Assembly: GCF_964204645.1 (NCBI RefSeq)
Contig: NC_134029.1
Coordinates: 18,718,950-18,782,949 of the forward strand
DNA length: 64,000 bases
Source: Tubulanus polymorphus
Taxonomy: Eukaryota > Animalia > Nemertea
Reading direction: 5' to 3'
Under the pieces are notes generated by a model. The model was given only the letters and a program-made list of their open reading frames with translations, searched no databases and was not told where the DNA came from. Positions 1-64,000 of this stretch are shown in pieces. The stretch's first letter is position 1. Every line of letters begins with the position of its first letter. A program made the translations under genes and the position numbers.

Positions 1-896
1 AGGTGTGATATCGTTCGAATTGTTTGTATATCGGAGAGATGTTCATTTTAATACTAAGGCCAAAAGCGTGGCAAAAAAACATGGGCTACATCGTTCTGTT
101 GTTGAAAGACGAGTGTGCCATCTAACAGTACAAGAACGCATTAAACCTGTGTTATCTAGATACACGGAATCATCGCAGTCCATGTTCTGTTTCTCTTAGT
201 ATATCTTTTTACAGGGTGACCACAATGTACACTTTCAAATTCCCAAGGTTTTCCTATGTTTTCCAAGTAAAAATTAGAACATTCCCCGTGTTCTGATGAA
301 CATCAGCAAGAGAGACCAAAAAGTTGTTATCTTGACAGATCCAGTTACGTAAGAAACTGTGCCCGGTAAATACTTCTATTTTCAGCTGATACGTTTTTAT
401 AGAGATACAAGCTTAACAGCGTGAAATGAAGATTTTAGAGTTGTAATAATCTGATGACAAAGATGGGGAACATAGTTCAGAAGTGAAACACAATTCGCGG
501 GGTAAACCCGCTCAACATTAAACACAATTTCGCTGTGTTTTCCAGAATTCTATCAAATTTAATCAAATTCTAAGGGTTATCAGATTCCCTGTTTTCCAGA
601 ATCGCGGTCACCTCGTCTTAGATCTGTACGACAATACGACAATGCATCGACAAATCATTGCTATATCCGAAAAAATTCCAGCACGCTGTAGTAGTCGTTA
701 AAGAAACGAGCAGTGTTTTCAATAAGAGCCAGGTCCTGGGTCCCAGACCCGTCTGTCGTTTTTTACGGACCCGCCTGTTTTTTCAAACCAGCTTTCGTTT
801 CAGGGACTGTGACATATTACGGGACCCTCCTGTTTTTCGAATGGACCTGGCTTGTTAATTTCTTACCGAAAACACTGACGAGTACGAAATTATTAC

Positions 897-3800
897 CTTT
901 TCGAAGTAGACGACCGCGTATTCAACGCCGTCGCAGTGAATACGAGGAAATTCGACCATCAAATACATGAAGTTACTGTCTCGCTTCTGTTTCTCGTTGA
1001 TCAACTCGATCTCGCGAAACGTCAAACGATCCAACCAGTCGACTTTCATCATGTGCCCGTTGTGATGTCGCTTCGTCAACTGCAACGAATGGAATTCCGA
1101 TATGGCATCGACATATATATAAGACGGCTTACGTTTTTCGAGTCTCGGTCGATATTTTGGTGGGCGGATATCGAAGTGGCGGATAAACACGCCGAATCTG
1201 TGAATTTCGGTTCATTTGTTCATCATTGATAAGACACTACCGTATATTGGTTTCCATAGACAAGTGGCTGTCCAATTAGTCGACAAAAACCCACATAAAA
1301 AAGAAACAAGTAAAACTATCTGATAGTTTGACGTTTCGACTCAAATCTATGAGCCATTTTCGTTTTTGAAAATGGCTCATAGATTTGAGTCGAAACGTCA
1401 AACTATCAGATAGCTTTTCTTTTTTCTTTTTTATTGTGGGTTTTTGTCAACTACCGTATATCCGTGTTGTGAGGATTAAATATTGACAATCCCACAATGA
1501 GTAATTCAGTATTCCTGAAGATGACTATTAGAATATAGTCAAAACGTCGAATAAACTACTGACTTTGTCTTTCATTATCATATTGTAGGATTCTCGTTAT
1601 TCTATTGGTTCGTTTGTATCATGACTTACATGAGCGAGTTGACTCATCTGATCTTTGGCCCCGGCGCCTTTACCCGCTGTAGTTGACGCATTATTTGGGT
1701 CGGCCTCCATGTCGGGCCACACTTTCAAATCGATCATCCCTCGACGAAATGTCCTGAAGAATAGGTAAGACGCTTATCAAATAATTCATATGACACTGAG
1801 TGCAGTATTACCCAACCAACACCAAGTTACACCGAGCAGCTAATAAGCGCTGAGGAGTCATCTATCAGGCCAGGTACCCATTTACTCTTGAGTGGAGAAA
1901 GGCAATGATGATAAGTGTCTTGCCCGAGGACAGTACGGTAATGTACAGGATTCAAACCCACACAACCTGGTTTCCCACCCAGAGCCGAACACTCTAACCA
2001 CTCGGCCATGCCACTCCACATAAGAAAATATTTAAGCTTGTTTTGACTCATACTTTCATTAGATTCATACTTTCATTAATACCAGCCTATACTTCTAACA
2101 GCAAAAATAATCTATTTTCAGGAGTCATCTATTAGGGGGTGTAGAGGCAAGGCAACAAGGGATAAGTATTTTGCTGAGATATATTTCATTACAGGGCAGG
2201 GTTCAGAATTGTAGAAAACAAATCGTACCAAGCCACAATGGTATCAAATATTACTCTCCTTTCACATCCACCTGATGCACACAATATTCCAGCCAATAAC
2301 TACTCACCCATATTTGCCATATAACGAAACGGTAGTGCCACCTATAGGTAATGCTTCTGTTGTACCGTAAATATCCCAGATCGTCAGAGCTAACAGCGCA
2401 TTTCTTGGCAAATCACTATATTTGACTGGCAGCGTCAACCATTCGTTCCAACTGAAAATAAATCGAAAGTTTCGACATTAAAAATGTAACCATTCAGGCC
2501 ATCCTCCCTCTGCAGGGACTCGAACCTGATGGCATCGCTACACTCAGCCACGGCACGAACCCCTGCATCAGTAGACCGGGTGCGCAGGTACATGCGCAGC
2601 TTTCCGAACGAAAACTGGCGGCACCAATCAGATTGCTCGTTGTATAATCGTTGAGGCAAATTTCAAGGAAGAACTATAAATGGGAAAACCCGGGCTAAAA
2701 TAAAACGGGATTTCTGATTGGCTAAAAATCACATCATCTGAACTGCGCATGTATCTGCGCACACGGTCGATTATGGCAGGGTTTCGTGCCGTGGTAATCT
2801 CGATGCCATCAGGTTCTAATCCCTGCCGGGGGAGGATGCATTCAGGCAGGCATTTCTCTAGTCCCATTTATACAGTTTTAGGTGCAAAGATAGATTGAAT
2901 ATTGAGATGATTGAGTGATATTAAAGACTTGAGTTTGTTGGATTCGTTCAGGAATCAAAATGAGCTTCATTGGCACACTAATTTTTGGAATTTCTATTTG
3001 ACAGTTTAACCCTTTCAGTACGTCTACAACGCAGTGCGGTGTATAAATCAGTGATAGATTTTGCTAGTTCACCGCACTGCAGTGTAATGATGTAATTAGT
3101 AATTATCTCTCTTGAAAATGGCAGCACCTGTCAAACATAGTGAAATACTAGTAACTAACGATACACCGCACTGCGGTGAAGATGCACTATAGTGGTATTC
3201 CCATTATTCAACACACTAGGGTGGAATTTTTAAAAATTTTCAAATTATCTCCAGCACTAGGGCCTATAGGGTATTAATTAGTCAGCACTGAAAGGGTTGA
3301 TACAATCATGTGAACCTACTGAAACATTCGCAATTTTACTGAATTTAATCAGAAATACACCAAAATCAAGATTTTACAAAGCCTAATGAGGACAGTGTGC
3401 TATGTTTCACTCTGTGTGTGGTTCAGTAAAATTATTCCAGATGGTAGGCATGGAAACATATTGTTAAAATTGATTTGATTCATAAAATGGAGTCTCTTTT
3501 CTCCGATTCAAATTAGTCGAAGAAGACTTTTTAGCAAATCCTTCAATACAGTCTAAAATGGATATATAAACGATGGTTTATTCAGACCTCACAATTTCAC
3601 TGGTCGTATTGAGACCAATTGGAGGTGTGTGTTCAAAAAGCCAATATCTGAAACATTAATACTTACTTCCAACGCGAAGTAAATGGTTTATACGCGGTCC
3701 TAACGGGCAAGGCGATCGGTTTGTTGTCCGCAAATATTTGACAGGTCACATATAAATCAGCATTCCTCTCTTGATACAAGCCGGAAAATTTCAACATCGG

Positions 3801-4966
3801 ATCGTCCATCAAATCTTTATAACTCGGTCTTTGCCTGGTGCCTTCTAAAGTACCTCTGAAAATATGCAAATAAGCCGAACTAGAAATTTTGGGGACATAA
3901 TACTACGATCGGGCTTGAACTGACAAAAGGATGAGAATGTTAGAGAAACTAGACATTTAAGAATTTACTGTCCAATTATTGATAACAAGAGACCCATATG
4001 GGTTAGGCATCGGTCATGTTGAGCAGAGCCTGCATCCAACTACACTATGGACCGACTATTATCACGTCCGGATGGATATCTGGATGATCCGGTGATTTCG
4101 GTGAAAAAAAAGTAAAGTCGGAGAACGACTGTAATATCACTTAATAGACTAGTTGCTGAGCCTGTACTGGTCGCCTGTTATCGCTATGCTGAAGGTGTAT
4201 CTTCTTAACCGCACGGCTCCGCAACTAAACCACCTCGCCAGAATGGAGAGTCTGGAGACATCCGGATGATCAGGTGATCGATCCCAAAAGAGACATTGAT
4301 AATAGAGTCAGCCCTATGGCATAATCCCTAACATTTAGGCCTACCCTTCTAGTAGCAGTCATAAGCGCACGCATAAGAGTGGAAAGATACCTAAACTGCA
4401 ATCTTAACAAAATGAACATTCTGGCTGGAAAACTGACAATAGTTTTGTTTTTCTTGAGGGACTTTTACGATTTTCAATTTTGGCGATTTATCAGAGAAAC
4501 TCATTTATGAGCACTGATTTTAGTGATAGATTTCACTACGAAACACAATTTTCCGATCGAAATTCTGCAATCGACCAACTCGCTCCGGTGGTGATTTGAT
4601 TTCCAAGATGGCCACACCTGGTCCAGGTAGCCTACTGTTTAAAAGATACAATCTTTTCACGTCGCCCATCAGAACCAATATTGTCGTTTTTTTATGAATG
4701 TGTTTGATTTGATCCTAAATCATCAACTCAAAACGTGATTGCTTCAAAATTGAATACTTTTAAAAGGCCTTTAATTCCGTGCGCCTAGGCCTAAAAACCG
4801 CGATAAGAGTCAAAGAGAAAGGGGTGGGTGGGTGGACTTCTTATTTCATTCAATCGATGATAAAAACCTATTTTTACAATTACATTTTAATCTGAATGTT
4901 GACGTCTAAATCAGAGCTATACACGTAACAGAAACGATGTTGCGGTATATGATCGGTGCCATCCAT
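897..4966 (-). CDS. PIK3C3: Class III PI3-kinase Vps34, 5' exons (gene continues left of window). Exons ~4884-4966, 3667-3855, 2308-2451, 1630-1753, 897-1079
   Basis: GT-AG exons join in frame: [33 protein letters not shown]...[10 protein letters not shown]...[30 protein letters not shown]...[17 protein letters not shown], the Vps34 C2 domain. Confidence 0.93.
1277..1453. repeat. Long palindrome, probable inverted Penelope-like terminal fragment
   Basis: Perfect 46-bp arms 1316-1361 and 1368-1413 with 6-nt loop and imperfect outer arms; 12-bp direct repeat ACTACCGTATAT at 1236-1247 and 1450-1461. Confidence 0.6.
1826..2018 (-). mobile_element. tRNA-derived SINE (second copy ~41825-42003)
   Basis: Minus strand has A-box-like TGGCCGAGTGG, B-box-like GGTTTGAATCC, then core GCAAGACACTTATCATCATTGCCT..AATGGGTACCTGG; homologous copy near 41.9 kb. 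Confidence 0.7.
2500..2840. mobile_element. Palindromic MITE (related copy ~37657-37888)
   Basis: ~100-bp imperfect TIRs GAACCTGATGGCATCG..CCACGGCACGAA / TTCGTGCCGTGG..CGATGCCATCAGGTTC; shared internal sequence with the 37.7-kb copy. Confidence 0.7.
3006..3300. mobile_element. piggyBac-like MITE family A (copies ~40621-40874, ~36662-37228, remnant ~34450-34875)
   Basis: TTAA-CCCTTTCAGT ... ACTGAAAGGG-TTGA termini; shared internal sequence among copies. Confidence 0.65.
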
Positions 4967-5289
4967 CCTCCTTGAATAGTTTTACAGCCAAACAACGGTG
5001 GAGACGAGAAAAAAAATTAATTTGACAGATCAATCAATTCAATTCAATATATTTGAATCCTCGACTGCCACAGATAGAATAGGAAGTACAATTCAATTTT
5101 ATTTTATTCCACAGTGCCACTAATTTCCATTTCCTCCTAGAGGGCAAGAAAATATTGCAAATACAAACATCAGTGGACGGTACAATAAGTACATTTTCTT
5201 TCTTTATGGTGAGCCAAGCCTGAAAATGCGATAAGCCGCGTGTAAAGATAATTAATAAACAATAGCAGGTGGCGCCATCTCGTTTCAAA
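4967..5289. promoter_or_regulatory. Bidirectional promoter region PIK3C3/EIF2B5
   Basis: Divergent ATGs only ~323 bp apart; YY1-like AAAATGGC overlaps the EIF2B5 start. Confidence 0.6.
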
Positions 5290-8200
5290 ATGGCTTCGAA
5301 AAAGAAATCGGGAGCTCGTGAAGTGATTAAAGAAGAGGATGTTTTGCAGGCGGTCGTCATCGCTGACAGTTTCAACATTCGATTTGCGCCGATCACCAAA
5401 AACATTCCGCGGGTCGGTAAAAATCTCCGTGTCCCATCCCTCGAGTAACTCTGAAATTCATCTAGAACTGAATGAAGAAACGTCGCCGTTTTTACCATAT
5501 GTTTTTGTTATGCTAAGTACAGCCGACAACCGACATAAGTTTTTCACTGGGGGCTTGTCACAGTTGTTAATCAGTTTTCTCCAGATTTTTATCCTCGCTC
5601 GCCAGGGTCTGATTGCTGCCCGCTGGAGCACAGGCCAATACAAACCCTGGCCGCAAACCCTTAACTTGTCTATTATCGCCCAGAATTTTTGGGTGGACAG
5701 TTTAAAGCGCTCAGCAGCGCCCACCAGTCTATACATCTAGCCAATCAGATGCGTGGTATTTATAGAGCATCACGTCGTGCCGGTAATAAGCGCACCTGAT
5801 TGGCTAGATATATAGACTGGTAGGCGCTGAGTGGAAACCTGTCCGCCCAAAAAATTCTGGGCGATGTAATAGACCAATGAAGGGTTTGCATCGGCGTGAG
5901 CTTCAGCTGGTGGGCATCAAAACCTGGTAATCGAGGATGCAGATTCTAGAAAGGCAGCCACCCCTTTCATTGTTGTACCTACTCTGAAAGTCAGCCGCAA
6001 TTTATAAAATGTCTTCTGCCCGCTACACCAGAGTGGGCCCGTGACAATATTCTATCAATGCTGATAATTGCTTTGAAATATATTGAAATATTGAGCTAAT
6101 GTGAAAAATAGAAGATTAGACCAAGATTTTGCGTATTGTTAGGGGATTGAAAGCTTTGTTTCTTCAGCAGCCACAATGTCATCCTTGCTTGCCAGGGGTC
6201 CGGTATCACTCCCGAACTCGCTTCCACCAGCCCCCTGGCCTCAGAATTGTGATTTCATTACTGGCGCTGTTGTGCATACGTCATATATCGATTTGCGAAA
6301 TACTTCCTTATTCAGTTAAACGTTCGCTGATTGGTCCATTTAACGGAAAAACCAATAGAATCCTTAAGTCTTTTGTTACAAGCGCTGTGATTGGTACGAC
6401 CGGATTCTTGTCGGCTAGTAACAACTTCAACGACTCGTGAGGTCAAGGGGTTCGGCGAACAGCTTAAACGTAGTGGGTTCGAATCTCTTGACGGGTGAAG
6501 ATGCCACTATGTCAAAATGGTTAATACCGTTAACCAGCGGAAAGTTGACTCAGTAACAATTGAAAGTATTGTTACTATGGCATTTATCCACTGGTTATGT
6601 TTAACCAACTTTTGAGCGAACAGCTCCTTAAATCCTAACGAGGAAAATCATCCATGATATTGTCACTGAGAAAATTTACTTTGCCGTGAGAGTGAAGGCT
6701 CTGAAAATATAATAGGAATAAACTATAGGAAATAGATTTTTAGTAAATACATGCACCATTAATGACTTAGGGTCCAGTGTTATGAAAAGGATTTATCCCT
6801 AGATGAATTTAAATCAACAGAATCAATCAGATTGATTGAAGGGCAGGGACCTTCGTGTTGAGCCTTTATGTGAAATTTAATCCTGGTGTTTATTGCAAGA
6901 CTGTGAAGAAGTTTGAACAACTGACTGAAACTTAGTATCTTTTAGAAAATAACTGAAATGATAAATAACAGTAAAAACTTAACCATTTACTACAAAATAT
7001 GTAATTTTTTATATTCAACCTTTCCTCATTTTTTGTAGGCACTGATGCCTTTATGCAATGTACCCCTGTTGGACTACACGTTGGAATTTTTATGCGAAGC
7101 TGGCATTCAAGAGATAATTGTGTTCTGTTGTGCACATGCTGAGAAAATTAAAGCCCACATACGGTACGGCTTATGATCTTTTTATCGCGTTCCCTGTTCA
7201 ATAGTTCATGATGAAATATGATTCTCGGGGGAGTTACTTTCATGGTTCCCACAGAACAGGGAAATTGGGAAAAACTTGGGAATTTTGAAATAATGATTCC
7301 CGGTTTGGAAATATTTGGGAATTTGAAAAATTCTCATATCAGGGAAATATTTGGGAGATTCATTGCATTTCACATATTGCATTTGCCAAGGGCAACTTTC
7401 TTCAGCAGTTTCTCTTGAAAATCGCCTTTATCAACCAGTCACCGCTAAAATGTTGACTGAAGCATGACGATATGTGTTCATTTGCATTTGGGAAAATTGA
7501 AAAATCACCCATGAAATACTTGGGAAAAACTTGGGAATTTTGAATTCGTATAACTGTGGGAACAATGTACTTTGTTTTAACTCTTAAAAGTGAAATTTTG
7601 ACCCAGAACCTCAGGGGAACTGGTACCATGGTGGACGGTATACCGATTCTCATCATTGTATGTTTACATTATTATCGCAAGATTCATTTATTGCCTTTCT
7701 AGAAATTCGAAATGGAGCAAAGGTTCATCGCCGGCGTCGGTGAGAACCATAATCTCGGAGGATTGTTTGTCGATGGGAGACGCTCTACGTGATTTGGACA
7801 GTAAAAGTATCATTCGTTCTGACTTTGTGCTGGTGAACGCCGATCTAATATCTAACATGGATTTAAAGTCTGCTATTCAAACTCACAAGTAAGATCCGCA
7901 GAGGATTTTTTGCGCATTCTAGTTACTCGGATAGGTTTAAGTCTTAGACTTTGTGGAACTATACAAATCTTTAGCCATTTCCATGATTTCATTCTTTAAA
8001 AAGATTTTTCCTGGCCTAGCTTGGGCTTCACTAAAACCATAGTAACTCTTGAAACCCCTAAGCGTTTTCGGTAGGTCCAGAAATTACAGAATTTTCCGGT
8101 AGGAGTACCGATCTAAGCAATAACGAGCAGTAAGTGGTACCTCAAAAGGTTAAATGTAACATATACCGGGTAGTAAAAGTCTAACCTTATCGGTAGGTAT

Positions 8201-11200
8201 CAGGACAATTGCCCCTCTCAATGATTGCCCCCCCCCCCCCATTTTTCAATGAAATCCAACAACAATGACAACCAACAACAATTTTATAGATACAATTTTC
8301 ATTTCATAGTTTTTTGGTTGCATTTTCAATGTTTTCGTTATCATTATGGCTCAAACAACCCAACATTTTTTACGCCGAAGTAAAAACTGCGATGTTTGTT
8401 AACTAGTATATCTTGTATTACGATCGCTGGTTGGTTGTGTTAGAAACACAAGCTGGCTGTTAGTCGTTAACTCGTAAGGTTTAACCTAGTTAAAGATTTG
8501 AGTGATATACGTACGCCTTCACATCTGAAATATTCTTCTTCAGGAAAAGACGCGACAAAGATAAATCGTCGGTTATGACTATGGTGTTCAAACATGCTCC
8601 CGCCGGCCACCGTAGTCGCTGTCATGAAGACGAAGTCATTATCGCTGTCGATAAAGAAACCGATCAAGTGCTTCATTATTCTAAAGTAGGAGACAAAAAG
8701 AAGATTGCTTTTCCTCTGGTAAGTGTCTTAATTGCGATGATATCACTCGTTGGATGGTTTTGTGTAAATATCAAATATTGGTTCTCGTGGTCTCCGTTAC
8801 TAGAACCTTATTTTGTACTGTCTGTGTGTTTGTGTCAGTCTTTCAGCTTAGTTAATAGTAGGTCGATCTTGATGAAACTTCTGTACAATGTTAGTATCAG
8901 GGGTCTAGTTTTGCAGTGCAAAGAATGTGCCCAGTGCACTACTAAGTGGCAGAAAAAATGTTTTTCAACAACATGACCTTGAAGATGACTCCATAACTGT
9001 GGAACTGGGTGCAAATTCAAAAAGTTGTCTTAAAAAGATTTAGCTTTTGGCCCTTGATACAACATAGCCTATACAAAATGTATTGGTAACTAACACGTGG
9101 TAATTTCGGAATGCCTCATGCATACGTCAGTGACAACAGATTCAAGCTTGAACCCGAGAACTGTGTCACGTGTGGCTTGCATTCATATTGTATAATAATG
9201 GATCTTTAAAACCTCCAGTAAAAACTCATAAAAGAAGTGGGATCCGATAAGTGCTGGCACTGCACATCAGGTTTCAGGTTCCCGTATCGAAATGTATCTC
9301 AGTAAAAAGCATAATTTAAGGACATGATGAATCTTTTGCCAGAATAACTATAGTATAACAGACCTCAGAAAGCATCAATCAGTCTAGATTATTCCTATAA
9401 TGGTGGGGTGTCCTGCGTTGATAGGGAGTCGTATGAATTCATACTGCTTCGTGTACATTTTCTATCTTATTGAAATTGTTTACTTCGCAGGAAATCTTTA
9501 AGGAGCATCCAGCAGTGCAGTTACGTTACGATCTGTTGGATTGTCAAGTTTGTATTTGTTCGCCGTTAGTAGCCCCGCTTTTCTCGGATAATTTTGATTA
9601 CCTGACGCGGGATCATTTCGTGCGGGGCCTTCTTATCAATGAAGAGGTAAGAGTTTTGTAAATTATACTGGCTTCACCAAGCAGGCCTATCTGCATAATT
9701 ATTAGTTCTAGTTGAGTTTGGTTTCAAGTATATACTTAACTACCAGATAATTTTATACCCGGTAGTTGAGAAATTCCTCTTCTATAACGGCAATGGTGGT
9801 ACATGTATGACCTATTAAGAAATGTTTTAAGTTATGATGACACCCACCCGATGTTATTCTTTGTTAAACATATCTTTGAATTTAGAGAAGGGTCAGTGAA
9901 ATTCTTTGAAAATTGTAGCCCAAACAATAATGAACATCTTCGTAAGTCTCAAACTTTTTCACCTCAACTCTTTAAAAGGCACAGAAATTAGGAACTATAC
10001 TTTTTCAGCTAAAATATCGTATGCCAAACGATTAATGAACTACTCTAAGGTGACCACTGACCTGGAAAACTCAGGGAATTTGGATCTATCATTGACCACG
10101 CATTTGTTTATCAATACATGATTCATAAAAAATGAATAAATTATAACATTTTAAACCAAGAAATTCCTCAGATTTAACCAAGGAATTTTGTGTTATAACA
10201 TGGAAAATCCAGGAAAACTCCGGGAATTTGTAAATTGGCGGAAAGTGGCTATGAACCAGGTTATTAGTGAGTTTCTTTCCGCTGTATTTTCAGATTCTAG
10301 GAAACACAATTCACGTGCACGTTATCGAAGACGATTACGCGGCTCGCGTTTCGAATTTAATGATGTACGACGCGGTCAGTAAAGATGTGATAGCCAGATG
10401 GTCGTACCCACTCGTACCGGAGAATAATATATCCACGCGTCATATGGACGACTATATTTACGGCCGACACAATACGTATACTTGTACGGATGTCCGATTA
10501 TCTAGGTGAGAATGTTAATGATAATGATAATTATAATAGTAATAATTATAATATATTTACTTATATAGTGCAGTTATAAAATCTTAACCACAACCCTTTG
10601 CATTCTAAAACTACATTATGATAAGTGCAAGTTGAAAAAAATTACTAGTAATCACCATAAAAGTTTTCAATTTGGATTTGAAGGTTTAGACAGATGGAGA
10701 CTCTCTTATGCTTTGAGGTAGTCAATTACAAAGAGAAGGAGCTGAATAGTAAAATGACCTTGTTCCAATAACCTTTTTTGGTGTAGGTTAAGCTAGAATT
10801 GCAGAATCATTACCGGAACAAAGTGTACGAGGTGGAACATAATGTTAGTACCAGGCCACTGGTACGACTGAACTACAATAGCCTATCGACCAAATGAACA
10901 AAATCAAACAAATTTGATAAAAAAATCTAGTTTTCTTTTATGAATTTCTGAAAAAAAATTAATCTTTGCAAAGCGCAGCATTTTTTGAAAAATAGGTATG
11001 ACAGGCAAAGAGTTAAGACGAGTCTAAGCCTGTTATCTTAGTTCTATAGCCATCTAACAACTCTAAAACTAAGAACACTGTAGGACTTCAGGCACAACTG
11101 TGTAACTGGGCCCTATAATCGGAGTATATTGGTACGGGTTATAATTGGAATATATATATATATGATGATACAGAACTGGTTTCAAAAAGCAACGTTGCAC

Positions 11201-14200
11201 AGTTGTGAGCTCAGTTTGTCCGTAGAGTTAGAGGGGTAACTGTGTACATGTGTTTCATTGCTAGTTATTTATCGAAGCCATCTCTGCGGTATTTCACCCA
11301 TATCAAGCGATTACTTCCTATTTCAGAGGTTGCATTTTAGAACAAGATGTGATGATCGGTCCCGGCACGTCAGTGGGTCAAAACTCAACAATCCGACGCT
11401 CGATTATTGGGCGTAATTGTAAAATAGGTAAGACTTTTAATCTTTAATGTTCAGTTATCATAGTAGTTACCGTCTAGACCATCTAATGTAATATCATCTT
11501 AAAGAAAAATTTAGTAATTGCATTTATGAATCCTACAACTGTTTTTTTCTTTTAAGGTGAAGATGTGCATTTAGACGGCACGTTTATCTGGGATAACGTA
11601 ACTATTGAAGATAATTGTCATATTACTCAGGCTGTATTGTGTAATAATGCCGTAGTGAAAAGAGATGTAAACATAGAAAAAGGCTGCATATTATCGTACG
11701 ATGTAAGTGTATGTTGGACATTACTTGATTTTAAAAGATATTTCAATTGTAACTAGTCAACAAGGTTTATAGTACATGTACATATTTCATAATATGCTTT
11801 ATAGCGGTCAGTGAAGATCTTCAATAGCTTTGAATTTTGCCCGAGCATTTTCAGTCGTTGATTTGTTATTTGTTTAGGGGCACTAACCAAGGGGACCAAG
11901 GGAGGCAGCTGTCCAGGGGCAATTGTCTTGATTCCGTACATCAAATATGACTAAAAAGTGACAAGTATTTTGTCAGCCATAGATTAACTGAATTCATTGA
12001 AACCCCGTCTCCGAATAACCTTAACAAGTCTGCAAAATATCTTGCCGTAACGGAGCAGTGCAAATAATACTATTGTTCCCATTTCAAAACTTCATTACAA
12101 AAAAATAATGCGGTGTCAAAGCTGAGCAATCATGGTATAATGATATTGCATTTTTTACATGAATTTGAGAAAACTCGCATAATTGTGAGTGATCCCTTAA
12201 GATATTGTATGGACTCATTCATGGTACCCTAAGCTTATTCTGAGAAAATTTTCCATGAAATCGGTTGATCTACAGCTGAGAAATTACTACTCAAACAGCG
12301 GTTCCCTCGTTTCAGGAGTCCCAATTTAGGACATGACATATGTTTCAATTTCCCATAGTAACTATATAAACATTTTTTTTTCAATCGTAGGTAATCGTAG
12401 GTCCTTGTATCAAGTTGCCCAGCCGAACTATGTTAATGTCTGAACCTGCCAGTCATGACGACAGCGATTCTGATGACGATGAAACCGATCTGGATCCAGC
12501 TGCTACCGGTAAGTAGATGTATTTGGTCTCAACAGTTGCTTTTTCCTCCTATCTATAGCAAGAGCAACCAGTAAAGAACCACGAACTACAATCTTGAGGA
12601 GCCATTGACGAATAGGGGGGGGGGGGGGAAATTGTCCTAGATTCTGTTGCAATAAAATATCACTTAGAATTTTCATTTAGCCTCGCTCAAATTTTTACCT
12701 AGGGCCTAATTCAGGTCCCAATTGGTTTCTTATTAGGAATGTATGTGTGTTGATATTGATACCGGAATGAATGATGTACACACAGTATTAACCCATCAGC
12801 ACTCAGGAACTTCACTATTCAATTACTCCTCAGAAAATTCAAGGGAAAATCCAAGTTTATCATGAGTGAGCACTCGGATCAGATCTGTCATGTTCTCGCT
12901 CCAAATACACAAGAATTTCAAATAGGAAGATGTTGATTTCTGTACATTATTTGTGTCTAGTTTATCTTAAGCTATTGGGTTCAAACCCCACTACCACCAT
13001 ATTTCCGTCGAGTACTGTACCCTTTCCTATGGTTTTTGCCAATATTTTCTAAATTTGGATTTATCGCCAATGGTTTTTCTATACGACCCGGCCCTGCGGT
13101 ATTGCATTTAGCCACCGGCGAAATCCGCCATCTTTTTTCTTGGCGTTCTCGCAGTAGAACGCGTTGGATTTTTTCGCCGTAAAAATCTGGGAATTAGGAG
13201 TGAGTTTTCACTCTCGTAACGGTGAGTCCGTTCGGTTTGGGGGTTATCCCTGATTTCTTTTTTTCCGTAAGAATTTTATTTACAAATATAATTTGATTGA
13301 ATTGAATTGAATTGTTTTGATTTGTAACAGGATAATTATGCCACCCCCTCCTAAGGGTCAGCATCGTGGCGGGGAGGGATGCGGGCATTTGTTTGGCGCC
13401 TGGGACAACCACGATTCATGTGCGTCGTGCAGGCGCAAATCCGGTCAAATATGTGCAAGGAGCAATCCTTGCAATATTTGCGTCGTGTGGTCCGAGGACC
13501 TTTGGCTTCGGGCCGATAAGGCTCTTAAACTAAGAGATCGTCGTCGAGTTAGCAGGGATTCGTCGGTTTCGGCCGATGTGCCAACCGACGTTTCTAATCC
13601 TGTTTCTTATCGTAAAGCGGAGCGGTCGCCGGTCGTTCAGGTACGATCGGCTTCCCAACTCCGTTCACCGGGGAGGAACGCTGGTTCACCGGCACCGGTC
13701 TCCGGTCATTCACCGGTCTCTGGTCGTTCACCGGTTCGGCCGGTTCAGACTACATGTTCGGAACCGAGCGCGCGCTTCGGTAGTCGCGAACGGCCCGCAC
13801 CGGTTCGGTCGGTACCGGTCCGGGTCGGGCATCGGTCCGGTTCGGCCACCGGTCCGGTCCAGACGTCGTCCGGTTCAAAACATCCGGTACGTTCATCGTC
13901 TGATTCTGATCGTCGCTCCGGGGATAGAGCTCGCTCTCCCACTAGATTTAGACGCCGTGAGCGTAATAAACGAGCAAGATCTCCTTCTAGCAGATCAAGG
14001 TTTGATCCTGCAACTTCTACAACAGGTAAGCCTATTCCTGATTGTCTGTTTAGAAGTTCGCCAGCCCACTCAGTTTTTCGGAATTCTGACTCTGAATTCC
14101 TGGATGCTGCGGTAGGGTCTGATTTCAATGAGGATCCGGTCCCAGAGGCGGCAATTCCTTCTGGGGTCGTTCCTGTCGCAAGCAATTGTGGGTTGCCCCA

Positions 14201-17200
14201 GACGATGGGGGCTTCCCTGGCTCGCAATGTATCTCCGTCCCGTTCAGTTTTATCCGAACCAGCGGGGGACATGCCATTTAGAGCGATGATAAGTGAGTTC
14301 TTTGTCAAGCACGGGGCAACTCGCGCTAAGCCCACAGCAGCTCCTCTGGTCGGTGAGTCAATGGAAGCTTATCGCCCTCCGGACTCTTAACGTTTTACGG
14401 GAATCGTCAGCGGTTTCGAGAGAATGGGCTCGATTGGATACGCAATTATGGGGTGAATGTCGGCCTGGAACTTTTTCATTTCCCCCTCAAGAACGGGGTA
14501 TGAAATCTGGGAAATATTTTAGTTCAACCGATCCACCTATAGGCGCATTTCGCTCGGCGTATTACGCAACTCCAGGTGCTGTGGATCACAGTCATAACTG
14601 CCTGGATGCTGATTATACTTTGATCAGCCCGGATACTGTTACAGCACAGTCGGGTATTCGTTTGCCTAAGTCCGGTTTGGTGGCCATGACGTCAATCCTG
14701 GACAATCTTACCAGGGTTGGTTCGTTTCAAGATATGGCACTGAAGGTGTTGACGGGTGAGCTTCGCGAGACTCACGCCGCCGTTCATGCGGGCTCCAACC
14801 CAGAGTCAGTTGCCCTAAAACTGGAGGGAATGGACCGGATTATCCAATCTTTGGCTCGGTCTGTTTCGCATGTAATTCCGTTGTCGGTTCGGGGTCAGGC
14901 TAATCTGGTGTTAGCCTCCCGTCAGTCAGTGATGGACTCCAGTGCCAAAACTCGTCTACCGGATATGGTGTCCAATGCTTTGCTGAGAGCCCCATTGGGG
15001 ACGTCTTCACGTCTCTTCTCCGGTTGGTGCGCTCCGGTTTCCGCAGAGCTGAGGAAGATTCGGGAGGTTCAGGCCAAGTCCAACCCCCGAACTCCGTGGA
15101 AAAAGCGTTCTGGTCCGACGCCGGCGGCGCAAGGTTCGGCACGGACGCAAACAGGACCATCTCAAACTTCAGCGCTTTCTCAGGTGGCTTCGGATGCCGG
15201 TTGGAGAACTAGCGGGCAACTTCAACAATCGTGTCAAGCCTCGTCCGGTGGTAACAGTTCCGGTTCGTATCGAGGCAAGGGGAAGGCTCCAAAAAGGGGC
15301 TCTTCCTTTCGGAAAAACTCGAAATGAATTCTTGGGACCAGTGGGAGGTTGTCTGCAGCAGGCAGCAACCCACTGGTCCGACCTCTTTGGAGACGGTTGG
15401 CCCTCCCGGGTCGTCTCTCGGGGCTACCGTCTCCGTTTCCTAAGGCGACCGCGCCTGATGAGGTCACCTCCCGACATGCGGCCAAAACCAGGTCAGGAGG
15501 CCTTAATCTCTCCGGCTCTCAAGGAACTGGCAGAGAAGGGAGCGATAGAACCAGTTTGCAACGAAACTTCTCCCGGCTGGTTTTCTCGAATATTCATGGT
15601 ACCAAAGGCCACAGGGGGTCAACGGACAGTGATAGATCTGTCATCCCTCAATCGGCACCTAGACATTCCAAGGTTCCGGATGACCAAGCCCAAGGACGTG
15701 ATTCAAGGGTTCCGTCCGGGTCAATGGGCGGCTTCATTGGACCTGAAAGACGCTTACTTTCAGGTTCCAATTCACCCAAAATCTCGGCGATTTCGGCTCA
15801 GGAATGTCGGGAGGCAATGACCTCAGTCTTGGACTTAGTCCATCAGCTAGGGTTCCGCGTAAACAGGGAAAAATCTCAGTTGACGCCGGCCCAACAGTTC
15901 ACTTATCTCGGCATGGACTTCGATCTCCGAATCGGCAAAGTCTTTCCGTCTATGGTTCGAGTGGCCAAACTTCAAGAAGCTGTAGCGGGAGTGTCCACAA
16001 CCCCGAGAACAGCTCGTTACTGGTCACGGCTTCTAGGCTCCATCAGCTCCATGGGTCTGGTGGTGCCCTTAGGCCGCCTCAGAAGCAGGCGCTTGCAACA
16101 ATATTGGAAGGTCTTCTGGTCTCAGTCGAAGGGCAACTGGGAGGCCTTGATTCCCGTACCTCCAACCGATCTAAGTCCGGATCTTCAGTGGTGGGCGGCC
16201 ACTACGAATCTTCGGCTCGGGGTGTCACTAGCCCCGTTAGAGGCTCCAGTTCGTGTATTCACGGATGCCAGTCACCAAGGTTGGGGGGCACATCTGGAGA
16301 ACCGAGTCAAAGCCGGGAAATGGTCTCGCTACGAGGCCACCAACCACATAAATTTCCTAGAAATGCTGGCCGTGTGGAAGGCCCTGAAGTTCTTTCACAG
16401 GAGAGTGGAGGGCCACCACGTTTGGTTAGCCACAGACAATTCAACAGTGAGGGCTTACCTTCAGAACCAAGGGGGCACTCACTCAGAAACCCTCACAGGT
16501 CTGTCGGCCAAAATTCTTCTTTGGTGCCAGACAAAGGGCGTGTCCCTGACTGTGGCACATTTAGCAGGGAAAAGGAACGTGATGGCCGATGCTCTGTCTC
16601 GTCGAGGTCAGGCTATTGCGACAGAATGGGTTCTCCACCAAGAAGTAGCCGATCGGGTTCGGGGCATTTTTGGCAATCCGCTGCTGGATCTGTTTGCCAC
16701 CCGGTTCAATCGGAGGTGTCCTCTGTTTGTGTCCCCGTTTCCAGACAGGTCATAACTATTAAAGGTTACCGCTCCGCGATTTCTCATACATTGCGTGCTT
16801 CTGGATGGCCAAATGTAGCAGGGGATCATCGGATATCCCAGCTGGTTGCTGGGTTTTCTATTTCCCGGCCTCGGGTAACAAGGACAGTTCCACCATGGGA
16901 TCTGTCTGTAATTTTGAAGAAGTTAATGGAGGCTCCATTTGAACCTCTTTCGGCAGCGTCTTTTGCAAATTTGTCAAAAAAGACTGCATTTTTGCTGTTC
17001 TTGGCTTGCTCGGCCCGTCGCTCTGAGATTCATGCGCTTTCAGTCCGACAAGGTCACATTGTCTTTGGGCCAGCGAATGAATTTGTTTCGCTGCGGCCTG
17101 CTTTGGAATTTTTGGCAAAGAACCAACGACCAGGCTCGGTTGGGCGTCAATGGCGAATTGAAGCCCTAAAACATCGAGTGGAACCGGGCATCCCGGACAG

Positions 17201-20200
17201 GACTTTATGTCCTGTGCGGGCGTTGTGTTTCTATTTAGATCGCTCTGCTTCACGGAGGGGTTCACGGGAGCGGTTATTTATTCCGCTGCTGGATCACCTA
17301 AAGGGTGATATTTCGCGGGACACAGTAGCCCGATGGGTCTCTTCAATGATCAAGGACATTTTATTGAAGGAGAATCTTTCCTCGGAGGGAGTCGTTTCTC
17401 ATCAAGTGAGGTCTATGGCTACTTCCTGCGCAGCCTTTTCGGGTGCTCCGTTGGAGGAAGTCTGTCGGGCCGCCTTTTGGAATTCACCGTCGACATTCAC
17501 GTCATTTTATTTACGGGATGTTTCAGGCCAGTTAGGCTCATTAGCTTCACTTGGTCCTGTTGTCATGGCTCAAGGTGTCCGTTCTTTCCGATCGGACCCT
17601 TTAGTGTAGAATATTTATGTAGCATTATCAGGATCACAGGGGGTGTATCCTTGTACATAGTTTGGGCTCATATCTGCAAGTATTAATTTCGCTAAATTCT
17701 GGGGGGGCCCCTGAGCTGGACGGACTCACTGTGGCCAACCGGTCTTCCCTGTGCTACAGTGCTCCATTCCGTGCTTGGGTAAGTGCTCTCTTTTTCCCTC
17801 TTACCTTGCGTTTGAGCGGTGGTTTTTCTATCTACCTTTCCCACCATCCTTGTGCTAGGCTAGTCTAGCAAAAACCATAGGAAAGGGTACAGTACTCGAC
17901 GGAAATATTACAATTTTTGGAACTAAAATTTGTATTTCCGAGTAGTACTTACCCTTTCCTATGGTGGGAATCCCGCCCACCTGCCCCGCATAGCTGTTTT
18001 TTTTGGTCTGCTATGACGAAAAAAGATGGCGGATTTCGCCGGTGGCTAAATGCAATACCGCAGGGCCGGGTCGTATAGAAAAACCATTGGCGATAAATCC
18101 AAATTTAGAAAATATTGGCAAAAACCATAGGAAAGGGTAAGTACTACTCGGAAATACAAATTTTAGTTCCAAAAATTGTAATTTTTGTGCGGCAAACAAA
18201 AAGTGTCAGGGCGGATTCGGGTGGCTTGAGGAGTAATACAGGGCGGATATGGACAGCATGAGGAATAACACTGGGCGGATATGGGCAACTTGAGTGCTAA
18301 TGGGTTAATCCTAAGTAATTTCATGTCTTGCAGAAATCGATCCGAACATTGTCGGCTCCGAGGGTAAAGCATACTTGTATAAACCAGCGACAGGTAATAA
18401 CGACGAAGTCGAAGATCTGGCCAAGAACATGTGGGGACTGACGATGAGGATAGAGGATGACGACGATAAAAGCAGCGGTATTAGTGATAATGAGTCGCAG
18501 AGCGGCGATGAACTCGACAGCGACATGTCATTCGGCGACGGTGAACCGCTTCCGGTCGATGAGGACGAAGACTCTCAAAGTAAGTTATTAAGTCGAGCAA
18601 CCAGGATCGAAAAATTATGATTATTCACACCACTTAAGGATTACTTTGCTATGTTTTCAGTGTTCTATACGGAGGTGTTAGATACACTGGATCGAGCGGA
18701 AGAGGAGGACCAAGATGCTGAAAATATCATCCTTGAAATCAATTCATTAAAGTACGTACGAACTCGTTGAATGGGCCAAAAAACGCTCATGTTATTGCAG
18801 CTTATGAAATCTTTATTGTGGTAAACATCTTGATTCAACAGAAATTCTTAGCCATGTGCGAAATAAGTACCATTTTAAACAGAATTCGATATTATTCTTA
18901 AAATGAATCAATGAAATTATATGTTTTTTTCCTCCTGGCAGACATGCGTATAACATCGCTATAAAAGAAGTCAATGAACTAGTCGTACGTTGTATCGGAG
19001 AACATATATGCGTTAAAAATCCACATCTAGAAAACGTTCAGTTGTTGGCAGTATTTCTAAAGGTCAGTTTACTATTTGTCAACGGTAAATGAATTTCAAA
19101 ACCAGCGGCCAGTTGCTCAAAAGTTGGTTAACCAGTGGATAGTTGTCGTGGTGACAATCAAAACTTGATTGATTGTTACCAGGCGTTTATCTGCCATCTT
19201 TAATCTACTTTAAAGCAGCAAAGACAGTTCTCCGTAATTTCTTGGCAAAACTTCATGAGGAAGGAAGATTTTACTGGCAGACGAATTACTTTTCCGTGTA
19301 AAACTTGTTTCTGATGAGGAATGGAATCATTGAATAAGGATTTTATTTGCCACTCTCAATATTTGTTACTCTTAAAGTTAGCCCCAGCATTCATTATTCT
19401 GAATGATTTCCTCCTTGCCTTGAAATTGTGTATTCTTACTGATTTCACTGGATTCTTTGATTATATGAGGTTTTAGTTTATTAAGGGGCTATGTACCAGG
19501 GGGCTAGTTGCATTCACTTTTCATCCGTCCATCTGTCTAGACAGAATGCAGTCTTACTGGTTAGTTTTCAACATGCTTTGATGTATGGCCTTAATACTTG
19601 GTCTATGTATCTATCTCTCCTTTCCCTCTTCAACCCTTAATGTGGGCCAATCAGAATCAAGATGGCCGACTTGTGGCCATTGTAGTTCGGCCAAACCAGC
19701 ACACTTTTGAAGTTTTTATGAAAAATTTTGAAGAAGCTTTGATCAATTATCTTTAGGTTTGTATGTATACAATGCATCCTGGGGCTGAGTGACAACCAGG
19801 GGTAAAATGGGACGATCAAGAAATAAGATGGCTGATTAGCCAAGTTTTAGATCATGACAGGTTCAGCGATTGCAGGGATTTTCAAGTCTTTGGCTTCTGC
19901 ATACATTCACCAGGGGGCGTTGAATGGTAAAATTACGAAGTATTTCCATTTATGTTGGTTCCTATGTATAATTTGGAATATGATCAATTGCAGAAGTTGT
20001 AGCTCGTGACGTTTCAAGATCACTGGTTTCTGTATACGGTATGTTCACCAGGGGGCCTTGAATATTGAAATTGTCAGATTGTCAAGCATTTACCTGTTCC
20101 CAAGTGGGCATGCTGTACCTGGACCCCTAGTTATTAATCATTTTCTCTCATAGTTACTGAAAAAATGGATGAAGGTTTTACGGAATTATATAAAAAATTC

Positions 20201-21145
20201 AGAAGCACAGAAACACTGTTTAACAGGACTTGAGGTAAGCTTTCACTGGAAACTACCCAATAAAACTGAGATGTTAAGAATTGTGTGGTGGAGATTACAT
20301 TAATTTAGGAAAAATTCATAACAGTTTTGTCAAAATAACAGTACATATATATATATATACAGTATAACAGTCAAAATAACAGTACAAATTCGCCAGGCTT
20401 ATTCATTAAACACATTGATTTAACTTTAACATCCTCATAGGAACTGTGCCTTCAACAGGATAAAATGAAAGTGATACTGCTGAAGGTGCTAAATTTCTTG
20501 TACGATCAAGAAATCCTTTCGGAAGAGGTGATCATACATTGGCATAAAACGGTGCCATCGACGGGGGATCAGGCTATGAGAATTTCAATTAGAAAACAAG
20601 TACGTATATGTAATATCCGTAGTGCCACTACATTTAGATACGGTGGAACCTCGTTACGGCAAACTTCACAGGACCAGAAAATATGTTCGTTATAACCAAT
20701 AGTTCATTATACCCAGTATATGAAATGATTAAACTTTCTTACTTGAGACGAAATTCTATACTTGTTATACCCGATGAATTGTTGTATCCGAGTTCGTTGT
20801 AACGAGGTTCCACTGTAGTTGAAACTGATATGCCTCAAAATCCTGCAAAGAAATATACTTTCCTAGCTAGTACAGCAGACTCTGCTCATGTTTGATCTTT
20901 TTGGATTGTGAAAGTTTGTTAGACTTGACTAAGAGTAATGGATGGTCGATACACTTCGCATTGTTCATCCATAAATAATTCCATCAAATATCCCTATCTG
21001 AGTCTTTATCAGAGTTTGGTTATATCCAACGTGAGTAGAGACTTGTTTATCAACTTCATTTGGTTGATTTCTCTAGGTGGATCCATTTGTAACGTGGTTA
21101 GAAGAAGCCGAAGAAGAGTCGTCGGATGATGATGATGAAGATTGA
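5290..21145 (+). CDS. EIF2B5: eIF2B epsilon subunit, ~15 exons: ~5290-5412, 7039-7163, 7703-7888, 8544-8718, 9491-9646, 10293-10506, 11327-11427, 11557-11702, 12391-12508, 18334-18579, 18661-18751, 18943-19062, 20154-20234, 20441-20599, 21078-21145
   Basis: [38 protein letters not shown]; [12 protein letters not shown]; [20 protein letters not shown]; hexapeptide-repeat exons; W2 domain [41 protein letters not shown]. Confidence 0.94.
5591..5938. mobile_element. Fold-back MITE in EIF2B5 intron 1 (remnant ~35330-35480)
   Basis: Long imperfect inverted arms, e.g. ATCGCCCAGAATTTTTGGG / CCCAAAAAATTCTGGGCGAT and CTAGCCAATCAG / CTGATTGGCTAG. Confidence 0.65.
8830..9190 (+). repeat. Dispersed repeat; longer related copy ~39190-39860
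   Basis: Shared blocks GGTCGATCTTGATGAAAC, GTGCAAAGAATG.GCC, TTCAAAAAGTTG..TTTAGCTT. Confidence 0.55.
13338..15327 (+). CDS. DIRS gag-like region in two frames (13338-14390 and 14293-15327), probably one broken ORF
   Basis: N-terminal Cys/His cluster [21 protein letters not shown], Ser/Arg/Pro-rich linker, helical core and basic tail, positioned upstream of RT. Confidence 0.65.
15324..16755 (+). pseudogene. DIRS reverse transcriptase/RNase H plus start of methyltransferase domain, with deletions
   Basis: [48 protein letters not shown]; RNase [37 protein letters not shown]; [16 protein letters not shown] block missing at ~15793. Confidence 0.88.
16749..17609 (+). pseudogene. DIRS tyrosine recombinase, N-terminally truncated
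   Basis: [55 protein letters not shown] (R..HxxR..W..Y catalytic set). Confidence 0.88.
17868..17965. repeat. DIRS internal complementary region (ICR)
   Basis: First half is the reverse complement of the left end (ATTTCCGTCGAGTACTGTACCC...), second half of the right end (...TTTTAGTTCCAAAAATTGTAAT). Confidence 0.9.
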
Positions 21146-22779
21146 TTTATTTGAAGATAGAATTTTATAGAAAAAACATATTTGTTGACTTGAAATAAAT
21201 GAATGTGCCTAATTGTCGCTAAATAAATTATGTACGAGTCCATGTTGAATAATCGTTGTCATGTCTTTTCTTGTTGAGATCACATGATTTTAGAATTGAT
21301 ATTTGGTGTTTAACCAGCCAATAGAATAGATACTGGTGCATCGACGAAGTGCTCTTTTGGCATTGTAAGATCCTTCCTCTGACTTAGAATGCATAGTCAC
21401 GGCTTAGACTTAAGTCTAGTCTAAGACCAACTTACTTCTATATCCAATCTTACAAAATTAGACCAGTCTTAAGATTTAAGACTACTTTTGGACTTAAGTC
21501 ACGACTGCAACTGGGCCCAGGAGTTATTGTTACACTTATTGAAATCAAGGTGGAATAAACACTAGGGGTCGATTTTGGTCAACCGGGCTAGGTGTAGTGA
21601 CAACTCTGATTCTGGAACACCTACTGGTACATCTCACGGCTAGCACTTGAGGCAAGAAATAACTTTTTTTAAATGATTCTGTTCACCTGCTATAACCATA
21701 ACCAGTTCCCAGCAAGAAATCAAGCCAGAGAAGTGTTTCAGGTTTGTCTCGTTGCGTGGCTAGGCTTAACGTATAACTGTAAAGATACCAAACACATTGG
21801 CTGGTGTGTAAATAAATTACCAAGTACATGTACTTATGCAGGGGTTTCACTCAATACAAATCCCAGTTGCTATTCAAAGTTAATCAGGATGGCCACTTTG
21901 CACCTATCTACAAGATCCCTGAGTTTTTCCCGATTCTCTGAGTTTTCCAGGTCAGCGGCCACCCGTTAACAATAAATTGTACCGGTTGAGTCGATGGTTT
22001 CTACATAAGCAAAACAGAGAACTATATCTAGAGATATCTGTACGTCTCTACCATCTGGAGGCTGCATGGGCAGATGATCGATAGAGTGGAACCTCAGTAA
22101 CACAAATCTTGCGAGCAAAGTGAAATTGTTGTATCAAGCGGGTTTCGTATCATCAAAAACAGGATTCGTAAGCTGGGACATGCTGGATATAATCGTAATA
22201 AACGTGTTTCGTATTATCTAAAGCTTCATTGATATGAATATGTTCGCTGGGACCTGCTCGAAAACGAGGCTCCGCTGTATATACAAATTGAGAGCACAAA
22301 AGCCTCCTACAATCTGATAATGAATTACATGAAACTAAATTTTTCAGTTGCCAATAAATATATTTACAAATAACAAGTGCAACATGTACACCATAAAGAT
22401 AAAAATCTCCAAAAAAACTACAAATTAATCACTATATTTTAGATTTTTCATAGTTGGACGGATATCTGAATATATTTTGCTAGTACCGGTAATTACTGGA
22501 CGGGGTTTATTCGTCTTTAGAAGATACAATCATATAATTTTAGATCACAGACACTTAAAAATTAGGCTTTTGAATTCAAAATCCATCGGAGTAGAAATGG
22601 AATGCTTCGTTCACAGATTTCTATGAGATTCACAAGGCTTTGCAAATCCTAATATTACATAAAACTATCACGTTACGATGGTCCATCTTTGTAAGTCCTA
22701 AAAAAAATACTTTGATTATTTTTCGAAATGTCAATCAATGTCGACGCAAGAAGCTCATCAACACTTAATATTTGCGCTT

Positions 22780-25700
22780 TTATATTTTCTGGTAGAAAGA
22801 TGCCTCCATACTATCGGTCCTCAGCAGATCACCAGGGTGATGAATAAGATCGACGATGTACGATTTTGGTGGATATTTTGGAGCTCCAGGCTGCAACAAG
22901 TAAACAAACAAATTCCTGATCATGTTAGTAATCCCAAGAGCAAAAAATCCCCAATTAAGCCCACACAAGGGATTTCCTTAGGTAAGGTTACTACAGCAGG
23001 AGTAACAAATAATATGCAAAATGAAAGCGAATCGGTTATAAATAAAATTTCACTATGGTATTTTGTGAAGCAATAAGTAATATTTTTATCGAGGCACCTG
23101 TCTTTTCCAGAACTAAACTGAAATTCGGTTTTATTGTGAAAAATTCAACCTACCGTAGTAGTTTCATCACAAAGCATCACCTCGTTCCAGGCTCGATTAT
23201 ATTCGCCTCTCACTAGCGAACAAGGTACGGCAATTCTATCGGCAAGAGCCTGCAAGAAAAATGTCGACATTCAAATGAAATATCCGATCACGATTCGAGA
23301 GCAGCTAGAAATAGGAATTCATGAGTTTCATCGCAATATGCTATCTTAAACCAGGGAATCTAAATTAGGTCGTTTACAAGATTGGGACTGTGAATACAGT
23401 GTACTGGCAAACCAAACCTTGGAGCAGAATGATTATACTGAGGCAGAACTGATTCCTTTTTGAATAATTTGACATAGACATTGTAGCTTAATTGAAAATG
23501 AACTAGAAATTAGTCTGATTTTGAGAGTATTTATTTTACTTTTGCGGTATTGACCCTCAAATAGAGGCGGTAGCTTCACTTCATACCTCAACCTACTAAG
23601 TCCCACTCAGGGCATTATCAGCAGATTCATGGTTTCTTATTACCAATAAGGGGCAATGCCAGAGAAGAAGCTTCGACCAAGAAACTGATACTTTCAAAAT
23701 ATAATCCCATGAATTATGGTATTGACAATACCAGTAGGTCCACGTGAAAGACTGATGACTGAATCCGTGACATTGGTTCTGACGACTGAAAAATGCATGC
23801 AATTTTATCGCGATACTTATCACGTTTCATTCGTTACCTTGAACAATATACTTCTGTGATAATGTATGCCAGCGTTAATAGTCCCGATTGGAATAACATT
23901 AGACTGTAAATTATATTTCAGTTGACTGATTTGTAGTTCGTAACTGAAATTTGACACTTGTCCTTTTTCGATTGCACCACCCATACGATCAGCAACGAAC
24001 CTAAAATGAGTATCAACAAATACCGTAAGATGATCTGGCTTAGGGGCATATTTCTCAAGAGACAAGTAGGGTTGCAATTTGGCCAAGAGCCCGCTTTGTC
24101 GACTCACTAATGTCTATTTCAAATTGACTTGAGAGTGCATTAGATGGCCTAGCTCAGTTAGTTTTGTTGGATTTTGGTTATCTGATAAAAGTGTTATTAG
24201 GACCAGAACAGACTGGCAGTTGACCTAAAACATCGTTTTTTAATCCAGTCTTCACTGTATTGAAGGATTAGATAAAAATTCTTCATTGAAAGGATGGCAT
24301 CATAGAAAAAGAGACACAATTTTCTTGAAAAAATAAAGTTTAACAATATGTTTCCATGCCTACCCTGACAACTGAAGTTTGGAATGTATGCATGGAAAGA
24401 TATAGTTAAACATTCAAATCATGGAATCACTTTTCTTTATTCAACTGCTTTCAATGAAGACTTTCTGGATATCCTTCAATACAGTTTGAAAACGATTAAA
24501 AACCAATGTTTTAGGTGAACGCCAGTCCTCTCTGATCCTAATAGGACTTACCGGTATATCAGGTTTGGTATGTCCACCAAACTAATTGAGCAAGGTAACC
24601 TTATGTGCTCTCAAGTCAAGTTGAAATAGACAGTAGTACCAGAGAGAAGGATCATAATACAAATACATATGTGAGCTATTTTCATCGCAGAGGCTATTAT
24701 CCAATCATCCAAAATATTAGATTTCCAGGAAAAGAAGTAGTCAATCAGGCTGGTAATGTTGCCAAAACATAGAGATCAATTCTTCGATATTTTCAAATCA
24801 ATTATATGTTAAGAAAATATTCAACAGCTACTACTACAACCAATACAGTTTTATGCATGCTCTATCGGCAATATATCTTACTCGGCTAATGCAACTACTT
24901 GTTCTTTCATTGACCCCAATGGCAATACTTTCTCGGTGACCATATCAACATATTTGCGCAACATATCATCGACTGGTGGTACAAATGTACTTTCTTCTAT
25001 GGGTTCTTCCTTTTCTTGTTTTTCTTTCGTCGATTGACGTGATTTTTCGGCTGATTTTTCACGTGGTTTCCTACGAACAACATCGATCAAAATAGTTCAT
25101 CATCGAAAGAGCAATCAAGAATATGAAATCGAAACCATCAGGGCCTACGTAACACAGTTCCCAGATGCCGAAGACTAATGCACACAATATCAAACGTTTT
25201 GCACAACCTGAAGTACCGGTACATAGGCTCTGAAAAGCATTTGCAGTAGCAGGTAGCATCTGCTATCCAAAATACTAGATAAAGTTCACTTGAAACGATG
25301 ACTACCTCCATAAATCAGATATCTCTAATTAAAATAATCCAATATGAACCCAATCTTAACAGAGTTCTATGGTATACACAGTAGATCAATGGAGCGTGTA
25401 AACCATCTTTTAGGCTAAGCTATCTGTACATTATTATTATAATTCTTGATAGAAAATATTCTTTTTTAAGAAAACAGGTCTAGGAGCAAGCGTTTGCGAA
25501 TAAAATGGGCATTTTTATAAAACAAAAAAAGGAAACTAAATCACCGAGAACAAAATGAAGCGTCATTACAATGGAACCTCAAGAGACTATTAACGACTGA
25601 TCATAAAAATTTCTCATTTGGTTGGTGGTTGTACACGACGTGGATGTTCAGAGGTTCCACTGCACAGAATTTTCCCTTTACCACAGAAATAAAGCATTGG

Positions 25701-28700
25701 GTTTATGAATAGCTAGATTTGCAGCTCTAGACACTACAGATGAAAGATAACTCTACAATCTTTTCATGCAGGTCAACTAATTAAAAAATGTTCATGAACT
25801 AACATAACTCATGCACTGTAAAATCTATCTGATAATACATGTACCGATGTATTGACTAGCCCATCACAAGCTCGGTAGGAATGAAATAATACATAAACGA
25901 TTTTGCTAACAAGTATGAAATAAAGGTTAAAAAGAAATATTCAAGTGTTGCATTCTCTCCAAAACTTTCGGTTTCCTTTGTGCTACAGTATTAATATTGA
26001 TTGGTATAATGTGGCATTTCAATTTATTGGTACGTTACGCCGAAGAGAATGCAACAGGTCAAGACAACTTAATATCTAAAGCAGAAAAAGAAATGATGCG
26101 ATTAGGATCAGAAATGGAAACATATCAAACGAAGAGTCCAGCCATGCGCTTAAAAACAGTATAACATAGTATGCAGATTGTCGGCAACAACCCCACACAT
26201 CAATAAGGATTGGAGACATATTTTGTCCCCTCCTCGTACACAAACCGCTAAATTTCATGTACGTACCTATGTGAACCTTTTACCCCCAGTGCAGTAGATG
26301 AGCTCTTGTTGATATGGTTATTGACAGGCACGGATCCAAATTTCGAGTGCCCTTTTAATTTGAAAGGATTGCCTTTTATTTGAAAGGCACTACTTTACAG
26401 GGGTGTTGGAAGCAATTTTTGATTGCCGTGGCCAAGTGGCGATTTTGGACAGGTTCTGAATATTGCCTCGGTGAATTTACTTAATTTCTTCAAAAGCGTG
26501 GTATTCAAAGAAAAAAAAATGTCATTCAGCAAATTATTGCCGCGGCTTTCGCCGCTGCACTTTCAAAGCCACTGCTTTATATGAAACGGGCAAATTCTTG
26601 CTACAAAATATTTGAAGAGCAATTTCAGTAAAACTAAGGCACAATTTTGTTTAAAATTTTTGATAAGGTTTTTTCTTGACAAAAGTGCACTGCTAGATTG
26701 CCTTTTTCTAAGTGGTTTTGCCATTAAAAGAATTGGTTTGAGCCTCAGATTATTATGTACTTGGATCCGCTCCTGATCAAAAGGTTATTTTCAGGTATAA
26801 AGAAACAAGAATTATCAATGCTGAGGGCACGGTAGGCGGCTGGTACAAATTGAAAGAAGCCGATCCAATGTTGACTTACGCCTTGCCATCTTTGCTAGAT
26901 TTAACGGGCGTTCTAGCGCGAATACTACCAGCGGAACCGCGAGGTTTTATATCAACGCTCGGGGTCGGAGTGACGGCTTTCACGCTGCAAATGATTGTTT
27001 TGTTAATGTTAAGTAAACAAAAAGAAAACTACATTTCATATATTTTCATCAAGTAAAGCACGAATATTAGAGAAAAATTTCATGCTACTATTCAACAAAA
27101 TCAGTGGCAATTGCAACAAGTTTTAGAAATCATTAACACGAAAACAGTTTGGTAAATACTGCACATTATTATTAACCACACGCTATATACGATCAAGGGC
27201 ATCTGAACGAAAATTTTCACAAATCTAATCCTCATTCCACCACAAGTCAGTAGCCATCAATACTTACTCGAGCGCTGATGAACCTGGGTTAACGAGGAGA
27301 ATCGGTCGTTTTTGGTTGACGTCGTCTTTGCAATAATCCTCTAACGTTCTGAATGAAGAGCCAGGTTTCAATTGGCCGGCATCGAAGAAGCCGTCTGCGA
27401 TCAAATTGTTCGGACCTGCAAAAAATGACCGTGAAAACTTTTTTCTAGATACGTATCGTCGGATTTTTCAGCTTAGAATTTCGAAATAAATACCTACCGA
27501 GGTAACCGGTGAGAGCATATTTAGCTGAAAGGTTACTGTCCAATAACTTTTCCATCGCTGCATCGGTGAATCTGTTTGCCCTTGTACCGGATTGTTGAAT
27601 ATCTTGTAATATGCCTAGACAACTATCGGAGGAATGCGATATTCATGAAATAATTCATCACGCCTGCTTGAAATGTAGAAATACGTCGCAAAATATACAT
27701 ACCCTAATTTACTGAGCTCAGAAGCCGTCGGCTCGTCCACTGCGATCACCGTGATGGCCCATGACGCGCTTCTTCGAACTTCGTCGTTGTTAGACTTGAG
27801 CAATTCGCACAAAGGCTCCAAACCGTTGGACAGACCGAAATCTTGCCTGGCATTAGCGTCCGATGCAAAAGCGGCAACTGCAAGCGCGGCTTTACTCTGA
27901 ACAATATAACTCCTTAATATAACAAAACCAACAAATTACACACACAGATATTCACTATATCTTTTGGTCACTTTCATGGATGGGTATCTAGGTTTTCTTC
28001 AGACAGTCTACCTAGACACTCAGTTGCGAAATTAATTACACAATGATCTTTTATTGTCGAGTTCATTCTACTTTGAACTATGTTGGGCAAGTTTTCATCA
28101 TAGACGAAATTGAATTTGACTCAAGAATAAACTCGATATGGCCCTTTCATCTGTTGGTTTATGCAGCTACGTTCATCGATTAGATATCAAGATATCATTA
28201 GCGCACACAGCCAGCTTGGACTAACCCATAAAGAGTTATTACTGGTAGACAAGCAGCAGAGTGGGAACAAAATAGTAAAACTTCAATGGGGCGATGATGT
28301 CAATCATATTGAGGATCCAGAATCGCACCTCAACAATTTTGAGAGGATATTATTGAAAATCTGAAGATGCGATGTTTCAGACTCACACTAGCCCGACAAT
28401 TGTCTCCAGTGCGAGTCTGAAAAATCGTGTCATTTAATAATTTGTACAAAGTGGGATTTTATATATTATCTCTATTCACACTCATACTTACTGTGATTTT
28501 AATGGTAAAATGACGGCAGATACTACGCCCAATCGTTGAATTTCAGCCCTCATCTGTTCATCTACGGACATGTTCGTTAAAACGCATGCCGCGTTAGCGA
28601 CAACTGTTTCTCTCTGGTCGGCCAACAGATTGATCAACGGCTCGATTCCGTTCTTATGCAGAACTTCCCTAGAAAAGCGAATCGAAATGAGACATTAAAT

Positions 28701-31700
28701 GACATATGAACAAAGTAGTAGTTTAAACTGTAATAGAAATTTTCTAATTTCGGCCAAGCACTACAGGTCAGGAAAACTGTCAGTGATGAAAGGATTAATG
28801 ACTTGTACACAACAGAATGGGAGTTTCGCAGCAATATTTAGGCAGATGCATTTTTGATCAAGCTGTAAAGTTTAGGAGCATTTGGAGTCAAAGTAACAAA
28901 TATCGCCAAGACAAGCTTGAAGTCTATCGTTCCAATAAATCAATCATATCTACCCGCAGTTGTTAGTGTTGGAAACTGTGAGATTTGCCAGAGCCGCAGT
29001 CGCTGCCTCTTTCAATTCAGAATTGTCCGATTTCAGCATTTTAATGAATGGATCGATGCCCTCTACAATTGAAACAACAATTTATCAGTCGTGCTTGCTT
29101 CTTGTAAATTTAACGACTATAAATTTTCATCTCAGACTACGCTCGATGGATTTATACGAAGTTACACTCACCCCACTGTCCGATTGAGTCTCTGCACGTC
29201 AGACTTTCGGCCATCACCGCAATTGCTTGAGCCGCCGCGATCTGTACTTCTTGCGCTTCATGCGACAGCAACAAGATCAGCATTTTTTCCGCTTCTTGTT
29301 CGTGCAGGATCTTTCTATTTTCAGCTATGAGATAAATGAAAATCATTGTAGTACTAGGGGCATCATTTCAAATAAGCAATTTCAAATTGGGAGGTTTTGA
29401 CCATATTCATCTCAAATAAGCCTCAAATTGGGAGGTTTTGACAATATCTATCTCAATGAAAAAGGCAACTTCAATAGGAAGACAGGGATCTAGACCCCAG
29501 AAATAATGCAACACATTTGCCCCAGGAAAAGTCAGAAATCGCTTATTTGTGAAATAGGTCAAGAATCGGCAGCTTTCAAGCTGTTGCTGTATAAACAATT
29601 CTTAAATTTTGCGTTCAAGTGAAACAATAATATTGATCCAGCACTATACAAATGAAGTTACCGGGTTAACTTGGAGTATCCTAGATCATAACAGTAAAGA
29701 CTGCATTGACCAGCGAGCAAATTCTTTAAACTTACACGTTTCTCTAACTGTTGGCCCATACTGAGCTTGAGTATGGTATGCAAATTACCCTAAAATTTCA
29801 AGATTCTTTAGCAACGCTCGCAACGACTTACATCTTTAATATACTCACCATTTTTGGCAGCTCTAGCGATAGCTTTCGCAGCATGTTTCTTACACTCCGG
29901 TAAAGTATTAGACGGTTCACCGGTCTTCTTCTCTTCTCCTTTAAACAAAATCAAATACGACATGACCGGTAAGTTGAAATGATAAAATCACTTAGAAAAA
30001 TAGATTTTAGGTTGAAATCAGACTCCGGAATGAAAACATTTGATGATCAATGTACGCAGGGAACAAACAAATCCAAACATTTCCTATATATAATATTGGA
30101 AAAAGCAAAAAGATATGTTCGCATGGGTTGCTTTTTGGTTTAGGATTCAGAACAGAATGTGTAACCATTTTGATAACCATTTAAGTTTTAACAGCTTCCC
30201 CTGTCTGCCTTGAAAAAATATCTATCTCATATTTTGGACTGAACTGAAAATGTTCTCAAACACGCAGCCTGGCAACTAGGTCTATTGTAGTAAATAGATA
30301 TTCTCTCGTTTTTACAGAAGCGAAATCAGATTCAGTGTAGGCATAATAGATACTTTGAAGTACAAGAAATGAGGGTTAAATTATAAAAAGTTAAGTTAAC
30401 AAATACGGATTCATCATTCATTGTAAACTACTCGGTATAAGAAGAGTATCGGAATTAATTCCTAACAATAAACATTTAAGGCGAAAACTAAACGACAAAG
30501 GAAGTTAAGTCAGCTTGTAACAGGTCTGAAAATGTGTATCATGAAGAATGTCCAAGTCAGAGCCCAGAAAAAGAAGCAGGTTTTTTCCTATACACGTACT
30601 GCCAGACTTGAGGAATAAGCTAGCTAATTGGGGAGAAAGGAATCATGTTACAAAAAATAACTATGGTTAACAGAAAGGAACTGCCTTGCGGCGATCAATG
30701 CAAATGATTTATAGACTTTCATGAAAACTTGTCTAATTTTTTGGGCAAATCAATTATTTACTGACCAGTCAAAAACCGCTACTGTATACAATGTACAGTA
30801 CAGTAGTTCATTGATGGCAATTCTTAAGAATTCTAAAGGGACTTAACAACAAACAAAGAGTTTACTATCTTTCAGGAAAATCACAAACAAGCGGAGGCAG
30901 CGCCTTTCAGATGCTTAGAAGAACATTTTGTTAGTAAGGGGAATATAAAAAGACATCAAATAACAAATTAGCAATGTATCTTACCCTTTTTTGCTGTGAA
31001 CATGATAAAAAGTGCATGAATTTAAAATATATTGAGCACATGCATATATTCGAATATTGCGCAAGTGATAATGAAATATCTAAATGCTGAATAAATTGTA
31101 GAAAAAACCCGGTATCTACTTATAACACCCAAAGCTTTCATTCATTGATGCATTGACATTTGAAAAATGCTCTAAAAACATACCGATAATTTAAATTTAC
31201 AATGAAACATCACGAAAAAACATTCAGTTTTTCTAAGTCAGTTAGTTTCAGTATACATTTAGCATTTTGGTTTAGTGGTAATTTATAAAACGGTGGGTCT
31301 GTTGAGAACAATGTGATTTACCGCTTTCTTCATCCGAGACTAAGTGAAGTATTTTGGAAAATATATTTGAAAAATGTACATTTCACATTTAATCTAGTAG
31401 CTTCTCATATAACAGGGAAAAATTCCTGCCGACAAAATCATTCTCAGAAGCAAATAGAACTCGGATTTCAAGCTCAAATACGAAATGAAAACCTTTAACC
31501 AAAAGTCTGTTGCCCATTTAACCTTATGGAAACAAAGCATTAAATAATTTGCCAACCCGATCACCCAATCAACCAGATTAAATAGCACATTTTTTATTCT
31601 ACGTACCGTCTTCGCCTTTTTTGCCCTTTTTAGAGCCAGATTTCGGCTTTTTGCCTTTCTCCTTGCCGCTCTCGTCTTCAGGGGGCGTCGTATCGGTGAT

Positions 31701-34700
31701 AAACGCGATCAGTCGAGCGAGGCCGCCGTTTTCCTTGATTTGTTGCATGCTCTCCACGTCGTCGAGACTGTTTGAAAGCGCATACAACGCATGCACGTGT
31801 AGATCGTTGAAGTCGGGCCGACCCACGAAATCGACTAATCTGTTCAACGCTTCTAGTTCTCGTAGGGCAGCTCGCGTGTCATCTGAAACATTTTAAAATT
31901 CACTTCAGAAATGATTTTCAAACATTCAAACCAAGTTTTAATGACGTGGTATGAAATAGAGAAGTGTTTACTATCACAGACTGGCCATTTTCCATCAATT
32001 TAAAAATCCCCTGGGTTTCCCTGATTTTTCCATGCGATTACATAAAATCCCCCAAGTGAATCAGAAAAATTTCTAGGTTTTTGAAATGTTAAAATTCATT
32101 CATTCATTTATTTTTCATCGAATCATGTAGGCCCTATTGATAAAGGAACAAGTGGTCAATAACATTCGAATTCCCTGAGTTTTCCAGGTTGTTTGGTAAA
32201 ATTTGTCTGAGTTTCCCTAGATTTCTATGATTCCCGAAGTTTTCCAGGTTTTCCAGGTCAGTGGCCACCCTGTACGAGTGCATTGGTCCTTACTATCATC
32301 ATCGGTCATTATTTTAAACAGGTTGGATCTAAGGGATAGTTTTAGAAGTACGGACCCATGCCTTCCCATCAAGGTTGCCCTTTTTGTATAGACAGAGCTT
32401 GTTGAAACCTATAAATTTCATGCTCATCCTCTTGGGAATTGAGTCTTTTTGTAGGAATTTCTTCAGAAAGATCAAATCCCGATGGTGGGACCCTGCTTGT
32501 AGCCTTCCTAGAAATACCCTTCCTTCTGTTTCAGAGCATATTTCCTATTTTCCTAGATCCGCACCCGTCCTAATTATAAGTATTTCTACTGTACCAGTAG
32601 TTCAATTACTGGGGTAGTATGTATCTATTTCTTAGCTAGTTCAACCAGTAATCGTGCAGGAAGTCAGCAAAAGGAAGTGAAAAACTTACTGTCTTGAGCA
32701 GCTTTTTGTAGTGCTACAAGTGCGAATTCTTGAATCACTGGATATTCGGATTTCATCAAATCCAAAAGGGGTTCGAGACCATTTTGATCACGGACCGCTG
32801 CTCGAGCCTGGTAATCCTAAAAGGCACCATTGGTAATATTTCAATCATTGATAAATGTTATGAGTGTAAAACACAAAACCTATAGATATTTTTACATTTT
32901 TTGAGTTACGTACTTCCATCATTAAAACCAATGTCTCGAGGCCATTTTTCTGTACATCGGGATCGCCCGAATACAAGCAGCGAATCAGAGCTTCGACTCC
33001 GTCACCCTCGTACACGGCTACTTTACTGCTGAAATCGTTGCACATATACGACAAACACAACGCCGCAAATTCATGCACCACTGTATCCTCTGCAAGAGAG
33101 ACAAAACCCTGGCTTTTTATGATTATTTTTGAAACTTCCTTTAAAATCCACTCTTCATTAAAGACCTAATTAACTTCTTCACTTCATTGGACCTCTGTAA
33201 TGAGACTAGATTTTTTTTAATGGGATCAGAAATTCATTTAGCAATTAGCAGACAATCCAATAGTAGTCATACAAACAACGATGAAAGTACATCAGACTCA
33301 TACCATTATATTATAATATATATGTATTTCAGTGACTGATAATGTGGCGTATAGGTCTTAAAATTAGCGACTGCTTATATAGCAGTCAGTTGTATGATAT
33401 CATATCAAAAGATACCTAATGATGGTGTAAAGCTTTCGGATAGGTTTGTTAAAATATTTGATTGCGAAACTAAACCAGTCTAGTCACTGACTACGTGAAC
33501 CGATATATTCTTGTTTACCTTCAGGGTTCAATAAATGAATAACAGCCGGAATTGTTTCATCTTGTTTTCTTAAGAGTTTCCGTACGTCAGCTGAAAAGAT
33601 AATTAGAAACAACAATGAATGCTTTTTCAAAAAATAATTTGGAACTTGATAATTAATTTAACGAATACCATATAAAATGTGTCGATTTTATTGTCAGAAC
33701 AGCGCAGAAAGAGAATCTCAGAACGTTGAAAAACCTTGCATACTGGACACATTAATTTGAGTATGGAGTCATAACTAGTTAATCCCAAGTAGGGTAAACT
33801 AATCTATCTTATCCAACAAATTGTAGAACTGGCTCCAGAAAACCTTGGCAATAAGTCAAGAATTTTCTACAATTCATAATGACTTCAGTTGACTTGAGAA
33901 TCACTGCCTGAATTCAAATAAATTAGTCGCTCAATTCTGAAATGTACCACACTTACGATGGGCGGCCATGACACCGAAAGCCATGCAAGCGTTACGCCGT
34001 ACAATTCTATCTTCCGACTGAATCAACTTCAACAGTTTATCGACCGTTCCGAGATCTAATAATACTTTCTTATTTTCATCACCTGTTACAAAAAACATTT
34101 GAAATATGCAATAAGTATTTAAAACATTATCTAATCAAATTGTTGATATTGCTAAAAGGATTTATATGGACAAAAATATTCAAAAACAGTAAGCATGCCA
34201 TTTATCTTCTTTCTTTTAGGTTACCCTGGACTTACATTTGTCAGCAAATCTGTACATAGCTTCGCACGCCTTAGCGAGCACATCCTCCTCTGGACTATCC
34301 AACATTAAAACTACCGTTGCCGCTTCTTTGCTTTCCACTTGCAGCGGATCGAACTATCGGGAAAGAAAATGTAATATCAAAGGATAGGCGAGTATTTAGA
34401 ATTCAGGACCCAGTTCCACAGTTCTAAGATAAAAATAACAAATTTCAAACCGTTCAATGATGACTATTAATACCCAAAAGTGCTGGAGATAATCTGAAAA
34501 TTTTAACCCAGTCTGTTGAATAGCAGGCACACCACTATGGGATCATTCATTTAGTACGTACGTATTAGGGGAGGGGTAAGTGCTATTGCGTACTGCAATG
34601 CTTAATGTATATGAAAAAAATGGCCGATTTTGCGTACGGGGTTGGGTCTTTTGAAGTAAAAAAAATCAGATTTCATGCGTACATAATTTAATAAATGAAT

Positions 34701-35085
34701 GATCCCTATTAGCATGTCTACACCACGGTGTGATCATGTATCGTTTTTAGTTACTAACATTTCATTATGTCAGGTGCAGCCATCTTTCAATGGAGATAAA
34801 ATCTAATTACTAAGAACATCAATATACATCGATGCAGTCTTCTAGCCAAGTCCATCACTGCACTGAAAGTTGGTTTGAGTTGACAAACACTGTAGACCAA
34901 GTAATAAATGTAATAATGATTTTACTTATTTCATTCATCGACCGGTTAACTTAACCTAATTTTTGAGCAACTGACCCTGATTGCAGCACGTTCTTAATTG
35001 TGGATTGCTAATGTATGATGATGACGATGATACTTACAACATCCTCCGGTGGAGCTTTTTCTTCCTTTTTTATCTTTTTCCCCAT
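22780..35085 (-). CDS. ARMC3: Armadillo repeat-containing protein 3, ~20 coding exons; non-coding first exon probably near 35860-35950
   Basis: MGKKIKKEEKAPPEDVFDPLQVESKEAATVVLMLDSPEEDVLAKACEA..; VHEFAALCL..DPDVQKNGLE; multiple ARM exons; C-terminal IPIGTINAGIHYHRSILFK, ALADRIAVPCSLVRGEYNRAWNEV, YIVDLIHHPG..FYQKI*. Confidence 0.9.
24106..24637. mobile_element. ~530-bp fold-back element (copies ~36746-37190, partial ~3440-3580)
   Basis: Whole element is an imperfect palindrome: ACTAATGTCTATTTCAA.TTGACTTGAGAG / CTCTCAAGTCAAGTTGAAATAGACAGTAGT, centre near 24370. Confidence 0.72.
30985..30993 (-). other. Candidate 9-nt microexon of ARMC3
   Basis: ttcacag|CAAAAAAGG|gtaaga, phase 1-1, inside a phase-1 intron; adds AKK to a Lys-rich linker. 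Confidence 0.6.
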
Positions 35086-35919
35086 GTTGAAATCAGAACC
35101 TGCTGGGCATGAGAAAAAAAATCAATGAACGGAGGTTCTCAGAGTTTAATCAGTTCATTTTCAAAATTTTATCTCTTGAGTCAAAAGTGGAACTCAGTCA
35201 ATATCAGACCTATGCGTTATAGAAATGAGATATTTTAGATACAAGAGATTGCATTGCCCATGATATTTTGGGGGGGATGGGGCAGGTTGCCACACTAAAT
35301 GTATCAGATGCATTGTTTTTCACTAGCAGATCTGCTCTAGCCAATGTAATATAGACTGGTGGCCACTGAATGGCAACCTTTCTGCCAAATAATCTTGAGC
35401 GGTGCAATAGACCCATGGAAGGCCGGCGGCCAGGGTTTGAGTTGGCGTGAGCTTTGATGGGTGGCAATCAAACCCTGGCAAGCAAGGATGGATGATCACC
35501 CGATGGATGATCACCGCGACTGGGCCTGCTGAGCTGAGCCACATGTCAATTACATATAATAGAAAAAAGAGTAAAACGCAACTTGCTCAAACTGTCCTCG
35601 GTCGATGACCTGAAGCACCCCTTGTATTAGCAGAGAAACAGAAACACATTACAGATCATAAACTAACGAATCAAATAAATGACAAACAGCAATAAATATT
35701 GATTTATATTTAATTCATTTTGGAAACTTCTACGATTCTCTAAGTAAAAAATAAAAAGTACGAGGCCTTTGACGCATCGTTTCAACGAATGATCCAACAA
35801 ACCTGAAGTCTGTCTTCTTTCTGACAGGGGTAAATCAGCGGGAAAAATAGTTTACTCACCGAAAACGAGCTTTTAAACGGAATTTCGAGTGATGTTTTCG
35901 AGCGGAGGATGTTTGGGTA

Positions 35920-35936
35920 GTTGCTAGATGACGTCA
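35920..35936. promoter_or_regulatory. RFX X-box-like site overlapping a CRE in the ARMC3/FAM174 divergent promoter
   Basis: GTTGCTAGATGAC plus TGACGTCA; ARMC3 is a motile-cilia gene. Confidence 0.4.
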
Positions 35937-36262
35937 CGGAGAGTCGGCCGATGCTGTCACCTGACGGCTATCGAAGAAACTCATAAGCTTATCTTTACTT
36001 AAAATGATTTTTAGAATACATGTGGTCAAAATATGTAACAATCCTTTCTGAAAACGTTTAAATAATTTTTAAATTGAGTTTAAATGCATTGAAATCTTAA
36101 TTACTGCCATCTAGCGGCGATTAATCAAACGAACGCGGAAGTAAAATTTTGATACTGTGACACGCACTTGTGACAGTGAGCTATTTTTGGATTTTCGTCG
36201 CGCGGTTCTCGTCGAATTCGCATGGATTTGTCGTCGTAAGTGACCCCGAACCGACTACAGCT

Positions 36263-39200
36263 ATGGATAAGCTTTATACATATTTATTTAGCGTCGTATT
36301 CGTATTTCTACTCGTCACGGTGGCCGTGGCCGCTCCATCTGTGAAAAAACAGAACCCTAAGCCCGGCAGTGACACTAGCGTCGATAATAATGATGCTAAA
36401 AAAACTGATGACGCCAAAAAAGCGCAACCGAATAAAATATCGCCACCGCCATCGTCTACTCCGTCTACTTCAGTGAATAAAACAAAATGTGTGGGAAATA
36501 ATGGAACCGATTGCGTAACGACGTCGTCGAAATCGAGATCATTCGGGGATATGTTTAACCAAAATAAAGGAATGTTATTGCGGACTATGTACGTCCTAAT
36601 CGGAATTACAGCCGTCGTTATTTTGTGTTTCGCCGTGAAGACTATTAGGTAAGAATAATATCTTTTCCAGTGCTGACTAATTGATGCTAACAGAAAGTGC
36701 TGGAGATAATTTTGAAAAATTCTGTCCCAGTTTGTTGAATGACGCGGTATACCTGATAAAGGTCTTAATGGGATCAGAAAGGACAATGAGTCGACCTAAA
36801 TCATCATTTTTCAATCCATTAGAAACTGTATTGAAGGATATCCAAAAAGTCTTCATTGAAAGGGGTTGAATGAAGAGAAGTGATTCCATGATTTGAAAGT
36901 TTAACACTATGTTTCCATGCCTACGTACCGAACTTCAGTTGGTAGGCATGGAGACATATTGTTAAACTTTCAAATCATGGAGTCTCTTTTCTCTCAGGAA
37001 CCCCTCTCACCGCAGACTTTTTGGATATCCTTCTAGGCTATACAGTTTAAAGTGGATTAAAAAACGATATTTTAGGTCAGCTGCCAATGCATTCTGGCCC
37101 TAATAAGACTTTTATCAGGTATGTACTACCAAAACTGACTGAGTTAGGCAACCAGGAATGCTCTCAAGTCAGGTTGAAATCGACATTAGCAAAGTTCATC
37201 ACCGGTGTAGATGTACTGAAAGGGTTAATTTGATAGTGAGGATCTCTGGTTTGCTAATGGTGAGTCGTCTGCCATGACTATGCCACTAGGCCTATCTGCT
37301 CTTCAAGGAGGGGTGGCACCCCTAAAATAGGGCATAGGCCTATCATATAATTAGAAGTGCACACTGAAAAAGCTAATTGGAAAACATTAGGCCTAACTCA
37401 ATTTTGAAAATAGTGAACAATGCGCGGCCCCTGGATGTGCCCTTGCCTATTACGCTACATATTTTGATTTAATTCAAACATCACTTTGACAACTAGCCTA
37501 TACCATGCCATGACGAGAGACAAGTCAATTCTTCGTTTTCTTCTAACCCTCTCTTCATCATGCTGAAGATTCTCAGAACTGTCCAAGACTTTCATGTTAG
37601 ATCAACGCATCGGAGAAAGAACACCGACATGTCCCGGAATCAAACCTTCCACCTCACATCTTCCTCCGGCAGGGATTCAAACCTGATGGCATCGACATTG
37701 CCACGGTTCAAAATCCCGTTTTATTTTAGCCCGGTTTTCCCATTTATAGTTCTTCCGTGAAATTTACCTCAGCGATTATACAAGCAATCTGATTGGTGCC
37801 GCAAGTACCTAGTCTATAATGGCAGGGCTTCGTGCCGTGGCTAAATATAGCGATGCCATCAGGTTCAAACCCCTGCCAAGGTAGGATGACCACCTCTCAA
37901 TTAGGCATGTGTAAAACACCTTATCCATCAAGAATATCAAGGGCATCTCTTTGGTTGAAATCCTGTTCAAAGATGATTGAAAATAAACTAATTCTAACTT
38001 TCTAATGGTAAGTCACATCAGCCGATCTTGTTGTAATGTGTGCCTCCAGTCAGGCTACTGGACTGTTAGCTTTTAATAGGAGGGCTTTGTTAGGGAATTG
38101 TGAAATTAGTAGTATTTGACGTTTTGTGATAAACTGACCAAATATAAGATTTCAAGCATTTCTCTCCCTCGGCCAGAGTTTTTCCCCTTAGAAATATTTA
38201 CAACGAATATTCTGTGAAGAAAATAGGTGAAGCCATCCCCAAATAATGGTCTGTTTGCCGTAACCCGACTGACCGGACTTCGAAGGTACTGCATGGAAAC
38301 TTTTTTTTGGGATTCATTGAAATAGATTTTATTTTTGATATTGTTTCCATACAAAAAAGGTGATAAATTTGTTTTTTGCCCTAAAATTTTGCCAAAAAAA
38401 AATTTCCTCCTACCTACCGACTCATCCGGAAAACTTTTGAGTCGATGTTACGGCAAACAGACAATTATTTTGGGATGGCCTGATTCTGATATTGCCGAGT
38501 AGATAGAATGCGGGTGTATGTTTGTTTTACTGTCAGTTCTATACTACCAGCATGGTCATTAAGTAATTGTGTAGCCTAGTTTTGAAATTATTATGTTGTC
38601 ATCATATTCACGAAAGTAGTCGCAACACTTTCGCATCATTAGGATCCCCAAAAGATATTCTTATGCCATTATCTAACTCGCGTGATTAGGCCTAGTTAGC
38701 TTGCAAGGTTGTATGAACTCTTGTCAATGGATTAACATTGTTGCTTCTTTTTCTCTCATTTCTATCATGTTGAAATTAATTGTTGTTAAAATTGACCTAA
38801 GTTCATTTCTCTGGTAATAAAAAATCTAGATCTATATCATATGCGCATGGGACATATACCAAATTAAAATCTTTTAGTGACTGTTTTAAGTTTACAATAA
38901 ACATATCGGCATATAAAGTGTCAATAAATCAATCATAATACAAATATTGGGGCACCACAGACTGACGACCTATAGCTGGGATACACCACATATACCAGGG
39001 CAACCACCAGCAACATATGCTTAAAAAACAGGAGAGGATATCGATACTCGTGTTCAATTTCTTCCACCTTTCCGTTAAATGAAAGAATTTGATTGCTTTA
39101 TCCAGAGAATATCCTTAATAACCCTTTGTAGGCCTACCCCAAAGTTGGACTCGACCTGCCTCCATTACGAGTTCCTTGTTTTCTATTAGGCTATGTGTTT

Positions 39201-41151
39201 GTGGTTTTAGCTCTGTTAATGGTTGGTCGATCTTGATGAAACGATGTTAGTGCGGGGGTCTAATGGGGAACAGGCACTCCAGCTATCCCGTCAGATGGCG
39301 CCACTGAGTTATCAGAAAGCACTCGATCAAAATTAGTTCATTTTCAAGTAACTTTGATCTCAATTTTTGGTCTTTCCAATCGGAAAATTGGGCAAATCAC
39401 GCAATAAACTCTGATTAGTCTTTAGAGTTCATGTGCCACAATTTGCATGTATCATAGAATTTGATGAATTATTGTTAGATTTTAATTGAGTTTGAGAAGA
39501 AATCCAGCGATGACGTCGTATTGTACACTAGCGAACCTGGCGGATTATGGTGGAATTCCGCTTACCACAGTAGTGTGCCGGTACCCCGTTGTGCTGTGCA
39601 AAGAATGGGCCAATGCGCCACCTAGCGGCAGAACTAGGCACTGAAAACTCTTTTTTTCAGCAACATGGCTAATTGCTCAGGAACGGGGTCGAAGTTCAAA
39701 AAGTTGTTTTGATAAAATTTAGCTTGACCCTAGATACAAATTTTCCAAAATGCAGTGGTAACTAATGCATTGGAATTTTGAAGTTGCTTCATGCACACGC
39801 CAGTGACTACCAATTCGAGCCTGAGCCCGACAACCGTTGTCGCATATGGCGCTTGTTTTCCTATAGATTTCTGCCTGCTATTCCAGTCCGGTAATATCAT
39901 GTTTCGAGTATGTCATATACTCATGTTTAAACGCATGCTGTGCGTATGTGTGCACCTGTAGCAGATATTGTTGTCGCTGGATATTATTGTGTCAAAAAGG
40001 ACTAGAAAACGTAACAAGTATCCGACTATCGTTGATTTGCCGGGGGAAAAAACCAGATGGTACCCCTCATGAAATAATTTACATTCGTTGTATAGAAAAT
40101 GCTTTTGCAGCATATTATTTTCATCGCTTTTACTAAATCATGGCAACATAGGACATTCCCCTAATTGTAAAACGGGGGTAGCCATATGATTGCAACCTAA
40201 TCCGAAACCATAGAAATATAAACTATAGGGGAAGACTGACTTCTGTGCAAATAAGCGCAATGATGAAATTCTGGAACGCATGCACATATTGGAAGCAATT
40301 TCAGCTAATTGCCGATTTTGACAGGTTCTGATATGTTACCGCGTCAAATTTGCTTTGATTTCTTCAAAAACGTATTCAAAGAAAAAAAACATCTTTCGCC
40401 GCTGCAGTCACTTTGCTTCCAACACCACTGGAGCGCCCTCTAGGGTTGTTGCAATAAACAATAGATTCTGGGTAAAATATTTTCTCCACAAGCATTAAGG
40501 TTGGGGTTTTTCGAGATTTGATTAAGTTTTAAAAAAATTCATGTAAATGAGCCGGTATTCCCTTCAGCGAAACAGCGAATCCAAACACAAAAATGCATTT
40601 CAAAGGTAATAGATGCTTAAAACTCTTTCAGTGCTGACTAATTTATTAATGCCCGAAAGTGCTAGGGGTAATTTGAAAGTTTAAAGAACCTTCCATCCCA
40701 GCGTGCTGAATAACGGGCAAACCGCTTTAGCGCGTCTGTTTGACAGGTGCTGCTATCTCTCAATAGCGATAGAGAATAATTATTAATAGTCTGTACACAG
40801 CGATGCGGTGTATTAGCAAAGCTCATCGATGATTCATACACCGCACTGTGGTGTAGACGCGCTGAAAGGGTTGATAGTTGTGATTTGGCGGTGAGACGCG
40901 GGTGCGTTTTTTCATATCCCTAATCTCCACGTCCCTATTAGGTACCGGTAGTTAAGTCGCTCGACAGTTTGTAACGACGATGTTGTCGCTTTTCTCGTAA
41001 CAGGTTAAGACGGCGTCGAAGCAAAACGAAGAAGTACGGCGTGATATCCACTCCCGGTCACGATAATATGGAGATGACGCCTTTAGACCAGGACGACGAC
41101 GACGAGGACATGACCGTGTTCGAGTTGAATAACGGCCACATGCGAAAATAG
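36263..41151 (+). CDS. FAM174: FAM174-family single-pass membrane protein; exons 36263-36648 and 41004-41151
   Basis: Signal peptide, S/T/P-rich ectodomain, TM (YVLIGITAVVILCFAV), then RRRRSKTKKYGVI..NMEMTPLDQDDDDEDMTVFE typical of FAM174A/B tails. Confidence 0.85.
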
Positions 41152-42659
41152 CACGGTAAGTTTTTTAGGACGGAAGTCAATCACCGCTAATTCACGTGTA
41201 GCGATGCATAGGCAATAGGGATAACAGTACCGATGTGTTTAGAAGTAAGCTCGGGGACTGAAGTGTTCGGTTAAGTTCGACGGAGTGAGTGAAAATCAAA
41301 GCAGATCGTACTGTACGCCTATGTCTTTTCGAACGGTTAGTTGTTGGAAAAAATAATTTGAGCGCAAGGGAAATCAAAATTTTGCGCAGTTTCCAAAGAA
41401 TGGATATACCGCATTTACCGCGACTCATAAAACATCCCCCATTTATGTTATGTTAAAACTCAATCGTTTTATTTATAACGATTTAATTTCTATAACGCCA
41501 TTTTCACCGTTATGCGACGTTCAACAGTGCTGCCAATACTGGTAGTTGGTATTATTACCCCTATCCTAGGCTAGCCGCAAATACGCGCAGACGATCTGGC
41601 CGAAACCATATTCGGTCTGTATCCGGCCGGAGTCAAATCTGGCCCATGTCTAATAAGATGGCTTGTTCACACGTAAACCAACAAAGCGAAGTGAGTCACT
41701 TCCGGAACTAGTTGCAATTCATACGCAATAATTTGACCCGTGCGAAAATTTGGCCCAGAACAAAAATGCTTGTGCAAATACGGTTTACTGTAACCATGCA
41801 TCGGTCATCTCTCCGTGGGGCGGTGTAACACATGAGCAACTAATAAGCGCTCAGGATTCATCTATTAGGCCAGGTACCCATTATCTCCTGGGTGGGGAGA
41901 GGCAATGATGATAAAGTGTCTTGTGCGGGGATACTACGGGTTTCGAACCTACGACCTGGCTTCGCGGATTCAAACGCTCTAACCATTCGGCCGCACCGCT
42001 TTACAAGACTCGACTAGTACAAACTTCATCATAGACTGAACCCAGCCCGATGTATGTGCTACATATTTATTATCATTGATTCCAATCAATTCGTATTGTA
42101 GGCAACATTAAATGACTGGACAAACTAGGGTGTAAAATTTTCGGCAGGACGTTTCGGGGACCTTTTCATAAAAACTCTCGAATGTTTCATCCACGTTATT
42201 CAGATTGTATTACAGCGGACTATAGCTGAGTAATGATCTTTGAAATGGCCCCCGGGTCCTGTTTATCATGTAAACATCTCGTAAATCTTACGAAATCTAT
42301 ACCGACATGAATTTGATTTCAACTGAAATTGTCTCTCGTCGTCCCTCGGACCTGAATTAATAATATCTATTTCTTCATATTCTCCTCGGATGAATTGATC
42401 GTCGCATTCATTCCGCTCGAGACGTCTCGAAGTGCCGATCATCTCCGGTTTATCAACCGTCGCCGTGGAATCCTTCTTCGAATTCTAGACCGATATCTCG
42501 AGGAATCGCTTCGAATCCTATACCTCTAGTGGTAGGCCTACGCCTAACGTTTGTTTATTCAATTCATTTTTACAGTCAAACCTGGAAACATCGTGCTTAC
42601 AATATAGCACTGTCTAACTGACAAGGGTGCTTGGTTTGTCTTTCTCAGTTAGCAACCAT

Positions 42660-42874
42660 TAAACTAGCATCACCTCCCTCTCTCTCCCTCTCCTCTCTAT
42701 CCAACTAGCATCGCCTCCCTCCCTCTCTCTCCCTCTCCTCTATCCAACTAGCATCGCCTCCCTCCCTCTCTCTCCCTCCCTCTTCTCTCCCTCTCCCCTC
42801 TCTATCCAACTAGCATTGCCTCCCTCTTCTCTCTCTTCCTCCCTCTTCTCTCTCTTCCTCCCTCTTCTCTCTTC

Positions 42875-42916
<42 letters not shown>

Positions 42917-43000
42917 TCTCCCCTCTCTCTCTCTTCTCTCTATCCAACTAGAATCGCCTCCATCCCTCTTCTCCCTCCCTCTCCCCCTCTCCCTCCCCCA
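42660..43000. repeat. CT-rich minisatellite/microsatellite
   Basis: Recurring TATCCAACTAGCATCGCCTCCC units separated by (CT)n tracts. Confidence 0.85.
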
Positions 43001-44008
43001 CTCGGAATTTGGTCGTTTTCACCAAATGGGCATATAATCCAATCAAATTTACAGCACATACCGTATAAAAACGATACAATTTAGTATTCGAGTAATTTCG
43101 AGTAATTCGTCGCAATGATCGCTGTGAAGGACATTATAACGAGAGAACGAAAATCTGTGGCACTCAGATAATCATATAATATGTGCTGTGATGAAAAACT
43201 ACTTCGGTTGCTATCAGTGATTCTTTGATGAATGTAAATAGGCTTACCCCATTATGTCCTGCATCGTCGGGGCTATTATTGATAGTTACGTCCATAAAAT
43301 TTGAAATGCGAATCTCCCATCGTTGATCGATGATGTCGGATTGACGGCAGAATTCGGTACAGGTTTCGATGACAGATACAAGTTTTGTGTGATAGAGTTT
43401 GTTATGTTTAGTAGGGTTTTAACAGTGTAACCCTAGTGGGTCTTAAGAGACGGCCAAGTTAGCAGAGCTTAGTCCATGTATGTGTCTTGACAGCCAACAA
43501 CAGATGTGGTTTCGAACCAGGGACCTCTTGGTTCCCAGTCCTCCACTAAACCATCTGAGTTAATGGCACAGGACTTGTCGTGTGGATCTGTCTGATCCTC
43601 GCAGGTAACCCATCCACCCTTTTGAAAGCCTATCATCCCTAGTGGGGGAGCGATATCTTGTTTTAGTCAGCGGGTGCCGTTTGCTGTCTCGCTTGAGGCC
43701 TCGTTAGCGTGATATAGCCTGCAATTCTCAATGGATTTCCATGAACCTTGGTCTGAGGATTGGGCCAGGTGTAATGTCCACCCCTATTGAAAATGGAGGT
43801 TATCGACTGTCTGATATGGTCATCAGGGCGGCCATATTGAATTTCATGTAAAGGCGATACAGCCAGGGCGAACTTCGGTTTTCGAAGTTATACGACTAGT
43901 GGTTTGAACTAATAACCGAACGCTTTATTTCGGTCGTAACGCCATCTTTCACAAAGTCGGCCATCTTGAAACTAGGTCCAAACTACAGCAACCATGCTCA
44001 ATCATGTG

Positions 44009-44389
44009 AGTAATAGGGATAATAGGCTTTCATACCAAAGGTCGAAGGGTCGAGCTCGTAAAAAAATGAAAATAATAATTTACAGTTGAATTAGTCGCGC
44101 ACACTCCTAATTCAACTGTAAATTATTATTATTTTCATTTTTTTACTCACTCACCCCTTCAACCTTTGATACGAAAGCCTATTATCCCTATTACTCTTAA
44201 AATATTCACATAAATGAATAACATTTAAATCATTGAACTTCTAAAATCAATTTTAATAAAAAATATAGTATTAAAATGGAAGCAAATAAATACTACTGCC
44301 CAACATGTAAGATAAGTATAGATAAATCCCAAAAAGCAAGACACAATAAAACTATAACACATTTAGAGAATAAATTGAAACTAGAATAT
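44009..44389 (+). repeat. Left TIR (outer 187 bp self-complementary)
   Basis: Reverse complement of 60479-60859; one mismatch seen, near the inner edge (44381). Confidence 0.95.
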
Positions 44390-44536
44390 TTACAGTTATA
44401 TTCAGAACAGTTAACAAAAGGAAAGAAATTTATTGAATTATGGAATAATGATCCAAATAATGAACAATACGTTGAGGAATTTATTATCAAGGAATCGAAA
44501 GAACTTATCAAAGCAACGAAGAATGAAAAAGGATGA
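44276..44536 (+). CDS. 86-aa chimeric ORF: pPolB N-terminal zinc finger plus duplicated HNH-ORF tail
   Basis: First 38 aa identical to ORF 60592(-); LQLYSEQLTK..YVEEF.IK matches the end of ORF 44605-45279. Confidence 0.6.
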   Translation: MEANKYYCPTCKISIDKSQKARHNKTITHLENKLKLEYLQLYSEQLTKGKKFIELWNNDPNNEQYVEEFIIKESKELIKATKNEKG

Positions 44537-44604
44537 TGTTGGTCGAAGAAATAGAAGAGGATTATAAATTATTAACCAATTTAGTAAAAAAATACGTATA
44601 ATAA

Positions 44605-45279
44605 ATGGAACCAGAACAACCACAAACTATCAATATTACAAATAACACTGGCGTTATAAACATATATTACAAGAAATGTTCTAAATGTGAATTAGATAAA
44701 TCATTAACAGAATTTAGTAAGCGTAAGATTAGCAAAGATGGTTTTCAATATTGCTGTAAAACTTGTACTAAACTATATACCAAACAATACCGAGAAGATA
44801 ATAGAGAATCTTATAATGATTATATGACAGAATATATGAGAGAAAGATATCAAACAGATCTTAATTTTAGATTGAAACAATGTTTACGGTCTAGATTAAC
44901 ACAATTATTCAACAAAGAAACACATTCAGAAACATTATCTAATTTATTGGGTTGTTCAGATGAATTTCTCAAATCATGGATTATATTTCAATTCGATGAT
45001 AAAATGAATATAGATAATTATGGGGATTATTACCATATTGATCACGTGTTACCAATATCTAAATTTAACATGAATGATGAATACAATAAAAAACTTATTT
45101 GGAATTGGAAAAATTTAAGACCTTTAGAAAAGAAAGAAAATCAAACCAAATCTAATAAACTAGATTTACAGTTATATTCAGAACAGTTAACAAAAGCAAA
45201 GAAATTTATTGATCAATGGAATAATAATCCAAATAATGAACGATACGTTGAGGAATTTGATATCAAGGATCCGAAATGA
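44605..45279 (+). CDS. HNH-type endonuclease with N-terminal Cys4 zinc site
   Basis: CSKC..CKTC; NYGDYYHIDHVLPISKF..WNWKNLRPLEKKENQTKSNK. Confidence 0.8.
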   Translation: MEPEQPQTINITNNTGVINIYYKKCSKCELDKSLTEFSKRKISKDGFQYCCKTCTKLYTKQYREDNRESYNDYMTEYMRERYQTDLNFRLKQCLRSRLTQLFNKETHSETLSNLLGCSDEFLKSWIIFQFDDKMNIDNYGDYYHIDHVLPISKFNMNDEYNKKLIWNWKNLRPLEKKENQTKSNKLDLQLYSEQLTKAKKFIDQWNNNPNNERYVEEFDIKDPK

Positions 45280-45582
45280 CTTATCTGGACAGTTATAACT
45301 ACTGCTCCTAATAGATAAACAAAAGTAGTGAGATATCAAATCCTAATTTAAATAAAAAGTATTTAAAAAACAATAACTTCAACTAGCTATCGAATTCTAT
45401 TATATTTTTAATATTTTCTTTTCAAAAAGAGAATACTTTATATTTTGAATAGATCCGAATAGAAATTCTTTAAATTCAAATAGCTAGTATCAGTAGTCAA
45501 TACTAGAATTCTTTAGCTTTAACTAGCTAGTATCATTTTATAATACTTATAATACTATTCTTATTAAATTTCTCTAATATAA

Positions 45583-46185
45583 ATGTCAAAGAAATCTAAT
45601 AAGAATAGTATTGATATTGAAAAAACATTAGATGATTTAGGTATTAGTGATAATAAGGATACAGTTGTTTCTAATTCTATTCAAGTTAATAACAATATAG
45701 ATTATGAATACTATTTATATTGTAAGCATCATCTTGAATTATTAATTGCTGGCGGGAAATCTAAGGACTTCTTAGGAAAAATAATAACTTTTCAAGAACT
45801 AGACTCTATGAAACCCGATAAAGTAATAAAATATTTTAAGATTTATGAAGAAGCAAGATTAGCTAGAATAAATGATTCTATTTCAGATGGTATTGTCAAA
45901 TGTTATTCAAAATTATGTAACCAGTTAATACCAATTGATGATGAAAATAAATTATATAATGATTTGAAAAATGATTATTTAGTTATGACTGAATTACAAA
46001 AATGGGTTGGTTATGCTTCATTTCAATTAGGATCGGTTATGACATTGATTTCTACTGGAGTTATAACATTTTCGAACATCAAACCTATGGAATATAAATC
46101 AGGTAAGAACGAAACAGATGTACTACAACCAAACGTCGAAACAGAAAATGAATCAGAACAAAAATTAACTAAAATAAATGAGTGA
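45583..46185 (+). CDS. Polinton protein of unknown function (200 aa), hydrophobic C-proximal segment
   Basis: Long ORF in AT-rich DNA with TAAATG start. Confidence 0.7.
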   Translation: MSKKSNKNSIDIEKTLDDLGISDNKDTVVSNSIQVNNNIDYEYYLYCKHHLELLIAGGKSKDFLGKIITFQELDSMKPDKVIKYFKIYEEARLARINDSISDGIVKCYSKLCNQLIPIDDENKLYNDLKNDYLVMTELQKWVGYASFQLGSVMTLISTGVITFSNIKPMEYKSGKNETDVLQPNVETENESEQKLTKINE

Positions 46186-46525
46186 TGGAGTTAAGAAAAA
46201 GGCTAGATCAGAGAAACAAATTAAATGGGCAAGAGAATTAGGTAAAAGATCATCAGAATTAAAAAAAGCTAAGAAAAAGAAATTAACTGATATAAATGAA
46301 TCACCTGGTATTGATTCAAATAATAATCCATCTGATTCTTCTAATGTTGGAAGTAATAATAAATTATATATTACAATTGGGTTAATCACAATTATTATAT
46401 TATCCGGTGTAATATATAAATCAAAATTCAAATCTGATGATAAAGATGATTCCAATGATGATAAACCTATTATACCAGAAAATAAATCAAATGAAAATAA
46501 ATCTAAAATATTATTAATGGATTAA
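46178..46525 (+). CDS. Small basic single-TM protein (115 aa)
   Basis: Lys-rich N-terminus; TM LYITIGLITIIILSGVIY. Confidence 0.7.
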   Translation: MSDGVKKKARSEKQIKWARELGKRSSELKKAKKKKLTDINESPGIDSNNNPSDSSNVGSNNKLYITIGLITIIILSGVIYKSKFKSDDKDDSNDDKPIIPENKSNENKSKILLMD

Positions 46526-46531
46526 AATATA

Positions 46532-47617
46532 ATGAAAAAAGAACAATATTTAAGAGAGTTATATTATAACCCAGAAAGTGAAGTATCATATTCTAACGTT
46601 TCAGAATTATGGAATAAAATTAAATCTGATAATAGTGATATAAAATATGGTGAATTAAAATCATGGTTACAAAATCAACCCACATATCAAATTCATAAAA
46701 AGATGGATAAAAAATATTTAACAAGAAAAGTTATGGTTTCATATATTGACCAACAATGGCAAGCTGATTTAATTGACATGAAAAACTTAGAAGAATACAA
46801 TAAAGGATATTTTTGGATACTAAATGTTATAGACATATTCAGTAGATACGCATGGTCAATTCCAATCAAAAATAAAACTGGAATAGAAGTTACAAATTCT
46901 TTCAAATTAATATTTAAAGAAGTTATTCCAGATAAAATACAATTTGATGAAGGTAAGGAATTTTATAACAAACATTTTAAAAAACTATTAACTGATAACG
47001 ATGTAGAATATTTTTCAACACATTCAGATAAAAAAGCATCTGTTATAGAAAGATTTAATAAAACATTGAAAACTAGAATGTGGAAATATTTTACTGCTAA
47101 TGAAACATATAAATATATCGATGTGTTAGATGATTTAGTTAAAGGTTATAATAATTCTAAACATAGTTCTATAAATATGAAACCTATACAAGCTAGAAAA
47201 GAAGATAATTCAGAAATAGTTTGGAATAATTTATATGGCGCATTTGTTACACACGATTTTGGAGAACCTAAATTTAAAATAGGACAACATGTTAGAATAT
47301 CTAAATATCGAAAAACATTTTATAAAGGTTATACCCCTAATTTTACTGAAGAAATATTTAAAATTAAAAAGATAATATTAACTAAACCATTTGTTTATAA
47401 ACTAGAAGATCTAAAAGATGAAGAAATATTAGGTTATTTTTATGAACAAGAATTATCATTAGTACCAAATCCAGATGAAATAGAATACAAAATAGAAAAA
47501 GTATTGAAAACAAAAACTCTTAAAGGAAAAAAGTATTCTTTGGTGAAATATAAAGGATATGATGATAAATTTAATGAATGGATTTTATCTAGTAAAATTA
47601 AAAGAATAAATGAATAA
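46532..47617 (+). CDS. Retroviral-type (rve) DDE integrase with C-terminal chromodomain
   Basis: WQADLIDM, VIDIFSRYAW, IQFDEGKEF, SVIERFNKTLK, YNNSKHSSI; YKIEKVL..LVKYKGYDDKFNEWI. Confidence 0.95.
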   Translation: MKKEQYLRELYYNPESEVSYSNVSELWNKIKSDNSDIKYGELKSWLQNQPTYQIHKKMDKKYLTRKVMVSYIDQQWQADLIDMKNLEEYNKGYFWILNVIDIFSRYAWSIPIKNKTGIEVTNSFKLIFKEVIPDKIQFDEGKEFYNKHFKKLLTDNDVEYFSTHSDKKASVIERFNKTLKTRMWKYFTANETYKYIDVLDDLVKGYNNSKHSSINMKPIQARKEDNSEIVWNNLYGAFVTHDFGEPKFKIGQHVRISKYRKTFYKGYTPNFTEEIFKIKKIILTKPFVYKLEDLKDEEILGYFYEQELSLVPNPDEIEYKIEKVLKTKTLKGKKYSLVKYKGYDDKFNEWILSSKIKRINE

Positions 47618-48221
47618 AGATTTATTTATATTTGAACCACATAATATGTTAGTTACTGGAGTTACAAATTGTGGTAAAACACACTTCATATTATATTTAT
47701 TAGAAACTATTTATAAGAATCATTTTGATAATATAATATTATTCTGTCCTACTTATGAAATGAATGAAACGTATAATAGAGATATAGTTAAGATAAAAAA
47801 GTTTATTATATTAGATCCTAAAACAGTAAAAGAAAATTTAGATAATTGTATTAAAATTGCATTAGATATTTATAAAGGATCAAATACATTATTCATTATA
47901 GATGATTGCGCAAATTTACATGATTCTAAAATTAGAGAAAGTGAGTTATGTTATTTAGCTTTCTCTGGTAGACATTTTGGGATAACAACATGGGTTTTAA
48001 ATCAGAAATATAATTCAATTGTTAAAGACTTTAGAGAGAATATAAGATTTCTAGTTTTATTTTATAATAAAGATAAAAAATCTATGCAACAATCATTGGA
48101 AGAAAATCAAATTATACCTACTGAATTACATGATGAATATATGAATAAATTAAAGAATAATAAAGGTTCCAAATTACTTATGAGATTACAATTTCCATAT
48201 GAATATAAATTTATAAAATAA
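47610..48221 (+). CDS. A32-like (FtsK-HerA) genome packaging ATPase
   Basis: Walker A GVTNCGKT, Walker B FIIDD, SGRH, WVLNQ, FRENI. Confidence 0.92.
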   Translation: MNKDLFIFEPHNMLVTGVTNCGKTHFILYLLETIYKNHFDNIILFCPTYEMNETYNRDIVKIKKFIILDPKTVKENLDNCIKIALDIYKGSNTLFIIDDCANLHDSKIRESELCYLAFSGRHFGITTWVLNQKYNSIVKDFRENIRFLVLFYNKDKKSMQQSLEENQIIPTELHDEYMNKLKNNKGSKLLMRLQFPYEYKFIK

Positions 48222-48237
48222 AATCCTAATTCAAAAT

Positions 48238-48759
48238 ATTATAGAATTCACTGTATACTAATGGATGAGTGGATGAATTGGATGAATTGGATGAATTGGA
48301 AGAGTGGATGAATGGAAGAGTGTAATAATATATAATTTACATATGTTTTTTATTTTTAAAACAGTAAGAGTTTGATTTGAAGATGTCATATAATAATAAA
48401 TATATTTTTATAAAATAATAAAATGACAGATAATAAATGTCATATAATAATAAATATATTTTTATAAAATGATAAATAATAAAATGATAAATAATAAAAT
48501 GATAAATAATAAATATATTTTTATAAAATAATAAATAATAAAATGATAAATAATAAATGTCATATAATAATAAATATATATTGTGTTAAATTTAATAAAG
48601 AATAAAAATATTATATTTATACTCATACTATTCTTCCAATTTATGTGTTAAAAAGTAAAATATATATATTATTACACTCTTCCACTCTTCCACTCTTCCA
48701 ATTCTTCCAACTCATCCAACTCATCCATTCATCCATCAATATACAGTGAATTCTATAAT
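48238..48759. repeat. Central inverted repeat enclosing AT-rich tandem repeats
   Basis: ATTATAGAATTCACTGTATA / TATACAGTGAATTCTATAAT, arrays of TGGAWGART 9-mers on both arms, internal ATAAAATGATAAATA repeats. Confidence 0.85.
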
Positions 48760-48763
48760 CTTT

Positions 48764-49828
48764 TTAATTTTCATTTTCATATTTTTCTTTAAGCTTATTG
48801 TATTCTAAATATATATCCCTTTGCATTTTCATTGGTATAATTCCTGAACGATTCCCGAGTTTATATTTCCTAAATGTTTCTCTTGAAAATATTTTTGGAA
48901 TATAATTTTCGATTTCAGTTTTAGATGGATGTTTATTTAAAAATTCTCTAAAATCATCATATTTAAGTTCAAATAAGTTCATTGCATAAGTAACATTTGG
49001 TTTAAAGTTATCTAACTTTTTCAATATGGTAACTATATCATTACTCAAGAAATAATCTATAAATGTTTTTCTATACCACCGATAATCTAATATATTCTTA
49101 TTATTAAATTTTGGATTTATAACTGTTGGATCTTCTATTACATTATCTGTACCAATATGTTTAATTGAGTATTTATGATTCAATTGTTTATCATATATTA
49201 CATATTCTTTACATTTTTCACACCAAGATTTAAATACTTTTATTGCATGGGCTGAATCATTTCCACTTTTTGTTTTTAATTTATAATGTTTTGCCCAATT
49301 AGCCTTTGTTATACATTCATTACAGAAAGCACAATAATTCTGATCCTCTTTACATTTATCTTTATATATATTGGCATATGTTTTTACTAATTGTAAAATA
49401 TGTTCATCTTTTTTGATGTGTAATAAATAATCATTATAATTATCAAAATCTTCTTCACAATACATACATCTGATGTTATCTTTTGGTTGAACATTTGATT
49501 TTTCTATTTTTGTTTCAATCTTATGTTCTATTTTAGGTTCAATATTATCGTCATTCGATGTAGAAGGTATAACATTATCTTCTATTTTAGGTTCAATATT
49601 ATCTTCTATTTTTATATCAATATTATCTTTTATTTTAGGTTCAATATTATCTTCTATTTTTATATCAATATTATTATTACGTTTAATTAAATATTCTTTG
49701 TATTGATTTAATTCATTTAATAAAAATGTTCCAATATATTCATTTATTCTTTTATAAGGTATTACATAATACAAATCATCATTGATTTCTTTATCAGCTT
49801 TGATTCTTTCATATACTTTACCTTCCAT
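48764..49828 (-). CDS. Multi zinc-finger protein with (IKIEDNIEPK)-type repeats (354 aa)
   Basis: CMYC..H..H, CAFC..H..H, CEKC..H..H. Confidence 0.75.
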   Translation of the reverse strand: MEGKVYERIKADKEINDDLYYVIPYKRINEYIGTFLLNELNQYKEYLIKRNNNIDIKIEDNIEPKIKDNIDIKIEDNIEPKIEDNVIPSTSNDDNIEPKIEHKIETKIEKSNVQPKDNIRCMYCEEDFDNYNDYLLHIKKDEHILQLVKTYANIYKDKCKEDQNYCAFCNECITKANWAKHYKLKTKSGNDSAHAIKVFKSWCEKCKEYVIYDKQLNHKYSIKHIGTDNVIEDPTVINPKFNNKNILDYRWYRKTFIDYFLSNDIVTILKKLDNFKPNVTYAMNLFELKYDDFREFLNKHPSKTEIENYIPKIFSRETFRKYKLGNRSGIIPMKMQRDIYLEYNKLKEKYENEN

Positions 49829-49860
49829 TTATTATATACATTTTTATTAAAGTTAAAATT

Positions 49861-51108
49861 CTAATACATAACACTATCTAATTGTGAATTTACAATATTT
49901 AATTGCGCGTCAGATATAATATAAATGTGCATTTTAAAATTTTTGATTCCCTTTTTCTTTGTCATGAATAATTGTATTCCATCTTTAGTGTTCTGTAGTT
50001 TTTTCCCAGAACCATGTAATAAGTTATCTTCAGTTGTTCTAAAATCTAACCATAATGCATATTTATTACCGGTATAATAATCAATTTGATTAATGTTACA
50101 ATTTTCAAATGATTTTACTTTTTCATTCATAAAATGTTTTTTAATTTCTACCCATTGATCTATCATTCTCATTCCTTGACAAAATATTTTATTCGCTATA
50201 CCTTCAATAGTTATTTCTACTTTTGTTATTTCAGGATTATAATAATTGTCAACATTTATTGCGCCATTAGTATACGTTCCAATAGTAAAAAATATTAATA
50301 TGCCTTTAATAGATCTTCTAGGAAAGTTAATATTCTCATTTATTATTTCATCATTTGCATTAATAGTTACAGTTTTAAATTTATCAATATAATCATATAA
50401 TAATGAAAACCCTTGATTGTATTGAGTTTGAATTATACTTGAAATATTTTCATCAGTTACTGTATCATATTCTAAACATATATTCGATAATTTATAACTC
50501 ATATCTTTATTAACGCTAGATAATACAATTTCATTTACAGGAGCAAATGTTATCTCAAATATAATATCTTCTTGAATTGCGTATTTATATAAAGGTGCAT
50601 TATTATTTATCAATTCAAAGTCTAATGGAATTTTATATTTGCTTCCATATATACTTTTTATCAATTTATCTACATCATTTGTTAATATTGCGCTATTAGC
50701 TTCTGATCTTAATTTATTTTGGTTTTCTGATTGGATGCCTTGAAATATCATATTATTTCTATTTTCTTTAGTTAACCATAAATCTTTATAATGCATAAAT
50801 AAATTATAATCATCTAATGAGAAAACTGTTTCTGGACCAATCTTTATTGTTAACTTTTTAATCAAATATCTCCCAACATTATCAACGACATAATTATTAT
50901 TATTACCGATTACTTTTATATCAGCTGATAAATAAATACTATTTGGAACATAAAAAGTATTTTGTGTTAATCTAGGAATTCTAACGTATAAAGTTTCATC
51001 GGGATTAATATTTGAAGGGTTATGAGTAATTATATGATGTGATCTTTCTGCTTTAATAGCGTTAGATATTCTAGAAATCTTCGAAGGACTTATATAAATC
51101 CCACTCAT
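49861..51108 (-). CDS. Major capsid protein, predicted double jelly-roll (415 aa)
   Basis: Size, beta-rich pattern and motifs HNPSNINPDETLYVRIP, NVGRYLIKKLTIKIG, YKIPLDF, YKLSNICLEYD, ALWLDFRT..LHGSG recalled from invertebrate Polinton MCPs. Confidence 0.75.
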   Translation of the reverse strand: MSGIYISPSKISRISNAIKAERSHHIITHNPSNINPDETLYVRIPRLTQNTFYVPNSIYLSADIKVIGNNNNYVVDNVGRYLIKKLTIKIGPETVFSLDDYNLFMHYKDLWLTKENRNNMIFQGIQSENQNKLRSEANSAILTNDVDKLIKSIYGSKYKIPLDFELINNNAPLYKYAIQEDIIFEITFAPVNEIVLSSVNKDMSYKLSNICLEYDTVTDENISSIIQTQYNQGFSLLYDYIDKFKTVTINANDEIINENINFPRRSIKGILIFFTIGTYTNGAINVDNYYNPEITKVEITIEGIANKIFCQGMRMIDQWVEIKKHFMNEKVKSFENCNINQIDYYTGNKYALWLDFRTTEDNLLHGSGKKLQNTKDGIQLFMTKKKGIKNFKMHIYIISDAQLNIVNSQLDSVMY

Positions 51109-51129
51109 TTATTTAACAAAAAAAATTAA

Positions 51130-52587
51130 TTATTTATTTTTTATCATGTTTACTAAACCAAAAATAATAGCACTTACAACCGTAATTAAAAATAAAATAA
51201 TATGTTCAGCAGCAAAGTTAATAATGTTTCCTGCAGATTTCAATATAAAACCAACAATTGAAGCAATAACTCCTGGCAATGCTGCAGCAGATTTTTTAGA
51301 TAGTTCCCATAAATATTTTGCTAATTTCTTTAAACCATCTTTAACTTTATCTTGTATAGAATTATTGCCTGGAGGTTTATCTGGTTTATTTGGAGTGGGA
51401 GTAGGAGTAGATTTCAAAGCATTTGATATAGCTAAACCTATTGTTGTAAATACCATAGTTACAGCTGTTAGAATTGAAAGAATTGTTATTCCTTCAAACT
51501 TAAATAATAATTTTATTCTATCTTTTAGTGATATGTCAGAATTTGGTTTTAGTATTAACTCTTTAACAACAACTTTTAATCTATTAATACAATAATCATA
51601 TGATTTTAATAATAATTTCATTTTTTCTTTCTGAAATTCTATGTTATATTTTAAATCATCAATTTCTTTTTCTAAATATGCATTTCTTTTTTTAAATTCA
51701 ATTTCTTCAATAACTTTAAATTCTCTATCTAATTTTAATTGTTCTAATTCTTTTCTGGTGTCAAATAATTTATTTTCTAAAGGTTTAATTTTATTATATC
51801 TAATATGTTTTTCGCGAGCAATTTTATCGGCTTCATTTCGTATACCTATTATTTCTCTAATTGTTTTTTTAGAAAACATACTTAAAGCTTCTATTTCTTG
51901 ATCTGTTGCATCAAGTAATCCATTCGGTAAAAGTTTTTCAGTTTGAACTTCAGTGTTTGATTTAAGTTTACTAGTTTTGGAAGTTATATTCTGTTCAGAA
52001 GTTGTTTCTATTTCCGATTTCTTTTTGATTATTTTAAATAAGTCATTAATTCTTTGTTTAAATACTATTATATAATTATTTATTTCTTCTTGTGTTACAT
52101 CAGTTATAACATCATTATTGATTTTCTTAATTCTATATGGTTCTAACTTAAGCAAAGTTGATTTCGCTAATATTTTAGTTAGTATTGTCGTTTGATTAGT
52201 GATATCAATATAATAATCAAAGGACAAATGATAATAATATTCACCATCTAAAAACTTTAAATCTTGTGCTAAAAGTCCGGCGCCTTCGGCATTTATATTA
52301 TATTCAGATTTTTCAAAATCATATTGAATCTTACTTAAAAATCTAATATTTTCTAAATTTTTTATTTCTAAATCTGGGTCTAAATTTTCAGGATTTATTC
52401 TCGATCTAGTTCTTCTATCAAATTCATCTGTTGATGGGACTTTATAACCTCTATCTGCTAAATTAGAATTATATGCTGATTCATTATTATCATTAAAACT
52501 TGTTTCACTTAAATCAGGTGGTTGTTCTTCAGTTATGCTGGGTTTATCAAAAGTATCCATTCCAATATTTTCTACACCTTCTGCCAT
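51130..52587 (-). CDS. Coiled-coil protein with several C-terminal hydrophobic helices (485 aa)
   Basis: Heptad region ~aa 250-345; hydrophobic segments ITILSILTAVTMVFTTIGLAI, AAALPGVIASIVGFIL, IILFLITVVSAIIFGLV. Confidence 0.8.
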   Translation of the reverse strand: MAEGVENIGMDTFDKPSITEEQPPDLSETSFNDNNESAYNSNLADRGYKVPSTDEFDRRTRSRINPENLDPDLEIKNLENIRFLSKIQYDFEKSEYNINAEGAGLLAQDLKFLDGEYYYHLSFDYYIDITNQTTILTKILAKSTLLKLEPYRIKKINNDVITDVTQEEINNYIIVFKQRINDLFKIIKKKSEIETTSEQNITSKTSKLKSNTEVQTEKLLPNGLLDATDQEIEALSMFSKKTIREIIGIRNEADKIAREKHIRYNKIKPLENKLFDTRKELEQLKLDREFKVIEEIEFKKRNAYLEKEIDDLKYNIEFQKEKMKLLLKSYDYCINRLKVVVKELILKPNSDISLKDRIKLLFKFEGITILSILTAVTMVFTTIGLAISNALKSTPTPTPNKPDKPPGNNSIQDKVKDGLKKLAKYLWELSKKSAAALPGVIASIVGFILKSAGNIINFAAEHIILFLITVVSAIIFGLVNMIKNK

Positions 52588-52603
52588 TTACATAATAAAA
52601 AAA

Positions 52604-53905
52604 TTAAAATTTAAAATATAATATTCCTCCGATTACAATTCCTATACAAGTTATAGCTAATTTAGTATTTTCATGGGATTTATTATCATCATTTAGTTTA
52701 ATTATATCATGTTGAATTTTATCAGTTTTAATATTTTCTGATGTATTGTAATCTTTTATTTTAGAATCATTAACCAATTTAATATTATTAGTTTTAGTTT
52801 CTGTTGATTGAATATGTTTTTTATTTTTTTCACCTTCCATTAATTTTGGAGCAGTAATAATCTTTTTATTTATATCATTTAATCCAAATGAATTATTTAT
52901 TGTTGCAGTTTTAATTAGATTATTATAACCAATTATATTTCCCATCTTTAATACTAAATCATTAGAAATAATTAATAGATTAGGGCCTATACAATAATTA
53001 AGTCTTACATGAGATTTATCTAAATAATTTTGATATCTAATAATGTTTTCTGGAATCGATCTATTTTTATCATTATGAATTGAATCTTCAAATAAAACTT
53101 TAAATTGTTTTTGTGTATCGAATGATGTATTCAAATTTCCAATTATCGGTGATCTTGTTTCAACTTGTGATCCTAAAATACATATCAAATAAGTTCTAAT
53201 AGATTGATTTATTCTTTGTATTCCAGCTTTAGTAAAACCTTCACTATTTTCTAAAATGAAATTAACCCAACCATTATTATTATCAATTTTATAATTATGA
53301 TAAGCTCCAATTCTATGCATATAATCAATTCTTTTTATTTCATACTGTTCACCAACACCTTGCAATTTACCATGCGCTCTAAAATCGGAATTAATATTTA
53401 TATTAAATTCATTACATATTTTATAAAACTTGGATATATTAATATTATTATCTAATTCTTTAAAATATTTAGACCCGGGTAAAGGACATTCTAATTCATT
53501 TAATATTATTCTGATTTGAAAATATGTGTGAAATCTAAATATTGTGTGAATTAATTTTAAATCAGAATACTTCAAATTTTTATCTAAGTTATTTAAATGA
53601 TCATTCCAACTTATTCCACATCCTGTTGTTGCACAATAAATAGCAAAATCTAATTGGTTCTGCCAATACTTCATATTAGATTTTACTTTATATTTATGAT
53701 ATTCATCTCGAGTAAAAGTAACTTCATATGTATTAAATATATTTTCCATTTTAGAAATAAAAAACTGTGATTCATTAACATAAATTTCTAAATTAGTTAA
53801 TGAATTTAAAACTATATTTTTATATGTAATATTTTTCTTAAAATCTATTGCCGGAATATTATATTTAATTGATTTATTATATTGGAAAGCTTTTGGAAAC
53901 CCCAT
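52604..53905 (-). CDS. Polinton protein of unknown function with C-terminal TM anchor (433 aa)
   Basis: WQNQLDFAIYCATTGCG, FRFHTYFQIR; terminal LAITCIGIVIGGILYF. Confidence 0.8.
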   Translation of the reverse strand: MGFPKAFQYNKSIKYNIPAIDFKKNITYKNIVLNSLTNLEIYVNESQFFISKMENIFNTYEVTFTRDEYHKYKVKSNMKYWQNQLDFAIYCATTGCGISWNDHLNNLDKNLKYSDLKLIHTIFRFHTYFQIRIILNELECPLPGSKYFKELDNNINISKFYKICNEFNININSDFRAHGKLQGVGEQYEIKRIDYMHRIGAYHNYKIDNNNGWVNFILENSEGFTKAGIQRINQSIRTYLICILGSQVETRSPIIGNLNTSFDTQKQFKVLFEDSIHNDKNRSIPENIIRYQNYLDKSHVRLNYCIGPNLLIISNDLVLKMGNIIGYNNLIKTATINNSFGLNDINKKIITAPKLMEGEKNKKHIQSTETKTNNIKLVNDSKIKDYNTSENIKTDKIQHDIIKLNDDNKSHENTKLAITCIGIVIGGILYFKF

Positions 53906-53921
53906 TTATATAATTAAAAAA

Positions 53922-54356
53922 TTAATAATTAACTAATTCTTTTAATAATTTATCTTGTTCTTCAACTGTTATATGACCATTTAAACTTATTATATAATCT
54001 AGTGTGTTCTTTAATTTATTTATTTCTTTTATATTAGATTTTATTTTTTCTTTATTACTTTTTATATTTAATTTTGAACTTATACCAGTTAAAACACTTG
54101 AACTTAATCCTAACACACCAATTGATATAGCTAAAGGTGTTAATGGACTGAATATTGCTAGAAATGTTATTACAGAACTAATTGTAACCGAACCACTTAT
54201 AATCAAATAATATATAATTTTACTTTTTAAATATTTTTTCTTTTTTATCTTTAAGTCACTTTCAAATTCTAATATTTGTTTTTCTAAATATGTTTTTAAT
54301 TTAGTTTTATTTATATCATGAGGAATAATATCAATACTATCAACTTTATCTTCCAT
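53922..54356 (-). CDS. Two-TM small protein (144 aa)
   Basis: Hydrophobic hairpin ~aa 48-95 flanked by charged helices. Confidence 0.75.
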   Translation of the reverse strand: MEDKVDSIDIIPHDINKTKLKTYLEKQILEFESDLKIKKKKYLKSKIIYYLIISGSVTISSVITFLAIFSPLTPLAISIGVLGLSSSVLTGISSKLNIKSNKEKIKSNIKEINKLKNTLDYIISLNGHITVEEQDKLLKELVNY

Positions 54357-54375
54357 TTATTTAGAATAAAAATTA

Positions 54376-54798
54376 CTAATTAGTAAATTTATAAGCAACA
54401 AATATAACAATAACAGTTCCACCTAAAATCCATATTATTTCATATTTCTGTTGTTCTTTACTTGGGGTATAATAATCTGATAATTTAGGTTTGTATAGAT
54501 GTAATTTTTCTTTATTGGTTACCGCGTTATATAAACTCATAGCATCATCAACTGATTGAAAATCTCTATGTGAAATCTTCTGATCATATAATTCTTTATT
54601 GATGTAATCCATATAGTTTTGTCTCTTTTCTCTATATTCTTCTGCAGCTTTATTGTATTTCTCTAACGCTAAGTTATGTCTTCTTTGTTCTCCTAATGAA
54701 CTATTTTTATCAATATGTTTAAATAAATAACCGCCACCAGTAAATGCTAAAGCGTTAACAATTGCTGATCCTATAATAGTTATAATTGCAGAAGCCAT
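54376..54798 (-). CDS. Membrane protein with N- and C-terminal hydrophobic helices (140 aa)
   Basis: MASAIITIIGSAIVNALAFTGGGYLF; IIWILGGTVIVIFVAY. Confidence 0.78.
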   Translation of the reverse strand: MASAIITIIGSAIVNALAFTGGGYLFKHIDKNSSLGEQRRHNLALEKYNKAAEEYREKRQNYMDYINKELYDQKISHRDFQSVDDAMSLYNAVTNKEKLHLYKPKLSDYYTPSKEQQKYEIIWILGGTVIVIFVAYKFTN

Positions 54799-54823
54799 TT
54801 ATTTAGCAAAAAAAATTATGCAT

Positions 54824-55045
54824 TTATATGGGAGGAATATATTTTTGTTTTTCCAAATAATCAATAGTTAAATTAGATAAAGTAACTGCTAATGTTAACT
54901 TTAAAATATCATTGATATCAAATCTATCAACATTAACACTTCCCATTTTGAATACTTTTTTTAATACCATTGAATAACCAACAGTTCCAACTGATAGTAA
55001 TGCGCCATTATATAATCCAGTTATTATCCACTTATTATCACTCAT
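54824..55045 (-). CDS. Small hydrophobic protein (73 aa)
   Basis: T7-N6-TAAATG start and tight packing with neighbours. Confidence 0.65.
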   Translation of the reverse strand: MSDNKWIITGLYNGALLSVGTVGYSMVLKKVFKMGSVNVDRFDINDILKLTLAVTLSNLTIDYLEKQKYIPPI

Positions 55046-55393
55046 TTATTTATCAAAAAAATTACTATATTCAAAATATTTAGTTATCTTAGTGATTATT
55101 AATTCAACATTTATTTTATTACTAGTTTTATGATTATCATATATTTTGGATAATATGTTTTTAATATCATCGATGATAAAATCTTCATCTAATTCATAAA
55201 ATCTTAAAGATTCGGTAATCTTTTCTATATTAAAAGTTTCTTTATCAATTGTTGTTTCATACTCAAATGTTGTTTCATTAGAAAATGCAATATTTTTGAT
55301 ATGTGTTATTACATCATAAATGTTAAATTTCATTTCTTTCTCACGTTTAAAATCAAACCCAAAACATATACTCGGTCCAACAGTTATATTCAT
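55046..55393 (-). CDS. Hypothetical protein (115 aa)
   Basis: TAAATG start; its TAA stop abuts the next ATG. Confidence 0.65.
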   Translation of the reverse strand: MNITVGPSICFGFDFKREKEMKFNIYDVITHIKNIAFSNETTFEYETTIDKETFNIEKITESLRFYELDEDFIIDDIKNILSKIYDNHKTSNKINVELIITKITKYFEYSNFFDK

Positions 55394-55409
55394 TTATATA
55401 GGTGAAAAA

Positions 55410-56168
55410 TTACTCTTTACATCTTATAACTAATTCATAAATTACAGGAAAGTTATTCAAATCAATTAAGTATCCATTATGATTTCTTATTTCTAATTTA
55501 AAATTATTAAATTGAGGAATACAAGGTTTGAAATCACATTCAGCTAAATTATAATTTATTTGCGTTCCAAATTGTTTAACATTTTTTAATGGTAAAATAT
55601 TTAATATACTAGAATTACATGTTGTATCTTTAGTTGCTTCGAATGTTTTTGTTGGGTCAATTAAATTGCAATAAATATAAAAATGTGTAAAAGGTATTAT
55701 ATTTGAATTACCGTCTACGTTTCCTGTAACAGTTTGTGGTTTAATTCCTAACAGTTTAGCTAAAGGTTTCCTTACCATAAATGCATGTTTGTTTTCATCA
55801 TCTAACTTTATTTTAATTTTATTAGAACTATCACTTTTTATAAATCTAATTGAAAATTTATCTTCACTTTTAAGTTTTAATCGTGCTCTCCGATTAATTT
55901 CTTGTGCTAATGTATCTAAATTATATAATCCTGGTTTTAAAATTAGTTGAAACCATTTATTTATATTTCTAATATGAATTAAAAAGTCTCTATGATCAAA
56001 ACTTTTATCCGATATATTATGAAAAGAATTACATAAACTTATATTTACTAATTTTAAATCAACACAATTCTTGAATTCTCTATCTAATTGTACTAATAAA
56101 TTATGTGATTTATAATTTGTAAGTTTTCTAGAATCAACAAATATTCTGTATTCTTTTAATTCTACCAT
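55410..56168 (-). CDS. Minor capsid (penton) protein, single jelly-roll
   Basis: IFVDS, LKPGLYN, FYIYCNLID, ILNILPL, FKLEIRNHNGYLIDLNNFPVIYELVIR. Confidence 0.8.
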   Translation of the reverse strand: MVELKEYRIFVDSRKLTNYKSHNLLVQLDREFKNCVDLKLVNISLCNSFHNISDKSFDHRDFLIHIRNINKWFQLILKPGLYNLDTLAQEINRRARLKLKSEDKFSIRFIKSDSSNKIKIKLDDENKHAFMVRKPLAKLLGIKPQTVTGNVDGNSNIIPFTHFYIYCNLIDPTKTFEATKDTTCNSSILNILPLKNVKQFGTQINYNLAECDFKPCIPQFNNFKLEIRNHNGYLIDLNNFPVIYELVIRCKE

Positions 56169-56185
56169 TTATTTTACATATTTTC

Positions 56186-56527
56186 TTATTCGAAATCTAT
56201 TTCATGGTGCCCTTTTTCATTCTTACCTTTGTATACGAAATAGAAATCTCCAGAACATAATTCTTCTAGATCTTCACTTGATAATCTATGAAATCTATCT
56301 GGTAAATAAGTTCTGAATTTATATGTATTTCCTTTTAATCCTTCATATTCTAAATGAATTACTAATTTATCTCCATATTTATTAGTAATTGTTTCAATGT
56401 TAGTAATTAAATATTTCTTGTGAATTGTTAATTCTGTTAACTTTTTAAATTTATAATCTACAGATTTGACGCTTGAAGTATCTTTAATTCTATCTAAGAA
56501 TTCATTGTGTACTTGTTTACTCTCCAT
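56186..56527 (-). CDS. Small protein next to pPolB, possible OB-fold ssDNA-binding protein (113 aa)
   Basis: FKKLTEL..KY.I..TNKYG..L..YLPDRF pattern; function is inference. Confidence 0.5.
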   Translation of the reverse strand: MESKQVHNEFLDRIKDTSSVKSVDYKFKKLTELTIHKKYLITNIETITNKYGDKLVIHLEYEGLKGNTYKFRTYLPDRFHRLSSEDLEELCSGDFYFVYKGKNEKGHHEIDFE

Positions 56528-56555
56528 TTATTATACAAATTTTTATTGAAATTGA

Positions 56556-59500
56556 TTAACACGTTAGAATCCTTTTCATGATTTCATTTTCTTTTGTTTC
56601 TTCTCTTTTGAATTTTATATATTCATCTAAATTGCAACCATAGGCGACTGTGTGGATTCCATCATCTAAAATATATCTTTTATCATCAAATGGGTTTAGA
56701 CTTATCTTTTCAATTTCTTCAATATACATTTCATGATCTTCAGATCTTAAACATTTCATTTTATGTTTTCTAACTTCTTCATTAAATATACAATTGATGT
56801 AATCTTTGAAATGAATATTCTTTTCTACTACACTTTTAGTAATTCCTTTTAACTTTTTAGCTTCATGTTCTTTAGTTTTATATGAATACATTTTAGATCT
56901 AATACCAATAAACTCTATCATTTCTTCACCACCTAATTCATCCTTAAACTTCCCTGGAACTTTTTTATTATCATTGCTAAACAATTCATGATTTTTTGGA
57001 TAATTACTAAAATCAAAATGGTGTTTTAATGTTTTTAAATCATCTGTTATGTTATCAGTTTTTATCTTTAATATATAACTGTCAGTATCAAAGTATAGAA
57101 TTTCTATGTGTTTTTCTCCAAAATGGGGTTGTAATATGTTATAATAAAATTGATACATTAATAACTTTGAAATTTCTAGAACTGATGCACCAACATAAAT
57201 AGGTTTATTGAACTTCATAGAAGTTCTTTTCATTTTAACTGCTGCTAAATTTTCATCAAATATTCTGTTACCTATAAACTTAGGATATGATTGTAAATGC
57301 CTAATTCTTTTACCATTACTAACTAACTCAATATCATTTCTATTTCTAATATTTTCACAAGTCTTACCATAGAATGCATTATTCATTAGTTTGAAGAAAT
57401 CTTTTTCAAAATCAGTTTTAGATTTAGTTCTCTGTGTAGTATTAAAATCTATATATTTTTCTAACCATTTAGATTGACTGAATGAAATATATCTATGTAC
57501 TTTTTTTAGAATCATTCCTTGATTCAAATAAAACTTCAACATTCTATAATGCACAACGTAATTATATTTATCTTCTTGAGTTACCATTAACTTTTCAGTA
57601 TGAATATGATTATCGGGTTTAATTCTTTTTTGATAATTTGATAATTCTTCATGTTTAACAGTTTTATGTTCGGGACAATATGCTAGATTTCTAGATTTGA
57701 ATTTAATATTTTCAGGGTATTCTAAATCTACAACAAAGAAGTAACCAGTATCTGAATCATCTGCAATATCTAGAATTCTTTTCTTCCAATCAAATTTATC
57801 ATTATTTTCATTCTGTAAAACTTCAGTTATTTCAAACATCCCATAAGGTTGTGGTTCCATCATTGCCCAACCATAAAGATTATTTGCATCTATGTATAAT
57901 AATTTATATCCAGGATTATCATTTACATTGAAATATCTATCACCCAATACACCTGAAACACCTCCTCTTATAGATTTTTCAAATAATAGTAATTGATCTA
58001 TATTTGTTAACAAATCCATTTTTATATCTGTAAATTTTAATCCACAATCCCATGTTAATCCTGGTGATGAATAACAATGACAAGGATCAATGTTAAAATA
58101 TTTTAGGTTTACATCTCTAAACCTTTCGAATATATCGGTTAATAATAATACATCTGATTTTAAATATAAATCTACTAATTGACCATGATTTTCTATTTTG
58201 AAATGATTCCAAATATTCAATGTTCTATTATAAACTTCATCTTTAACATATTCATTTTTTAATTCATCATAGAATTGTTCTTTTAATAATTCAGTTATAT
58301 TAAAATCATTATGATTTTTATAGAAAGAATATGGAATCGCTCCTTTATATCTCATTAATTTAAAATCATCATAATTTGGGTAATATTCTTTTAATATCTT
58401 TAATTCATCATCAACTAATGATTTTGATAGATTATCTAATGAACTTGCTAGAAATCTATAAGAATCTATAAATCTTAGACAACCAAATTGGAATGATATA
58501 TAATTCTCAGATGTTTTAGCTAACATTCTAAATTTATAAGTTGGTATTTTATCTTTTGATTTATTTGAATTTAATATTTCTATTTCATTATTAATTTCTT
58601 CTATTTTATGACATAACTGTTTGATAAATAAATGCGCGTCATATCCTGATAGATTATGAAATATAATGGGGACAAAATTTACTTTTTTGGCTTGCAAATT
58701 ACAATTCTCATGTGCAGCGCCTCTAAACTTTCCATTCAAATGATCATGGTCTCTTACTTTTTTATCTTTATAATTAAATATCTTTTCACAATAATAACAT
58801 TTATCTGCAAACTCAAATTCTTCTTTATCTTCTTCTGTCATTATAATTTCTTTATTTGTATTCAATAATTTACTAAATCTTATTTCATATTCAATTAATA
58901 AGTCACAAAAATAATAACATTTTCATTTCTATACTGATAATATTCACTTTCAATTAGTTCTGGATAATCAGATTTAATATATAACCCGAAAGCAGCAGCT
59001 GATTGATGAATCTTTTTAATAGTATTTGTTTTTGGTGGGTCTTCTGAATAATCACTTTCATTAGAATTTAATTTCTTTCTTTTATAATATATATCTTTTC
59101 TATCTTTATCTGTTAATTCTTTATTTAATGATTCAAAATCTCCATATATTACAAATGGTACTTTATTTTTGTAATCATATTTTTTGAATTCTAATATTTT
59201 ATCCTTTTCATTTGGTAAAACTAATTTACAATAATCATGATTATCACATAGTTGTTTATGATTTAATAATGTACTTTCATTACTAAATCTATGTAAACAT
59301 TTTCTACATAGATATATTTTATTATGGTGATCACTTTCTGTTCTAAAAAATAAATCTATTTGTTTAATCCACATATAATGATTCTCATAATATAATATAT
59401 CTATAACATCGTTTGAATCATAATCTTTTGATAGGTATAAAGGTTCTAATGTATAATGTTTAATATTATTTCCTTTTGTATTTGGTAATTTAATTAAATC

Positions 59501-60592
59501 AAATACATTTATTTTAAGATTATTATCTCTTTCTATTTTGGGGATGTTTTTAATTCTAACAGGATACTTATCTATCTTATAATTATTTTCAAATGGTTTA
59601 TAATGAGTTAATCTAAAACTATGTGTAATATCTTCTGTTGGATGTAAACAACTTATTATAGCCCATAGAAAACATTTATCATCTTCATTTTGTATATTTA
59701 TTACAGCATTAGTTTTAAATGGTAGTTTAATATAACTTGTTCCATTTATACTATCATCTTTATAATATGATAAATTATTTTCATCAATTGGTTTTGATTT
59801 AGTTAACTTATTATATTTTGTGTTATAAACATGTAAAGTCATAAATATTATCTCATCAAATATTAAACCAGATCCTTCAAAATATTTTTCTTCTATTTTA
59901 GTTTTTATTTCATTATAACATTTTTCTAATTTATCATCTAAATGTTGTTTAGATATAATATGTTGTGAATGAGAATTTATATTATATATTGGTTTATCTT
60001 CAGATTTTATAAACTTTACTTTAGAAGATATACTAATTTTAGGATATTCAACATCTGTAATTATTTTTATTATTTCTTTCATATTTTCTAAATGTTTTTT
60101 ATTTTCTTCTAATGTTTTACCTTTATGAAATTTAAACTCGATAGCTGCTGGACCAATATCACTTTTAAATGCTTCGGTTATCTCTATATCTTTTTTATTA
60201 TCTAATGAATTAATATAATTTCTTACATCTTCCATGTATGGTCTTTTATTGTTTAATTTATTTTTTATTCTTTTAATTGTCTTCTGTTTCTTATCGTTAT
60301 CATTATCAAAATAATCTTCACCTAAAATATCATTATTCTTATTTCTAATATGACTTATAGATTTTAAATGTTCTTTATAATATCTTTTATCACTGAATGA
60401 TTGATTACATGTATCACATTTGTATGTTTCTTTTTCATTCTTTAATTCTTCTAATTTAGTTTCTAATATATCATCTTTATATTCTAATTTCAATTTATTC
60501 TCTAAATGTGTTATAGTTTTATTGTGTCTTGCTTTTTGGGATTTATCTATACTTATCTTACATGTTGGGCAGTAGTATTTATTTGCTTCCAT
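56556..60592 (-). CDS. Protein-primed family B DNA polymerase, one 1-nt frameshift at ~58907-58911 (~1345 aa if repaired)
   Basis: Zinc fingers; INIQNEDDKCFLWAI..ENHYMWI (vOTU-like); ExoI YGDFES; EndoVII-like VRDHDHLNGKFRGAAHENCN; ExoII FHNLSGYD; YLKSDV; YIDANNLYGWAM; KLMNNAFYGK; YFDTDS. Confidence 0.95.
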
Positions 60593-60859
60593 TTTAATAC
60601 TATATTTTTTATTAAAATTGATTTTAGAAGTTCAATGATTTAAATGTTATTCATTTATGTGAATATTTTAAGAGTAATAGGGATAATAGGCTTTCGTATC
60701 AAAGGTTGAAGGGGTGAGTGAGTAAAAAAATGAAAATAATAATAATTTACAGTTGAATTAGGAGTGTGCGCGACTAATTCAACTGTAAATTATTATTTTC
60801 ATTTTTTTACGAGCTCGACCCTTCGACCTTTGGTATGAAAGCCTATTATCCCTATTACT
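60479..60859 (-). repeat. Right TIR (outer 187 bp self-complementary)
   Basis: Reverse complement of 44009-44389. Confidence 0.95.
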
Positions 60860-61844
60860 CATGTGGTCGACAATTTCTGGACCGGTTTCACTTTAGTTCG
60901 ACTATAGTCGACTAACTCCGAAAACCAAAGTACGCCCTGCAATCTGGAATGGTGTATCTTGAAAATCAATATGGTTCTTTCCTACATGATCCGACAACAT
61001 GCCGTGCAATTTAAAATTATTCCATCGACTGGTTCAGCCAGAATCTTGTATACAAGGATGTTAGTTGAACAGCTATTTAGAGAACAACGTCATCTTCAAC
61101 GTTGTACAGTAGGATTTTCTACCCTTTTGCCAGGTCAACTCCTGGTTATCCCAAAAATACCACATCAAATCTCATGTCATCATAGTGACCATCTAAACAA
61201 TAGCCTCTTTTAAATTTCATGCAATTGGTTGTAAATGTATAAGTTCTGACTTTGTGTGGTGCGGTTGCCATTTTGGAACAGATGTTTGTCGTCGCTGGAT
61301 TTGTACTATCGGCTTTTAGACAATAGGGTTGTGGCGGCCGTGTGTAACGTAGCAAATAAGGAAGTATAGATGTTCTGTAGCGCGGGGGGGTGGGGGGATG
61401 TCGGCCTATCACACGCGTATAGTTGTTCATCTTTTCCCGTATAACAATCCCGATGCTGATTGCGCGCTTCTCATTTTTAGCATATAGATTATTGTAAATG
61501 TCGCCTCTCAAGGGGAATCTATAACAATACGATGTAAGCTGATTACGAATACATCGCGCACAGCTGTAGTAAGCAGTATATTGAATATGGATCGAGAATT
61601 ATATATAATGTATGATATTAGTGTACCCTGATGGTCAAATATCTGAAATAAAACTGGAAATTGCCGGGGCTTGATCCAGGGCCATAAAGAGAGAAGTACA
61701 ATATCTACAGGGTCCCTACAACTTCTTGATTGACTTTTTACCCAAAAATGGCAGTTATTTGCAAAAAGGGCACTTTTCAAAAATAATGAATACATCTGTG
61801 ATTTGTAAGCCTATTTGGGCTGGGCATCCACTTTTTATTATATG

Positions 61845-62278
61845 TTAACCCATTAGCACTCAAGCCGCCCATATCCGCCCCGGAACTTTTTTCGTATGCT
61901 GCACGAAAATGGTTGTAATGAGATTTGAACCCAATAGCTTATTATAAACTACACACCTAAGTCGTCGAAATACCAAACAGAAATCAACATCCTCCTATTT
62001 CAATTGCGAGTATGAACATGACACATCTGAGCGCTCACTTCAAATCCAAGTAACTTTGGGTGAATTTCGGGGGCCAATAGGACATGATTTTGGTGGCCTA
62101 CCTCATCAATCTTACATGAAAGCCTTTACTATTTACTTCCAAATAACACAAACTTGTAATGCATGGAAATTATCAGCAAATGAGCTATTCAGTATCGTGA
62201 TGAGCTTGGATTTTACCTTGAATTTTCTGAGGAGTAATTGACACTACATAGTGCAATTCCTGAGTGCTAATGGGTTAA
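61845..62278 (-). mobile_element. piggyBac-like MITE family B, uninterrupted copy
   Basis: TTAA-CCCATTAGCACTCA ... TGAGTGCTAATGGG-TTAA. Confidence 0.82.
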
Positions 62279-64000
62279 TGGAATTATATGTGTATGTCAC
62301 ATAGATAAATAAATGAACAAATATATTATTTGATGATTTCTCTTTTCAGATGTATAACCAAAAGAATTGTAAAATACGTAGGGTAGTTAGCGAATACAAC
62401 AAGAGAATGGGTGTAAAGTATGTACATGTACATCGAATGATCGTATTAATAATAAAAACATCGAAGAAATCATCATCGCGGTGGTGGTATCAAACGTCGC
62501 GACTTTTTACCTCCGAAAGTATCCGACGACGGAATTCATCGACGTATAATAGAGACGTCACTCGTTGAATAGTTGTAACGAGGAAACAGTAAAATACATC
62601 GGGAAAAATTGCGGTTGAAACGTTGCGAATCGTGGCTATTTGCGATTGGACGTTGATGACGGCTGGTGGAGACGGATTGTTCATAGCTGAATTATACAAT
62701 TAACGCAATGTGCCGCTGCCTGGCTTTACTATTAATATTATTATTGCCTCGGAGCTGATGAAGCCGAGTATGCGTTAAATGCGTATGTGTTTTCGACTAA
62801 CTGCGCGCTGTTCGTTTTGAATCTGTCATTCGTTGGATGACCACTATAGCTGCGATCCCGCGAGCAGGGCTGCCAACGTCTGAAAAGTGCTATCGGTAAC
62901 AAATTGAATATTTTTGTTAACGTGTCATTGACATATGAAAGAAAATGCTCCCATTAATTGGTAATCAACAGTAAGACCCTCATTAACATCTTTCATATTT
63001 CTGTATGCATCAAAGAAATCAAATCAGTATTTCTCATTATAAATTAGTAACAAATACTGAAAATCAGAAACTGTTGCCAGCTCTGCACTAGTGCTTTTTG
63101 GCCCGTGCCAGATTGGATCCGGGCCAACGGCGGTTCAAACAGGTGCCAAATGGGCCCTGTCTGTTAGAGATATAAGCCACGATCACACAAGCATATTTGG
63201 CATGACCAAAAACGTCAGATTACCCTTAGACGCAGACATCGCATGCCACTGCATCATTTTGATAGCATTTTAGTAAGAGTTAATGATTAGCGTGTGAACA
63301 CCCTCTGTTATAAAGCACGGGGCTGTTCCGGGCCATTTTGACCCGCGCCGAATTGTGCCATGTGATCGCGGCTTTGCTTCATCGACCTCATTGTGCTCAA
63401 TCATACATGCAAAATATCTTGACAAGAATGAATTTTCAATCGAGTTTCATCAAAAATTCATGAACTTTTGATATCATGTAAATGTATGCATGTATACCGC
63501 ATTCTAGGTTCAGGTTCTGGTCTGTCTTTCTTAGAGATATTGTATATATTACTCTATGATTGAGAATTTTATGGCGTGTCATCTACAACTTTGCGTGATG
63601 ATTTAATTTGAAGTACTCGAATTCCGTTCACATTACATCGTTTTCAATACGTATCGATCCATGTCGGAGTCGGATATAAATCCGGCCGGTGCATTTGAAA
63701 AATTTCGAAACGATTACAACCGCTGTCTATCAATTCGTCGATCAAAATGAAAGTGTCGCTCGGATGCAAATTATTTCTTTTTTCATTCGTCGAGATCGAT
63801 ATATCTCGCGCGCGAGAGACGACTTTTCGATTGATCGAATTTTAAATCTATCATCTGTACGAACAGCCTATCGAACGCGCGACGTAGTTAAACCCCGATC
63901 GGAATTTCGCGAAGTTTCGGCGCCAGATCGGAAAATCGAAAGCCGGATTTTACCGTTAGATCCGCTACGACAGAAGATGGATCGATCGTTACGCGTGCGT

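Follow-up and report, generated by a model that had tools for sequence, protein, structure and literature searches.

The window analysed here, a 64,000-nucleotide stretch of Tubulanus polymorphus DNA, contains an integrated element of 16,851 bp at positions 44009-60859 (Table 1). Its two terminal inverted repeats (TIRs) are 99.7% identical over 381 bp, with one mismatch, and it is bordered on both sides by a perfect target site duplication (TSD). The GC content is 0.23 within the element (77% AT) and 0.40 in the flanks. These features had been noted in a sequence-only reading of the same DNA and were borne out by measurement. Since the TIRs are nearly identical the insertion is likely to be recent, as that reading had also proposed, and the TSD agrees with a young insertion. 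In the adjoining host DNA, one exon is 98% identical to sequence of the ribbon worm Tubulanus polymorphus. Eighteen ATG-initiated open reading frames (ORFs) of at least 60 aa were found, arranged in two convergent blocks and covering 90% of the element; three antisense ORFs nested inside larger genes were set aside from this count. Most genes are separated by 16-32 bp, and spacers within the same-strand blocks measure 0-32 bp. The 17 intronless ORFs counted earlier correspond to these 18 once the two halves of the polymerase gene are merged, their intronless state being read from continuous ORFs and not from transcripts.

Table 1. Features of the integrated element and its borders, in window coordinates.
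Feature	Position	Strand	Remarks
Left TSD	44003..44008	.	CATGTG, perfect 6-bp duplication
Left TIR, 381 bp	44009..44389	+	Carries predicted promoter and first codons in common with polymerase gene
Terminal imperfect palindrome, 187-nt hairpin	44009..44195	+	Mirror copy at 60673-60859
86-aa chimeric ORF	44276..44536	+	TIR copy of polymerase start fused to duplicated HNH gene end; start TAAAATG
HNH endonuclease-like protein, 224 aa	44605..45279	+	A-run TAAATG; weak Pfam HNH_4, E 0.044
Conserved Maverick protein, 200 aa, no assigned function	45583..46185	+	TAAATG
115-aa protein with hydrophobic segment	46178..46525	+	TAAATG within end of preceding gene
Retroviral-type integrase with chromodomain, 361 aa	46532..47617	+	PF00665 E 9.8e-09, PF00385 E 8.1e-05
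A32-type packaging ATPase, 203 aa	47610..48221	+	PF04665 E 3e-11; TAAATG within integrase gene end
Large inverted repeat around short tandem repeats	48220..48777	.	115-nt arms, 89%; convergence point of both gene blocks
Zinc-finger protein, 354 aa, no assigned function	48764..49828	-	A-run TAAATG; only sub-0.9 zinc-finger look-alikes
Double-jelly-roll major capsid protein (by fold), 415 aa	49861..51108	-	T-run TAAATG; model pLDDT 85
Conserved virion-module protein, 485 aa	51130..52587	-	T-run TAAATG; coiled coil, hydrophobic C-terminus
Conserved protein, 433 aa, no assigned function	52604..53905	-	T-run TAAATG; hydrophobic C-terminal end
144-aa protein with hydrophobic segments	53922..54356	-	T-run TAAATG
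Conserved small protein, 140 aa	54376..54798	-	T-run TAAATG
Conserved small protein, 73 aa	54824..55045	-	T-run TAAATG, TAA is stop of preceding gene
115-aa protein, no assigned function	55046..55393	-	T-run TAAATG
Single-jelly-roll penton (minor capsid protein, by fold), 252 aa	55410..56168	-	A-run TAAATG; model pLDDT 93
113-aa protein	56186..56527	-	A-run TAAATG; PF17427 is closest cluster with a name (44% of members, score 0.85)
Protein-primed family B DNA polymerase, C-terminal ORF, 761 aa	56556..58841	-	PF03175 E 3.3e-15; catalytic motifs present
Polymerase N-terminal ORF, 565 aa	58895..60592	-	Start TAAAATG within right TIR
Right TIR, 381 bp	60479..60859	-	Pairs with left TIR
Right TSD	60860..60865	.	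CATGTG

In the left block, the tail of the chimeric ORF was traced to the end of the HNH-like gene (44378-44509 is 89% like 45157-45285), and the HNH-like protein has homologues in five loci of the element's clade. The rve domain of the integrase (PF00665) scored above cut-off. The inverted repeat at which the two blocks converge is likely to be a terminator or insulator, and palindromes occupy the corresponding position in the related loci L003, L004 and L005. In the right block the major capsid protein (MCP) and the penton were identified by fold from predicted models: the MCP model matched the SGIV and PBCV-1 capsids in Foldseek (E about 1e-15), and the penton model aligned with the mavirus penton over 237 residues (Z 12.3, rmsd 7.2) and matched the mavirus minor capsid protein with E 1.2e-11. 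For the 485-aa protein a GasderminX-like label is putative; gasdermin identity was rejected, as a sequence search of the PDB gave nothing with E below 0.05. The 113-aa protein is possibly a phi29-like single-strand DNA-binding protein (SSB), which we give as a lead only.

The gene for the protein-primed polymerase (pPolB) changes frame near 58,900 and so falls into two ORFs, one of 565 aa and one of 761 aa; the ATG of the latter is no true gene start. The 565-aa ORF matches residues 1-554 of the continuous relative P0162 at 62%, and close relatives are unbroken (P0162, 1319 aa; P0282, 1336 aa). A programmed or conserved split was considered since P0163 (733 aa) starts at about the same place, and was rejected since the 90% cluster of P0163 has a continuous member of 1336 aa. 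Because P0162 and this cluster mate are continuous, a lesion or sequencing error is the more likely cause. With its polymerase gene so broken, this copy of the element would need help in trans, provided that the break is not an artefact of sequencing.

The element is a Maverick/Polinton (Polintoviricetes): it has TIRs with a 6-bp TSD, pPolB, an rve integrase, an A32 ATPase, a double-jelly-roll capsid and a penton, and it resembles other members ('adintoviruses') in these features as well as in size and animal host. The full set of replication, integration, packaging and capsid genes claimed for it held for the integrase, ATPase, capsid and penton, but not for pPolB, which is split, nor for an adenain-type maturation cysteine protease, which had no Pfam match among the element's 18 ORFs or, by sequence profiles alone, among 37 ORFs scanned from relatives. 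Its 187-nt terminal hairpins set the element apart from other Mavericks, as would a lack of the protease, which in its adenovirus-type form is present in most members of group 1. A position nearest to Maverick/Polinton group 2 is consistent with the data; in the capsid relatives L020 and L049 a helicase replaces pPolB, as has been described in group 2 (10.64898/2026.06.19.733378).

Like mavirus and other virophages (Virophaviricetes), the element combines an rve integrase with pPolB, and it had been taken for a virophage-like parasite. By family it is not a virophage. The MCP is about 10% identical to that of mavirus, which ranked below iridovirus and chlorovirus capsids in structural comparison, and 30-44% identical to those of Maverick-like loci outside the element's clade; no capsid relatives were found in the viral_contigs, genome_contigs or phage records. 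To our knowledge all virophages have the cysteine protease for which Pfam gave no match here.

The outermost 187 nt of each TIR form a single hairpin (-65.4 kcal/mol, z -18.7, equalled by 0 of 200 shuffles). A poxvirus concatemer-resolution-like motif was absent from the TIR, the terminal 18-mer had no match in viral_contigs, and in blastn the element's termini matched none of the related loci. The hairpins thus exist as described earlier, but their reading as a pox signature was rejected, since palindromic TIR ends are also reported in non-pox protist elements (10.64898/2026.07.28.741278). As in the element, palindromes of the endogenous virophages and PLVs of Halocafeteria lie inside the TIRs adjoining the TSD, and they were proposed to be replication-priming hairpins; they measure 52 nt in the figured subtype and accompany mostly non-pPolB replication genes (10.64898/2026.07.28.741278), whereas here a 187-nt hairpin occurs with pPolB in an animal host.

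The poxvirus-like motifs noted earlier were confirmed by counting gene starts. Fourteen of the 16 distinct gene starts read TAAATG and one reads TAAAATG, the integrase gene being the sole start without TAAA. Of the element's 654 remaining ATGs, 48 lie in TAAATG; judged by the local TAA frequency, the enrichment at starts has a binomial P of about 5e-13. T occupies position -12 in 15 of the 16. Upstream sequence divides the starts into two classes: seven consecutive genes, namely the MCP and six neighbours, have 5-6 T in -18..-12 (T-run), and six starts, including those of the polymerase, HNH-like protein, penton and possible SSB, have 5-6 A there (A-run). The division by function is not clean, the penton being A-run, and two genes belong to one class in the window and to the other in L001. 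On the coding strands TTTTTNT is mildly underrepresented (7 against 13.5 +/- 2.9, with 5 of 300 shuffles equally low). It was described that vaccinia late promoters combine TAAATG with upstream T, that intermediate promoters have TAAA preceded by A-rich sequence and then T (PMC11980589, PMC5294985), and that an entomopoxvirus late gene uses TAAATG too (PMC3061580). Like these, the putative promoters of the element agree with a published large-DNA-virus late class consensus, overlap the start codon and fall into T-rich and A-rich classes (PMC11980589). The offsets of the runs match those of vaccinia only roughly, promoter activity is predicted from the motif alone, and here the motif lies on a 17-kb integrating element without transcription genes.

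Homologous starts in register were scored in 80 related loci and the window. In the element's clade, which received SH-aLRT values of 98-99 in quick MCP trees, TAAATG was present at 56 of 65 starts, or 42 of 48 with the window left out. Outside the clade it was present at 1 of 136; this excludes a group of six loci chosen after the motif had been seen, in which it occurred at 9 of 10 starts and which, when pooled with the other non-clade loci, gives 10/146. On a quick tree of 30 rows the distribution of TAAATG across capsid lineages took three changes, which would still be compatible with one origin for all of them. The motif tracks lineage and not base composition.

TAAATG late-type starts are thus shared by the element and its close relatives and not by most other Polintons examined, and dependence on a poxvirus-like helper is therefore likely. 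We suggest, at a probability of about 0.55, that transcription in this Maverick/Polinton lineage relies on a co-infecting pox-type helper, which would supply RNA polymerase as well as intermediate and late factors, and not on the host nucleus. Pox-type transcription had been proposed before, and the case for it has been strengthened in that the motif follows lineage whatever the AT content and comes in two classes; the claim that the element has no RNA polymerase also stood, no subunit being among the Pfam matches of the 18 ORFs. Mavericks normally lack RNA polymerase. The integrase would place the linear genome into host DNA, giving rise to the 6-bp duplication, and the provirus would then be largely silent, since its closely spaced starts leave no space for ordinary 5' leaders. 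Were element DNA to reach a pox-type cytoplasmic factory, the A-run starts may fire first and the T-run starts later, with messages beginning at TAAAT. Replication by the element's polymerase would start at the genome ends, where the terminal hairpins may allow self-priming, and the ATPase would pack it into the element's own icosahedral capsid. Shared late promoters are known in virophages and their helpers (PMC6428243), and entomopoxvirus occlusion bodies have yielded polinton-like elements (PMC11296320). Counting against a pox helper, the integrase start has no TAAA, the offsets of the runs and their division by function fit imperfectly, the polymerase gene is split, a nuclear provirus is physically apart from a cytoplasmic factory, and the element's exit from the nucleus leaves a gap in the proposed mechanism. 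No gene clearly derived from a poxvirus turned up among the element's Pfam matches or among 18 proteins scanned from clade loci and L069; the only matches to poxvirus-named transcription factors were weak ones to VLTF3 (E 3.6e-05 and 6.4e-04) in the motif-free loci L030 and L014. A deoxynucleoside kinase of L001 was followed as a possible trace of the helper and led to a single contig, L103 (37% identity, giant-virus-like by its ORFs), which was uninformative.

Other readings of the motif have to be weighed. An ordinary AT-rich Maverick, with TAAATG produced by base composition, would fit the 77% AT and the standard gene set, yet it is very improbable given the enrichment over local composition and the distribution among relatives: TAAATG occurred at 0 of 25 starts in AT-rich outgroup Mavericks (13 loci with GC up to 0.38; Fisher P 5e-15) and at 15 of 17 in clade loci with GC 0.30 or more. 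Among 22 further viral contigs with a related polymerase, L091 had it in 7 of 7 ORFs and the remaining 21 in 11 of 216. It was also considered that the motif is a translation signal, an in-frame stop and A-rich start context on long polycistronic messages running from the ends to the central hairpin. The convergent same-strand blocks, short spacers and central inverted repeat would suit such messages. This explanation is improbable, as the TAA is the stop of the preceding gene in only 2 of 56 cases, on which stop-start coupling was rejected; the AT-rich outgroup has NAAATG at 14 of its 25 starts and never TAAATG; and in L091, L037 and L074 the motif lies on divergently oriented genes. We know of no start-codon context with a near-invariant T at -12 and runs at -18..-12.

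More serious, though still unlikely, is that the motif is a promoter for another machine, either that of a large DNA virus outside the poxviruses (asfarvirus-, egovirus- or iridovirus-like) or host Pol II directed by one of the element's own products, for instance its 354-aa zinc-finger protein. The fixed bipartite spacing, with T at -12 and TAAA at -3, would suit any initiation complex, the element integrates in the nucleus, asfarvirus late promoters are bipartite too and TAAAT-like motifs adjoin some ranavirus genes (PMC5294985), and basal poxvirus relatives were reported in marine sediment (10.1101/2024.03.23.586382). Against this, both the exact overlap of TAAATG with the ATG and the existence of separate T-run and A-run classes match what is described for poxviruses (PMC11980589); literature on TAAATG late promoters, among the matches listed and by title and abstract start, concerns poxviruses or poxvirus vectors, with two unclear; and no TBP or TFIIB-like gene was among the Pfam matches of the element. 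Finally, the provirus might be retained as an inducible antiviral defence, as proposed for mavirus in Cafeteria (PMC6428243). This is an argument by analogy and is improbable, since the near-identical TIRs indicate a young insertion and not long retention, and the polymerase gene is split.

Under dependence on a pox-type helper, the element would, like mavirus (PMC6428243), borrow the late transcription of a large DNA virus through common promoter motifs, but in an animal host, with a pox-type and not a mimivirus-type motif and a putative helper. Its lineage-wide two-class TAAATG starts set it apart from most Maverick relatives examined. More tentatively, and at somewhat less than even odds, several animal Maverick lineages may be poxvirus-dependent satellites carrying a complete intermediate/late poxvirus promoter code readable from sequence. 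If so, the code would point to animals that harbour pox-like viruses yet to be discovered, in this case a marine ribbon worm, and could serve as a sequence marker for such viruses in those invertebrate groups from which we know of none. According to a 2026 preprint, no virions have been observed (10.64898/2026.06.19.733378), and the present analysis bears on the expression of animal Mavericks and on their possible need for a helper; a lineage-specific pox-type code would make such a need cheap to test with reporters. Among the papers listed in an open-access library, by title and abstract start, we found no earlier report of such a code in polintons, and the words 'promoter', 'transcription' and 'TAAAT' are absent from the main text of PMC11296320. 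The entomopoxvirus-associated AHEV_PLV1/2 and CBEV_PLV1 described there are, like the element, small double-jelly-roll viruses proposed to be poxvirus parasites. As given in that source they differ in measuring about 12 kb, in having a protease and in lacking an rve integrase, and their tie to poxviruses came from having been sequenced together with them in occlusion-body material, whereas here the putative tie is the promoter code of an element integrated in a nemertean.

The 16,851-bp island studied here has a GC content of 23% against 40% in the surrounding DNA, is flanked by a CATGTG target-site duplication and ends in 381-bp inverted repeats that differ by one mismatch; its CpG observed/expected ratio is 0.57 versus 0.95 in the flanks. 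It contains 18 ORFs that begin with ATG and reach 60 aa or more, six on the plus and 12 on the minus strand; together they cover 90% of it, three antisense ORFs nested within larger genes being excluded. Pfam matches identified an rve integrase with a chromodomain, an A32 packaging ATPase and a protein-primed family B DNA polymerase, and by predicted fold the 415-aa ORF is a double-jelly-roll capsid protein and the 252-aa ORF a penton. Neither a protease nor an RNA polymerase subunit was matched in Pfam among the 18 ORFs. The element is a Maverick/Polinton; the sequence-only reading made it a candidate virophage-like hyperparasite, and it fails the virophage capsid test. Two loci, L020 and L049, carry the same capsid module with a helicase in place of the polymerase, a swap that fits Maverick/Polinton group 2 as far as the available description of that group allows comparison (10.64898/2026.06.19.733378).

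The replication set, previously called full, is not intact here, as the polymerase is divided into two ORFs by a frame change. Since its closest relative (P0162) is a single 1319-aa protein spanning both ORFs, and a further relative (P0282, 1336 aa) is also continuous, the split is, judging from these relatives, either a sequencing error or a lesion of this copy. At the left end, an ORF of 86 aa arises as a by-product of the terminal repeat together with a 132-bp internal duplication. The outermost 187 nt of each terminal repeat form an imperfect palindrome with a single predicted hairpin (z -18.7). Such ends had been taken as a pox feature and are not specific to poxviruses, according to the available part of 10.64898/2026.07.28.741278 and a check of the repeat sequence.

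Counting the two terminal repeat copies as one and excluding the internal polymerase ATG, there are 16 distinct gene starts, of which 14 read TAAATG, one TAAAATG and one ATAATG; TAAATG occurs at 48 of the 654 other ATGs of the element. A T is found at -12 in 15/16 starts. Between -18 and -12 a run of T precedes seven consecutive genes, the major capsid gene among them, a run of A precedes six starts, including those of the polymerase, HNH and penton genes, and three are mixed. In the available parts of PMC11980589 and PMC5294985, vaccinia late promoters are described as TAAATG with T residues upstream and intermediate promoters as TAAA with an upstream A-rich stretch followed by T; the element shows the same pattern, with offsets that agree only roughly.

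This motif was followed through the best 80 of 183 loci with capsid relatives, where a start entered the count only if it was homologous to, and in register with, that of a gene of the window. Within the element's own capsid clade (SH-aLRT 98-99 in quick trees; L028 and L056 assigned by capsid identity, not by tree) TAAATG stood at 56/65 starts in 17 sequences, or 42/48 without the window. It was found at 9/10 starts in six more distant loci, a group defined after the motif was seen, and at 1/136 in the remaining 58. AT content does not account for this: clade loci with a GC of at least 0.30 had 15/17 and outgroup loci with a GC of at most 0.38 had 0/25, even though AA directly precedes the ATG at 14 of these 25 starts. 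The distant capsid relatives L037, L038, L039, L041, L069 and L074 (33-36% identity) carry TAAATG or TAAAT-ATG, which may have arisen once or several times. Among 22 polymerase-related viral contigs, TAAATG preceded 11/216 ORFs in 21 and 7/7 long ORFs, on both strands, in L091 (IMGVR_UViG_3300020002_000020), a Maverick-like 9-kb contig of 38% GC, which is possibly an independent lineage with a pox-like code. Its polymerase is 36% identical to that of the element, the available part of the contig shows no match to the element's capsid protein, and an additional domain at the N-terminus of its integrase is protease-like by inspection and gave no Pfam match.

The poxvirus post-replicative transcription apparatus is the simplest known machine able to read this start code, and virophages are known to have late promoters in common with their helper viruses (PMC6428243, available part); from these two points we infer a satellite. 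The signal for a pox-type code is strong in sequence, and the mechanism built on it is a proposal. Poxvirus-derived genes were found neither in the element's ORFs (Pfam) nor in 18 proteins from clade loci and L069, and the only VLTF3-like matches lie in relatives lacking TAAATG, which counts against a pox helper, as does the separation of a nuclear provirus from a cytoplasmic factory. The motif might instead be read by a different helper or serve as an initiator for the host polymerase, which we consider unlikely. Less probable still is that it is a translation signal; its TAA doubles as an upstream stop codon in 2/56 cases.

Under the pox-helper reading, the satellite would insert by its own integrase and lie silent in the nucleus as a provirus. 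Once its DNA sat in the pox-type factory of the putative helper, expression would follow in two waves, after which the element would replicate and encapsidate its own genome. Naked DNA that enters a vaccinia factory is transcribed there if it carries promoters of this kind. The central inverted repeat, which has counterparts in L003-L005, may halt convergent messages. Deoxynucleoside kinase genes occur in two clade members, and the polymerase relative P0171 is also marked with PF01712; these kinases could fit replication away from the nuclear nucleotide supply. An inducible antiviral defence, suggested earlier, has analogy as its sole support. Polinton-like parasites of entomopoxviruses have been published, promoters going unmentioned in the main text as available (PMC11296320), and a search of the open-access literature at title and abstract level turned up no account of Polintons whose genes start at TAAATG.

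Coordinates of features in the window and, where a locus is named, in related loci
Feature	Position	Strand	Remark
Host exon, part of eIF2B epsilon	about 8540-8720	+	
GC-rich retroelement	13311-17609		overlapping ORFs; RNase H and reverse-transcriptase matches; recombinase-like ORF by eye
Host exon, FAM174-like membrane protein	36264-36650	+	PF06679
Element	44009-60859		
Large inverted repeat	48220-48777		convergence point of plus- and minus-strand ORFs
Polymerase frame change	near 58,900		
Deoxynucleoside kinase	L001:10343-10981		PF01712, E about 1e-31
Deoxynucleoside kinase	L007:2898-3377		PF01712, E about 1e-31
Weak VLTF3-like late transcription factor match	L014:6543-7049		Maverick without TAAATG
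Weak VLTF3-like late transcription factor match	L030:5082-5576		Maverick without TAAATG

The eIF2B epsilon exon is 98% identical over 59 aa to Tubulanus polymorphus, a palaeonemertean ribbon worm and the single match among nine candidates; the host is that species or one closely related to it. The retroelement resembles a DIRS element. The top 57 capsid matches all lie on contigs shorter than 17 kb, as do 12 of the top 13 polymerase matches, those with a recorded contig, and many of the more distant matches come from far longer contigs, some of megabase size; the short contigs could be free virus or collapsed repeats. One cluster of capsid relatives (P0046/P0136, 54% identity) is filed publicly as Bartonella sp. 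hypothetical proteins on contigs of 0.5-1.6 kb, and these labels probably reflect misassigned contaminants.

Follow-up and report, generated by a model that had tools for sequence, protein, structure and literature searches.

TAAATG start-site elements resembling poxvirus post-replicative promoters in a Polinton with a possible pox-type helper

A canonical rve/PolB Polinton/Maverick element in the 64,000-nucleotide stretch of DNA that we analyzed (the window) carries start-site elements that resemble the promoters of poxviruses. The best reading, on balance a probable one, is that this is a virophage-like Polinton that would be transcribed by the RNA polymerase of a pox-type helper. Our literature searches turned up no report of pox-type promoters in a Polinton. 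Animal Polintons could be independent viruses, transposons, or parasites that need a helper, and there are few experimental ways to tell these apart; a 25-nt element at every gene makes the question directly testable. Should a pox-type polymerase read these elements, animals would harbor a proviral satellite of the mavirus kind. The helper class of a Polinton could in that case be predicted from nothing more than its start-codon grammar, which would also indicate poxvirus-like viruses in hosts from which none is known.

The element contains a protein-primed PolB, an rve integrase, terminal inverted repeats (TIRs), a 6-bp target site duplication (TSD), which is the typical length in Polintons/Mavericks, a double-jelly-roll major capsid protein (MCP), and an A32-like ATPase (Table 1). 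PolB is a single ORF in two relatives (L157 and L041). Pfam Capsid_N was found in 14 of the 46 members of the MCP alignment. Placement in the virophage (Maveriviricetes) capsid lineage was rejected: the relatives by sequence were of the Polinton type, and in the fold search the mavirus MCP ranked no higher than 43rd. None of the 18 ORFs of the element had a Pfam match to an adenain-like cysteine protease, an enzyme that is common, not universal, in Polintons/Mavericks. Past position 60859, 1,237 raw reads diverge loosely (agreement, 0.34), consistent with many insertion sites. The element is multicopy, with dozens or more nuclear copies, and its integrase must therefore act in a nucleus, which counts against a pox-type helper.

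Table 1. Positions of the element, its genes, and its start elements in the window
Feature	Positions	Strand	Remarks
Polinton/Maverick element	44009..60859	.	16,851 bp (16.85 kb); 23% GC, host 40% GC; ends identical AGTAATAGGG
Left TSD CATGTG	44003..44008	+	
Right TSD CATGTG	60860..60865	+	
Left TIR, 381 bp	44009..44389	+	Long palindrome over its first 188 nt (z -18.9)
Right TIR, 381 bp	60479..60859	-	99% complementary to left TIR
Integrase (rve) with chromodomain	46532..47617	+	PF00665 over cut-off
A32-like packaging ATPase	47610..48221	+	Pfam PF04665
Double-jelly-roll MCP, 415 aa	49861..51108	-	Predicted model pLDDT 85; PBCV-1 and iridovirus capsid chains match, E 5e-16
485-aa conserved Polinton protein	51130..52587	-	Hydrophobic C terminus
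433-aa conserved Polinton protein	52604..53905	-	
144-aa protein	53922..54356	-	SLATT-like 2TM match, weak, under cut-off
140-aa conserved Polinton protein	54376..54798	-	
73-aa conserved Polinton protein	54824..55045	-	
115-aa protein	55046..55393	-	Single relative seen, L003, 66%
252-aa protein	55410..56168	-	Family common to most related elements; presumably minor capsid
113-aa OB-fold, SSB-like protein	56186..56527	-	Weak match to PRD1 P12, E 4e-3
Protein-primed PolB	56556..60592	-	Pfam PF03175, E 3e-15; two frames in this copy, break near 58,900
MCP start, T8-GTTAAA-TAAATG	51106..51125	-	T8-N6
485-aa gene start, T7-ATTATG-TAAATG	52585..52603	-	T7-N6
433-aa gene start, T6-AATTATA-TAAATG	53903..53921	-	T6-N7
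144-aa gene start, T5-ATTCTAAA-TAAATG	54354..54372	-	T5-N8
140-aa gene start, T8-GCTAAA-TAAATG	54796..54815	-	T8-N6
73-aa gene start, T7-GATAAA-TAAATG	55043..55061	-	T7-N6; within upstream CDS; TAA is the upstream stop
115-aa gene start, T5-CACCTATA-TAAATG	55391..55409	-	T5-N8
354-aa gene start, A-run/T(-12)/TAAATG	49826..49850	-	Putative intermediate-like class; same type in L001, L005
252-aa gene start, A-run/T(-12)/TAAATG	56166..56190	-	Same type in L003
113-aa SSB-like gene start, A-run/T(-12)/TAAATG	56525..56549	-	
224-aa gene start, A-run/T(-12)/TAAATG	44583..44607	+	
200-aa gene start, T-rich, TAAATG	45561..45585	+	
Left 115-aa gene start, TAAATG	46156..46180	+	
Packaging ATPase start, A-run/T(-12)/TAAATG	47588..47612	+	Within integrase CDS
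PolB start, A-run/T(-12)/TAAAATG	60590..60614	-	In TIR; copy at 44254-44278
Putative early-promoter-like AAAAAATGAAAA	44061..44072	+	In TIR palindrome
Copies of the AAAAAATGAAAA repeat unit	44132-44143; 60725-60736; 60796-60807	-; +; -	

A sequence-only reading had listed a T-run, a spacer, and TAAATG before seven consecutive genes, and all seven sites read exactly so. T5-N6-9-TAAATG occurs eight times in the whole window, seven of them at the listed starts; dinucleotide shuffles of the element alone gave a mean of 0.97, and none of 300 reached eight. Gaps of 0 to 25 bp had been noted, and those before the seven genes measured 21, 16, 16, 19, 25, 0, and 16 nt. The count of 14 TAAATG starts among 17 ORFs was right as made, but the start of the 761-aa PolB ORF is an internal Met that follows a frame break, since relatives have PolB as one ORF. 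Leaving this start out gives 14 of 16 true starts, compared with 26 of 298 internal out-of-frame ATGs (binomial, ~1e-13). TAA doubles as the upstream stop at 1 of the 14, that of the 73-aa gene. The integrase starts with TATAATG in this element and with TAAATG in L001 and L003.

Two features had been absent from that reading. A T lies at -12 from the A of the ATG at all 14 TAAATG starts and at the PolB start. At the seven TAAATG starts other than those listed, this T mostly follows an A-run in place of a T-run. The A-run/T/TAAA(A)TG form is found at six genes of the element; this class is not kept in deeper relatives, and the wording on vaccinia promoters in PMC11980589 does not allow an exact match of its spacing.

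On the MCP tree, every DNA-backed row of one clade (13 of 13; SH-aLRT, 99) has TAAATG, versus 1 of 33 outside it. This clade spans 20 to 44% GC; the motif is kept in members at 40 to 44% GC (L007 and L008), and the MCP start lacks it in outsiders at 26 to 30% GC (L017, L020, and L023). Across the clade, whose loci are kin and not independent samples, 68 of 74 starts have TAAATG, 88% have T at -12, and 50 of 74 have G at +4. A T-rich box accompanies 39 of the 68 TAAATG starts versus 12 of 126 non-start TAAATG sequences (p 1e-12). Counted back from TAAAT, the ninth nucleotide is T in 88% and the tenth in 72%, and all seven window sites have T at both. Head-to-head pairs in L001, L012, L009, L010, L011, and L041 have TAAATG at both starts, with ATGs 19, 24, 28, 28, 30, and 28 nt apart, respectively, which excludes both stop-start coupling and overlap with a poly(A) signal as explanations. 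The split between T-run and A-run starts is seen only in the closest relatives, and the MCP start is of the A-run type in L007. These results support the conclusion that TAAATG is a start-site element under selection and specific to this lineage, not an AT artifact.

Vaccinia late promoters are described as a TAAAT(G) that overlaps the start codon, preceded at about 10 nt by a conserved T among further Ts, and intermediate promoters as TAAA with an AT-rich tract and then a T, with packaging proteins mostly intermediate (PMC11980589). Slippage at the pox initiator is likewise described to yield a 5' poly(A) leader (PMC4542343). Judged against such text descriptions, and not a profile of poxvirus DNA, the element appears to fit published poxvirus post-replicative promoters better than the iridovirus-like grammar described below. 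The likenesses are TAAAT(G) over the ATG, a conserved T with a T-tract, and avoidance of TTTTTNT, with an A-rich variant and a AAAANTGAAAA-like motif as candidate further ones (PMC11980589, PMC4542343, PMC5294985, PMC3061580). Unlike in vaccinia, the motif is present at about 90% of starts in the Polinton clade, including the ATPase and often the integrase, and the conserved T is the 9th position before TAAAT, where the accessible passage says "the 10th" (PMC11980589).

We propose that an A-run or T-run with T(-12) as its last base, followed by TAAATG, would likely serve as a post-replicative promoter for the RNA polymerase of a coinfecting poxvirus-type helper. By analogy with vaccinia, initiation within TAAAT and slippage would produce a nontemplated 5' poly(A) leader. 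This leader would swap the T at -3 for A and, together with G at +4, would put the ATG in a favorable Kozak context, dispensing with a templated untranslated region (UTR). The T-run form would represent a late class (the capsid block), and the A-run form an intermediate-like class (ATPase, SSB-like protein, PolB, and accessory genes). Integrated copies would be silent, and free copies would need a helper-infected cell for both transcription and packaging, as mavirus does with CroV; an integrated copy would need a route to the cytoplasmic factory.

The earlier suggestion that the genes are built for a pox-type viral polymerase that the element does not encode held in part. The geometry fits vaccinia late promoters, and no match to RNAP, TBP, TFIIB, or VLTF3 was found by Pfam in any of the 18 element ORFs at an E value of 0.01. 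A VLTF3-like profile search also found nothing in the element, though it matched motif-less relatives. Counting against a pox-type helper, no pox RNAP subunit was seen among the locus proteins scanned. The remaining unassigned ORFs could hide a divergent transcription factor. A pox-type polymerase as such remains a proposal: iridovirus-like contigs (L204-L233) open 50 of 129 ORFs with it, and the hexamer alone is therefore not diagnostic of a poxvirus. The preference for a poxvirus over an iridovirus rests on finer features.

The promoter might instead be read by an iridovirus, whose nuclear phase would ease reactivation, or by an uncharacterized Nucleocytoviricota lineage, which we consider unlikely. 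Besides the shared hexamer, iridovirus replication begins in the nucleus and RNAP subunits are carried, according to the accessible text of PMC5294985; iridovirid-like particles have been reported from marine invertebrates (PMC5923455), and two clade members, L003 and L007, have a deoxynucleoside kinase. The finer grammar argues against such a helper. In the iridovirus-like sample, which is one related group of contigs only, AATAAATG is found at 48 of 50 TAAATG starts versus 33 of 68 in the Polinton clade (p 7e-9) and 1 of 12 in L041, and T at -12 is found in 22 of 50 starts versus 58 of 63 (p 2e-8). In these contigs AATAAA floats 0 to 6 nt from the ATG, and 3' hairpins (z < -3) number 29 of 59 versus 2 of 51 in the clade; no such pattern of variable-distance AATAAA plus 3' hairpin was seen in the element. 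The ratio of observed to expected TTTTTNT is 0.97 in these contigs, 0.77 to 0.78 in distant Polintons, and 0.30 in the clade. Late promoters of the ASFV or CroV type were also rejected, as neither the ASFV initiator TATA nor the CroV late TCTA matches TAAATG.

Nuclear transcription by host Pol II under the direction of a divergent factor, encoded by the element or supplied in trans by a sister Polinton, with TAAATG as a binding box or initiator, seems distinctly improbable. The many nuclear copies, intact ends, and TSD would accord with it, as would a TATA box inside TATAAATG at 23 of 68 starts. Pol II initiates about 25 to 30 nt past a TATA box, however, and a box abutting the ATG would place the start about 25 to 30 nt inside the ORF. 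Divergent starts 19 to 30 nt apart leave no space for UTRs, and a T at -3 makes for a poor context if no leader replaces it. VLTF3-like genes, which are already known in Polintons (PMC11131425), occur in the related L015, L016, L030, and L057, but L015, L030, and L057 lack the motif, and the element itself has no such match.

That TAAATG is a by-product of compact packing (a stop-ATG fusion, AT bias, a trans-splicing acceptor, or an overlapping AATAAA poly(A) signal that has a U-rich element upstream) is very improbable and already largely ruled out by the divergent pairs: gaps are 0 to 32 nt, AATAAATG occurs at about half of clade TAAATG starts, and four of the seven T-runs sit in TTTTTNT shortly past an upstream stop, but TAA is the upstream stop at 1 of 74 starts, AG falls in the last 15 nt at only 10 of 74, head-to-head genes with no same-strand gene upstream keep the motif, and it is missing in AT-rich outsiders and kept in GC-richer clade members.

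Mavirus has an integrase and PolB and is not known to have an RNA polymerase of its own, a way of working that the element, with no polymerase detected, shares. Promoter sharing is known there: in the text available, mavirus and type 4 EMALEs are integrated small double-stranded DNA viruses that carry the CroV late promoter TCTA on their genes and are activated via helper-encoded factors (PMC8547959; bioRxiv 10.1101/2025.10.09.676808). They differ in having a protist host, a known mimivirus-like helper, and TCTA, whereas the element has a Polinton capsid, a likely animal host, and TAAATG fused to the start codon. Polinton-like viruses (PLVs) that co-occur with entomopoxviruses have been proposed as poxvirus hyperparasites (Barth et al. 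2024, PMC11296320). As described there, they are ~12 kb, all four have a cysteine protease, the capsids are divergent, and the PolB-bearing ones lack a detectable integrase; the element, at 16.85 kb, with rve and no protease match, is not of this type. Their evidence is cosequencing from occlusion bodies, and for the element the pox link is promoter grammar; a word search of the available main text did not return "promoter," "motif," "TAAAT," or "transcription."

The "adintoviruses" share pPolB, an rve integrase with chromodomain, packaging ATPase, capsid, inverted repeats, and germline copies with the element, which, by contrast, has no detected cysteine protease; "promoter" had 0 matches in the text available (PMC8502044). 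Yeast pGKL1/2 are linear elements with a TAAAN initiator and 5' poly(A) leaders made by slippage, but, as far as described in the accessible text, have their own RNA polymerase, a capping enzyme, and an upstream conserved sequence (PMC6211774), whereas the element has a capsid, an integrase, and no detected polymerase.

Extending the pox-type helper reading, the widespread canonical Maverick clade and at least one separate lineage may be integrating virophages of poxvirus-type viruses, with a miniature early/intermediate/late pox grammar. Copies in invertebrate genomes would then be traces of poxviruses still to be discovered in hosts other than insects and vertebrates, and might act as an inducible antiviral defense. 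We offer this extension tentatively, at somewhat less than an even chance.

TTTTTNT is an early-stage signal of poxviruses that vaccinia late transcription ignores, and its avoidance is therefore not predicted under a purely late scheme. On clade coding strands it was depleted (16 observed versus 52.9 expected). T5 runs ending in NT were in short supply (15/68, p 0.010) and the mirror form was not; homopolymer runs in general were also depleted. The pox early promoter consensus is given as AAAANTGAAAA in the accessible text of PMC5294985. The similar match in the element is one repeat unit of the TIR palindrome, and shuffles matched it post hoc in 4 of 2,000 cases for the arm and 12 of 300 for the element.

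The 16,851-bp element forms an island of 23% GC in gene-poor surroundings of 40% GC. Its inverted repeats (381 bp) are identical at both ends, with the direct repeat CATGTG on either side. Its genes specify an A32-like ATPase, a protein-primed PolB, and a chromodomain-bearing rve integrase, and its 415-aa protein is modeled with a double jelly roll fold (pLDDT 85) that matched PBCV-1 and iridovirus capsid chains in a fold search (E 5e-16). The ends, CATGTG repeat, PolB, integrase, ATPase, and double-jelly-roll capsid identify the element as a Polinton/Maverick. The element type and the gene-poor surroundings suggest an animal host. No cysteine protease match was found in the element or in representative proteins scanned from related loci, and no Rfam family was found in the window and 14 loci. 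Raw DNA reads from run X7 covered most of positions 49700 to 60900 several hundred-fold, versus a depth of ~6 in the adjoining flank bin, and 1237 reads left the element at 60859 into dissimilar sequence. Together, the read depth and these exiting reads point to dozens of copies or more. PolB is in two frames in the window copy; it is a single ORF in two compared loci, L157 (a PolB/integrase element) and L041.

The sequence-only reading had described a T-run, a spacer, and TAAATG before seven consecutive genes of the capsid (MCP) block. On re-reading, all seven sequences were exactly as described, and both enrichment comparisons it proposed bore it out. Of eight occurrences of T5-N6-9-TAAATG, seven lie at these starts; in shuffles of the element alone the mean was 0.97 occurrences, and none of 300 reached eight. 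TAAATG was present at 14 of 16 starts, after a TIR duplicate (44276) and an internal PolB Met (58841) were dropped, versus 26 of 298 internal out-of-frame ATGs. The two other starts are those of the integrase (TATAATG) and PolB (TAAAATG). Counting from the A of the ATG, all 14 TAAATG starts and PolB have T at -12. At the seven capsid-block sites this T is in a T-run; in the 224-aa, ATPase, 354-aa, 252-aa, 113-aa, and PolB genes, an A-run ends at it.

To place the motif among relatives, we aligned 46 capsid proteins, the loci retrieved being the best 80 of 172 metagenome loci plus 2 genome loci. An MCP tree was built with the quick IQ-TREE method and SH-aLRT support from 47 near-full-capsid loci minus L061 and L073 (internal stops), to which were added the window and 8 proteins for which there was no DNA. 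One clade (support 99) joined the window to 12 loci, and its capsid start was TAAATG in 13/13. Outside it, among loci drawn from the best 80 of 172, only L041 (1/33) had such a capsid start, and this locus sits on a long branch of unsure placement. TAAATG persists at 40 to 44% GC (L007 and L008) and is missing from capsid starts at 26 to 30% GC (L017, L020, and L023). We then listed by hand 74 starts in the window and in 13 loci of the clade; L002, L013, and L014 (near-duplicate or broken) were excluded, as were 5'-open ORFs and internal starts after breaks. TAAATG accounted for 68/74, versus 62/1001 internal out-of-frame ATGs, and 33 of the 68 were AATAAATG. T at -12 was found in 88%, A at -18 in 74%, and G at +4 in 50/74; an automatic ORF set gave T at -12 in 58/63. 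A T-rich box preceded 39/68 start TAAATG versus 12/126 non-start TAAATG (p 1e-12, a value that overstates independence because the clade loci are kin). Which genes have the T-run form and which the A-run form is consistent across the window, L001, L003, and L005; deeper relatives do not keep to this split.

TAAATG is also used at 12/14 starts in L041 and 7/7 in L157, with varied preceding bases in both, and the window ATPase gives no match to that of L157. Therefore, judging from these sequences, the start grammar may have had several origins or have spread repeatedly. Gene starts in the distant AT-rich Polintons L020, L023, L057, L059, L080, and L081 are often TAAAA(A)ATG, which reflects either a related initiator or a Kozak context rich in A. 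L081 and L082 are Polinton capsid contigs placed in bacterial metagenome-assembled genomes, probably through binning contamination. A deoxynucleoside kinase gene is present in clade members L003 and L007. The L003 copy starts at a T-run/TAAATG, and among its 38 matches there were no named poxvirus or iridovirus relatives and no named viral donor; the sole matching viral contig, L083, has TAAATG at 1/15 listed starts. A scan of viral contigs with the MCP found no relatives.

The pox side of our comparison consisted of published text descriptions. Late promoters, in the passages available from PMC11980589, have TAAAT plus G over the start codon, and the 10th upstream nucleotide is a T that is conserved amid other Ts. 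Intermediate promoters have TAAA, with an AT-rich tract and then T, and their genes code mostly for packaging and DNA-binding proteins; early promoters are A-rich with a TG interruption. The conserved T before TAAAT is the 9th nucleotide in the Polinton clade (88%), followed by the 10th (72%), as opposed to the 10th in that description. Excerpts of PMC4542343 and PMC6211774 state that slippage at TAAAT yields 5' poly(A) leaders, and one of PMC3061580 gives TAAATG and TTTTTnT as entomopoxvirus signals. The TIR palindrome contains an early-promoter-like AAAAAATGAAAA on both arms, in agreement with AAAANTGAAAA in the part of PMC5294985 consulted; it is one repeat unit, picked out post hoc, and was matched by 4/2000 arm shuffles and 12/300 element shuffles. 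On clade coding strands, TTTTTNT was seen 16 times versus 52.9 expected from synonymous shuffles. T and A runs are depleted there generally, and the NT ending was short beyond this depletion (15/68, p 0.010), which was not so for the mirror form or the distant groups. Avoidance of an early terminator would not be expected of a mostly late gene set.

We consider it slightly better than an even chance that the start elements are promoters for a pox-type helper polymerase; a pox-type helper class is probable but unproven. The start site, leader, temporal classes, and helper that we infer would fit together as follows. The helper polymerase would read these promoters, with T-run forms being late-like and A-run forms intermediate-like. 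Initiation would fall within TAAAT, and slippage would add a 5' leader that replaces the poor T at -3 by A. Integrated proviruses would be silent, and free copies would be expressed only with the helper. Against this reading stand the many nuclear copies and the absence of pox RNAP genes from the locus proteins scanned. When viral contigs were scanned for TAAATG starts in head-to-head genes (at least 120 loci scored, 8 of them examined in detail), the inspected loci contained no poxvirus DNA.

That the helper is another large DNA virus seems unlikely, if still worth weighing. The same scan included L084, part of a 206-kb record, which with related loci encodes Rpb1, an XPG nuclease, Erv1, MSV199, and DUF5757/5770/5772 proteins; from these families we take the contigs to be iridovirus-like. 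They have TAAATG at 50/129 ORF starts, and because of this the hexamer is not pox-specific. However, 48 of the 50 are AATAAATG, often with AATAAA 1 to 6 nt further upstream, and T at -12 is found in only 22. TTTTTNT has an O/E of 0.97 in these contigs, and strong hairpins follow 29/59 of their stops versus 2/51 in the Polinton clade. On each feature compared, the Polinton sequence departs from the iridovirus-like contigs towards the pox description. In L204, L205, L209, L215, L219, and their kin, AATAAA lies at or shortly before most ATGs (48/129 overlap the ATG), and stops are followed by strong hairpins. Among the titles cited in PMC5923455 is one on invertebrate iridovirus transcripts with 3' ends defined by hairpins, and the portions of texts searched do not give AATAAA-ATG as an iridovirus start motif. 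Late signals quoted from parts of the papers on ASFV (TATA; PMC7458399) and CroV (TCTA; PMC8547959) do not match TAAATG, and the consulted part of an egovirus paper (bioRxiv 10.1101/2024.03.23.586382) contains no promoter text.

Less probable still is that host Pol II, together with a Polinton-made factor, reads these genes. No RNAP, TBP, TFIIB, or VLTF3 domain was found with Pfam (E 0.01) in 18 element ORFs or with NCBIfam in 13. Of the sequence-only claim that the genes rely on a pox-type RNA polymerase not encoded by the element, the second half is consistent with this result; the first cannot be read from TAAATG itself. The 113-aa protein is predicted to have an OB domain fold, with weak SSB matches. 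The 115-aa protein had no match in homolog and atlas searches, nor did the 200-, 354-, and 113-aa proteins in PDB sequence searches (E 0.01). The 115-, 200-, 354-, 433-, and 485-aa proteins, which have no assigned function, could include a divergent factor. VLTF3-like genes occur in four loci lacking TAAATG, and a profile made from them found no match in the element or clade. This split is only suggestive, as VLTF3 does not cleanly separate motif from non-motif elements because most distant elements lack both.

It is very improbable that TAAATG is a by-product of gene packing, since head-to-head genes, which have no preceding gene to terminate, both start at TAAATG with ATG-ATG gaps of 19 (L001), 24 (L012), 28 (L009, L010, and L041), or 30 nt (L011), and TAA doubles as an upstream stop in 1/74 starts. 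The same two observations rule out stop-start coupling. Such pairs often center on a common A-run/T-run junction. Because they leave no room for Pol II leaders, their arrangement suggests that transcription initiates at or next to the ATG. A TATA box serving the gene's own start was ruled out by the start listing and this geometry, and a trans-splicing acceptor by the presence of AG within the final 15 nt in only 10/74. Sense-strand AATAAA was rejected as a nuclear/cytoplasmic discriminator (O/E 1.03 in the clade versus 1.01 and 1.02 in distant groups and 0.46 in four sister loci). Other viral contigs (L176, L177, L179, L172, and L192) have TATAAATG or AATAAATG starts in head-to-head pairs.

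Mavirus and CroV are an established case of an integrated small virus that shares promoters with its helper (passages of PMC8547959), and PLVs co-sequenced with entomopoxviruses have been proposed as hyperparasites (PMC11296320, in part). The main text of the latter, as far as available, contains no promoter analysis; the word "promoter" is missing from the consulted texts on adintoviruses (PMC8502044) and coral polintoviruses (PMC11131425). We found no report linking Polintons to TAAATG or pox promoters in a search that covered chiefly open-access main texts; the sole co-occurrence of the terms was in a paper on aphid small RNAs. The start element is real and would be a new form of promoter borrowing of the virophage type, here by a canonical Maverick.

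Coordinates of features in the window and in related loci
Feature	Sequence	Positions	Strand	Remarks
Retroelement	window	13338-17686		GC-rich; overlapping ORFs, RT/RNase H domains
Polinton/Maverick	window	44009-60859
TIR palindromes	window	44009-44196, 60672-60859		188 nt, near-perfect, opening each TIR; -65.6 kcal/mol, z -18.9
Chimeric 86-aa ORF	window	44276-44536		PolB zinc-finger start (TIR copy) plus 122-nt duplicate of 224-aa gene end
122-nt duplicate	window	44388-44509, 45164-45285		90% identical
Repeat region	window	48220-48777		115-nt inverted arms (89%) flanking AT-rich tandem repeats, between two convergent gene blocks
24-nt tandem repeat	window	49493-49690		in 354-aa gene
Seven T-run/spacer/TAAATG sites	window	51100-55415	minus	capsid block
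T-run length differences	window	51118, 54808, 55402		one base, between host copies
PolB frame break	window	near 58,900
Deoxynucleoside kinase gene	L003	10340-10981
Deoxynucleoside kinase gene	L007	2895-3377
VLTF3-like gene	L015	6543-7052
VLTF3-like gene	L016
VLTF3-like gene	L030	5082-5579
VLTF3-like gene	L057	385-933

Among the remaining structures, the TIR palindrome could serve as a terminal hairpin or origin, and the repeat region between the convergent blocks is possibly a two-way terminator or origin. The retroelement may be DIRS-like.
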